A stretch of DNA of 64,000 bases from Mobula hypostoma (taxonomy: Eukaryota), in the NCBI RefSeq assembly GCF_963921235.1, contig NC_086108.1:50532001-50596000 (forward strand), read 5' to 3'. This document shows positions 1-64,000 of this stretch, in pieces. Below the pieces are notes generated by a model, which was not told the DNA's origin, made no database searches, and worked only from the letters and a program-made list of their open reading frames with translations. Position 1 is the first letter of the stretch. Every line of letters starts with the position of its first letter. A program made the position numbers and the translations under genes.

Positions 1-129
1 CTTCGGCCCACAATGTTGTGCCAACCATGTAACCTACTATAGAGACTGCCTAGAATTTCCCTAGTGCATAGCCCTCTATTTTTCTAAGCTCCATGTACCT
101 ATCTAAGAGGGTCTTAAAATACTCTATTG
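1..129 (-). mobile_element. CR1-clade LINE 3' end fragment
   Basis: Closely resembles the CR1 3' end at 52470-52590 (cttcggcccaca...ctctatttttctaagctccatgtacctat). Confidence 0.8.
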
Positions 130-290
130 AAGCTGTGGACTCTATAGAGATAACTTTGTACAAGAGTATAAAGAGGAAACAAGTGTCCAGGCAAACAACA
201 GGAATTCTGCAGATGCTGGAAATTCAAGCAACACACATCAAAGTTGCTGGTGAACGCAGCAGGCCAGGCAGCATCTCTAGGAAGAGGTAC

Positions 291-326
291 AGTCGACGTT
301 TCAGGCTGAGACCCTTCGTCAGGACT
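291..326 (-). ncRNA. Minimal type I hammerhead ribozyme motif (PLE-associated)
   Basis: Minus strand reads agtc-CTGACGA-agggtctcagcct-GAAAC-GTC-gact; agtc/gact can form helix I. Confidence 0.7.
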
Positions 327-337
327 AACGAAGTCTG

Positions 338-373
338 AGTCCTGACGAAGGGTCTCGGCCTGAAACGTCGACT
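338..373 (+). ncRNA. Minimal type I hammerhead ribozyme motif (PLE-associated)
   Basis: agtc-CTGACGA-agggtctcggcct-GAAAC-GTC-gact; core CUGANGA/GAAA with GUC cleavage triplet and palindromic ACGT in place of helix III. Confidence 0.72.
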
Positions 374-760
374 GTACCTCTTCCTGGAAATGCTGCCTGG
401 CCTGCTGCATTCACCAGCAACTTTGATGTGTGTTGCTTAAGTGTCCAGGCAATTTTTTTTTCCAGATCTAACACTGGACAAAGAAAAAAATCATCATGTC
501 ATGCAACATCTGTTGAGGCAAAGGGATGGTCAATGAGAGATTTTATTAATAATCTAGTAGTTAAATAGCATTTAGGGAAAAATTATACTGATAGGATAAT
601 CTTTTTGTAAAAGGAATAAAAACCATTTCATTCAAGCTAGAATCAGGATCTTAACATCTAGACAAAATAATCCATGTAGTTATGAAATGTTAGTTGGCTG
701 TGGAGGGTTGGGGAAATAATTTAAAAGAGTTGACAGTAAACAAGTATAACTAGTACTTAC

Positions 761-936
761 ACACACTTTGCTGCAAATGTATTTCTTTCTAAGGCACAAA
801 CAAAAAAAATCAATAGGAAATGGCTTATCACCAAAGTGCACAAAGCCTGAAGATTGTCAGGCTCCAGCAAAGGAGGACCAGAAAATTGTTAAGGGTAATT
901 CCAGCCAAAAGCAAAACGGTAAAAGATTGCATAAGT
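761..936 (-). other. Putative internal (probably 5'UTR/non-coding) exon of a minus-strand host gene
   Basis: Minus-strand acceptor atttgtgtttctttttgcag ends at 937 and donor GTAAGT at 760-755; non-repetitive sequence; stops in all three frames. An alternative acceptor (ttgtttgtgccttag) would give a 28-nt exon. Confidence 0.4.
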
Positions 937-1390
937 CTGCAAAAAGAAACACAAATGTAAAAGTTAACCTGAGTGCCATAAAGACAGAGACTGGAGTGAC
1001 ACCCTAATAGCAAATAAGTTAAACAAATATCTTCTGCCTTCATGAAGGAGATATATAATAATCAAGTACAGGGAAAGAAAGTACACTGGCAAAACTCGGT
1101 CACTGAGCGCATGACTCAATCTCCACCCAGAGAGGGCAGCAGCATAGCTACGTGTGTCACAGGGCTCCAAACCCCACTCACATTTCCCTGCTAATGGTAT
1201 GTAGTTTGATCTTGGTTTAAAAAAAGATAAAATTTTGTTCAGCTCATTCATCCTATGACTATCTCTGGCAGACGAGCATGGACCTTTTTGAACAAGAACT
1301 ACTATTCAATTTACTAGATGAAAAGATAGTGAAACCAGTTTTAGTCACGACTTTCAGAAGGGATTTGGACATGTATTTGAAAAGGAACAC

Positions 1391-1745
1391 TGGCTAGTCT
1401 CCAGTCCTCTGGGATCTTGCCTGTGATTTAAGAGGATACAAACACCTCTGTCACATTCCTAGTAATATCCTCTCTTGCCTCTGTCTATAGCCTGGGATAG
1501 ATCCCATCGTGCCCTAGTGACAAATCCACCTTACAGTACGTCAAGTGACCAAACACTTCCTCCTCGACGTCAACACATCACAGAACATTAGCATACTCCT
1601 CCCTGATTTCACTATCCTCCATGTCCTCCTCCTCCTCAGCAAATACTGATGTGAAGTAATTCTTCAGGATTTCACCCACTTTCACCAGCTCCAGGCACAA
1701 ATACCCTCCTTTGTCCTTCAGTGGTCCTACCCACTCCCTTTAACC
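1391..1745 (-). mobile_element. Degenerate CR1 ORF2 fragment
   Basis: Minus translation KVDLSLGHDGIYPRL*TEAREDI...TGKIPEDWRLA resembles the CR1 KSPGPDGIYPR...PEDW motif. Confidence 0.75.
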
Positions 1746-2469
1746 TATGTATATTATGATTGATATTTTAAAATGCTTTTATGGACAGAAGAGATGAAGA
1801 TTTAATGCAAAAACTATCCTGTGACTTCCTCTGGAACATCCATATATGGGAACATCACTTCAGGAAACAGTCAGGTGTTCTGACTTCACTTGTCCTCTGG
1901 GATCAAGAACAACCACAGTGGCAACCAAGCAAAAAGAAGGGGAAATAATTCAAAGTTGCTCACTGTTCTGCTGCTAATAGGCAAGTCTATTACACAATTC
2001 AAAATTAGGCCATTTCCTGGATGTTCTCCAAATTTCATTTTTTGCAGTCACATGGCCCAGATTACACCAAAGACAGGAATGGATACAGGTGGTACAAGTC
2101 AATATTAGCATATTAACTCAATATTTAGCAACAAAAATGAATGAACAGGCAAAGGGAAGTGGTTATTTTACCTGAAATTTATATTGAAATGTTAAAAAAA
2201 GTGTGCGTGAGTCCATAAGTAATTGAAATTCCCACCTCTGGTAATGGTATCCAAATACAACAAAAAATTGCACTTTCAATCATGTCGCACTGGATATAAG
2301 CCCACAAAATAACAATGGTCAACAAATGAAATTATAGTAAAATCTATAAGCAGTTGCACAAACAATCTAGAACAACTTACAAAACATTTCAACTTACAGA
2401 CTTTTAACTCAAAAATATTAATCTCTCATAACAGAGTATTTTTGCAATATGCACTATATTTACCAAATA

Positions 2470-3274
2470 CAGTGCATTCTGGTTAATTGGGGCAGCCGTT
2501 TACTTGGGACAACTCTTAAAGAACACAAACTAAATTGAGAAAATAGCTGTGATTCCCTTCGTCTGGTTGGGACACTATACCATTAACGTGGGTAGGAGAC
2601 TGTTGCTGAACAGTTCCTAACTAGCATCAGTTGCGTGGCCGTTGAGACACTACGCAATGCTTAGAACGATCAGTTTTTATGTAGCGCCAGTTGCGTGTGC
2701 TTGTGTCCAAAAAGCAGAGTTTTGTCACTGATAGGTGGTGAGAAATAAGCAGTAAGACAACTCAGAACTGCTTTGCTCACTGTGGTTCAAGCATTCTGAC
2801 TTGGAGATGCCAGAAATTGCTGGGAGTAAAGATTAAATAATTTCACTACTTCAACAAGTTAGGAACTGCGAAAAATTTGAAGGTATTGACAATCATCTTG
2901 AATGTTACAATGAAAATGAAGATTTGAAGGACGCAATCATCGCAAGTATTGTATGAAGGTATTCCATTATTTGCACCAGGTGTCGACACTGATTTTATTC
3001 AATTACAGTCAATCAAAAGAACCGATAGATGAATTCCTCTGTCGATAACTATTAGGAAACTAATACATAGCTTTATAGTAATTTAGAGGTAGTGGTAGCG
3101 TTCTATTTGATTCTGTATTTCATTTAAATACATAGATTGTTACTCAGTTAAACAGTAACTTGTCTCTTTCATACCTTTAAACTATTTCCATGAAACTTTG
3201 GCTAATTGGGGCAGCCACATAATTGGGCCAAAATGTACTAGTCCCCATGCATCCCAATTAACCAGAATCTACTG
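2470..3274 (+). mobile_element. pogo/Tigger-type non-autonomous DNA transposon
   Basis: 22-bp TIRs cagtgcattctggttaattggg / cccaattaaccagaatctactg (2 mismatches); TA on the left; internal acidic stretch EKFEGIDNHLECYNENEDLKDAIIASI resembles a Tigger transposase C-terminus. Confidence 0.7.
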
Positions 3275-3345
3275 AATTCCTGTTTTATTTCTTCAAATTG
3301 CAGTTCTTCTTCCTCCATTGTTGCTTATTACCTAATGCAATCCTT

Positions 3346-3499
3346 CAGTTGACCTGATGCTGCTGTTAAATATATAGAATAGAACAGGGGAGAGTACAGT
3401 TGACCTGATGCTGATGTTAAATATATAGAATAGAACAGGGGAGAGTACAGTTGACCTGGTGCTCATGTTAAATATACAGAATAGAACATAGAAGAGTAC
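3346..3499 (+). repeat. Tandem triplication of a 51-bp unit at a LINE-tail junction
   Basis: Unit cagttgacctgatgctgctgttaaatatatagaatagaacaggggagagta starts at 3346, 3397 and 3448. Confidence 0.9.
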
Positions 3500-3872
3500 A
3501 GCACAGGGACAGGCCACTCAGCCCACAGTGTTGTGCCAAACCAGCTAAAAAGCAAATCAAAACACCCAAACACGAATCCTTCCTATTTACACCATGTCCA
3601 CATCCCTCCATCTTCCTCACATTAATGAGCCTATCTCAACATCTCTTAAAATCCTCTAATGTATTTGCCTCTACCACCATACCAGCCTATTCCAAGCATC
3701 CACCACTGAGTTTAAAAAAAACCCCTACCCCTCACATCCTCTTTGAATCTATCCCCTCTCACCTCCAATGCATGCCCTTTGGGGTTAGACATTTCAACCC
3801 GGGGAAACAGATACTCCTTGTCTACTCTATCTATGCCTCTCATAAACTTATAAACCTCTATCACTCTTCCTC
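3480..3872 (-). mobile_element. CR1 LINE 3' fragment
   Basis: ORF 3712..4065 ends VIEVYKFMRGIDRVDKEYLFPRVEMSNPKGHALEVRG; ctatgttcta-type tail. Confidence 0.85.
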
Positions 3873-4614
3873 TCCAACTATACACTAGCAAAAATCTAAA
3901 ACTCACAGCTGGTGCGCAAAATTTTTCATATTGCAAGTCTACTGACCATAGCAAGGAGCTGGAAAGGATCACTGGCATTTTGGAGAATTCAGGAGTAATG
4001 AAAAGGAAACACAAAAGCAAACTTGGAATTTCAGTCAGAGTAGCAACCAGAAGAGGGGTTAGCAAAGATCATCAAAAACAGAGAAGCAGGCAGAAGAGCA
4101 TAACATTTCTGTACTATTCTAAAAATGGAGAAAGCGCTATGCAAAATGGAAGTGGGACAACAGAGTTCAAGATGGGATAAAGAGCTGAAAGAGATTGCAG
4201 TTGGGAGGGAAAATGTTTGCTGAGTAAGGATCTGCAGGGATGGAGAGGAATTTGAAGTTGACACTTTGAGGGATCAGCAGCCAATGGAAATGACCTTGAA
4301 GGTGGTTGAGCAGTAAACTCTGAATAAACTGGCACTTGGATAGTCAGTGCACAGCTCAAGAATCAGGGGAGGAAAGCATTGGGAAACAAATATTCCAGTG
4401 GTAGCAAAAGAATAAAAGAAATGAAATGGGACTAACATAAGCACAAGACAGAGGGCAAAAGAGACATCAGGGAGAGTGGTTTCCCTTGAAAACGATATTC
4501 AAACTGCATTTGAAGACATGATTAAACTGGATAAATGCAGCAAGTTCCTCAGCCTGAACATAATTAAGTAACCTGATAAATTAAATAAATCGTGCAAAGA
4601 GAGGAGGAAAATAG

Positions 4615-5895
4615 TGAGGTAGTCTACCTGGGTTCATTCTCCATTCAAAAATTTGATGGTGGATGGGAATGCTGAGCGTGTGTCTTCATGTTTCTGTACC
4701 TCCTCCTTGATGGCAGCAATGAGCAGAGAATGTGTCCGAAGTGATGGGGGCTCTTAATGATGGATGCTACCTTTTTGAGGCATTGCCTTTTGAAAATGTC
4801 GATGCTGGGGAGGCTAGTGGCCATATTGGAGCTGGCTGAATTTTCAGCTTATGGCAGCTTTTTCCAGTCCTGTGCCGTGGCCCCTCCATACCAGATGGTG
4901 ATGCAACCAGTTAGCATGCTCTCCATGGTACATCTGTAAAGACTTGCGAGTGAATTTGTGACATACCAAGTCTCCTCAAACTTGTAATGTCATATAGCCC
5001 AGGATAGATCTTCAGAGATGTTGACACCCAGGAATATGAAACTGATTACCCTTTCAACTGCTAATCCCTCAATGAGGACTGGTGTGTGCCCCCTCAACTT
5101 CTCCTTCCTGAAGTCCACATTCAACTCTTTGGTCTTATTGATGCAAGTGCAAGGTCGTTATTTCACCACTCAACCAGTTGTTCTATCTCACTCGTATACG
5201 CCTCCTTGTCACCATCTGAAACTCTGCCAACAAAAATTGTGTCATCGGCAAATTTATAGATGGCTTTTGAGCTGTGCCTAGCCACACAGTTGTGGGTGTA
5301 GAGCAGAACAGTGCTGTGGGCTAAGCACGTATCCTCAAGCTGCACTCATGCTGATTGTCAGCAAGGAGGAGATGTATTTTCTGATCTGCACTGACTGTGA
5401 TCTCCTGCTGAGGAAGTTAAGGATCTACTTGCAGAGGGAGGTACAGAGGCCCAGGTTTTGTAGCTTGTTGATTAGTACTGAGGGAATAACAGTGTTGAAC
5501 GCAGAGCTGTAATCAATAAAGAGAAGCCTGACGTAGGTTTTGCTATTGTCCAGCTGGTGCAATGCCAAGTGGAGAGCCAGTGAGATTGCATTCACTGTAG
5601 ACCTATTGTGGCAATGGGCAAATTGTATTGGGTCCAGGTCCATGCTTATGCAGGAGTTGATTTTGGCCATGACCACCCTCTCAAAGCACTTCATCACAAT
5701 AGATGTGAGTGCCATTAGGCGATAGTCATAGAGGCAGCTCACTCTGCTCTTCTTGGGCACTTTTAAGGCAGGTGAGAATCTCTGACTGCAGCAGTGAGAG
5801 ACTGAAGATGTCCTTAAATAATCTTGCCAGCTGGTTGGCACAGGTTTTTCCCAGTGCCCTACCAGCTACACCAATAGGGCCTTATGCCTTGTGAC
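4615..5895 (-). mobile_element. Rex1/Babar-type LINE RT fragments (degenerate)
   Basis: ORF 5425..5841 [17 protein letters not shown]...LDPIQFA...[21 protein letters not shown] 5163..5345 KFADDT. Confidence 0.85.
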
Positions 5896-7075
5896 AATAG
5901 AATTTGAAAACCATTGTGAAATCACTGAATAATTACTGTATGTAGAATGACATTTGGGAGGAGGACATGAATTGGATTAGTCTGAAACAAGAGTACATTT
6001 CCAAAAATTTTCAGTGGCTTTTGATCACACTGCACTTTCTTACTTTCTAGGTCAGACAGGATGTTAATATCATTTAGCAGGTCATTTTGGCTTTTTAGAT
6101 GTTATCTCACAAGATCTAGCAATTTCTAAACCATTAAACAACCAAGATTGGCAATAACTTATCAACTGATGAAAAATTATTTAGAACTTTCTGTTATTCA
6201 ACACCGGTTTGATTTTCTTTGTTTTAATATTATGTGTTAACCTGATAGAAAACAACTTCAATATCTATTCAAGAATGGGTACATACCTCATTTGATAATA
6301 CCGGTAACAATTTAAAATGAGACTCTTTTGAAGTAGTGTTGACTTGGCACCAAGTTCCCACGTAGTTAAGTCCTTGCAACAATTTTTTTAAAAAGCTCAT
6401 GCGCTATCGAAAATTGACAGTAGTCAGCCAGCACGTCAGTTGCTGTGGAAACGACTGCGTGTGGTTGCATCTTACTGATGATACACATACTCAGAGGCAC
6501 AACAATATCACCACCTGAACAGTGGTTTCTGTATTACTAAGGCCTGTCAAGATGTCTTTCAAAGAATACTAAATTTGTCAAAAAATGACAGTTCAACAGA
6601 CACAAAGTGGGCATGACTGCAAGTTGAAGACTGCAAGTGGATGTCAAAGTTACAGCGAAATAAGATCTGAGTCAAGGCCAGCTTCAGTTCCTTGTAAAAC
6701 TTAGGAATTTTAGGAACACCAAGCCACGATTTTAAAATCCATTGACAAAGAAAAGCAATGTCTAAACATGGATTTAGTTGTGGTTATGCAAGGTTGTGCA
6801 TAACTACCTGCTATGCAAGAGTTCTTCAATGTCAGCTTGACGTGATATGAGAGTAACACGAGTCATGTTCAGCCTTGACTCTTTCGTGAATCTCTAATGG
6901 TTGGTAAAAATGCATGTAATTGTATAACCATAACCATAACCTGCATGCTCCCAACTGAGGGGTGATGTGGAAAAGATCATGAGGGAAAAGGAGACCCTTC
7001 AGAAAGTAAATGGCATACAAACCTTTCAGTAACAGAAGTCCCGAGTTACATTACTTTTGACTATACAACCATGTA

Positions 7076-7670
7076 CGAGGGGTGATTGATAAGTTCATGG
7101 CCTAAGGTAGAAAAAATCAATTTTAGAAAACCTAGCACATTTATTTTTCACCATAGTCCCCTCCTACATTTACACACTTAGTCCAGCAGTCGTAGAGCAT
7201 ACGGATCTTGGACCTCCAGAAAGTGTCCACAGCAGGGGTGATTGATAAGTTCATGGCCTAAGGTAGAAGGAGACGAGTTATACAGCTCTCACTACATGCA
7301 CATGCAGGTCAACTCTTTGAGTGATTATGCAGAAAGTTTGAAGTTAATAACTCATCAGGAGTGATAAGTTCGTGGCCTAAGGTAGAAGGAGAGGAGTTAT
7401 TAACTTCAAACTTCCTGCCTAATCACTCAAAGAGTTGACCTGCATATGCATGTAAAGAAAGCTGTATAACTCATCTCCTTCTACCTCAGGCCACAAACTT
7501 ATCAATCACCCATCTGTGGACACTTTCTGGAGGTCCAAGATCCGTCTGCTCCACAACCGCTGGACTAAGTGTGTAAATGTAGGAGAGGACTATGTCGAAA
7601 AATAAATGTGCTACGTTTTCTAAAATTGACTTTTTCTACCTTAGGCCATGAACTTATCAATCACTCCTCA
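7076..7670. mobile_element. Palindromic mariner-type MITE
   Basis: TA|cgaggggtgattgataagtt...aacttatcaatcactcctca|TA; about 277-bp inverted arms (7076-7353 / 7394-7670). Confidence 0.85.
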
Positions 7671-7994
7671 TATAATAACCATGAGATAGAGTTACAAGAT
7701 CAAGAAGCTACTTTAAGACACAGTTCTGTAAATATCTTAAAGTCTCAGTTATGATAAACACCAAGTTGTACACAATTTCCTGACACACATCTTTAAAGTT
7801 TCTACATTTGTAAAGATTACAATTCACATTGGCCAGGTGCACTCCCCTCATCCAAATCAAAACAGCAGATTACACAACTTCAGAGATTGGTATCAGTATG
7901 ATTGGGAAGACACAAAAAAGATTGTCAACGTAACTAAAGGATAATATTGTTTTTTGTTCTTCATTCCTTGTCTGTGAGGGCACAGTTAGTGCAG

Positions 7995-9135
7995 TGAAAA
8001 TCTTGCCTGACAAACCAAGCAGTATAGACAAAGGGGAAATCAATGGATGTTGTTTCAGAAAGCCTTTGACAAGGTGCCACACGAGGCAGCTTAACAATCT
8101 ACGAGCCCACAGTAATGATTGTGACATGGATAAAACAGTGGCTGATTCACATGAGGCAAAGAGTGGGAATAAAGGGAGCTTCTCTGGTTGGCTGCTGGTA
8201 ATCAGTGGTGTTCCACAGAGGGACAGCTTCTTTTTACATCATATGTCAATGACTCGGATGACGGAATTGATGGCTTTGAAGCCAAGATTGCGGATGATAT
8301 GAAGATAGGTGGAGGGGTAGGTAGTGTTGAGGAAGCAGGGAGGCTGCTGAAGGACTTAGATTAGGAGAATGGGCAAAGAAGTGGCAGATGTAATACAGTG
8401 ACGGGAGATGTACGGTCATGCACTTTAGTAGCAGAAATAAAAATTCAGACTATTTTCTAAATGGAGAAAAAAATTCAAAGGGATTTGGGAGTTCCTGTGC
8501 AAGGTTCCCTAAAGGTTGATTTACAGGTTGAATCAGTGGTGAGGAAGGCAAATGTGATGTTAGCATTCATTTCAAGAGGACTAGAATATAAAAGCAAAGA
8601 TGTAATGCTGAGGTTTTATAAATCACTGGTGATGCCTCACTTGAAGTATTGTGAGCAGTTTTGGGCCTAAGAAAGGATGTGTTGACGTTGTAGAGGATTC
8701 AAAGGAGTTTCATGAAAATGATTCTGGGATTGAAACATTTACCGTATGATGGCTCTGGGTCTATCCTCACCGGAACTCAGAGCATGAGGGGGGATCTCAT
8801 TGAAACGTATCGAATGTTGGCCAGTTCCTGCAGTGGACGAGTCTAGGACCCGGGGGCACAGCTTTGGAACAGAAGGTACGTCCATTTAGAACAGACATGA
8901 GGAGATTTTTTTTTTAGCCAGAGAGTGGTGAATCTGTGAAATTCATTGCCATAAGTGGCTGTGGAGGCAAAATCATTGGATAAATTTAAGGCAGAGGTCG
9001 ATAGGTTCTTGAGGGCATAAAGGGTTATGGCGAGAAAGCAGGAGATTGGAGCTGAATGGGTAATGGACTGGTCATGATAAAATGTCGGAGCTGACTTGAT
9101 GGGCCAAATGCCCTAATTCTGCTCCTATGGTCCTA
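7995..9135 (+). mobile_element. CR1 LINE 3' portion (degenerate RT and 3'UTR)
   Basis: ORFs 7994..8302 (SGWLLVISGVPQ) and 8461..8670 (QRDLGV...ISRGLEYKSKDVMLRFYKSLVMPHLKYCEQFW). Confidence 0.85.
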
Positions 9136-9214
9136 CTGAGTTTGCACAGCAGTACCTCTCTCTAGCTATTCTCCTCAGCATCTAATCCCAGCCAGAAAAT
9201 TTTAAAAATCTTAC

Positions 9215-9665
9215 ATTCCTGGAATTCTGAAACCAAAACAGAAAGTGCTAGAAACATTAGGCAGCAGAAATTGAATGAACTTTTCTGGTTCAAAGACCCT
9301 TTGTCAGGATTGGGAAAAGGAGAAAAGTAGGTTTGTTTAAAGTTGTAGTGCAGATGCAGCATCTGCCCTTTCATCTCTTCCCTTCCTATAACTCAGAGAT
9401 ACAGTCTTTCGAGGTTAAGCAACAATTCACTTGCACTACTTCCACTCATTCACAAATGTGGACTCCTCCACGTTGCAGAACCAAACGCTGGCTGAATGAT
9501 GTTCCTGCTGTCAATTCACAGGAATGACACTGTCTTCTGTTCCCTGTTACTTTAATCTCCATCCAATTCCTATTGTGGCCTCCTGCACCACTGCAGTGAG
9601 ACCCAATGCAAAGTTGCAGAGTTGTATAATGTAGCTTTCCAGACTGATATCAAACCCTCCAACTC
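9215..9665 (+). mobile_element. Old Penelope-like fragment (GIY-YIG remnant plus inverted pLTR)
   Basis: QSFEVKQQFTCTTS resembles KQSFQVRQHFTCES of the PLE at 31053; degenerate inverted terminal repeat (gaccctttgtcagga) near 9295-9309. Confidence 0.55.
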
Positions 9666-9767
9666 CATGTCACCGACTTTCTTTGACTGTAGTAGACTTG
9701 GCCACTTCTGCTGCGAGTCATCCAACAATGATACTTCCTGAATTTTGCTCTGCCCACTCGTATAGCT

Positions 9768-10035
9768 TTATTTATTTATTTATTTATTGAGATACCACAT
9801 GGAATAGGTCCTTTGACCCACGTCGCCCAGCTATCTCACGATTTAATCCTAGCCTAATCACAGGACAACTTACAATGACCAAGGACCTACCACTTGGTAC
9901 ATATTTGGACTGTGGGAGGAACCTGGAGCACCCGGTGGAAACCCATACAGTCATGAGCAGAACGTACAAACTCTTTACAAGCATTGGTTGTAATTGAACC
10001 CATGTCACCTACACCGGAAAGCACTGTGCTAACCA
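9768..10035 (-). mobile_element. tRNA-derived V-domain SINE (HE1-like)
   Basis: Core ggactgtgggaggaacctggagcacccggtggaaaccca...gaacgtacaaactc; (aaat)n tail; tRNA-like head. Similar copies at about 12152-12424, 14895-15128, 27770-27945 (minus) and 19390-19620, 40435-40660 (plus). Confidence 0.7.
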
Positions 10036-11001
10036 CTACACCACTGCATTGCCCCAATTTTTTGTAATATATTTTATAACCACATTATTCAGACTGCAGT
10101 CATTCACATTTCAATTTTGGAAAGAGGTGCAATACTGGAATTAGAAGTTCGTTATCAGTGAATAATAGATGTCATAATGATTTCAGTGCATGGCCTGTAG
10201 CAGCTCCAAAGAATATGGGCTTGTTGCATTCCAGTTGCAAAATGTACAGTACACTTCCAATCATACCATTGAGAAACACCAATTAACTCAATGTTTTTGT
10301 ATTCGCCATTTTCTGGCTAAGGAAGTTCATCCCTATCTCTATTCTAAATGGATGTCCCTCTATTCTGAGGCTATCTCCTCGGGTCCAAGGCTCCCTGACT
10401 ATAGGAAACAACCTCTCCACATTCACTCAGGAGCCACAGCCCTGTAATTAATAACACATATTGAGACAAAAACATAATTATCTAAATACCCCATTAAACC
10501 ATCTAACCAGACTTTAGATATTCTAATTTCCCGATCTAATCCTCCTGCTACCTTATCTGCAATTTAAATTTACGTCTTTTATTGCTATTTCCCAGTTCTA
10601 CCGAGGTCTTCAGCCTGAAGCATTAACTCTCTTCCTCCAAGTGTTTCCACCACGTTCTGCTTTTGTTTTGAATCTGCCTGCCCTCAGCAGTTTGCAGAGG
10701 AGATGGGGAAACAGATTATCTGCATCCCCAGTTGATTCAGTAATGGCCTGCAGCCTGGCTCAATTTATCAGAGAGTTTAAAGTACATTAACTTCAGCACA
10801 TAAGGCGAGCCCTGTGATGTCATTCAAGTGAAGGATAACGCTTTGTGCAATAGTTTCAATATTGGACTTTAAGCAACCATGTGAAAGAAATACCTTCTCC
10901 ACATCCGGCAAAATGGAGGCACAACTTGTCGCAGTGGCTTCTAAGGGCTCAACAAAAGGTGCTACTGTAATACTTAAATGTTCATCTGATGATCCTGCTA
11001 T

Positions 11002-11230
11002 AGATTAGATTAGATTATGAGGACACGCAGTCCTCTTTTATTGTCATTTAGTAATGCATGCACTAAGAAATGATACAATATTTCTCCAGAATGATATTAC
11101 AGAAACACATGACAAACCGACTGAAAAACTGACAAAAACCACATAATTATAACATATAGTTACAACAGTGCAAAGCAATACCATAATTGAATAAAGAACA
11201 GACCATGGGCACGGTAAAAAGTCTCAAAGT
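11002..11230 (-). mobile_element. 3' end of a LINE-derived repeat with (aatct)n tail
   Basis: Closely similar to 15712-15930. Confidence 0.7.
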
Positions 11231-12151
11231 ATATGTTACGAACTCAAGGTACTACAGGTCTATGCCTTCAGCAGGTTGTTTGCTGGTGGAGAAAGTGAAG
11301 GAGCTGTGCATCGTGCTGTTGCCTGAGTCGATGGAGGTTCACAGTCAAATAGCGAGTGGTCATCATGGTTGCTTTTCTTGTGATGGTAAGACCCCTTTGG
11401 GCACTGTTAATCTGGTGCACCACAAGTTCGATCCGCTGATTTATTGGATGTGAGCAGGGGTAGATAGAGGGAGCCTAGTCCTCAGTCATAGCAAGGACTA
11501 GGCCTGAAGCCACGGTGTTGCCTGTTTGCAGCCGCCCGGAGTCAGGGGATGAAGCTGTTGTGCTTCACTGGGGGCGGTGTGGCATGACTTCCAGAATAGA
11601 GCTGGAGCTCTCCTCCCAGAGTTTCTGCAGAAGACAAACTCTGCTGTGGTTGGCTGCAGATTTTTTTATCGGCTTTCAATGGACTTGGGCCTCAAGCTGC
11701 AGGGTCACTTGCTTTTCTGCCAGCAGAGGAGAAGCGCCCGAGAGCAGAGCAATGGGTAAGCACCGGGCCCCAAACCCACAGGGTCACCTTGCAGGTGTCG
11801 GGGCCAGTTGACAGATGATATTAGTGGGATGGGTTGGGGGAGTCTGGACAATATATAAATATGTACATTCTGCATCATTGTGTATTGCTTATATTCTCTT
11901 TGCGTTTGTTGACTTTAATGTAGGAGGACTGAACATCAAGTCGCGGGGTTGGGGGGGAAGGGGTGAATGCCGGGACTCTTGTGTGATTGTGATCTTGTGT
12001 GTGCTTACTGTGTGGGACTGTCGGTAATGTGTCTTTGCTCCTTGACCCAGCAGTAACGCTGTCCCATTTGGCTATACTCATAAATATTCATATTAGTTAA
12101 ATGAGTATTAAACTTGAATTCAAATGAATCGAATAAACAAGATTTTGACGC

Positions 12152-12424
12152 TATTTATTGATCGAGATACAGCACGGAGTTGGCACTTCTGACCCTTCGA
12201 GCCAAGCTGCCCAGCAATTCCCCAATTTAATCCTGGCCTAATCATGGGACAATTTACAATGACCAACTAACTTACCAATGGACTGTGTCAGGAAACCAGA
12301 GCACCTGGAGGAAGCCCACATGGTTACGTGAAGAACATGCAATCTCCTTACACACAGTGGCAGTAACTGAACCTGGGTCATCTGTTGCAAAGTGTTGTGC
12401 TAATTACTATATTACTGTGCTGCC
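12152..12424 (-). mobile_element. V-domain SINE
   Basis: Same family as 9768-10035 (tttaatcctggcctaatcatgggacaatttacaatgacc...gtgctaattactat). Confidence 0.7.
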
Positions 12425-13523
12425 ATATCATTTCTGTAAAACGTCAATTCATTCACAGAATGGGAGGCAAACCAAACTAATGCATATTTCCGGCTAGTAC
12501 TAACATTCGTATAAACCTACACTATCTCAAGCAGTTTTTCAGCCACAACTGTCTATTCCAGTCGACTTATCTGCTTCCATGTCATTCAGACTCCATACAT
12601 CACAAATCTCTGTGAGGGATTTGTTATGTTACCTTAATGAAGATTGCAAAGAATAGCGGACCCAGAACACTAAGACATAACCAACTGCAGGGGATTTAGA
12701 ACTGAAAGCAATTGGTCAGATGACTACACGTACACTCAAGGCAACTGTAGGACACATCCAATGCATATTTGGAAGCCGGTTCACCCTGACTTAGCCAACT
12801 TCAATTATTCATTTAGATCTGATTCAACATTTCTCTTTAGATAAGAATCAGAAAGTGAACAAATAGAATCACGAATTGAAACCATTGCTTGGAAGTGACA
12901 TCATATCCAACATGTCTTAAACTTCTAGATATGATTAAACACTGCGTGTGTAAAATACCTATCAGCTAGCCCATCACAGATAGCTTACCCATTTTATCTA
13001 AAAAATTTTCTGTATCTGCAAATGTACAAGTACATTTTAAACATCTGTCGCATTGCCTTTTATAATAATTTTACTTATAGAGCACGTTCCATACAGATCA
13101 TGTAGTTCAAAGTACTTTACAATGGGATAAAATACAAGCATGAAAATATAAAAAGTTAAAATAAAAATAAACGTGAATATAAAAGACAAATGTTTATTTA
13201 AAAACAAATAAATAAATAGGTTTTGAGCTGATGTTTACAAGTGTCAACTAAGTCTGCATCCCATAGTTTTAGGTTTAGGTTTATAGTTTTCATATCAAAT
13301 GATATTAGCGTCTATTAAATAACTTATGCTATCCCTTGATGCCCAGCCCATGGCATTCTCTCTGGAGCCACCAAGTGTATTTACTATATTCAATTCAGTC
13401 CACGGAGACAATGTCAACTCGTGGAGTGATTCCATTTCTCTATGACCTATTCCCTTTCATGCCGATCGACTCCTCTTATTCCCCTACCAGCCATCGACAC
13501 CAAGGGATAATTTCAGTGTACAG

Positions 13524-14716
13524 CTAGACAATGGGGTGACCTGTTGGGGCACCCTTTGAAAGAAGGGTAGTGCAGACTGATGTGACCAGAATGAACATTA
13601 AATTTTCCTGAATGCTATTGGTATCGGTTTGCTTTGGAAATTGAAGCAGAAAACCTCAGTTTATTAAAGAAGAACGACGCATAGCAAGGCAAATATAGCT
13701 CCTCCCCGTTTAATGAAGGACTCTTTTGATGGCATCATTTCTGGTTGATCTGCCACCCTTGTGCCTCTCGTTGTCATTCTGGAGACATGCAACCCTTTCA
13801 TCCTCTGTCTCTTCATCTCTTCTGCTGTTTGTTCTTCGTCTCTGATCCTGCAGACATGCATTTCTCAGCTCCTTTGTCTCTTCCTCTCTTCTCCTTCTAT
13901 GCCAGTTGTTGTCATTTTGAAGACGTTCATGTCTCTCCTCCTCCTCTGTCTCTTCTTCTCTCATCTTTTTTGTCCTGACTCTTTGATCCTGGAGTCGTGC
14001 GGCCCTGGCCTCATCCGATTCTTGTTCTCTCCCTCTCCTTGCTGCTTCCCAACGACATTTGGCGTCATCTCTTGACCATAACGTCACACTTCCCTTTCCA
14101 TGCGGCATAATTAGGCTGGCCATATTTTTTTACCCTAATGCTGGATAGAAGATACGAAGCAGCAACACCAAAGCCTCCAGGATGCTAATTATTCTTGATG
14201 ATGTGGTTGGTGCTCTCCTAAATGGACGTGATATAGTCACCGCTGTCCTTTGACTGCAGCAAAGGGTTTGATGGGTGTCTCGAAGTATGTAATTACAATA
14301 AGATTTAATTATCTCTTATTGATGGGTCTCAGTTTGATCTGTCCCAATCCTGCACATGCTGATGGTGATTAGCAGAATGTGACCACTCGAAATAGAGCTG
14401 CCCTGCCCTTTTGCTCCGGTTGGTGTCACTGCTGTGAGCATCGTGAGTCGCTTCTGAGGGTGGCCGTGCGCATGCGTCGTGGTGTCGCATCACAGTTTCC
14501 ATCATGGCTGACATTGGCTCTCGGGTGAAAGTGGGGCTGTTGATTTTGGCGAGTGAGCAATTTTATACGAACATATAACCCCTGAACTTTGCCTGCATTC
14601 TATAAGTTAGCGCATTTTAAGTCGACTTAGCCAAAAATAGTGCCGCTGCAATGCACCGTTTGCGATAATTGGAGGTCACAAACAGAGCATGAGAGTTTTA
14701 GTAGTATATAGATAGA
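13524..14716 (-). mobile_element. Non-autonomous Helitron
   Basis: Minus strand starts TCTATCTATATACTACTAAAA and ends with hairpin gggtgcccc-aaca-ggtcaccc followed by cattgtCTAG; no TSD; splits a V-SINE-like repeat (13480-13523 / 14717-14870). Confidence 0.75.
13710..14123 (-). CDS. STPR-like repeat ORF (Helitron RepHel N-terminal remnant, 137 aa)
   Basis: Four roughly 23-aa repeats ESDEARAARLQDQR / ETEEEERHERLQNDN / ETKELRNACLQDQR / ETEDERVACLQNDN. Confidence 0.6.
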   Translation of the reverse strand: MASLIMPHGKGSVTLWSRDDAKCRWEAARRGREQESDEARAARLQDQRVRTKKMREEETEEEERHERLQNDNNWHRRRREEETKELRNACLQDQRRRTNSRRDEETEDERVACLQNDNERHKGGRSTRNDAIKRVLH

Positions 14717-14894
14717 TTAACTTACTAATCAGCAGGTTCTTGAGATGAGAGGAAACTGGAGAACCTAGGAGGAATATACAGTCAGAAAGGGAATGGGCAA
14801 ACTCCAAGCAAGCAGCCTCATTATGAACCCAAAACTAGTGGAATTGTCAAACAGCTGCACCCCTGTGCGGCCCTTGTTTGGTTTCTGGTTTTCT

Positions 14895-15128
14895 TATTTA
14901 CTTACAGAGATACAGTGTGGGATAGGCCCTTTGAGCCTCGCTGCCCGGCAATCCCCCAATTTAATCGCACCCTAATGACCGGACAATTAACAATGACCTA
15001 CCAACCAGTACGTCTTTGAATGGTGGGAGTAAACTGGAACACTGGAGGAAATCATGCACGGGTAGAACGCACAAACTCCTTAGACATCTATACTGTAAAG
15101 TGTTGTGCTAACCATTATGCTACTGTGC
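14895..15128 (-). mobile_element. V-domain SINE
   Basis: Same family as 9768 and 12152. Confidence 0.7.
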
Positions 15129-15711
15129 ACTTGAACTTTAATTGTGCCACCCCCCCCCAGGACACTATAACAGAAAGTTCAAATATTAACCAATACTGTA
15201 TTCATGGAAATGTTATCTCCAATAAAAATGTAGCCCAGTATCTCATTCTCTCCAACGTATATTTGTTCATTTATAAAAATAGGGGAATGGCACCTTTCAA
15301 ACAAAAATATTCAGCAGCAACATCTTTAAGATACCTACACAAATGTGGCACATACTTCATCAGGAATTAAACATGAACTTTAATTAGTGCTAGACAATTT
15401 TAAGTGGCTTCCTAAACAACAGGACAAAGGGACAGAGCCTTAAGGTCTCAGGTGAAGAACCTGTGACAATGATGATTCACCTTGAGTGTGTACTCAATCC
15501 TCGGGTGAAGGTCACCTCGAACTTACTGTATGTTACTAATTGAACTGATGTTAGTAGAATACCAATTACTTAAAGGTGCAGACTGTTTTTATTCTTTAAA
15601 AAAAACAGAACAGATAGAGGAGGAGAAATTAAAAACTAACTACTTCATGGGCTAAGCATTGTCTCATATCATGAGTGCTTCAACGAGACAAAAAACCAAG
15701 AGTTTTTTTTA

Positions 15712-16330
15712 AGATTATGAAGACACGTAGTCCTCTTTTATTGTCATTTAGTAATGCATGCATTAAGAAATGATACAATATTTCCTCCGGTGTGATATCA
15801 CAAAACACAGGGCAGACCAAGACTGAAAAAACTGAAAAAACCACATAATTATACATATAGTTACAACAGTGCAACAATACCATAACTTGATGAAGAAAGT
15901 CTGTGAGCACAGCAAAGTTCAAAGTTTCTCAAATGTCCCACACCTCATGCAGACGGGAGAGGGAAGAAAAACTCTCCCTGCCATGCCGACCACAATCCGA
16001 CTCTGAGTCATCCGAAAACTTCGAGCTCTGATCAGTTCTCCGACACCGAGTACCAAGCGGCATCTCTGCCGAAAGATTTGACCTCCTTCTTGGTCGCCAA
16101 AATCAGGCAAGGCCGGGGATTTTGAGGCCTACCCTTCGGAAGATTCCCGACTGCGCAGTAACAACAGCAGCGAACGGGCGATTAAGAAATTTCTCCAGAT
16201 GTCCCTCTGGGATTTCACGTCTATTCTCCATCAAATCAGAATTGTCCACAGTCCCTATTTAACAGATACAACATCATTTTTCACCGGAGAGCTGCGCACA
16301 CGTGGTGCACTGCTATCTTCTCCTCCCGCC
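15712..16330 (-). mobile_element. Short non-autonomous LINE derivative (CpG-rich 5' end joined to LINE-type 3' tail)
   Basis: CpG-rich head ggcgggaggagaagatagcagtgcaccacgtgtgcgcagc; 3' end shared with 11002-11230 including aataaaagaggact and an aatct tail; no RT coding. Confidence 0.55.
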
Positions 16331-18786
16331 ATCACTGTTAATGAAAATATGCAAACAAGTATTTCTCCAGGAAAAGTATACCTTTTCTCTCTTGTGCAAC
16401 TTAGGGACAGCAGTGACACACAAGATGCTGGAGGAACTCAGTGGTCAGGCAGCATCTATAGAGAGGATCTTCTCCATAACTGCTGACTGACCTGCCACAT
16501 TCCTCCTTGTGTGTGTTATTCTGCACTTCCAGCACCACAGAATTTCCTCTGTCGGTGACGTTCTGCCAGCTCCGTGGTTGTGCATTCCATTCCATTAAAA
16601 AAAAGGCCATATTGACGTCAGGCATTTATGGAAACACTTTCTCACAAACAGCAATAAATACCTCTAAAACATTAGTATTACAAAGGATGATTTCACATAC
16701 TGAGCAAAGCAGGCAAGGGGAAAATCCCAATATTCCAGTGCTAACTTCCTGCACCAAGCAAGGACTGAGGCCAGAAAAGAAAAATCAATCAGCAGCTGTG
16801 GAAAGTGAAAATAAAGGTTGCTTTTTTAGGTCAAAGACTGGGTGGGAAAAATTAAAAGGTACTGTGATTTTAAATTGCAGAAAAGGACAAGGGAATATTT
16901 GTGATGGGGTGAGATCAGAATTATTATGCCAGTGAGCTGCAACAGTTATGGAGTAAAATAGTTAACGGAGACAATACTGGCAAAGAACAATGACGTGTTG
17001 CAAACAGAAAGGCTGTGTGGGTCATTTCCAGCAGCACAGGCTATGCCAGTGAAAAGAGAAAAATAAAACCCTATCATAGATGGATGTTCTACAGCAAAAA
17101 TGACCAGTTCTGATACAGACAGTGAACTTGTGTTACCTCAGTTTGGAGAAATCAACACTGAGCCCACAAGGCAATGCTCTTTGACTCTGTGTTGGGCTTC
17201 AGTGTAACGGCATTATTTCCTGGGCTGACAGCTTGCAAGCCATAATCCTGATGACTAGGTTTACAAAAGAGAGGATGGTTAATGTCACAGAACAAAAACA
17301 AAACTGTATTTTTGCTCCAACACATTTTTCAGTCCTCCTCACCTCATGCTGACAATTTTCACATAGTTACGCATTTAATTTTTCCAGAACTAGTGAGAAG
17401 CTGTTCGGCCTGAATGACTACAATCCAAATCAAGTTATTACATGGAGCATACAGAGATGCATTAGAAAGAAAAGAGTCGGGTGAAAAAGAGAAGGATGAG
17501 TCTCCTAGATCACAAACTTTGGTACAAGTCAGTTATGCCAGACTTAATATTTAGTTTATCCTCCCAAAACAATGCAAAAGTCAAGATTTAGACAGGGCGA
17601 GAGCAAAATTAAGTTTTATGTTTTCATTAACGATGTTCTGGAAAGCCACTGGCAATACACAAGATGGTAAAAGGAACAAAGAAAACAAAATCAAGCAATT
17701 TTAATGATGCTGTTTAAAAGTCTGAAACCCCTGTGAAATTGCAAGACAGACAGACATTTCCTCCATTTCCTTGCTCTCTCCAGAACAACTTTGCTAGCCT
17801 GACCACAATCATGATCCTTACCTGAAACTAAGCTTAAGGAAGTGTTTTTTTTAAATCTGCAGATGCTGGAAATCTGAAATAAGGACTTGAAGCGTTCAGG
17901 AGGTCAGGCAACAGGAGTGAAAGGAGAAATAAAGATAACGTTTCAGGCTAGCCTTCTTCCAGAAGTGGGAAAGAAATAAAATGGTAGTTTTACATTGCAG
18001 AGAACATAACGAGGGAGATAGATAGAATCCTCCCACCAACATAGGACCATTTTTTTCCCCTGTCTCCTAGTTCTGATGAAGGGCTTTCAACCTTTAAAAT
18101 TAACTGTTTCCCTATCCACAGATATTGTCTGAACTGCTGAGTGCTTACAACTTTTAAAACATTTATTTCTTTTTCACATTGTTGTTCAGACCAAGTCTGA
18201 CACCAATGAATTAACCCTCCAAGTTTTGAAACTTTCCTCTTCATTGTCTTTCTCAAGGAAAAGATTTGCATAGCTGATTGCTTTCATTTTTAACCCAAAG
18301 CAAAATTTACTCTTCAACGACCAAACTGTCCGGGTATGCTTTGACTTGCATCACCAGTGACATACAATAACCTTAGTATACTTTTCGGTTCCATTTCAGG
18401 AAATGAACAGACATTATCAATTATTAGCTTCCCTGTGTCGACTGAATTGCATTGGCTTATTAACAGGCTGAGGTACACAAAGGGTGCGGCTTTACCATCC
18501 TGCTTAAGCCAGTGGGCTCTATAGTTTGACTACTTTGCTTTGATATTTTGGCCAGCATTCATCCCAACCCAATGCCTAAAATGACAATGATCTGGATGTT
18601 TATTTCAGGAGTCTTTATGACAGCTTGCCACGGCTTTTCTCATTACTTTAATATAACATAAACAATGCATTTCCCTGTATGCTCTGATGTACATGTGATA
18701 CATAAACCTGAATTTTGAATCAATTTGAATCTATAGTAAGTACCTCAGTAGTGTTACTACACTTTGAAAATGCAAATATTCAAAAG

Positions 18787-19390
18787 CTTTATTGGGTGCC
18801 TCCTTGAGCTCATACTGTGGCCACTGGGTGTATTTCTGTATGTTCATAGTCTTCTACTGCTGTAGTCCATCCACATCAAGGTTCGACATGTTGTGCATTT
18901 AGAGATGCTCTTCTGCACACCATTGTTGTAAGGCATGACTGCCTGAGTTACTGTAGCCTTCCAGTCTGGTCATTCTCCTCTGACCTCTCTCATTAACAAG
19001 ACATTTTCACCCACAGAACTGCCACTCACTGGATGTTGTTTTCTTTTTTTAAAAAAAATTACACCATTCCCTGCAAACTGTAGAGACATTTGTGCATTAA
19101 AATCCCCGGAGATCAGTAATTTCTGAGATACTCAAACCACTCCCTCTGCACTAACAATCTTTTTATTTTTTATTTTTATTTTTATTTTATTATTTATTTT
19201 TAACAAGTATATATAAAAGTCAAAGTCACTTAGATCACATTTCCTCCCCATTTTGATGTTTGATCTGAACAACGACTGAGCCCCTTGATGCTGTCTCGAT
19301 GCTTCTATGCATTGAGATGCTGTCACATGATTGGTTGATCAGATATTTGCATTAACAAGCAGGTGTGCCTAATAATGTGACAACTGAGTG
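18787..19390. mobile_element. Degenerate Tc1-like non-autonomous element
   Basis: Right end gtgcctaataatgtgacaactgagtg and left gtggccactgggtg resemble a CACTCAGTGGCCACTTTATTAGG-type TIR. Confidence 0.55.
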
Positions 19391-21104
19391 CAAATGCACA
19401 GCTCCAACCACCCAAACTGCTGGTGCTGGCTGTATGGAGTTCACACATTACTTTTGAGATTGTGTAGATTTCCCCTGGTTACTCCGGTTTCCTCCAATAT
19501 CCCATGCATGGTCACTAATTTAATCCTCAGGTATAGAACGGTGGTACAATTTGATGGGCAGTGGCAGACAAGGGAGGGGGTGGGATGTCAGGAGCTGATG
19601 GGGATGTGGGGAGAATAAAATGGAGTCAGTTCTGATGAAGAGTTGCAGACCCAAAACATTTAACTGTTTCTCTTGCCACAGATGCTGCCCAGCTTGCTGG
19701 GTTTTTCCCCAGTATTTTGTTCTTGTTTGAGATTTTCAGATTATGCAGTTTTTTTCCCCTGAACTTCACAACAGATTTGGTATTGAAAAGTTGGGAGGCT
19801 GAAGGGTCTGTTTCTCTCCAGAAATTGCCTTAGCAACACAGCGTGGAAACAAAAATCAAATTATAATTTGTATTACAGATTATGGAGAGGTACAGTGAAA
19901 TAGGATCAAGGAAGAACAATCTGGAAGGGTTAGATATCTGTGGCCATGTACAGAACTGTATGACTAAATTTAAAAAGAATTCATGAATTAGTCAAAATGG
20001 AGATTACATGGTTGGAGGATGAGGAAATTTAAACAAGTATATATTAAAAAAAAGTTTGCTGAACTAAAGAAGAGGGGAACATGCCTTCTAAACGATTTTC
20101 CTTTGGGTCTAAAATAAAATTCAGTAACAGTGAGAGACACAAGAGACTGCATACGATGGAATCAAGAACAACGATCTGCTGGGAAAGAACTTAGTACATC
20201 AAGGGGCACGTGCGGAAGGAAAGAGGTTGCTGAAAGTCGAAGCCCTGCATCAGAGCTCATGACTGCATCAGCAAGAAGCAGAGTTTAGTTTTTGAAGGAA
20301 CTGCCTCATAATATTTTGCTGCACTGCTCTGACAGTGCAATATCATCCTTGTGTTTTCAATGTTATTGCTGAATTCATTAACTTAAGCTATGGCCTCGGC
20401 AAGACACAAACAGACTGAACAGTTTTCATTTGCAATCACTTGGCTTATTGACTGCTTTTCCACATTGAAAAACCTTTCACCAAAAATTCATGAACTTACT
20501 TTTCCTTCCTAACTGCAGAGTCACATGTCTGCAATTTAAATAGAAATGCACAGGATTTGCAGAACTGAAACAAACCATCAGCCTCAGTCCGAGTTTCCTC
20601 CACTTCATTTCAAGCTACTTCTGCATCCTTTCCATGTTCATAATTGTTTACACTTATCTTTGACCTTGGTCATTGAAGTGCTTCAGTGCACCAAAGGCTG
20701 TCAATCCACAAAGTTAATGGCTTACTTGCATGTCCCTTGTGTGGATGCACAACTAACAATAGTGAGGTCTCACTGCTGCCGCAGCTCCACAAAGTCGCCC
20801 TGTCTGCAAATCACCTACTAATTTATACTGTCAGAAGACTAAACCAACACCTCCAAAGATTAGAGATATTTACAAACAGTGGAAATACATTTAACTAATT
20901 GAAACATATTTAAAAAATATAAGTGTTTACTTATGTAAGTCAATTGAAAATATTAAGTCAAAATAAATGTTAAGAAAAACAAATTACTTAACTTGGCTTA
21001 TCATTTTATTGATGGTTAGTGATCAGACTAGTCAGTGTGCATATGCTATAGGTGCCACCTATTGCTGGCATAAAGCCAAAAGGCAAAACACAAAGAGAAT
21101 CTGG

Positions 21105-21760
21105 CCACAGATCCCTGAAAGTTGCCTCACAGGTGGATAGGGTAGTTAAGAAAGCTTATGGGGTGTTAGCTTTCATAAGTCGAGGGATAGAGTTTAAGAG
21201 TCGCGATGTAATGATGCAGCTCTATAAAACTCTGGTTAGGCCACACTTGGAGTACTGTGTCCAGTTCTGGTCGCCTCACTATAGGAAGGATGTGGAAGCA
21301 TTGGAAAGGGTACAGAGGAGATTTACCAGGATGCTGCCTGGTTTAGAAAGTATGCATTATGATCAGAGATTAAGGGAGCTAGTGCTTTACTCTTTGGAGA
21401 GAAGGAGGATGAGAGGAGACATGATAGAGGTGTACAAGATAATAAGAGGAATAGATAGAGTGGATAGCCAGCGCCTCTTCCCCAGGGCACCACTGCTCAA
21501 TACAAGAGGACATGGCTTTAAGGTAAGGGGTGGGAAATTCAAGGGGGATATTAGAGGAAGGCTTCTTACTCAGAGAGTGGTTGGTGCGTGGAATGCACTG
21601 CCTGAGTCAGTGGTGGAGGCAGATACACTGGTGAAATTTAAGAGACTACTAGACAGGTATATGGAGGAATTTAAGGTGGGGGCTTATATGGGAGGCAGGG
21701 TTGTGGACCGAAGGGGCTGTACTGTGCTGTACTATTCTATGTTCTACGTTCTATGTTCTC
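21105..21760 (+). mobile_element. Young 5'-truncated CR1 LINE (uninterrupted RT C-terminus)
   Basis: ORF 21052..21831 SLKVASQVDRVVKKAYG...LVRPHLEYCVQFWSPH...TRGH...FKRLLDRYM; (ctatgtt)n tail. Confidence 0.92.
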
Positions 21761-22090
21761 ATCTCAGTGACATTAGAAACTGCTCCCCTGCTCTAAGAAT
21801 GGAGCAAAAGCTGTGGTGGTCCTGCGTCTGATTTCCACCGTTATCCTTGTTCCACCTGGAACATGCTGGTAAGTGTGCTGGCATTTCTCAGCAGAGCCAC
21901 TCATTAGCTGTTTTAGATTTGTGATACTGGGAAGCCGGGTAGCCAAGAATAACGCATGAGAGACAGACGTGAGGAAGATACATGCTGCTGTTTATTTTAC
22001 TTGTAAGTCACCTACCCAGAATGCCCTCCGACATGACTTTCAGTACATAACACACCCGGGAAGCTTGACAGCTACCCGTAAGAGTTAAAC

Positions 22091-22848
22091 CAGTGGTCCC
22101 CAACCACCGGGCCACGGACTGGTACCGAGGCGCAGGAAACGATATGAGTCAGCTGCACCTTTCCTCATTCCGTCATGCACTATTGAACTTGAACATAGGG
22201 TTGCCAACTGTCCCGTATTAGCCGGGACATCCCGTATATTGGTCTAAATTGGTTTGTCCCATACAGGACCTCCCTTGGCCTGTATTTCTCCCGCTAAGGT
22301 AGAGCGTTCCTAAAAAACCTTTCGTGCTGAAATGCCGTGAAGCAATTACTATTAATTTATATGGGAAATTTTTTTGAGCGTTCCCAGACCCAAAAAATAA
22401 CCTACCAAATTATACCAAATAACACATAAAACGTAAATAACACTAACACATAGTGAAAGCAGGAATGATATGATAAATACACAGCCTATATAAAGTAGAA
22501 ATAATGTATGTACAGTATTGTCGGGAAGATGAAGGCAAAACAGATTTGTGGGAAAAAAAAATCAGCAAATACGCGCAGCTACGCGCACATCACGCATGAA
22601 CACACATGTGCCCGTGCAAGGCTTCATGGTCATGCTAGTCTTTCCTGGGGTAAAGTGTCCCGGGATTTGACTGCTACTTTTGTCCCTTATTTGGGAGTGA
22701 GAAAGTTGGCAATCCTAACTGTAAAAGACACGTTGAAGTGAGTTTAACCCTACTTGAACACACCCCCCCACCCCCGCCGTTGGCCGGTCCGCAAGAATAT
22801 TGTCAATATTAAACCGGTCCGCGGTGCAAAAAAGGTTGGGGACCCCTG
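22091..22848. mobile_element. hAT (Charlie-like) non-autonomous element
   Basis: TIRs cagtggtccccaacc / ggttggggacccctg; 8-bp TSD agttaaac (22083-22090) / ggttaaac (22849-22856). Confidence 0.85.
22196..22752. mobile_element. hAT (Blackjack/Tip100-like) element nested inside the Charlie-like element
   Basis: Starts tagggttgccaact with tgtcccg subterminal motifs; ends aacccta; perfect 8-bp TSD cttgaaca at 22188-22195 and 22753-22760. Confidence 0.8.
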
Positions 22849-24846
22849 GGTTAAACTGTACATAAATATATAACATATCCCTCCCCCCTTATTTTAAAGG
22901 TTTCTCCCTCTTCCCATATACAAACCAGCTGCTGAACTATTAACGGAGTAATTATTAAATTGAAACAACAAAAAGCATTTTTTTCTAAACTAGGGAAACA
23001 GGGTAGACTGTCTCTAGTCCCAGACATAACCCTGGGAATGTTCTGCCCCATGTGCTGAGGGTTTATCACGAGAGGTTCAATATATCGGGAGACCGCCTAG
23101 GAGGGTGTCAACAGCCTAGCGATAACACCAAAGCCATTTTATCTCTTGGTCCTGTACGTATGGATCTGGCTTGCACACTGCATTGTCAGTAGGGGGCATC
23201 AGGTGATGGGGCATGAATGGCCTTGCTGATTCACCAGCAATTTGATGATTCTGATGGGCAAGCAGGTCACCTAGAATATCAGGGGATGCAGGCCACATTA
23301 CAGGGGCAGTAGAATTTCAGGGGATTTTGATTGCAACGGCAATGTACTACTTGCCTTCATGCCGTTAACTAGCTTATTGAAAGCAGTCATATGTGCCTTT
23401 TTCTTGTATTTTTGAGGACCAAATGATGTAGTTAGAGTCTGTTTCAGATGAACAGGATGGCAAGCTTCCTTTCAGATTCCATTTTGAGACCTTTCAGTTC
23501 TGTTTCCACAGACAAAACCACCCCAGTCTGAACTCTCCTTTAGGCTCTCCTTGTTGGCAGTACGACTAGACAGCAGTCATTTCACATCCACATTTTCTTT
23601 TCACAGTATTTCTAAAATATTGACCTTTTCATTAATCTCTTTAATATCTTCAGTTGATGGAATGGGAGCAAAGTAGTTTGCAAGCTGTGAAACAGCAGTT
23701 GGGATCTCCTGCTCCAGAACAGCATGTCACTCAAGTTCTTCATGTGGGGTAACTGTAGGCCACTGGAGTGACTACCTGGTTACTTGAAAACCATTGACTG
23801 AACCAGCTGGATGACACTGACCCTTCACTAAGCACCTCTTCAGTCATCGATGCTAGTCCAGGTACACGTTTCTCCTTGTTGAGGTCAAAGTTTCCCAATG
23901 AGGGCTTAAGTCAGACCGGTTCCTGGGAACTTCTTGGTCAGCTTCTGATAAGTATCACATCACCTCTGCTCACCATCAACACATTTACCATCACCAAACT
24001 CTCGAATGCGCTTTTCCATATAGTCTCGTTCCCTTCCTTCTCTAGCTTCTTTGTCACACAAGTCTTGGTCTCTGCCATCCTGACCAAAGGATCTTAGTGT
24101 TATTTTGTGTCCACTTCTAATTTTCCACCAGTACCCAACTGACAAATATTTTCATTTTCCTTATTTTCCAAATACGCATCCAGGTCATTGACTCGTAGAG
24201 GTATTAGTCACTTGACAGCCAACAACAAAGCTTCAGCACTGAGGATAGAGTACAACATCAAAATATTCTTCCCTTATTCTCTCTCATGGATCTACAATTT
24301 TTTGCTTGAGAACTCCTCACTCCAAATCTAACGCATAATCTTTCTTAGTTCCACCCAGTGGCAAACTCCTGCCAGAACTGGGATACAAGGATGCCTGCCA
24401 CTTTACAGGGTCCCAGATGCCTTCCCTGTCATATTTTTCCAAAAGACACACTGGTCTCTCCTTTACATATGGGTACTCTTTGATTTTTAGCAGCCTTTCC
24501 TTGTAATATCTATATGGTTTCTTCATGCCACACATTTTTATTGTATCATTTAATTGATCTTTTTTCTTCAATCCCTTTTTTTTTATTAAATCCATGCTGT
24601 CACCAAGGCTCAGCAACCACCTCCACAATTCTGCTCAGAACGCAGGCTTAACAGTGATTCCTTTCATACTGCCCAGTTCTTTGTTGAATACTTCTGCATA
24701 TTTCTTCAAAACCTCTTGGAGACTAGTGTTACCACCAATCAAGTGCACTTATTGCCAGTTAAGTCTTAGCTGCCCAGAAGCACTGAATAACTACCTGTTA
24801 CCAATGTACAGTGTTTCTGTTCATTAATCTCCACTATAACAGTGGA

Positions 24847-25100
24847 CACAGAGGGGATGTCAGGGGTAAGTTGTTGTTCGTTTTTTTTGTTTACACAGAG
24901 AGTGGTGAGTGCATGGAATGGGCTGCCGGCGACGGTGGTGGAGGCAGATATGATAGGGTCTTTTAAGAGACTTCTGGATAGGTACATGGAGCTTAGAAAA
25001 ATAGAGAGCTATGGGTAACTCTAGGTAACTTCTAAAGTAAGTACATATTTGGCACAGCATTGCGGGTATAGCATAGGTTTTCTATGTTCTATGTTTCTAT
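24847..25100 (+). mobile_element. CR1 3' end inserted into the Gypsy internal region
   Basis: ttacacagagagtggtgagtgcatggaatggg...ttctatgttctatgtttcta tail; same subfamily as 52433-52680. Confidence 0.85.
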
Positions 25101-25655
25101 AATATGTACTACTCCCCTCTCTGGAACAACCTTGTCTTTAAAATCAATCTTGCCCCTCTGGGGTGAGTTGCTGCAATTTCTCCTTACCACTGTCTCTAAC
25201 ACCAGCACCTGTGTCCACCTACATGCTCACTGTTGCCCCATATAACCACAGGATTATCCAATAATTGTGTGTGTGTGTGTGTGTGTGTCCAAAAACAAAA
25301 CATGCAAACTTTCTTCGACCACAGAGTGAGTCACTCATTCTGTCCTCGGTATGCCCCTTCTTGTTCACACGTTTCTCTCTTTTTCCAAAAACCATTTTTC
25401 CTGAATACAGTGTTTTTGTTGACAGTACCTTTTTGCATTTGCAGGCACATTCAATATGCCCCTTTTTGCCACAGCCTCGGCAATCTAAATGCTTATACCA
25501 GCATTCTTTTACTGAATGCCCAGTTTTGCATTACAGCAACACTGATTGCCAAAAGGTCTCTTATCCTTAAGGTCAAATGTTCTGTCAGTCCTCTCAGTGC
25601 CCTTGTGGTGCATCAGGTGACAACCTTGCCATTTCTTCAGCATTTTGTCTTTTTA

Positions 25656-25783
25656 AAAAAAAAATGAGGTCACTTGACTCTCAACCCAGCACGGATGGAA
25701 AGCGTGAAAGGAGCCAGCCAGGTTTGAACCCAGGACTACTTGCCTGGAAGGCTGGTGCTGATACCACTACACCTCTAGCCAGC
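25656..25783 (-). mobile_element. Short tRNA-derived SINE inside gag
   Basis: Minus strand ggtgtagtgg (A-box-like) and gggttcaaacc (B-box-like). Confidence 0.5.
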
Positions 25784-27959
25784 ATTCTTACAGTCAGTAG
25801 AAACTTTATGAACTTGGGAAGATGCATTTAATAGCTGCATTTTTAACTGCCATCTCCATAGATGTATTAATTTTAATTGCCTTCTGTAATGTTAGCCTAT
25901 CTTCTGTAAGCAAACCATTCTGGATTGCCTCACTAAGCAGACCACATATGAGTCATAACATGTTACTAAGCGACTGTCTAAAATCACAGTGTTCAGGCAG
26001 TTGCTTCAGCACAGACACAACCTGCGAAATAGACTTACCTTCCACTTGATTCCTTTTATGAAATCTAAACCTCTCAGCAATAATGAAAGGTTTAGGTGAA
26101 CACTGGTCTTTTAAGACTATGTCCTCATAAAGTTTAGCACCAGGCTCAGCAGACTGCGCAAGACTGTGTAATAAATTAAATGTTTTTGCACCCATCACAG
26201 TTAGAAAAGTTGGAACAGGAATATCATCTGAAATTTGATTTGCCAGTGCAATATATTAAAATCTTTCAGCCTTTGAACTCCATTGCTCTGTCAGTTCATC
26301 AAGCCCTACTTCCAACCACTGTTGCCATTTTCAAACACACTCATTTTCCAGAAGAGTTAACTAGCCTTATCCACCTCTTTCCCTCTCTCACTCCACCCTC
26401 TAATTTGTTTTAACCACCCTGTTCTCATTCTCTCCCCTCGCGATTCTTCACTCACCACTCTTTCTGCGGCCATTTTCTTCTCGCCCACCCACATTACACA
26501 GCGGTACACCCAGACTTTTGTTGCCAAAGGAGACAGAACAACAAGTATCACGTGAGGACCTGTCACCTCGTCGCCAGTGGTTATATTTGTGGTATTGGGA
26601 AGCTGAGTGGCCGTGACTAACACACATGAGAGACGGAGAGGTGAGGAACAAAGGTGCTGCCGTTATTTTACTTGTAATCATCTACTCTGAATGCCCTCTC
26701 ACAGGACATTCAGTACATAATATACGGGGAAGCTTGACAGCAACCCGTAAGGGTCAAAATATACATGAGTACATCACAAGCGGCTGGAGCAATCAGGATG
26801 ACCTGGGAAATGAGACAGGATGCTCCTTGAATTAATCAGGTGTATTGTTGTTCACTGCACTGGTGCCAACATGGATTCCCCCAAGATTGCAAACACATAT
26901 AAAAAGTGTGCAACAGTTATAGTGTGCTTTACATGTATTGAATCACTCTGTGCATAAATCCAACGTGAGAAGTGTCATTGTAACATGCTGTCCAATACCT
27001 TGCCGCCCAGTGGTTTGCAAAAAAAAAAATCAGAGGCAAAATCTCCAGCCTTCCAGGCACCACCAGCTCACCGCCATGGAGAAAGTGAGGCCAGAGGAGA
27101 GGGAGTCTGGATCTCGGTGTGTCCGAGGTATGGCTGGCAGCTCCAGGTGTCTAGTGCAGAGGCTGGGGGACTTGCTTGGAACTCATCCCAAGCCGATACA
27201 GGTAAAGCGAGGAATTTGTAGATAAGGAAAAGGAATAGTTGGCGAACTTGAGAAGTGATGGAGACACTCAGTTAGAATAGACAGAACTGAAACAAAAATA
27301 TTACCCAGAGTGTTTGGAAAAGGCTGGCAAGCTCCACCGAGATAAATGAGAGAAGGCGATTTTGAACCATTTCAATAATACTCTCTCACAGAATCTAAGG
27401 GATTTAAACATGACGTTGTTAGAATGACAGTCTAACCAACTGCAAAGGAGTTACCACTCAAACTAGCTGAGTTAAGGATATACATTTTGGCTACTTTGAC
27501 TTTGGCAGATTATAAAAGTAAGCACGGCAGAAATATCTGGAGTAAGGACATTTTCAGTTAATAATGTCACCTTAAATTTGTAAAGTTGGACAGAGTCATG
27601 GGAAATGAAATTTAATTGAGACAAGTATCAAGTAATGCTTTTTAAAGATTGAAGCTGAGCTTTTTTTGTTACATGTACACCAAACCATACAGTGAAGTGC
27701 TTCATTTGATCAAATCAAATCAACAAAGTGACACCATGTTTCCAGCACCAACATAGCATATCATGGCTCACTACCCCTAAGGTGTACGTCTTTGAAATGT
27801 GGGAGGAAACTGGAGCACCTGGAGGAAACCCACCCAGTCAGGGGGAGAAATACAAGCTCCTTACAGAGAGTGGCATGAATCAAACCCCAACGGTACAGTC
27901 GCTGCTGTAATAGCATTATACTAACTGCTAACTATCATGCCAGCCAAAACCTCCAAATA

Positions 27960-30650
27960 CTAATAGGACACACACAGTAAATACCTTTGATACACAGGGA
28001 CCTTTCAGTGGAGTTTAGAGCTCTCTGAAAATAGTGACCTAGTTGAATACACAGTGAAGAAGGATTGTGGGGTGCTCAAGAGTTGGGCTGTCACGTTGCA
28101 GCTATACAAAATGTTGGTCAGGCCATACTTGCCGTGTTGTGTACAGTTCTGTTCACTACACTGAGGAAGAATATGGTAACTTCAGAAACAGCGCACAAGC
28201 GATTCACCAGGATGTTTCCTGGGACAGAGGGCTTCACTTATCAGGAGAGATGGGATAGACTGAATTTATTCTCACTAGAACAAAAGAGGTTCAAGGGTGA
28301 CCTCATGAAGGCTTATAGATTCATCGAACACAACAGCACAGAAAAAGGCTCTTCAGTCCATCTAGTCTGTGCTGAACCATTAACCTGTCTGGTCCCATTG
28401 ATGTGTACCCCATAGCCCTCCATAATTTCCCCATCCATGTACCTATCCAAATTTCTCTTAAACGTTGACACCAAACTCACGTCCACCACTTGCACTGGCA
28501 GCTTATTCCACACTCTCACCAGCACTAAGTAAAGATCCCCCTCATAGTCCCCTTAAACATTTCACCTTTTACCCTTAACCCATAACCTCCAGTTGTAGTC
28601 TCACCCAACCTCAATAGAAAAAGCCTGCTTGCATTTATTCTATCTATATTCCTCATAATTTTGTAGACCTCTATAAAACCTCCTCCCAATCTTCTACATT
28701 CCAAGGAATAAAGTTCTAACCTTTTCAAACTTCCCCAATAACTCAGTTCCTCAGGTCCCGACAACATCCTTGTAAATTTTCTCTATACTCCTCAAATCTT
28801 ATTTACAGTACATTTTTCCTGTGGGCAGGTGACCAAAAACTGCACACAATACTCCAAATTAGACCTCATCAACGTCCTAAATAATTTCAAAATAACATCC
28901 CAACTTCTGGACTTAATACATTGATTTATGAAGGCCAAAGTTCCAAAAGCTTTCTTTATGACCCTATCAACCTGTGATGCAACTTTCAAGGAATTATGGA
29001 TCTGTATTCCCAGATCCCTCTGTTCAACCGCACTCCTCAGTAGCTTACCACTGACCATGTAAGACCTACCCTTATTGGTTCTCCTAAAGTGCAACACCTC
29101 ACACTTGTTTGCTTTAAGTTCCATCTGCCATTTTTTAATCCTATTTTTCCAGCTAGTCCAGATTCCGCCACAAGCATCAACAAATTTGCTGATCCAGTTT
29201 ACCACACTGTCATCCAGAGCGTTGATATAGATGTCAAACAGCAACAGACCCAGCACCATTCCCTGCGGCACACCACCAGTCACAGGTCTCCATCTATAAC
29301 CACTCTCTGGCTTCTCCCCCAAACCCAATGTCAAATTCAATTTACTACCTCATCATGACCAATTTTGTCAAAGGCCTTGCTAGTATCCACGTAGACAACA
29401 TCCACCGCCTTGCTTTCATCACTTTCCTGGTATTTTCCTCAAAAAGATTCTACAAGTTTGGTTGGATATGACCTACCACAATCTTGTATGATAATATAGT
29501 AAACTGGATCAGCAAATTTGTGGATGCTTCCTGTGGGATCTGGACCAGCTAGAACAATGGGCTGAAAACTGGCAGATGGAATTTAGTGCTGACATGTGTT
29601 GATGGAATGAAGCCATGATGTCAATCCCTAATCAGTCCCTGTCTATACAAATGCTTACACATCCAGTCCTACCGAATACCATCCAGTCACCTTCCTTTTA
29701 GTGATGGCAGACTCACCAGCCTATGACTTCCTGTTTTACTCTTAGAGCCCTTCTTAAACAAGGAACAACATTAGCTATCCTCCAATCCCCTGGCACTTCA
29801 CCCGTGGCTAAGGATATTTTAACTATCTCTGCTTGGGGCACTGTAATTTCTACATTGTAATAGCAAGGGTCCAAGGGAACACCTTGGCAGGCACTGAGAT
29901 TTATTCGCCCTACTCTGCCTCAAGACAGCAAATGCCTCCTCCTCTGTAATCTGTATAGGGCCCATGACTTCACTGCTGCTTTGACTCACTTCGAGAGACT
30001 CTGTGTCCATCTCCCGAGTAAATACAGATGCAAAAAATCCATTTAAGATCTACCCCATCTCTTTCAGCCCTATGCATACATTAGATTACCTCTTTGATCT
30101 TTCAGATGGCCAGTTTTGTCCCTTGCAATCCTTTTACTCTTAACATGTCTGTAGAGACCCTTGGGATTCTCTTTCGCCTTGTCTGCTAGAGGAACATCAC
30201 ACTTTCTTATAGCCCTCCTGACTTCCTTCTTAAATGTTCTCTTGTATTTCTTATACTCCCCATTTGTTCCTGTCTCCCTATACCTGCCATGCACCTCCTT
30301 TTTTTAAAACCAGAAAAAGTTCATGATACAATTCAGAGCCATGGATAGGGTCTTGTCTGCAGGTGAAGGAATTCTAAAACAAGAGGGCACAGGTATAAAG
30401 TGCGAGGGAAGAAACTTAAAGGAGCTGTAAGATTCTCCATTAAGAGGTGGTGAATACATGGAATGAAATGCCAGAGGAATAATAGAGGCCAAAAGAATTA
30501 CAATGTTCAAAACACATTTGCTCAGACACTTGAATAGCACAAGAAAAGTAGGATATGGGCCTAATGGAGGCAAATGTGATTAGAGTAGACAGACATCACA
30601 GTAGGCCTGGACAAGATGAAGCAAAGGGCTCATTTCTATGATGTACAGCA
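27960..30650 (+). mobile_element. Older plus-strand CR1 split by a minus-strand CR1
   Basis: ORF 28065 ends ...KRFKGDLMKAY; matching sequence resumes at about 30305 (ctaaaacaagagggcacagg, KTRGH). Confidence 0.7.
28318..30300 (-). mobile_element. CR1 LINE (degenerate ORF2)
   Basis: ORFs 30070, 29819, 28792 (VTGGVPQGMVLGLLLF), 28525 and 28313 all carry CR1 ORF2 motifs. Confidence 0.85.
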
Positions 30651-30759
30651 AAAAGCAGAAATCATTAGAGTAGGAGTTAGGTTAACTGGAACATAACCAG
30701 TTGGTCTGAATGGCTAGTTCTAGTCCTGTAGATCTTTTAATAATCCAACAGCTGGCAGG

Positions 30760-32036
30760 ATATTTACAACCTGCCCTTAAATTCACATGGTCCATCTCTG
30801 GCACCTCCCTCCCCTTTCTCGATCTCTCTGGAGGACAAAATGTCAACTGACAGCTTTTATAAACCTACTGATTCCCGCAGTTAACATGACCAAAACTCTT
30901 CACGCCCCCCTGCCCCCCCGCCGTAAAAGTGCTATTTACTTTTCTCAGTTTCTTCGGCTCCACTGCATCTGCTCCCAGGACCCGGCTTTCCATTCCAAGA
31001 CATTAAGAGATATCATCCTTCTTTAAAGAACTGGGTTCCCCTCTCTCTACTATTGATGTGGCTCTCACCCTTATCTCCTCCATTTCCTGTACATCTGCAC
31101 TTACCCGAACTTCCCACTGCCTTTATAGCAATACAGTCCCTCTTGTGTCTTACCTACCACCCCATCAGCCACCACGTCCAACACATTATCCTTCACAACT
31201 TTCACCATTTCCAAACAAATCCTACTACTAAGCATACTAAGCACCTTCCCCAGGGACACTCCCTCCATGATCCCCTCGTTCACTTGTCCCTCCCCACTAA
31301 TCTCCCTCCGGGCACTTATCCCTGCAAGCAGTCTAAGTGCTCCACCTGCCCACACACCTCCTCCCTCACCTCCATTCTGGGCCCCAAGCAGTCCTTCCAG
31401 GTGAGACAACACTTCACCTGTGAATCTGCTGGGGTCGTCTGTTGTGTCCAGTGCTCCCAATGCAGCCTTCGCTACATTGATAAGACCCATTGCAAACTGG
31501 GGGATGGCTTTGTTGAGCACTTCCGCACCATTTGCCATAAGCGAGTCTTCCCGGTGACCGAGCGTTTTAATTCCTTTTCCAACATGTCGAGCCATGGCCT
31601 CCTCATGTCAAGATGAGGACACACTCAGGATGGAGGAGAAATACCTTATATTCTGTCTGGGTATCCTCCAACCTGATGGCATGAATATTGATTTCTCCTT
31701 CTGATGAACAAAATTCCACCCCTCCCCCACCTATTCTCCACTTTGACCTTTTACTTCCTCTCACCTGCCTCCCATTTCCCCCATCTCCTCCTCCTTCCCT
31801 TTCTTCCACTGTCCACTGTCTTCTCCCATCAGATTCTTTCTTCTCTAGCCCTTGACCTTTCCCACCCACCTGGCTTCATTTATTACCTCCCAGCTAGCCT
31901 CTCCCCTCTGCCTCCACCTTTTTATTTTGGCATCTTTCCCCTTCCTTCTCAGTCCTGACGGTGGTTTTTGGCCAGAAACATCAACTGTTTATTCCTTTCC
32001 ATAGATGCTGCCTGACCTGCTGAGTTGCTCCAGTGT
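30760..32036 (+). mobile_element. Penelope-like element: RT C-terminus, GIY-YIG endonuclease and pLTR
   Basis: PALKFTWSIS...YKPTDS; ORF 31053..31616 PGTYPCKQSKCSTC...HFTCESAGVVCCVQCSQCSLRYIDKT...EHF; pLTR with mutated hammerhead core at 31951-31986. Confidence 0.85.
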
Positions 32037-35000
32037 TTTTTTTTAATCTACAATGTAACTGCAATGCACTTTCACTGAAATATTTCTATACAGGATAAGC
32101 TGAGGCAGCAAAAATGACCGGATGTGCAGAACCCTTAAGCAAATAACCCCAGTCTAAATCTTTACTTGTGCACTTCCACACTTGGGCCAGAGAGAATGAT
32201 AGCAACAATTCAGAGTAGAATGAGTCTGGCTCACTTCAATCCAGTTTTCTTTGTACTTCCAAGAAGGAAAAGTAACATCAAAGTGTCCAAAAATTTTCAC
32301 CATTTCAAAATGATAATTGGGTAGTCTCAATCGGCATACAAAATGTCGAAGTTATTCTCTGTACTGTATGGTTAATACTGACAAGTACTGCCATGCAGAG
32401 TTAAAGCTGCACTGCAACACAGCTGGCTATTTTAAATCTGTCAGCACTGAATTCTCGAAATGTGAATTGTTTTATTTTCCAATGAAAGCATGCGCAGCAT
32501 TAAAAATAAGGAACATAATTAGCAAACAGAAAATTGTGTTAGAAGTGATATGTGGTACTTACTATTATGTGTTGGTATGGATCTATTGAAGCCATTCTCT
32601 ATCACCAGTTAACAGAACTCCAGTGCACTTTATAATGAATTCAAGTGACAACAAATGAAAATAATCTGTAACTTGAAGTTTCCTCTTTGCAGATGAATAA
32701 ATTAAGCAATCTTCAGCAAACATCTGTCTTCATTCCTGTAATACAGAATAACAATTAGTAGCCATTCAACCAATTAATCTCTGTACTAACGTGTACTGTA
32801 TAATAGTCAATTATCAATTAATAGAATGAAGAAACTCAGCCAAGTACAACCCAGAAAGAACATTTAATTCTCTCCATCATTCAGCTTATCCATACGTGAT
32901 CAGAAGGCTTTGTCTCCGTCATCACATCAGAAAGTCTGGTACATTATGTTTACAGTGTGAAAATTCCTCATGCATTAATGTCAAGTTTGCGATTTTTAAA
33001 TAAAGTTCTTACCCTAAGCCTTCCTGCCACCCCAGCATCCTTACCCACAAGCCCCATCATTGCAGTATGTTGGTCTTGATGTAGTTCTGTTCTACCCTTC
33101 AATACTATTTTGTTTTCTCTCCTTTACTTCAAGTTGTCCATCAAGTTGTTGATTTTAATAAAGACAAACTATTTGCAGAGTATGTCTGATGCAGTCACCG
33201 GAAAGAAATTGTGACAATCTACTGAAATTGAATTATACTTGTAGAATGAGGTCCAACTGAACTTTGAAGAGGGGCAGAGTAATCTCAGGAAAATAAAAAA
33301 AAACACATTTATTCACGAACATTAGTATTATAAATTTACAAATATCCAAATTCTACTCAACTACAAATATTCCAGGTACCAGTTAGACTATTCTATCAAA
33401 CAATAAAAATACAAATGCACACATACATACATGTGCACAGAACATACATAGAACACCTCCACAAAACACATGCACAAATCACGCATGCAAAATATACGTG
33501 ATGAAGCAGTTTTTACTTGGTCTTCCACCAACACATTTATCAATCAGTTATATTTTCTTTGCTGATCCAATTGACGGAGGAGGCAATTCCTGTTGTCTTA
33601 GCAGCAAGAAATGCACTACATATTAGTAAGTAGCCATACCTGGGGAATTGACGATGTAGCTGGGGGTAAATTATCCTCCCCAAATAAAGTAAAAATCATG
33701 GTCACTAATGTTAAAGCTTGTGTCTGCTTTAAAGATGGCAATCACTCCATCCCAAACAGCAGAGAATCACTTAAATCAGTACTTACCCACACATCTCCAG
33801 ATATATCTAGTTACACAGAATTACATCATATTTACATTAGAGAAGCAGGTCATACAGTCCAATGTGAAACAAAAGATTATGCTCCACCTGAACCTCCTAC
33901 TTTCCTATTTATCTAAGCCAATCAGCAAATCGTCCTACTTCCTTCATCATCATACGCTTACCCAGCTTCCCCTGAAATGCATTTATACTATTTGCCTCAA
34001 ATTAATTTGTGGCAGTGAGTTCCACATTCTAAGAACAGTGTTAAGAATGTTTCTCTGAGAATCAAAAATAAGCATTTTATCACCCCTAATTTAGGTTTCC
34101 CTGATCTTCCAATTATTATCTTCTCACTTTGCTTACAGCATCAGCTTTAAACAGGAATTTGACATGTCAGAATTTTGATCTAATATTAGCACAATTGTGA
34201 AAATATTGCACCAAGACTAAACAGCAAACAAGCTTAAAAAATGACTTTTTTCTTCTGAAGTTCATTCATTTCAACAAGTGATTCATGCATTTTTTTCTGT
34301 ATCTGCATTTTAGAAAATAAACTGTATGAAGTGGCATTTATTATAGTTTAATAGGTCAGTAGATACACCTCTTCAGTGAAGGGATATCATTGTCATTTAG
34401 CGTGAAAGAGGAGCCAAGAAACTTTCTTTAGTAAAAGGCAGCCTTCAGTGGGTCAGTGGGTCATAACCAAGAGATAAGTTTTGCACTGGGCTCAGCTGTT
34501 CAGATGAAATTTTACACTGAGACCCTTTTTGCCATTTCAGTAGTTCAAATTCCCAATGAGAGGACCTTAACCACCAGACTTTTATATCCCTTGAAGTTTG
34601 CTACATGTACTCTGGCAAGATATGGAGGCATTGTATTTTAGCTTTAATAAAAATTGTTTTGAAATAATATACTGTGGAGCTCATGTTTTCATTTTAAACT
34701 AGCCACTATCTCTCTAGGCGATTTTGAGGCCTCAGAGTTTACAATTCTGTATTATCTCTTTGTATTTTGATCAATTTTAATAAAGCAATTTATTCCATTT
34801 TTAAATAATTACTTCTGATTATTTGGTCAGTGTAAGTTTAAGGAATAGGTCTAGAGTGGTTAAAAAAACATCACAATTATGGATGCAAAAGTGTCTTGAG
34901 ATACTCTACAAAGTAGAAAATAGGAATGGCAAGTCACTACTAGAAGACGGACCCTAAAGCTCAGAAAACTATGTTTCATTGTGAAACTCAAACGAGATGA

Positions 35001-35390
35001 AGAAAGTGGGCAAGGAGTAAAAGCGAAGGAGACAAGTCCCAGTGGGTGAAGGCATTCCAGCAAGGCAGGAGTAAAGAAGCAAGGCTAGGTAAGCACCTGG
35101 AAATCACTGGATTAGAATATGTGGTTGGTGATGAGTTGTAACATAGGAGGGGGTTGCTGAAGTAAGGAGATCTTGGAAAAGTGAACACAGATGAGAATTT
35201 CAAAATTTAAGTTACTGAAGGACTAAACAATACAAAATCATGAACATCACAGTTCTTGGAGATAGAATTTGGGTCACAGAAATTGGAATGACTGATCATT
35301 TACATAAGGAGGAGGATCTCACAAAAGCTTTTAAATGCAGCCACTGCTGTAGTCTGTAACCAGTGTTGCTAAGATAGCAACTACTAAGTA

Positions 35391-35503
35391 CCACACATCA
35401 AAGTTGCTGGTGAATGCAGCAGGCCAGGAGCATCTCTAGGAAGAGGTATAGTCGACGTTTCGGGCCGAGACCCTTCGTCAGGGCACCTTGTGTTTGCGTT
35501 TTT
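35391..35503 (-). mobile_element. Short PLE pLTR insertion with hammerhead core
   Basis: Near-identical to 231-322; core cTGACGAagggtctcggcccGAAACGTCgact on minus 35450-35482; ends in the tgtttgcgtttt terminus; aactactaa on both flanks. Confidence 0.75.
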
Positions 35504-36714
35504 AAACTACTAAATGCATCAGTTTTTGAAGGGAAGCAATTTAAAGGCAATGGTGAAAAAATAAAGCACATTGGATTGTTTTGGCAAGGAGTATAAACGG
35601 CCACAAAGATCCAACCACTAAATACACCCCTTCTTTGTAAAGCATTCAAAACATTCTTTACATTACTCGAAATAACTTGTATGAATCTATATTCTCAGAT
35701 CTCAAAAAGCAAAAAATAAACTAAAATCACTGCAATTTTGTTGTCATGGCTAAAATGTAAACTATTTAATACCTCCCTACTCCAATGATGCTCTCTCGTT
35801 AGATCCTAGATCAGCTGGGACCGAGCTTTACTAGCTACAAAAGTTGTCAAAGAAATTACTATTTCCTGACAATAAGGGACATCAAATATCAGATATTCAA
35901 AGTAACTAATTTAAAAAGATAGTTTAGTGAGATAGAGATAGTTTAATTCATGAAAACTATTAAAATTTTAATATAAAGCAATTTTAAGTAAGTAATTCCT
36001 CTTCCATCATGGAACAACATAATGAAACAGACCCTTTGTGCCAACGTCCATGCCAATCAAGATGCCTGTCTAAGCTAGTCTGACTTACCCACATTTGACA
36101 CATACCCCTTTAGAGCTTTTCTATCTATGAACCTGCCCAAGGGGCTTTTAAATGATCTTACCTCCCTCAACAACATCTTCTGGCAGTTCATTCCATGTAA
36201 TTCCCATACTCTGCATGAAGAAGTTGCCTCTCAATTCCCTTTTAAATCTTTTCCCTCGCACCTTAAACCTATGCCCACTAGTTTTTCTATTCACTTTCCC
36301 TGGGGAAAAAATAACTGTGTGTAGTCACCGTATCTTTGCCCTTCACAATTTTATATCCTTCTCAATTTGGTCAAATAAGATCTATAAGAAATCCCAGCAA
36401 GACTGGACTTTGCAGTTACGACCCTTCAAAATCCATCAGTGAATCCACAATAGAAGATGTTCAAAGGGTTCAATGACTCAGCATTTTATCTCTTCACAGA
36501 TAATAAACAGCCAATGACTCATCTTCCTTTCAGTCTGCCCTTAAATGCCAATTTACTTATTCCACCTGCCTGCAGGTTCCATATTCTCACTGCTCACTGG
36601 GTAGAAATATTTCTCAAAAATTCCCTGATGGATTTGGTCACTTTTATGTGCCCATTTCTTTTTGGATCCCTCCCCTTCCTGAATGGAAATAGCTCCACTT
36701 CAAGCAGATCACAA

Positions 36715-37395
36715 TACCTCACTTTCCATTGTGACAGTAGGAAGAAAGCAGAGGACTGTGAGCCCATCCATATTAGTGGGTCAGAAGTATGGTAGTAACT
36801 TTAAATTCCTTGGCATCAACAGATCAGAGGAACTGTCTAGAAACCAGAACATAAAAGTCATCACAAAGGCACAACAGAGCTTCTAAGTTCTTAGAAATTT
36901 GTGTAGATTTGGTATATCACTGAAAACTTTGACAAATTTCTCTAGATGCAGTGATGAATATCCTAACTAGTTGCATCATCTCATGGTATGGAAACACCAA
37001 TGCTCAGAAACAAAGAAGGCTACAGAAAATAGTGGATACAACTCTACCCATCACAGGCAAAGCCCTCTCCACCTCCAAGCACATTTACATGGAGCACTGC
37101 CAAAAGAAAGCAGCATCCATCATTAAAGATTACCACCATCCAGGCCATGCCCTTTTATCTCGAGTACCATCTGACAGGAGTTATAGAACTCTTAAACGCC
37201 ACACCACCAGGTTCAGGAATAGTTATTACCTTACAACTATCCAGGCTCCTGAACCCTTGTGGATAACTTCATTCACTACTACTCTGAACTGATTCTACAA
37301 TCTGCAGACTTAATTTGCCTGCAAGAAAATGAACCTGTGTACTATATGTTGATGTGCATGCTGTGTGCACTGATAATAAATTTACTTTGACTTTA
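36715..37395 (+). mobile_element. Rex1/Babar LINE 3' portion
   Basis: ORF 36951..37292 ILTSCIISWYGN...KAASIIKDYHHPGHALLS...TTRFRNSY; aataaatttactttgacttt tail. Confidence 0.8.
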
Positions 37396-37443
37396 CAACT
37401 CATTCTTGTTATTATTTTCATTTGCAGTTTAATTTTGCACATT

Positions 37444-38660
37444 AGTCAAGTCACTTTTTATTGTCATTTCGACCCGCAAAAATAGGAAAACAGATTATTA
37501 TCTGAATGGTGGCCGATTAGGAAAAGGGGAGGTGCAACGAGACCTGGGTGTCATTATACACCAGTCATTGAAAGTGGGCATGCAGGTACAGCAGGCGGTG
37601 AAAAAGGCGAACGGTATGCTGGCATTTATAGCGAGAGGATTCGAGTACAGGAGCAGGGAGGTACTACTGCAGTTGTACAAGGCCTTGGTGAGACCACACC
37701 TGGAGTATTGTGTGCAGTTTTGGTCCCCTAATCTGAGGAAAGACATCTTTGCCATAGAGGGAGTACAAAGAAGGTTCACCAGATTGATTCCTGGGATGGC
37801 AGGTCTTTCATATGAAGAAAGACTGGATGAACTGGGCTTGTACTCGTTGGAATTTAGAAGATTGAGGGGGGATCTGATTGAAACGTATAAGATCCTAAAG
37901 GGATTGGACAGGCTAGATGCAGGAAGATTGTTCCCGATGTTGGGGAGGTCTAGAACGAGGGGTCACAGTTTGAGGATAGAGGGGAAGCCTTTTAGGACCG
38001 AGGTTAGGAAAAACTTCTTCACACAGAGAGTGGTGAATCTGTGGAATTCTCTGCCACAGCAAACTGTTGAGGCCAGTTCATTAGCTATGTTTAAAAGGAA
38101 GTTAGATATGGCCCTTGTGGCTACAGGGGTCAGGGGGTATGGAGGGAAGACTGGGTTCTGAGTTGGATGATCAGCCATGATCATAATAAATGGCGGTGCA
38201 GGCTCGAAGGGCCGAATGGCCTACTCCTGCACCTATTTTCTATGTTTCTATAAACTGTTGGTACAGTACACAGTAAAAACAAAACAACATTCCTCCAAGA
38301 CCATGGTGCTACATGAAACAACACAAAACTACACTAGACTAAGTGAGACAACACAAGGCTACACTAGACTACGTAAAACAACACAAAAACTACACTAGAC
38401 TACAGACCTACACAGGACTACATAAAGTGCACAAAACAGTGCAGGGCAGTACAATAAATAATAAACAAGACAATAGGCACAGTAGAGGACAAATTACAAT
38501 ATAATAATAAATGATGTAGATGTCAGTCTCTGGGTATGAAGCCGTCTGATGGCTTGGGGGAAGAAAGTGTTGCACAGTCTGGTAGTGAGAGCCTGAATGC
38601 TTTGTTTCGGTACCTTTTGCCAGATGGCAGGAGAGAGAAGAGTTTGTATGAGGGGTGCGG
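37444..38660 (-). mobile_element. Rex1-type LINE 3' end interrupted by a young CR1
   Basis: Joining 37444-37473 to 38250-38660 reconstitutes the sequence seen uninterrupted at 59088-59405. Confidence 0.75.
37474..38250 (+). mobile_element. Young 5'-truncated CR1 LINE
   Basis: Uninterrupted ORF 37532..38161 (209 aa) QRDLGV...VRPHLEYCVQFWSP...RTRGHSL; ttctatgtttcta tail. Confidence 0.92.
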
Positions 38661-39427
38661 GGGTTGTTTGTCAGTCTTTGTTACTGTATAGCTTTTTGTA
38701 AAATCCGATTGCTTCTTTTACCCCCTGTAAATACCAGTAAGAAAATGAATCTCAAGATAGAATATAGTATCATACTTGTACTTTGATAATATATTTAATT
38801 TGAACTTTGAAGCCAGGGAGTAGAGAGATTTGTAATTCATACATTTTACATTAATTCCATTTTGTTTAATTTCATATTAATTCAGACCTGAAAGTCTTTT
38901 TCTTTCCACTGATGCTGCCCGATTTCGCTGTGTTTCCAGTATTTTCTGGTTTCGTTTCATTCAACTTCCAGCTCCCAGGAAAACTTTCACTACATGTAGA
39001 GTTTGACTTGTTCTTGATAGGAAATTAAAACATTTACGGGGGGGGGGGATTGTACAAATTCTTTGAATTCACCTTTCCCTTAGTACCGAAACTCGTTTTT
39101 AATCCAACATTCCTAATGCTGGCGCAGCGGAGATGCGGAAACTGGGGCGCGGGAGAATGGTTTTGTGGCTGAGGGAAGTCAGAGATCGCTGCTCGGAAAA
39201 GCGTAAGTTTCGTACCCAGGCTCCTGTCGCGGCCGTCCCTTTCTCTTAGGAGGTCCGGGGGAACTGACAGACGGACTAGCCTATTTCTTCCAGAAGCCGA
39301 CTTCTTCCCTTCCTTCCTTCCCCTCTCAAGAGAAAGTCAAACTCCGAAACTCTGCCAAAGTCTCTCCCCTTACCCCACATACCGACCCCGCCAATCGCTC
39401 CAGCGTCCCAATAAAACTTTACATTAC

Positions 39428-39477
39428 CTCGGATGGGGCTGGGTTCTCAATTGCCTCTACCTTCTTCCGTGGCGGCT
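39428..39477 (-). other. Putative 50-nt 5'UTR exon 2
   Basis: Long pyrimidine tract tctcatcttctctattttttcgctttttctttattt then aag| acceptor; donor gag|GTAATG at 39427. Confidence 0.5.
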
Positions 39478-39633
39478 CTTTCGAAGCGTTTAAATAAAGA
39501 AAAAGCGAAAAAATAGAGAAGATGAGATACGAAGGCGGATATTACACACCCCACCGGAGGGCGGATCTTCCACTGCCGAGCGAGGCTGTTGGGACCCGCA
39601 GACTTAACACAGTGAATTTCTCCACACTCTTAC

Positions 39634-39720
39634 CCTTTCACAACCCCACTTCACACCCTCTCGCTTGGGTTCAGTTCTCGCTGCCCCTTTCCCCGTTTTG
39701 TTTCAAAGCGGAGGTCACGT
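39634..39720 (-). other. Putative non-coding first exon (5' end uncertain)
   Basis: Donor aagg|GTAAGA at 39633; no ATG; 156-nt intron to exon 2. Confidence 0.45.
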
Positions 39721-40157
39721 CTCCTTTTTTGACGCTCGCCCTTCAGGGAACGTTGGGATATTTGGTAGCTCTACTTATCCCATTGAATATTACGTTTCAT
39801 TATGCAGTTTTAAGAGACGTGTGTATTGTTCCTAGAAGACGGCAACATTTTGCAGCCATGCAGTTTTGTTTACAGGTAGGTCCCGATGAAGACGGCATTT
39901 CGATACAAACTTCCTAGCTTTTGATAAGTTCCTCGAGACGGCGTTTGGGGGAATACAAGGAAGATTAACAAATTGAATCCAAAATCTTTGCGGATAGCAA
40001 AGAGTGATTGTCAATCAATTTTTCTGTGATTGAGGCAAACGGCATTGAAACAGATCTTTCAGCCCACCGTGTCCATGCCAACCATCGAAACCAATCCCAT
40101 TTGCTCGGTTCTCGGTGCTCAATACTCAGTCTTTTACTTTTTGTCATGAAGTACAGA

Positions 40158-40360
40158 GGGCACGCGGCCGAGTGGTTAAGCTACCTGAAGGTCATGAGTT
40201 CGAGCCCCAGCCGAAGGGACGTGTTGTGTCCTTGAGCAGGGCACTGGTGCCAAGTTGTATGGGTCCATTCCCTTTGGGGTCTCGTGGAGAGGGGAGACTT
40301 GCAGCATGGGCAACTGCCATACAACCTTGCCCAGGAGAGTGAAGACAAGACTAATGGATG
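40158..40360 (+). mobile_element. tRNA-derived SINE
   Basis: A box ggccgagtgg and B box gagttcgagcc, followed by gtgtccttgagcagggcact. Confidence 0.65.
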
Positions 40361-40761
40361 CCTTTACTTTACAGAGGGCACGATAAAAATGCAAATGATA
40401 CAGAAACGTATTTGAGAGTGTTTTTTTGATCAAATAGGGTCTGCTTCCCGTTGCTGTCTGTGAGAAACTTGTACATCATGGGTTTCCCCTGGGTGCCCTG
40501 GTTTCTTCCCACATTCCAAAGACAAAGGTTAAGGTTAGTAAGTTGGAGGCATGTTATATTGATGCCAAAAATGCGGCGACACTTGCTGTCCGTCCCCTGC
40601 ACATCCTCAGACTATGTTGGTCCTTGATGCACAAGTGACAAGTAAAGCTATTTTTTCATCTTCATCTATCTTCAAGAGCAGCAAATGGAATTTGTTTCTA
40701 AGAACTGCATCTTATTGAGGATCAAGGGAATTGTATTTAAGGTATATAAATTGAGCCTTAC

Positions 40762-41803
40762 ACAAGGAAATCTGCAGATGCTGGAATTTCAAGCAACACA
40801 CGTAGAAGTTGCTGGTGAACGCAGCAGGCCAGGCAGCATCTCTAGGAAGGGGTACAGTCGATGTTTCAGGCCGAGACCCTTCATCAGGACTAACTAAAGG
40901 AAGAGCTAGTAAGAGATTTGGAAGTGGGAGGGGGAGGGGGAGATCCGAAATGATAGGAGAGAACAGGAGGGGGAGGGATGAAGCCAAGAGCTGGACAGGT
41001 GATTGGCAAAAGGGATATGAGAGGATCATGGGACAGGGGGCCTAGGGAAAAAGAAAAGGGGGGGCGAAACCCAGAGGATGGGCAAGGGGTATAGTGAGGG
41101 GGACAGAGGGAGAAAAAGGAGAGCGAGAGAAAAAGAATGTGTGTATATAAATAAATAACGGATGGGGTACGAGGGGGAGGAGGGGCATTAGCGGAAGTTA
41201 GAGAAGTCAATGTTCATGCCATCAGGTTGGAGGCTACCCAGACGGAATATAAGGTGTTGTTCCCCCAACCTGAGTGTGGCTTCGTCTTTACAGTAGAGGG
41301 GGCTGTGGATAGACATATCAGAATGGGAATGGGACGTGGAATTAAAATGTGTGGCCACTGGGAGATCCTGCTTTCTTTGGCGGACAGAGCGTAGGTGTTC
41401 AGCGAAACGATCTCCCAGTCTGCATCGGGTCTCACCAATATATAGAAGGCCACAGCGGGAGCACCGGACGCAGTATATCACCCTAGCTGACTCTGGGGCC
41501 CTGAATGGTGGTGAGGGAGGAAGTGTAAGGGCATGTGTAGCACTTGTTCTGCTTACAAGGATTTGTGCCAGGAGGGAGATCGGTGGGGAGGGATCTGGGG
41601 GGACGAACGGACAAGGGAGTCGTGTAGGGAGCGATCCCTGCGGAAAGCGGGGGGGCGGTAGGGAACGATGTGCTTAGTGGTGGGATCCCGTTGGAGGTGG
41701 CGGAAGTTACGGAGAATTATATGTTGGACCCAGAGGCTGGTGGGGTGGTAGGTGAGGACAAGGGGAACTCTATTCCTAGTGGGGTGGCGGGAGGATGGAG
41801 TCA
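40762..41803 (-). mobile_element. Young 5'-truncated Penelope-like element with GIY-YIG domain
   Basis: ORF 41188..41481 IYCVRCSRCGLLYIGETRCRLGDRFAEH...E..LIFRLGSLQPDGMN; ORF 41553 RVPLVLTYHP; pLTR 40762-40891; gagcctt on both flanks. Confidence 0.9.
40856..40891 (-). ncRNA. Minimal hammerhead ribozyme motif in PLE pLTR
   Basis: agtc-CTGATGA-agggtctcggcct-GAAAC-ATC-gact. Confidence 0.65.
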
Positions 41804-42369
41804 GAGCCTTTATTGATTTGTGTAGTGGATCAAAGCGACCTTGGATTATGCATTCATAGATCCTTAAAATAATTTCATTGGCCAGTAAGTTGATTAAATG
41901 TACATTTGGGTTCCTTTTATTTATTATCCTCAGAGCATAAAATGGAAGAAAATGCACTTATGCATTGTACTTTATGTAGTTAGGTCACAGTTTAAGTATG
42001 TGTCTATCTTTGGTACCATATTGCAGAACAGCTGTGATGCACGAAAGCAAATCAGAGGGGATTCTGAAAAGTTGTTGGGATAAGAAACTTGTAGCCCTGA
42101 GGAAAGAATAGTTAAATTAAAGCTGGTCCTTTTAAATCATTAAGGACTGATGGTAGATATTTAAATTGGTTAAAAATATGAGGGGGGCCTAGGCAGAGTA
42201 AAAAGATGGGAACAGTTCTCAAAGTTAGGCTAAAACCCAGTGCACATGATTCTGAAAAAAAGGAAATATTACAGGGGAGATGAGGAAAGTTGGAATGTGG
42301 TGGGATTCTACACCACACTGCAAAAAAGGCAAACACCCTCAGCACATTTATAAACACTTAGACCCTAAG

Positions 42370-43110
42370 TCATTGGAGCATAATCAGGCCATCTGACCCA
42401 TAGAGTCTGCTCCGCTATTCAATCATGGCTAATCTACTTTCCCTCTCAACCCCATTCTCCTGTCTTCTCCCCCCATAATTTTTGACACCCTTACTAATCA
42501 AAAACCAGTGAAACTCTGCTTTACATATACCGAATGACTTACCCTCCACAGATTCACCACTGTCTGGCTAAAGTAGTAAAGTAGTGTTCATGGTTTCAAT
42601 GTCCATTCAGAAATCAGATAACTCATCCTTCTAAATTCCAATGAGTACAGGCCCAGAGCCATCAAGCACCCTTTATATGTTAACCCTTTCACTTCCAGGA
42701 TTATTCTCATAATCCTCCTCTGGACTTTCTCCAAACAGCACCTTAGAAAAAAGAGCCTAAGGCAAAGGAGCAGAATTAAGCCATTCAGCCTATTCAGTTC
42801 TGCTTTGCCATTTGATCATGGCTGATTTATTTTCTCTCTCATTCTCCTGCCTTCTCCCCAGACCTTTGACACCCTTCCTAATCAAGAACCTATCAATCTC
42901 TGCTTTAAATATACCCAATGACTTGGTTTCCACTGCTGTCTGTGGCAATGAATTCTGCAAATTCACTACCCTGGCGGACTGTCCTTTCTTTATCCTGCTC
43001 GTTACTTCCTCAAAGAATTTAAACAGATTTTTCAGACAGGATCTCGAAGACACCAATCTGTTTTTGGCCTATTTTGTCATGTGTTTCCACGTATCCTGAA
43101 ACCTCATTTT
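42370..43110 (-). mobile_element. Fragmented CR1 3' ends
   Basis: ORF 42790..43056 RSCLKNLFKFFEEVT...VVNLQNSLP...FKAEIDRFL. Confidence 0.7.
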
Positions 43111-43129
43111 CGTAATGAATGACATGACA

Positions 43130-44742
43130 TCGAGGAAACCCCGGTCTCCTACTGAGGAACAGGCAGCATATCTGACTGTAGCAGAGATGAGAAGGATCCT
43201 AGCCAGGGTAAACCCACACAAAGTTGCAGCACTGGACACTGTGCCTGGTCGGGTGCTGAGGGTTGTATGACACAGCTAACAGAGGTCTTTACAGACATCT
43301 TTATCTCTCTGCAACAGTTCTGCTATCCCTGCAGGCTTCATGGCTGCTACCATCATTCTGCTGTCCAAGAGAGTGATGGTAACTGGCTTAAACGATTACC
43401 CCCCCAGTGGCACTGACCTTAATCATGAAGTGCTTTGAGTGGCTGCTAATGGATCCTATAAAATCCCGCCTTCCAGTTACATTGAACCCTTTCCAGTTTG
43501 CCTACTGTTCAAACCAGTTCACTGATGATGCCGTAGCTCAGTCCTCCACTCCGTTCTATCCCACCTAGAAAATGATGCCAAATATTCCTGCTTGTTATTC
43601 ATCAACTTCAGCTCAGCATTTAACATGATCATCCCTCAAAGGTTGGTAGTTTACTATCCTCACTGGGGCTCAACACCTGTCTCTATAACTGGATCTTGAA
43701 TTTCTCGATGGAAAGACCCCAGTCAGTCCGAGTTGGCAGCAACATCTCAAGCTCCATCTTGCTGAGCACTGGTGCCCCCTAGGGCTGTGTGCTTAGCCCA
43801 CTGCTGTTCACGTTGCTGACTCACGACCACTGCCAGATGCAGCTGAAACCGCACCAAGTTCACTGATGATACAACAGTGGTTGGCCTCATCAGTAACAAT
43901 GATGAGTCGGCATACAGAGAGGAGGTAGAGAGGCTTGTCAAATGGTGTGAAAAAAACCAACCTGGATCTCAACATGAGCAAGACAAAGGAGGCATTTGTG
44001 GACATCAGGAAAGTGTAGGTCGACCATTCCTCATATCAATGGCTCTGCTGTGCAGAGAGTGAAGAGCACAAATTTCCTTGGTAGGCACATAATGCATGAT
44101 CTAACTTGGACCCACAATATTTCCTCACTAGTCAAGAATACACGGCAGCTTTAGCACTTTCTTAGGTGATTGAAGTGTGCAAGGCTCTCTGCCCCCATTC
44201 TAACAACTTTCTGCAGGAGTACCATTGAGTGTGTTCAGTCTGGTGCATGATTGTGTGGTACGGAAGCTACAAGCCATTGAATTGTAAGATCCTACAGAGG
44301 ATAGTAAAAACCACGGAGAGGGTCTCCGGAGTCTTCCTCCTGCAGCCCCCCGACCCCCATTTGTGTCATTTACTGGATTGGCAAAGAGATATGCCAATAT
44401 CTTTGACCCACTACCATAGAGAAGGAGCTACAGGAGCAACAGGACTAAGACTGTCAGACTGGATAAGAGCTTCTTCCCCCAGGCTGTAAGACTAATGAAT
44501 ACCATGCCACCACTAAGTTCTCGTCACTTGGTCAGCGAGCTGCTAACTCTGTTGTTTACTATTTACCTGTGCTGTGCACTTCACATGTGTTTTGAATTAT
44601 ATTTTATTAACTTATTTGTGATGATATTTTTCTTTATGTATTGTGTGTGATATAAGTATTGTGGGTGCACCTTGGTCTGGAGGATTGTTGTTTCGTTTGG
44701 TTGTATTTATGTACAGTCAGATGATAATAAACTTGAACTTAC
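43130..44742 (+). mobile_element. Degenerate Rex1/Babar LINE
   Basis: Remnant motifs MKCFE, LNPFQFAY, FSSAFN, STGAP, DDTTVVGLISNNDESAYREEV; aataaacttgaactt tail. Confidence 0.85.
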
Positions 44743-44913
44743 AACTTACTAAAATGGACTCTAACATCTTACTAACTATGGAAATTTGGATAACTGTCTA
44801 TAATTTCCTGTCTTTTACCTCCTTCCCTTCTTAAAAAGTAGAGTGAATTTCATGATTTTTCACCACTCTGGAACCATTCCAGACTCTAAAGATTCTTGAA
44901 ACATTGCTACTAA

Positions 44914-45740
44914 TTTTTTATTTCAAAATATACTTTATTCAAAAATAAATATGTACAATAAACCATTCAATAACTTTTCATCCTTTACATACGTTTGCAT
45001 TATACACAGTACATATCTGTATTTTTAGCCACCCACGTGGCACTCCAGTAGTTCAGCTTACCATATCATATCATTGTTGAGGGGTATACTCCCTGCCCAC
45101 CGACCCCTCCCACTCCCACGGGTGGAGAAACCTATACCGTGGTCCTTCCCCACCGGGCCCTTGCGGTGGCTGCACCAAGTTTCAGTGCGTCCCTCAGCAC
45201 GTACTCCTGCAGCCGAGAATGTGCCAGTCGGCAGCATTCTCCCACGGACATCTCCATGTGCTGGTAGATCATCAAGTTTCGGGCCGACCAAAGAGCGTCT
45301 TTCACCGAGCTGATGATCTGCCAGCAGCACCGGATGTTGGTCTCCGTGTGTGTCCCCGGGAACAGCCCGTAGATCAGAGAGTCCTCTGTTACGCAGCTGC
45401 TGGGGATAAACCGTGACACTAGCCCGTCCATCCTCCTCCACACCCTCTTTGCGAACTGGCAGTGTGCAAAGAGGTGGGTCACAGACTCCTCCTCACTGCA
45501 GTCCTCCCGTGGGCAGTGGGGTGCGGAGACGACGTTCCGGGCGTACAGGAGGGCTCTGACTGGGAGGGCCCCTCTCACCGCCAGCCAGGCGAGGTCTTGG
45601 TGCCTGTTGGTTAGACCTGGCGATGAGGCATTTTGCCAGATGAACTGGACAGTCTGCTCAGGGAACCACCCCACTGTGTCCATCACGTCCTTCTCCTGCA
45701 GTGCCTGCAGGACACTACGTGCCGACCACTGCCTGATGGT
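44914..45740 (-). mobile_element. Young 5'-truncated L1/Tx1-clade retrotransposon (zf-RVT C-terminus)
   Basis: Uninterrupted ORF 45132..45686 DLAWLAVRGALPV...CPREDCSEEESVTHLFAHC...KDALWSARN; aataaa and A-rich tail; splits a CR1 (ctactaat | gtcttcacaatctc). Confidence 0.85.
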
Positions 45741-46023
45741 GTCTTCACAATCTCTTCAGCTACCTTTTTCAGTATACTGGTGTGTAATTTGTCCAATCCA
45801 GCTGACTTGCCTTCAGACCTTTCAGTTTAACAATACCTTTTCCTTAGTAATAGCTACTATTGCGAAGAGTCCCCTGACTCTCTTCCAATTCAGTTTGACC
45901 ACTATTTCTTTGATCCCCATTATTACCATTGCTTTTGTGCCATGTGTGGTACAGGAACATTACTTGAATGTAAGTCCAATGTAAAAACAGGAAAAGTACC
46001 CACATTCCCAGAATCTGTCATAC

Positions 46024-46674
46024 TTTTATTAAATTTTCAGTGTCATGTAATGTTTGTTTAGTTACGTCTGCACTTGCATTTGTCTTATGAGAAAGCTTGC
46101 ATGTTGAGTTTAAGAACAGGCAATCCTTTCATCAAAGTATTTGCCATCCTTTCAATCTGCTGGTGAAATTTAATCAGATTCTTTAATAAGGTACTGGCCC
46201 TGCCCTTTGATAAGAACTTTTCTTATCTTAGGGAGATGTGTGTTAGGCTGTTACAGCAAATACTGTCACAGTGAGCACAGCACCCAGATAACTACAGTAC
46301 ATCTGATCATTCAGGATTAGCTTTTGAGAAATTCTGCAGAAATTCTGGCTTTTTTACAGTAAGGCAATAATCTAATATTTTACAAGCCTATAATTGGCAA
46401 AGTTCCATTTTACTTTTCTCTAATTTGATTATGTAGCTAATGTCAATCGTAATTATTAATATTGATATATAGCTGATACATTTTAAAAATAATCTCTCAG
46501 TATATCTAACCTTTGTGAGTAGTGCATCAGTGCTTTGAGCAGCACACACAAAATGTTGGAAGAACTCAGCATGTCAGGCAGCATCTGTGGAGGGAAATAG
46601 TCAATGTTTTGGGTCAAGACCTTTCAGCTGGATTCATCAGACCTGATGAAGGGTCTCAGCCTGAAACGTTGACT
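46024..46674 (+). repeat. Local duplication, copy 1 (partner 62788-63409)
   Basis: Collinear matches: ttattaaattttcag; aaagta.tt.ccatcctt; ggtgaaatttaat; agcacccagat; taattggcaaagtt; ttgattatgtagctaat; aatctctcagtata; same PLE hairpin at the same position. Confidence 0.85.
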
Positions 46675-48383
46675 GTTTATTTCCCTCTGTAGATGCCCTG
46701 ATGAGTTTCTCCAGTATTTTGTGTGTGTGTTGCTCAAGATTTCCAGCATCTGAAGAATCTCACGTGGTTCCTAAATATACTTGAATGTGTACATGAGAAT
46801 TGTAACCTACAGGGCCAAGTTCCTAGTGCAGCATGTTGGAATTGGGATCAATGCCATTGGCACATTGACCAAAATACACCATGAATGAAACAGAATCCAA
46901 AATTCATGAAACCAATGATGACCAAATAAATCCTCAGAAAGAGTACTATTTAAATGGCAGTAAGTTGCTGATCTTGCTTGTAACAATATTATTTTTAAGT
47001 GAAGACATTGTTGTATTCTGTGTAATGCAGTTTCACAGAAGTTCAATTCAACATGTTGGCAGGCTCACTAAGGTACAAGCAATTTTTCAGATTTTCACAA
47101 AATCTCCTGCATTCCTGTTGACACATCTGTGTCACCATATGTCACCCAGGGTACATCCAACATCTATGTAATGAAGGTGAAGTTGAAACGTTTGCTCCTA
47201 ACTTCTCACAAAATTACCCATTCCAGCCTTTCTTGGTGTTTACACCATCAGAGAAGCCAGGCATCAGCTAATGGATTTACTCCACAATCAAGAAATGGCT
47301 GTGCATTGGATATAGCAAGGACGAAAGCCTTCAAAACAATCCAGACATATGTTTAATCGAGTTGTTGCCTCACAATTTCAGTGACCTCGGTTTGATCATG
47401 AGCTTTGGTGCTGTCTATATGGAACTTTCATTTGCTCCCCGTGACCAATAAAAACGCTCATGGCATAGTTTTAGTTTTTGTTCAAAAGTACTTCACACTT
47501 CCTCTCAGTGCTGCTCTACAGGCATGCCCATGAGTTATGTCAAAATAGTTTTCATTGACCTTATTCAGCAAAAAAAATTTCACCAGAATACATATGTGAA
47601 AATAGTAACCCACTTCCATTTCTTAGGTTGCTGACACACTTTCTCACAGGCACTGTGTTTCTAAAGTTCTCCATAGGCTGCACTCCAGTAAACCTTCAAA
47701 CTTAGCATTTAGGAAAACCCCTAAAAATATTTCTAATGTTTGGAAGACAAAGGGAAGGAGGAGTAAGAAGGGAAATGAAATGGGGAGTGGCTGAAGCAAA
47801 GGGAGTGAGGCAGAAGGAATTGGGATAAAGGTGGACGTGCAGCAAAAGCATAACCAAATTCAGTCACCCAACTAGATCCTCTGGATTGAAATGGTGGGGC
47901 AAAAGTTATGTGCCAGAGGAATTTTCATTAGTGTAAGTCTACTGTAGGCTAGAAGCTTGGAAGATGTAGCATGGACAAAAAACTTCTGTAGTATTGCCAA
48001 ACTAACATTTAGGTACAAGCACTATGTCAGCTTTATCATTGATTGGTTGAACCTTACACTAGTTGATCCCATTTCCAGCCAGATAGAACCATGGTTCATG
48101 CTCACAGTAACTCTTTGGGGCCTGAACATTTTGTTTATCTGAGCATCAGGTACACTATGAAATGTCTTGCATTTTATGTCTTGTAATACATTACAATTCA
48201 ATTATATAAACAAAAACATTCTGGAAATAGCAGGTATGGAGAGAGAAACATTTTACGCCAATGATGAGCATTCAGAAGTGAGACAACTTTGTAGGCAACA
48301 AGGGAAAGATCTGTGATGAGCTGAATACAATAGTGGTGCTGGCTGACAGTGGCTGACGAAAGCAGTGAATTATAAATCATAGC

Positions 48384-48700
48384 CACAAGAGATTCTGCAG
48401 AATGATTTGAAGCAATGCAAGCAAAATGCTGGAGGGAGTCAGCAGATCAGGCAGCATCTATGGAAAAGAGTGAGCAGTCAATGTTTCGGGCCGAGACCCT
48501 TCAACTGGACTGGGAAAAAATATTATGAGAAGTCTTCAGAATTCTGACTTCTCATCGCTTTTTTTTCCCAGTCCTGATGAAGGGTCTTGCCCCAAAACAT
48601 CGACTGTTTACACTTTTTTGAGGAAGCTGCCGGGCCTGCTAGTTCCTCCCGCATTTTGTGTGCTTGGATTTCCTACATCGGCAGATTTTCTGGTGTTTGT
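48384..48700. mobile_element. Older PLE fold-back (palindromic) insertion
   Basis: Inverted pLTR arms around the centre atgagaagtc..gacttctcat; hammerhead core at 48570-48605 has GAAA changed to AAAA. Confidence 0.75.
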
Positions 48701-49456
48701 GATGAAAAGAGTAGTTTAGAATACATTCCAGACAGGCTGGAATCCACTTGAAAACAATGGTTCTGACCTCATCCGTATAAACTGTGATGCTTTTGGAATA
48801 TTGTATGAACTTTTGGCCTGTACTGTGTAATGCATTTAACACTTCTGGAGTTTAGGGCTTCAGTAAATCTTCTGTAGCACAGGAACAAGCTCTTTTGTCC
48901 AACTCATTCATGTTGACCAGTTGCCCAACTATGTCAGTCCCATTTGCTTGCATTTGTCCCATATTCTTCAAAGCCTTGCCTAAATCTAACATTAGGGAAA
49001 ACCCTCCTGGCAGGAAGTCAATATTCCTTTCAATGTTTGATAAGTTTCAATGAGATTCCCCTCATCCTTCGAAACTCCAATGAGTACGGACCCAGAGCCA
49101 TCAAATGCTCTTCATTCCTTAACCTTTTCATCCTCAGGATCATTATTGTAAACCTCCTCTGGACTCTCTCCAACACCAGCACCTTAGATAAAAGACCATA
49201 AGGCATACTGTAGGAACGAATAAGGTCATTCAACCCACCTTGTCTGCTACTCCATTCAATCAAGGGTGCTTATTTTCTCTCTCAGTCTCCTGTCTTCCCC
49301 CTGTAACCTTTGACACCTTTACTATTTGAGAACCTATCAACCTCCACTTCAAGTGTACCCAGTGACTTAGTCTCCATAATGGATTCCACAGATTCACCAC
49401 CCTCTGGTGAGCTGTCTCCCCTGTCCGTGGCTTCTTCAAAGAATTGAAACATATTT

Positions 49457-50205
49457 CAGAATCAGAATCAGGTTTATTATCACTGGCATGGGATGTGAAA
49501 TTTGTTAACTTAGCAGCAGCAGTTCAATGCTAACCTAGCAGAGAGAGAAAAAAAAAATAATAATAAATAAAATAAAACATAATAATAAACAAGTAAATCA
49601 ATTACATACATTGAATAAATTTTTTTTAAATGTTCAAGAACGGAAATACTGTACATCAAAAAAAGTGAGGTAGTGTCCAAAGCTTCAATGTCCATTTAGG
49701 AATCGGATGGCGGATGGGAAGAAGCTGTTCCTGAATCACTGAGTGTGTGCCTTCAGGCTTCTGTACCTCCCACCTGATGGTAACAGTGAGAAAAGGGCAT
49801 GACCTGGGTGCTGGAGGTTAATAATGGACGCTGCCTTTCTGAGACACCGCTCCCTGAAGATTTCCTGGGTACTTTGTAGGCAAGATGGAGCTGACCAGAT
49901 TTACAACCTTCTGCAGCTTCTATCGGTCCTGTGCAGTAGCCCCGCCATACCAGACAGTGATGCAGCCTGTCAGAATGCTCTCCACGGTACAACTATAAGA
50001 GTTTTTTGAGTATTTATTGACTTGCCAAATCTCTTCAAACTCCTAATAAAGTATAGCTGCTGTCTTGCGTTCTTTATAACTACATCGCTATGTTGGGACC
50101 AGGTTAGATCCTCAGAGATCTTGACACCCAGGAACTTGAAACTGTTCACTCTCTGCACTTCTGACCCCTCTATGAGGATCGGTATGTGTTCCTTTGTCTT
50201 GCCCT
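49457..50205 (-). mobile_element. Rex1/Babar LINE 3' portion
   Basis: ORF 49970..50236 VNSFKFLGVKISEDLTWSQH...ARQQLYFIRSLKRFG; (attctg)n tail. Confidence 0.85.
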
Positions 50206-51234
50206 TTGAGGCAGTGTCTCTCTTTGAGGAAACCAAGCAAGACTTGGCCTATTTTGTCACGCGTTTCCAAGTATCCCAAAACCTTATGCTTCATAATAGA
50301 CTGTAAAATTTTACCAGCCAATGGTAGTCTGACTAACCACTGCCTTGTAATTTCCTGTCCTTTGCCTTCTTTTGCTGTTCTATTTGAATGAAGGCTGTAG
50401 ACAGAATAAGGTAGGTGATCTTGCTATACATTTAGAGGTTGGCAGGTACGACATTGTGGATGTCATTGAATCTAACTGAAAGATCACAGTTGGGAGCTTA
50501 TCATCGATGGATACACATTGTATCGAAAGGATAGGCAGGTAGGCAGAAGGAGTGACTCTATGGTGAAAAATGAAATCAAATCCTTAGAAAGAGCTGACAT
50601 AGGATTGGATATGTAGAATCCTTGAGGGTAGAGTGAAGAAACTGCAAGGGTTAAGAGACCCTGATGGGAGTTATATACAGGCCTCCAAACAGTATCCAGG
50701 ATGTGAGATACAAAAATACAACGGGAGATAGAAAAGACATGCAAAAGGGGGCAATGTTACAATAGTCATGGGGAATTTCAACATGTAGGTAGACTGGGAA
50801 AATCAGGTTGGTATTCAAGATTTTTTATTTCATTTCCAGTACACAAGTGTAAAGGAGAAAGAAATAATTGTAACTCTGGATCTGATACAGCACAAAATAA
50901 AGCACATTAAGATAAAGAACACAAGAATAAAAAAAAGACATAAAAATATAAATACATAAGGTAGCTTGTATACATAGATTCTTTGTATGCCCATAAAGTG
51001 ATTTACACAAGGTGACTGACAGGAGATGATAAATTAGTGGTGCTAGGAGTTGTGGAGGTGATGGTCAACCTTGCTTCTTGGGGAAAGTTGACTATTTTTG
51101 AGTCGAGTGGTTTTGGCGTTGGTGCTATGTAGCTTTCAACCTAATGGGAGTGGGACAAGCAGTCCATGAGCAGAATGAGTGGGATCCTTCATGATGTTAC
51201 TGGCCCTTATCCAGCATAAATGGAGCTACAAACC

Positions 51235-51860
51235 TGGTCCCAGCATATCGATGGAGCTACAAAGAAGGCAAGACAGCAGTTATATTTCATTAGGAGTTTG
51301 AAGAATTTGGAATGTCACCTAAAACACACGAAAATTTCTACAGATATACTGTGCAGAGCATTCTGACTGGCTGCATTACCATCTGGTATGGGCAGTGGGG
51401 TGGGGGGGTGTGGTTTGCTACTGCACATGATCGAAGTAAGCTACAGAGAGTTGTAAAATTAGTTAGCTCCATCATGGGTGCTAGTCTCTGTAGTATCCAA
51501 GACATCTTCAAGGAGTGACGCCTCAAAAAGGTGGTGTCCATCATTAAAGACCCCCACAACCCAAGATGTGTTACCTTACTGTTACTGTGAGGAGGTACAG
51601 AAGCCTGAAGGCACACACTCAGTGACTCAAGAACGGCTTCATTCCCTCTGCCATCTGATTTCTGAATGGACATTGAAACCATGAGCACTACCTTACTACT
51701 TTTATATTCATACTTTCGCACTTCTTTAATTTAACTATTTGATATACATATAAATAATACAGTTTTTTTCCTATATTATGTATTGTATTGTACTGCTGCC
51801 ACAAAGTTAACAAATTTCATGACACATGCCAGTGATATTATACCGAATTCTGATTCTGAT
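51235..51860 (+). mobile_element. Rex1/Babar LINE 3' portion
   Basis: ORF 51312 FYRYTVQSILTGCITIWYG; (attctg)n tail. Confidence 0.8.
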
Positions 51861-52432
51861 GAGAGTTGTTGGCCAAAGTTGATTAGAAAGGGACATTAGC
51901 TGGAGAGGTAATAATGGGGGCCCAGGAAGTAGCAGACGAACTCGATCAGTATTTTGCATCCGTCTTCACTATGGAAGACTCCAGCAGTATGCCAGAAATT
52001 CAAGAGTGTTTGGGGGCAGAAGTGAGTGTAGCTGCTATTACTAAGGAGAAGATGCTTGGGAAGCTGAAAGGTCTGAAGGTAGATAAGTCTGCTAGACCGA
52101 ATGGACCACATTCCAGTGTTCGGAAAGAGGTGGCTGAAGAAATTGTGGAGGCATTAGTATTGATCTTTCAAGAATCTCTAGATTCTGAAATGGATCCGGA
52201 GGACTGGAAAATTGTAAATGTCACTCCACTCTTTAAGGAGGAAGAGAGGCAGAAGAAAGGAAATTATAGGCCAGTTAACCAGACTTCAGTAGTTGGGAAG
52301 GTGATAACTCCATTATTAAGGATAAGATTTCGGGGTACTTGCAGGCACATAGTAGAATAGGTCAAAGTCAGCATGGTTTCCTTCAGGGGAAATCTTGCCT
52401 GACAAATCAATTGGAATTACTTGAGAAAATAA

Positions 52433-53760
52433 CATAGAAACATAGAAAACCTACAGCACAATACAGGCCCTTCGGCCCACAAAGTTGTGCCGAACATGTC
52501 CCTACCTTAGAAATTACTAGGCTTACCTATAGACCTCTATTTTTCTAAGCTCCATGTACCTATCCAAAAGTCTCTTAAAAGGCCCTATCGTATCTGCCTC
52601 CACCACCGTTGCCGCCAGCCCATTCCATGCACTCACGACTCTCTGCATAAAAAACTTACCCCTGACATCTCCTCTATACCTTCTCCCCAGCACCTTAAAC
52701 CTGTGTCCTCTTGTGGCAACCATTTCAGCCCTGGGAAAAAGCCTCTGACTATCCACATGATGCCTCTCATCATCTTATACACCTCTACCAGCTCACCTGT
52801 CATCCTCCGTCGCTCCAAGGACAAAAGGCTGAGTTCACTCAACCTGTTTTCATAAGGCATGCTCCCCAATCCAGGCAACATCCTTGTAAATCTCCTCTGC
52901 ACCCTTTCTATGGCTTCCACATCCTTCCTGTAGTGAGGCGACCAGAACTGAGCACAGTACTCCAAGTGGGGTCTGACCAGGGTCCTATATAGCTGCAACA
53001 TTACCTTTCGGCTCCTAAATTCAATTCCACGATTGGTGAAGGTCAATAAACCATACGCCTTCTTAACCACAGAGTCAACCTGCATAGCTGCTTTGAGCGT
53101 CCTATGGACTCAGGCCCCAAGATCCCTCTGATCCTCCACACTGCCAGTAGTTACCATTAATACTACATTCTGCCATCATATTTGACCTACCAAAATGAAC
53201 TACTTCACACTTATCTGGGTTGAACTCCATCTGCCACTTCTCAGCTCAGTTTTGCATCCTATCAATGTCCCGCTGTAACCTCTGACAGCCCTCCACACTA
53301 TCCACAACACCCCCAACCTTTATGTCATCAGCAAACGTACTAACCCATCCCTCCACTTCCTCATCCAGGTCATTTATAAAAATGACGAAGAGTAAGGGTC
53401 CCTGAACAGATCCCTGAGGCACTCCACTGGTGACTGACCTCCATGCAGAATATGACCAATCTACAACCACGCTTTGCCTTCTGTGGGCAAGCCAGTTCTG
53501 GATCCACAATGCAATGTCCCCTTGGATCCCATGCTTCCTTACTTTCTCAATAAGCCTGGCATGGGGTACCTTATCAAATGCCTTGCTGAAATCCATACAC
53601 AGTACACCTACTGCTCTTCCTTCATCAATGTGTTTAGTCACATCCTCAAAAAATTCAGTCAGGCTCATAAGGCACGACCTGCCCTTGACAAAGCTATGCT
53701 GACTATTCCTAATCATATTATACCTCTCCAAATGTTCATAAATCCTGCCTCTCAGGATTT
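52433..53760 (-). mobile_element. Relatively young CR1 LINE nested in the older CR1
   Basis: ORFs 53246..53731 (DFSKAFDKVPH...SGVPQGSV...FADD) and 52633..53085. Confidence 0.92.
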
Positions 53761-55029
53761 ATGAACAGACAGAATAGACAAAGGGCAGTCAATTGATGTT
53801 CTTTACTTGGATTTTCAGAAGGCCTTTCACAAAGTGCTGCACATGAGGCTACTAAAGAAGGTAAGTGCCCATGATATTACAAGAACGATGCTAGCTTTGG
53901 TAGAAAATCAGCTGACTTGCAGTGGCAAAGAGTAGGAATAAAAGAGACTTTTTCTGATTGCCCCACATTGACTAGTGGTGTTCTGCAAGGGTTGATGCTG
54001 GGGTGGCTTCTTTTCACATTATTTATCAATGATTTGGATGACAGAATTGATGGCTTTGTGGCCAAGTTTGCAGATGATACAAAATTAGGTGGAGGGCAGG
54101 TAATGTTGAGAAAGCAGGAGTGTGCAGAAGGACTTTGACAGATTAGAAAAATGAGCAAAGAGAGGCAAATGGGATGTAGTATTGGGAAATGTGTGGACAT
54201 GCACTTTCGTAGAAGGAATAAAGGCGTAGAATATTTTCTAAATGGGCAGAAAATTCAGAAATCAGACTTGGGTCCTTGTGCAGGATTCCCTATAGGTTAA
54301 CTTACAGGTTAAGTAAGGAAACAAATGCAATGTTAGCATTAATTTTGAGAACACTAGAATATAAAAGCAATGGTGAGGCTGAATAAGGCATTGATCAGAC
54401 TGCACTTGGAGTATTGTGAACAAATTTGGACCCCTTATATAAGAAAGGACGTGCTGACATTGGAGGGAGTCTAGAGGGGTTTCAGGAGAATGATCCTGGG
54501 AATGAAGGGTTAATGTATGAGGAGTGTTTGGTGGCTCTGTGCCTGTACTCACTGGAGTTTAGAAAAATGAGGGGGAGTCTCATTGAAACCTATTGAATAC
54601 TGAAACTCCTAGATAGGGTGGGTGTGGAGATGTTTTCTGTTGTGGTGGAGTCTAGGACCAGGGGGCACAGCCTCAGAATAGGGGGACATCCATTTAAAAC
54701 AGAGATGAGGAGGAATTTCTTTAGCTGGAGGATGGTGAATCTGTGGAATCCCTGCCTTTCTTTGTGCCTCTGAGATTCAGATATCTATCAAATGCATATC
54801 AAGGTACCATCAACACCATCTGCAAAATCCTCTAAATCCACTGGAACTAAAGTACCAATGGCATCATCCTCATCCAGGCCATCATACCCAACTTTAACGC
54901 TCTCAGCTCTTTTTAGCAGGATATGTTGTTCCTAAACCCAACATTTAACTCCCACAGCAAGCGCTGTTCAAAGCTTGAAGACTGATGCAAGTTACTTACT
55001 CAGTTTGTACACCATCTCTTTGCCCCAAA

Positions 55030-55690
55030 TGAGATTTACAGGAAGATGTTTCCAGCTTGGCACTGCTGCCTACCTCACCTCCAGCAGTGTCCTTAGGGCA
55101 GCTGCAGGGTCGTCAGCCAGGGACCACCACTTATTAGCCCCGGTACATCTCCTGATAGCAGGGACATCTCCTTACCACCCCCTGCAGTTTCCAATGGGGT
55201 TAGTCGGTCCCCCAATTTCTGTCCTTCCTCCTCAGCCACAGCCAAAATCTGCCCTTTTCTACCTCTGCGGCCAAGTCTATGGTGGTCCTGCGGAGCCTCG
55301 CTCCAGTCACTGCCATATAGAGTAACTTTGTCGTCGATGCGCTGGCAGAGTCCTGGCATCCTAACTCCACAGGGTAGACGATGGTCCTCCAGCCAGCCTC
55401 CTTACGGTCAGCTACCAGGTCTGAGTACTTCAGTCTTCACTCCTTCCTCCCATGGGATAGTTAATGAGGAGGACGATCTTGGCAGACATTGACCACAGTA
55501 CTGTGATGGGTGGGGAGATGTGGTGGTAATTTCCGTGGGGAACTGCAGCTGTCTGCTGAGATCTTCCCTCATGTTCCATTCCTTGCCTGCAGATAGGAGT
55601 CCTGAAGGAGCTCTTGACAGGCGCATTCGGCGCCTTTCCAGCCTTAAAAAATGGGATGAGTTACAACTTCATTGCATTTGTGCCATGCGC
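55030..55690 (-). mobile_element. HERO-type (RLE endonuclease) non-LTR retrotransposon 3' fragment
   Basis: Frameshifted minus translation EWNMREDLSRQLQFPTEITTTS..LTIPWEE..KYSDLVA..AGWRTIVYPVELGC...AEVEKGRFWLWLRRKDRNW. Confidence 0.75.
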
Positions 55691-55872
55691 CATTGATAGA
55701 ATGTCAACAGAAAGCTAAAACAGAGCAAGCAGGATCAGGAAAGGAAAACAATATTGGCAGAAAGCTGGAGCAGGGCAGATTAGAAGAGGAAAAGGCTCAG
55801 CAATGAGGTAGAAAACCTTAAAGAGAAGCTTATTGATTTTACAGGGGCAAAGGATTGTGGATTTGATACATA

Positions 55873-57486
<1,614 letters not shown>

Positions 57487-57931
57487 TATGCACCAGTCTC
57501 AGTTACAGTTTGAAAAGCTGTCTTAAACAAAAGAGTAAGCAAGAAGAAGAAGCCCAAGTAGTTAAGAATGATGGAGGGGTTGAGCAAACAGTGCAGTGAT
57601 TTAAAGACGGCTATGAGTGTGATACCGAAATCAGTACGTGAAAAAAAAGCAACATGGATGATAATACAAAGTGTCTGAAGCAGATACAAAAGTTGCAGGG
57701 CCAACTTGCTGCACAGAGAATTATTATTTGAGCTCTTGCGGGGAGGAGAGTGAATATAGGAATACAGATTGGAGTGATTTTGCAGACAAGACAACCAGTT
57801 GCGGCCACTGTGAGGAGCTTCCCACCGATGTACAACACAAAAGAGCTGGTGCTACCATTGATTCCCCCTAATTATAGTCAGAGAGGGAGGAGGTGAGTTA
57901 CGAAATCAAAATCAGAATATAACATGCACTA

Positions 57932-58188
57932 GCAACACACATCAAAGTTGCTGGTGAACGCAGCAGGCCAGGCAGCATCTCTAGGAAGAGGTACAGTCGA
58001 TGTTTCAGGCCGAGACCCTTCGTCAGGACTAACTGAAGGAAGAGTTAGTAAAAGATTTGAAATCTCGGCCTGAAACGTCGACTGTACCTCTTCCTAGAGA
58101 TGCTGCCTGGCCTGCTGCGTTCACCAGCAACTTTGATGTGTGTTGCTTGAATTTCCAGCATCTGCAGTATTCCTGTTGTTTGCGTTTT
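57932..58188. mobile_element. Young PLE fold-back insertion
   Basis: Inverted pLTR arms; 14-bp TSD tataacatgcacta at 57918-57931 and 58189-58202. Confidence 0.88.
57995..58030 (-). ncRNA. Minimal hammerhead ribozyme motif
   Basis: agtc-CTGACGA-agggtctcggcct-GAAAC-ATC-gact. Confidence 0.65.
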
Positions 58189-58276
58189 TATAACATGCAC
58201 TACTCCGTTTGCGGTACAGCAGCTGAGGGATATTGCAAAGGATATTGGGACATACAGCATATGCCCAGGGATAATC

Positions 58277-58795
58277 TGCCGGATGATGCTGAGAATGTTC
58301 TACGAGTCTGTGGTGGCCAGTGCTATCATGTTTGCTGTTGTGTGCTGGGGCAGCAGGCTGAGGGTAGCAGACACCAACAGAATCAACAAACTCATTCGTA
58401 AGGCCAGTGATGTTGTGGGGATGGAACTGGACACTCTGACGGTGGTTTCTGAAAAGAGGATGCTGTCTAAGTTGCATGCCATCTTGGTCAATGTCTCCCA
58501 TCCACTACATAATGTACTGGGTGGGCACAAGAGTACATTCAGCCAGAGACTCATTCCACCGAGATGCAACACAGAGCATCATAGGAAGTCATTCCTGCCT
58601 GTGGCCATCAAACTTTACAACTCCTCCCTTGGAGGGTCAGACACCCTGAGCCAATAGGCTGGTCCTGGACTTATTTCCTGGCATAATTTACATATTACTA
58701 TTTAATTATTTATGGTTTTATTACTATTTAATTATTTATGGTACAACTGTAACGAAAACCAATTTCCCCCGGGATCAATAAAGTATGACTATGAC
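58277..58795 (+). mobile_element. Young Rex1/Babar LINE 3' portion
   Basis: ORF 58283..58657 MFYESVVASAIMFAVVCWG...HPLH...RKSFLPVAIKLYN; (atgact)n tail; taatc on both flanks. Confidence 0.85.
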
Positions 58796-59081
58796 TAATC
58801 CAAAAGAGTTGTTACTCGAGAGCAATACACGGTCTAAATGATGCCTAGCAGATTAATTACAATGTGCTTGCATCCAAACATAAACTCCACTTTCCCAGAA
58901 GCACAGCAACATGCTGGGGGAAGAAATGAGTTAAAGAATATGAGACTAATTGTTATGGGTAACAACACTGGGGACCTAATAGATAAATTAATTAAATGTT
59001 ACCAAAGTAAAGGAGAGCACCCCACTGCATTTGCATCCCATCTGTGACGGTGTTCCAAGGGGTATATGGATTAACATTAGA

Positions 59082-59405
59082 TCGAGATCAAGTCAAGTCA
59101 AGTCACTTTTTATTGTCATTTCAAGCATAAATGCTGATACAGAACATAGTAAAAATGAGACAATGTTTTCCAGGACCATGGTGCTACATGAAACAATACA
59201 AAAACTACACTGAACTATGTAAGAAAAAAACACAAGAACTACACTAGACTGCATACCTATCCAGGACTGCATAAAGTGCACAAAACAGTGCAGGTACTAC
59301 TATAAATAATAAACAAGACAGTGGGCACAGTAGAGGGCAGTAGGTTGGTGTCAAGCCAGGCTCTGGGTATTGAGGATTCTGATGGCTTGGGGGAAGAAAC
59401 TGTTA
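59082..59405 (-). mobile_element. Rex1-type LINE 3' end
   Basis: (gactt)n tail; same family as 37444-38660. Confidence 0.75.
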
Positions 59406-62400
59406 GAACCAGAGCCCACAAATAGATGGTTGAGAGCATCAGTGTCTCATAGCACCAACAAATCGAGAAAGATGTTGGAACTGTTTGATCCCAGTGACCC
59501 TACACATACTGAGGCACGGGTACATAGGAAAATGATTAGAGCATGGGAGAAGGAAGTACAGGAGTTAAATTTTAACTTTAGGAATACTTCAGAGGCATCT
59601 AAAGTATTTCCCCTTCAAGAAAACACACAGTGCTTCATGCAGAGAAATGCAGGTCAGGGTAGAAGCCAGCAGAGGGATCGCAGAAGAGGGGTAACAGTGC
59701 TGGATTGCACCTTCACCTAATCAGGGAAACTGTTGTGGGAGGCAAACATCACAGCACAGTGCTCAAATTTATTGTTTCAGATATTTTAATGGGGGTCATT
59801 ATATCCGGAACTATAGAGCAGTTCATTTAATCTGAATCCTAACACATCAGAGATTTGAGTTACAGAAAGGTCAAAATACGTTGGAATTTTGGTTAATGTG
59901 GGATGTCATGCTGTAAACTTGTTGAATGTTGTTTTCTTGTGCATGGTAGATAACTTCCAGTATTTCTTTGTTTTAAAATCTTAAAGTAACATACTTCCTC
60001 AATTTTGTCTGATGGTAACTTTATATTTTGGAGCAAGAGGTTTTCTGAAATGGTTTAAAGTGTGAATGGTTTGAATGTTTCAAATGTGAGATGTCCAGCC
60101 ACATGTGAGTTCACCTGAGAGTGTTTGTGTGAGTGTGTACAAAGGCTGTTATGTGTTTGCTCATTTGATTTTGGGAGGAAGTTTGAATTAATGCTTCAGA
60201 GGAAAAGGCGATCAGTTGAAATATTTTGCTACTCTGAAGTGAATTTGCTGGAACTCTTGTATTTTAAGAGGTTGTATCTTTTTTTAAGAGGTTGTCTGAA
60301 TGCATTGGAGGCCCCCACCCAGATGTTTTTTTTAGTTTGTTTTTGATAAATGTGTGAAAGTTGTTCATGGTGGGAATTAACTGTTTATTCTAAATTTTGC
60401 AGAAACTTGCGAAGGTTCTGAAGGAAGTAAAATACAAGCATGGATTTTTTTGTTTGTCTTGTCTGTTTTTTTTTAGTTTGTTTCTTTATCTGTTTTCCAT
60501 GGAATTAGTTTTAGAGAGAGACTCTGATTGCACATTGGCTCTGTGGAATCCAGGGTAGAATGATGGAAATCTGTGCATCTCTATTCTAGATGTGAGATGC
60601 CCACATTTCAGTGGGAAATTGCCCATTGGTGGATAGTTAAACTGGGAATTTGGAATTGATATTTTAGAAGATTGAAATATTTGGGAAGCTATCCTAGAAG
60701 CTGTATTCTTACGAACAAGACTGCTTTCTTTTTACAGGACATAACAGATGTTGTTCAAGACTTCAGACATATTGATTTTGAGTTTGAATTTCTTTGAATG
60801 AACTTTGTCTCAACCAGTATTAGACATGGTAACAAAGGAGAACCGCACAATCCAACGCAGTGGTGTGTATCAATATTTGTGGGACTACATTGTTGCTGAG
60901 TTGACACCGATTCCTCACTTGACTGTGGACTGGGAATAAGTTATGGAGAAGGTGTGATAATCCATCAAAGGACTAAAAGTAATTAAAACACACACCGAAA
61001 AGGCAAAGGAAGTGTTGAATGACTCAGACTTCTGGGATAAGTTTTGGCATATGCATCCATAGGTGAGGATAGTAATACTAATTTTAAGTATGTTGCCAAT
61101 TGTAATGCTTAATGTGTATCAATTTAGAAAGTGCAAGGTTGAAACCATGTGAAAAATAGAGGATGATGTTCTTACAAAAAGTATGTGAATTCAGTAAGTT
61201 AATGTTACTTTTACCTTTATATAATGTGAGCGTAGCACACCTGATGGGAGTCCATGGTAGTCCTATGGGCAGTCAACAGAATAATTGAGGATAATGATCC
61301 TAAGGTAAATATCTCTGGATCAAGAGGAGGGCGATATTGGCCAGAAAGAACTACAGTCTACATATCAGCAAATTTGAAAGGGTCAATGACAGTGGAAGTA
61401 GACAAACCAATTTTCTTCGTTCTTGCCATGAAGTTGAAGAAATGGAGCCTGCCTTTTTGTAAAGCTGCTCTGTACCCTCCATTTTATGAGCTGTCTTGTG
61501 AAACCAGTTTTGCTAAGAAATAGCTGTATCACAGTGTTTTGAAGTACACACAAATATGCTCTTGATAATCTGCTGGACTAGAGGTCACTTCCAAATATGA
61601 AGTTATTTGTGAGATGTTCCTTGGTACAGTAGAACATGCAGGTTTATGAATAGTGGGGTTTGCGCCTGACCGGAGTAACTCAAATCCAGTAACTGGCTGG
61701 TTTGCTCTGATCTAGAACAAAAAGACATTAATTGCCAGTTGTCATTTACCAATGAGGGTAATAAATTGATGCTAGCTTGGACCAGAGGCAAAGGGAAGTT
61801 GACACACACTAGCCAGATAGGCCAGAGCCAGCGAGATTGAAACACAATATTTGAGCTGATGAATAAGGAGCTCTGAATGCAAAGCAGCAACAACTCTCTG
61901 GAAGTCAACCATGGCAGATGTGGAGGACCCCACATTGGACAAATAGAGATTACAGTACTGTAAAATATATCTATAAAGTGCATATGCTTTCAAAATAATG
62001 AAATGAAATGCTTCTAAATATCAAAAAGAATAACTATAAAGAGCAGTAAGCAGTAAAAAACTAAATCAAATCAATATTTTGTGTTACCACACTTTGCCTT
62101 TAGAACAACATCAATTCTCTTAGGTACACTGCTGTGCAGTTTTATAAGAAAATCAGCTGGTAAATTGTTCTAGGCATCTTGGAGAACTCAGCACCATCCG
62201 CAGTACCACCGATGTGACAGAGAGGGCCTCAAGATGGCTGTGGCTCAAAAGAGGGGAGCCATGGAGTCATAAGTAGCTAGCCATCTGGACACAAGCTGGG
62301 GTCTGATCAGCCCCGGCTGGGTCACCTGGAGGAGGTTGTATGATGTTGAAAGACCCGAAACACCCGATGATTCCAGGAACATCACTGAAGATGTGTCCTG

Positions 62401-62787
62401 AAGCATCAATAGATGTATGTACACAGCAGAGTTTGGCTGTCTCGCTTCTGTCTCTCCAGATAATCCTAGACAACCTCAATGGTGTTGAGATCAGAGCTCT
62501 GTGCAGGCTATACCATTTGAAACGATATAAAAATTCCAGGTTGCCTAAGACTATTGCACAGTACTGTAAATTGGGACCACAGGAATGCCTGGCCAACTTA
62601 GATTCTTTTTCTCAGCTATTACCTTTTCTCTTTTTTGACTGTTCATGGAGGGTCAGGGAGAACTAGTGGGTGTGCACACAGGTATTCGTGTGCTTGTGAG
62701 CTGAGATAATAAAAGTACTTGTCAGTAAATACAGATTCTCTCCATTCCTAACTGATCATTATTACTAAGGGGTCACCCTTGTAACAA

Positions 62788-63409
62788 TTCTTATTAAATT
62801 TTCAGCATCCATATATTACTTATTTAATTGCAACCGCACATTTATCTTTTGGAAAAAAGATCACGTGGTGTTCAAGAAAAAGCCATGAAAGTACTTCCCA
62901 TCCTTTTAGTTTGTAGGTGAAATTTAATAAGGTTGTTTAATAAGGCCCTGACCTTGTTCTTTCATGAGAGTTGTTCTCAGGAAGATGTCCGTCAGCCTGT
63001 TTCAGAGATTGGTGTCACAGTCACCATAGCACCCAGATTACTATCTCTGATGATCTAATGAGAAATTCTGGCCTAATTTTTTTTACAGTAGGGTAATAAT
63101 TTAATATTTTCAGAGCCAATAATTGGCAAAGTTGCAGTGTATTTTTCTATATTTTGATTATGTAGCTAATATCAATCATAATTATCAATATTAGTTCATT
63201 ACTGATACATTTTAAAAAGAATCTCTCAGTATACCTAACCTTTGTAAGTAGTGCATCAATGGTGGAGTAGCACACACAAAATGCTGGAAGAACTCAGCAT
63301 GTCAGGCAGCATCTATGGAGGGAAATAGTCAATGTTTTGGGACAAGACACTTATTCACTTCTTCAGGATTCATCAGGCCTGATGAAGGGTCTCAGCCTGA
63401 AACGTCGAC
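62788..63409 (+). repeat. Local duplication, copy 2 (partner 46024-46674)
   Basis: See copy 1; includes hammerhead core CTGATGA-agggtctcagcct-GAAACGTC at 63379-63406; cut off by the CR1 at 63410. Confidence 0.85.
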
Positions 63410-64000
63410 ACAGAAAGAGGCCATTTGGCCCACCTAGTCCATACCAAACCACGTAAACTGGCTACTCCCATCAACCTGTACTGGAAACATAGTCTTCCAT
63501 ACACCTACCACCCACGTACCTATCCAAACTTCTCTTAAACCTTGAAATTGAGCTTGCATGCACCAGTTGCACTGGCAGTTTTTCCAACACTCTCACACGC
63601 CTCTGAGTGAATAAGTTTTCCTTTGTTTTCCCCGTAAACTTTCCACCCTTCAACCTTAACCCATGACCTCTAGTCCCACCCAACCTCAGCGGAAAAAGAG
63701 CTGTTTACATTTACCCTATCTATACCTGTCATAATTTTGTATACCTCTATCCTCCTCTCAATCTTCTACGTCACAGGGAATAAAGTCCTAACCTATTCGA
63801 TCTTTCCATATAACTCAGGTCCTCCACACCCAGCAACATCTTTGTAAATTTCCTCTGTACTCTTAAAACCTTATTTACAACTTTCCTGTGGGTAGGTGAC
63901 CAAAACTGTATGCAGTATTCCAAATTAGGTGTCACTAGTGTCTTATACAACTTCAACGTAACATCCTATCTCCCGTACTCAATACTTTGATTTATGAAGG
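63410..64000 (-). mobile_element. CR1 LINE 3' portion
   Basis: ORFs 63771..63956 (LYKTLVTPNLEYCIQFWSP) and 63471..63683 (TRGHGL). Confidence 0.88.

Follow-up and report, generated by a model that had tools for sequence, protein, structure and literature searches.

Close to the left end of the DNA analysed here (a single stretch of 64 kb, the window) lies a hairpin-shaped insert of 244 bp (195-438) that carries two opposed hammerhead ribozyme motifs, and the question it raises is whether such a structure is a tiny retroelement in its own right or a by-product of the integration of a larger one. Comparison of the sequence with itself bears out the layout proposed in an initial interpretation made from the letters alone (the sequence-only reading): an insertion of this length with inverted arms of 101 bp each (226-326 and 338-438), separated by an 11-nt spacer (327-337). 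The perfect 14-bp direct repeat that had been described at the flanks is equally real, the two copies of AAGTGTCCAGGCAA (181-194 and 439-452) being identical at 14/14 positions and occurring nowhere else in the window; the chance of a 14-bp repeat within ±10 nt of both insert ends is about 2e-6. The arms differ from each other at four sites (255, 275, 278 and 307), all of them transitions and none compensated, and from the family majority at one and three sites, respectively, two of which are at CpG. The insert has a folding energy of -216.5 kcal/mol (z -24.5), and none of 200 shuffled sequences was equally stable.

Three features had escaped the sequence-only reading: a tail that is present on one side only (195-225), a microhomology of 4 nt between this tail and the target-site duplication (TSD), and a G.U pair that closes helix II of the hammerhead. 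The unpaired 31-nt tail is diagnostic for the nature of the insert. The microhomology concerns the last four nucleotides of the left TSD (191-194, GCAA), which match the end of the family tail and thereby place a short stretch of complementarity at the priming site. On the other side of the tailed arm the family sequence carries on through 327-333 with a 1-nt deletion, and the junction that follows resembles a short stutter of the opening bases of the right arm, its TCTG filler, for which the end of a spliced exon may be considered as a source, differing from the consensus of the contig loose ends at 338.

Features of the insert and of related copies in the window. Family positions (negative numbers) are counted from the 3' end of copy B; PLE, Penelope-like element.
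Feature	Position	Strand	Remarks
Left target-site duplication	181-194	.	14 bp, AAGTGTCCAGGCAA
Unpaired PLE tail (element 3' end, tailed arm only)	195-225	-	31 nt; 35 nt with microhomology
Tailed arm, PLE 3' end	226-333	-	5'-truncated about 146 nt from family 3' end
Minimal type I hammerhead, tailed arm	291-326	-	predicted cut 295/294
Putative junction filler TCTG	334-337	.	4 nt
Inverted tail-less arm	338-438	+	family positions -140 to -40; begins exactly at hammerhead helix I
Minimal type I hammerhead, tail-less arm	338-373	+	predicted cut 369/370
Right target-site duplication	439-452	.	14 bp, AAGTGTCCAGGCAA
Pyrimidine tract and AG directly 5' of helix I	31926-31952	+	
Copy F	35379-35513	.	tail-less arm -137 to -40; TSD about 9 bp
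Copy C	40765-41810	-	same 3' end, 92.5% identity over 133 nt; 7-bp TSD candidate
Pyrimidine tract and AG directly 5' of helix I	40892-40915	-	
Pyrimidine tract and AG directly 5' of helix I	48545-48571	+	
Copy B, young fold-back of the same subfamily	57918-58202	.	14-bp TSD; differing junction
Pyrimidine tract and AG directly 5' of helix I	58031-58050	-	

The origin of the arms is revealed by their relatives. Twelve further stretches of the window, at eight loci, resemble the left part of the insert (E<1e-4), with two weaker loci in addition, and at one of these loci, copy C, the family end is contiguous with a 3' UTR of about 300 nt and then with a broken open reading frame that contains a linker zinc finger and a GIY-YIG domain (the last 101 residues give a weak GIY-YIG match, Pfam E 7.8e-4, under the cut-off). 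Since this end is joined to a GIY-YIG frame, the insert represents the 3' end of an endonuclease-positive (EN+) Penelope-like element. The frame of copy C is 91% identical to the ray protein P0002, which possesses the YIDD motif of reverse transcriptase (RT), a CX4CX2C linker and a cysteine pair inside the GIY-YIG domain. Six long relatives were scanned: RT and GIY-YIG occur together in four of them (P0125, P0072 and P0154 are among these), GIY-YIG alone in one and RT alone in one. Both a CX2-5CxxC zinc-finger linker and the cysteine pair of GIY-YIG are found in P0002, P0004, P0014, P0017 and P0018, and the linker is seen again in a frame of the window (30927-31616). According to the accessible part of Craig et al. 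2021 (PMC8557442), such a zinc-finger linker marks the Neptune and Nematis clades. Judged from its protein sequence, the parent is thus a carrier of a Neptune/Nematis-type linker, an assignment to either clade that derives from the linker and not from an RT tree, and the named homologs point to a cartilaginous fish, probably a ray, as its host. The parent family is clearly very abundant: over 201-300 the contigs of run X1 add up to a depth of 8.4 million, compared with 13-22 in the unique flank, although depth of this kind is no copy number.

All the hallmarks of an EN+ PLE insertion are found together here, namely a parent with RT and GIY-YIG, an inverted truncated copy, a one-sided tail and TSDs of variable length. 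The sequence-only reading saw in the insert a PLE product that is protein-free and combines minimal type I hammerheads and a palindromic helix III with an inverted-pLTR layout, a view that agrees with the link to copy C, with the motif and with the arms. An older PLE fragment at 30713-32040 (+) comprises the end of an RT, the linker zinc finger, GIY-YIG and a decayed hammerhead. A metagenome scan with the hammerhead pattern returned no locus; the same scan with a 20-nt arm pattern returned 32, all of which were dropped as chance because the matches extended over 20-32 nt only.

Each arm holds a complete minimal hammerhead core, as had been claimed (342-369 on the plus strand and 295-322 on the minus strand); the pattern occurs four times in the window and not once in 100 shuffled sequences. 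In the plus-strand motif, helix I is formed by 338-341 and 370-373, the core by 342-348, followed by an extra A at 349, helix II by 350-353 and 358-361, and the GAAAC-GUC part by 362-369. The features that define minimal hammerheads are present, that is, the CUGANGA ... GAAA ... UH core, a 4-bp helix I and the extra A before helix II. Helix III is ACGU, a loopless and self-complementary palindrome whose dimer duplex is worth only -1.7 kcal/mol. Helix II has 4 bp, two of which are G.U pairs, and is closed by G.U in place of the G10.1-C11.1 pair; this applies to both arms and to copies B and C, while copy F has G-C. An Rfam search, which had been suggested as a check of the motif, gave no hammerhead family at E<=10 (1-3000 and 325-400), which leaves the motif as the basis of the ribozyme call; matches to miRNA and snoRNA families, all far under their gathering scores, were rejected.

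These motifs resemble the minimal hammerheads of metazoan PLEs as described in the accessible text of Cervera and De la Pena 2014 (PMC4209133) in their core boxes, a helix I of 4-5 bp, the extra base before helix II, the loopless palindromic helix III and a splice-acceptor-like motif at the 5' edge of helix I, but differ from them in the 4-bp helix II with its two G.U pairs and in the G.U that stands for G10.1-C11.1. The same source reports dual minimal hammerheads on opposite strands of pLTRs, 100-700 bp apart, whereas the two motifs here are separated by just 11 nt; the word 'shark' does not occur in its main text.

The arrangement of the arms has consequences for the ribozymes. As the two arms are joined by their 5' ends, the antisense hammerhead is transcribed first and the sense hammerhead second, whichever strand is read, and an active dimer is impossible in cis since the two motifs sit on opposite strands. 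The expectation that a transcript from either strand would pair its single ribozyme with its own antisense is in line with the opposed arms and with the folding energetics: opening the core costs 61.5 kcal/mol (plus strand) or 59.6 kcal/mol (minus strand) in the full insert, and likewise in prefixes that end 7 nt past the ribozyme. For the lone 36-mer monomer, in which the core pairs with its own cut site, the cost is 4.4 kcal/mol. The ribozymes are therefore predicted to be locked in the hairpin with no co-transcriptional window for folding, and on these models the hammerheads would be catalytically silent passengers, hidden in a hairpin of about 101 bp. Published minimal hammerheads showed no cleavage as monomers and weak cleavage as dimers (PMC4209133).

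Other fold-backs in the window allow a comparison of how such inserts are built (the insert at 195-438 is referred to as copy A). The tailed arm of copy A reaches from -146 to -9 and stands head-to-head with a tail-less arm from -140 to -40. Copy B combines a tail-less arm from -172 to -41 with a tailed arm from -125 to 0 and possesses the full 40-nt tail, and copy F has its inverted arm joined to just the last 19 nt or so of the tail, so that the two parts do not overlap in their template. The tail-less arms of all three young fold-backs start at practically the same place (-40, -41 and -40 in A, B and F), and their tailed arms start at -9 (or -5 with the microhomology), 0 and 0; loose ends of public contigs accumulate at 191 and 227. 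TSD lengths are 14 bp in A, 14 bp in B, about 9 bp in F and 7 bp in C. None of the six young arms ends at the predicted cut (-109) and five of the six cross it. Decayed older fold-backs of related subfamilies lie at 46535-46758, 48376-48703, 63271-63409 and 16410-16550. The one at 16.4 kb turns back before reaching the hammerhead, those at 46.5 and 63.3 kb sit in a duplicated segment of about 650 bp (46026-46673 and 62791-63409, 76% identity), and the one at 48376-48703, copy D, has tail-like sequence on both arms. Copy B seemingly interrupts an older LINE-like frame (58151-58657).

We consider it very probable that the insert was dead on arrival, the result of two priming events by an endonuclease-positive PLE of Neptune/Nematis type that acted in trans. 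The nicking, priming and joining steps that we infer are as follows. The GIY-YIG endonuclease would nick both target strands 14 nt apart, a distance taken from the TSD, and each nick would prime reverse transcription on uncleaved element RNA, the first at the tail end, aided by the 4-nt microhomology, and the second at a fixed internal position about 40 nt upstream of the tail end. Both cDNAs would break off prematurely, at distances of about 146 and 140 nt from the 3' end, before being joined head-to-head with 4 nt of filler; gap filling would then create the TSD. That the templates were uncleaved is suggested by the arms that run past -109 and by the absence of arms that end there. The model is drawn from the three young copies, and the older copy D is an exception to a uniform rule.

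In several respects this scheme is similar to what has been described for the Poseidon element of Anolis carolinensis (Frangieh et al. 2024, PMC11167929, in its accessible part), the protein of which nicks and extends both strands in vitro, begins reverse transcription at two internal sites bounding the tail and uses unprocessed RNA as its main substrate. The two elements are not alike in other respects: the hammerhead of the anole element is located at the start of the ORF and that of the present family about 300 nt past the stop codon, and the parent here carries a Neptune/Nematis linker. The accessible text of that study, which concerns a Poseidon-type element, states no two-primer origin for inversions. 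A literature search for a two-primer account of PLE inversions, with most subscription papers outside its reach, found nothing relevant. In twin priming of LINE-1, both target nicks prime cDNA and leave a 5' inversion inside the TSD, the two parts being derived from non-overlapping template. Unlike in these inversions, copies A and B overlap almost fully in their template, and the start of the second primer is fixed.

A motif next to the hammerhead may bear on where the arms end. The 25 nt preceding the AG of helix I are 80-88% pyrimidine in the four copies that are long enough; copy B holds TACTAAC, the branch-point consensus, copy C holds a one-base variant of it, and the loose-end consensus of run X1 at 329 shows the same TACTAAC-type motif on the other strand. 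In the insert itself the branch point and most of the pyrimidine tract are lost. In Penelope of D. virilis the intron ends at the 5' end of helix I (PMC4209133, accessible text), and by analogy it looks as if the vertebrate element had the same arrangement, with a likely intron end in the pLTR. The ends of three of the six young arms (-137 to -146) lie no more than 7 nt from the hammerhead's 5' edge, and all 12 in-element joints among the best-supported ones listed from public contigs re-enter at 334-347, a pile-up that is partly forced because the reference arm starts at 338. On this basis it may be suggested, tentatively and as a rather unlikely proposition, that the arms stop preferentially at the hammerhead 5' edge because the template RNA ends or changes there, that processing at the acceptor could define a short RNA, and that some hairpins are re-mobilised whole. 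Processing at the acceptor would in this case yield an RNA reaching from the hammerhead to the tail, which would be copied by the PLE protein from both nicks. If true, a large set of junctions from one genome would make both the two-primer mechanism and the role of splicing in PLEs directly testable. The acceptor-like motif may also explain host gene models that include PLE sequence (P0001, P0004 and P0006).

Whether the hairpin is copied as a unit can be approached through its junction. The 21-mer across the junction is unique in the 64-kb window at up to three mismatches, and at least 12 in-element joints, among 15 listed of 1001 in public contigs over a 3-kb stretch, are all different from each other. 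Given that the other fold-backs in the window have different junctions, the insert at 195-438 looks like a one-off integration product and not like a member of a replicating family, within the scope of the window and the public contigs; the notion of a distinct tiny retroelement, put forward in the sequence-only reading, finds no support. It is accordingly quite unlikely that the hairpin is itself a replicating, non-autonomous, SINE-like fold-back PLE, whose transcript would be bound at the unpaired tail and inserted again in one piece. A minus-strand transcript would retain the unpaired tail for this purpose, yet the RT would need to unwind a hairpin of about -209 kcal/mol, and the ends of both arms vary among copies A, B and F. 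Several other junctions have 6-16 times the depth of the unique, single-copy flank in run X1, depth again being no copy number, and recur in organisms B and C, and two of the joints listed are seen in organisms A, B and C; against this, chance recurrence of junctions at microhomologies would be expected if the family had about 1e5 copies. One listed joint (276 to 334) re-enters at the filler bases of copy A, and non-autonomous PLE derivatives have been described (accessible parts of PMC8557442 and of bioRxiv 10.64898/2026.07.22.740005), so that secondary amplification or re-mobilisation of some fold-backs may occur. The non-LTR retrozymes reported in the latter source are likewise small, protein-free, PLE-derived and equipped with type I hammerheads, but form head-to-tail tandems with two ribozymes per strand, whereas the copies here are inverted, which leaves one ribozyme per transcript, paired to its antisense. 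A non-LTR retrozyme was rejected on these grounds, and also because the TSD is the only direct-repeat family in 1-1500.

Alternatively, the 3' end of a single tail-primed cDNA might have folded over, the cDNA then serving as its own template for the inverted arm. For copy A alone this snap-back synthesis fits, as the tailed arm extends further (to -146) than the inverted one (to -140) and a short stutter is seen at the junction, but it fails for copy B, in which the tail-less arm extends to -172 and the tailed arm just to -125, and for copy F with its two parts that lack any overlap, and it leaves the start of the inverted arm at -40 or -41 in all three young copies unexplained. We therefore regard snap-back as very unlikely and favour two priming events, with which all three young copies are in agreement.

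The insertion is not brand new. A contig of organism B starts in the right arm, its first base aligning at 413, and can be followed to 2520; over 2115 nt it shows 34 differences and 15 gap letters. It joins the end of the right arm to the same flank, from which it follows that the insertion predates the split between organisms A and B. The contig of organism A itself begins at 415, and in one of organism C the alignment begins no earlier than 485, leaving 90 or 123 letters toward the element unaligned. The description of the insert as recent consequently holds only loosely: the copy is young, but organism B shares it. High-copy repeats with depths of 1e4-1e6 are situated beside the locus at 1-135 and 2400-3000. 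Elsewhere in the window, 7074-7672 is a near-perfect palindrome of 600 bp with nested inverted repeats, MITE-like and unrelated to PLEs, 29101-29599 has inverted arms of 84 and 35 nt in LINE-like RT sequence, perhaps a LINE inversion, and 56184-57065 (-) is the remnant of a Tc1/Sleeping Beauty-type transposase with HTH and DDE matches.

The proposal that the insert lies in the intron of a minus-strand gene is not supported, as no spliced host gene was found with Pfam in the minus-strand frames or in the plus-strand frames of the first 30 kb. On the minus strand the bulk scan covered 298 of the 327 stop-free frames with a length of 45 aa or more; the other 29 mostly overlapped transposon ORFs or family copies, and some of them were scanned separately. 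On the plus strand it took in all 139 frames of the first 30 kb (one of them scanned separately), with 176 more lying farther along and outside the bulk scan. The only clear match to a host gene on the minus strand is EIF4ENIF1 (4E-T) at 23130-24559, 23 kb away, where residues 11-548 of the homolog are packed into 1.4 kb with 52-56% identity to shark and skate proteins over two long blocks. Being intronless and having many stops and frameshifts, this locus is a retrocopy, and it may be the gene that the sequence-only reading had in mind. Apart from transposon domains and EIF4E-T there were weak matches under the cut-off to ALKBH8_N, Phi-29_GP16_7 and DUF7899. The insert may still lie in the long intron of a gene whose exons are outside the window or have no Pfam match.

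These results also bear on a role of the insert as a functional host RNA element, be it a ribozyme at work in an intron or a hairpin that is retained because it supplies small RNAs directed against the family. A hairpin of 101 bp, if transcribed, would be a substrate for dsRNA-processing enzymes, both hammerhead cores are intact, and the insertion is shared with organism B. Nevertheless we hold such a role to be highly improbable: the ribozyme is sequestered by about 60 kcal/mol, with the antisense coming first on both strands, no spliced host gene was found in the frames scanned, the four arm differences lack compensation, and published minimal hammerheads were inert as monomers and weak as dimers (PMC4209133). 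A literature search on hairpin or siRNA roles of inverted pLTRs, which most subscription papers lay beyond, returned nothing relevant. Run X22, presumed to be RNA, is without cover at 601-1500 and 1701-2300 and is uninformative either way. A different fold-back joint, from 215 to 342 and present in one contig, has a depth of 696 in this run (its nature as RNA being a guess) versus 3 in a DNA run, which may point to transcription of some fold-back at another place.

An interpretation as a MITE or fold-back DNA transposon, framed by terminal inverted repeats, can practically be dismissed, since for all its shortness, lack of coding sequence, inverted arms and TSD, the insert has repeats that are not terminal owing to the 31-nt tail on one side, TSD lengths vary between copies (14, 14, about 9 and 7 bp), and the arms are the 3' end of an RT/GIY-YIG element.

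Seen as the product of two priming events, the insert finds its closest counterpart among published PLE insertions, which are truncated at the 5' end, where an inverted truncated copy is often attached directly, and bear a tail of 30-40 bp that is frequently present at one end only (Craig et al. 2021, PMC8557442, accessible part). With the complex insertions of EN+ PLEs in that account it shares the inverted truncated 5' copy, the one-sided tail, the variable TSD and the hammerhead near the 3' end, as well as a parent with RT, linker zinc finger and C-terminal GIY-YIG. The difference lies in size: here both copies are cut to about 100-146 nt, and as a result the whole insertion is one hairpin without an ORF. 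It is the published pattern of PLE insertion in miniature, a described by-product of integration. A literature search found no paper devoted to the present PLE family of a cartilaginous fish.

As a single locus the insert carries little weight, being one of very many decaying PLE scraps. Its value is that of a clean record of PLE integration, a process that is still poorly understood: the fixed start of the tail-less arms, the differing junctions and the lack of overlap in copy F fit the two starts of reverse transcription that another PLE shows in vitro, and these features suggest how the published pattern of an inverted copy plus a tail arises. If transcribed, such hairpins would furthermore constitute a ready source of dsRNA against the parent family.
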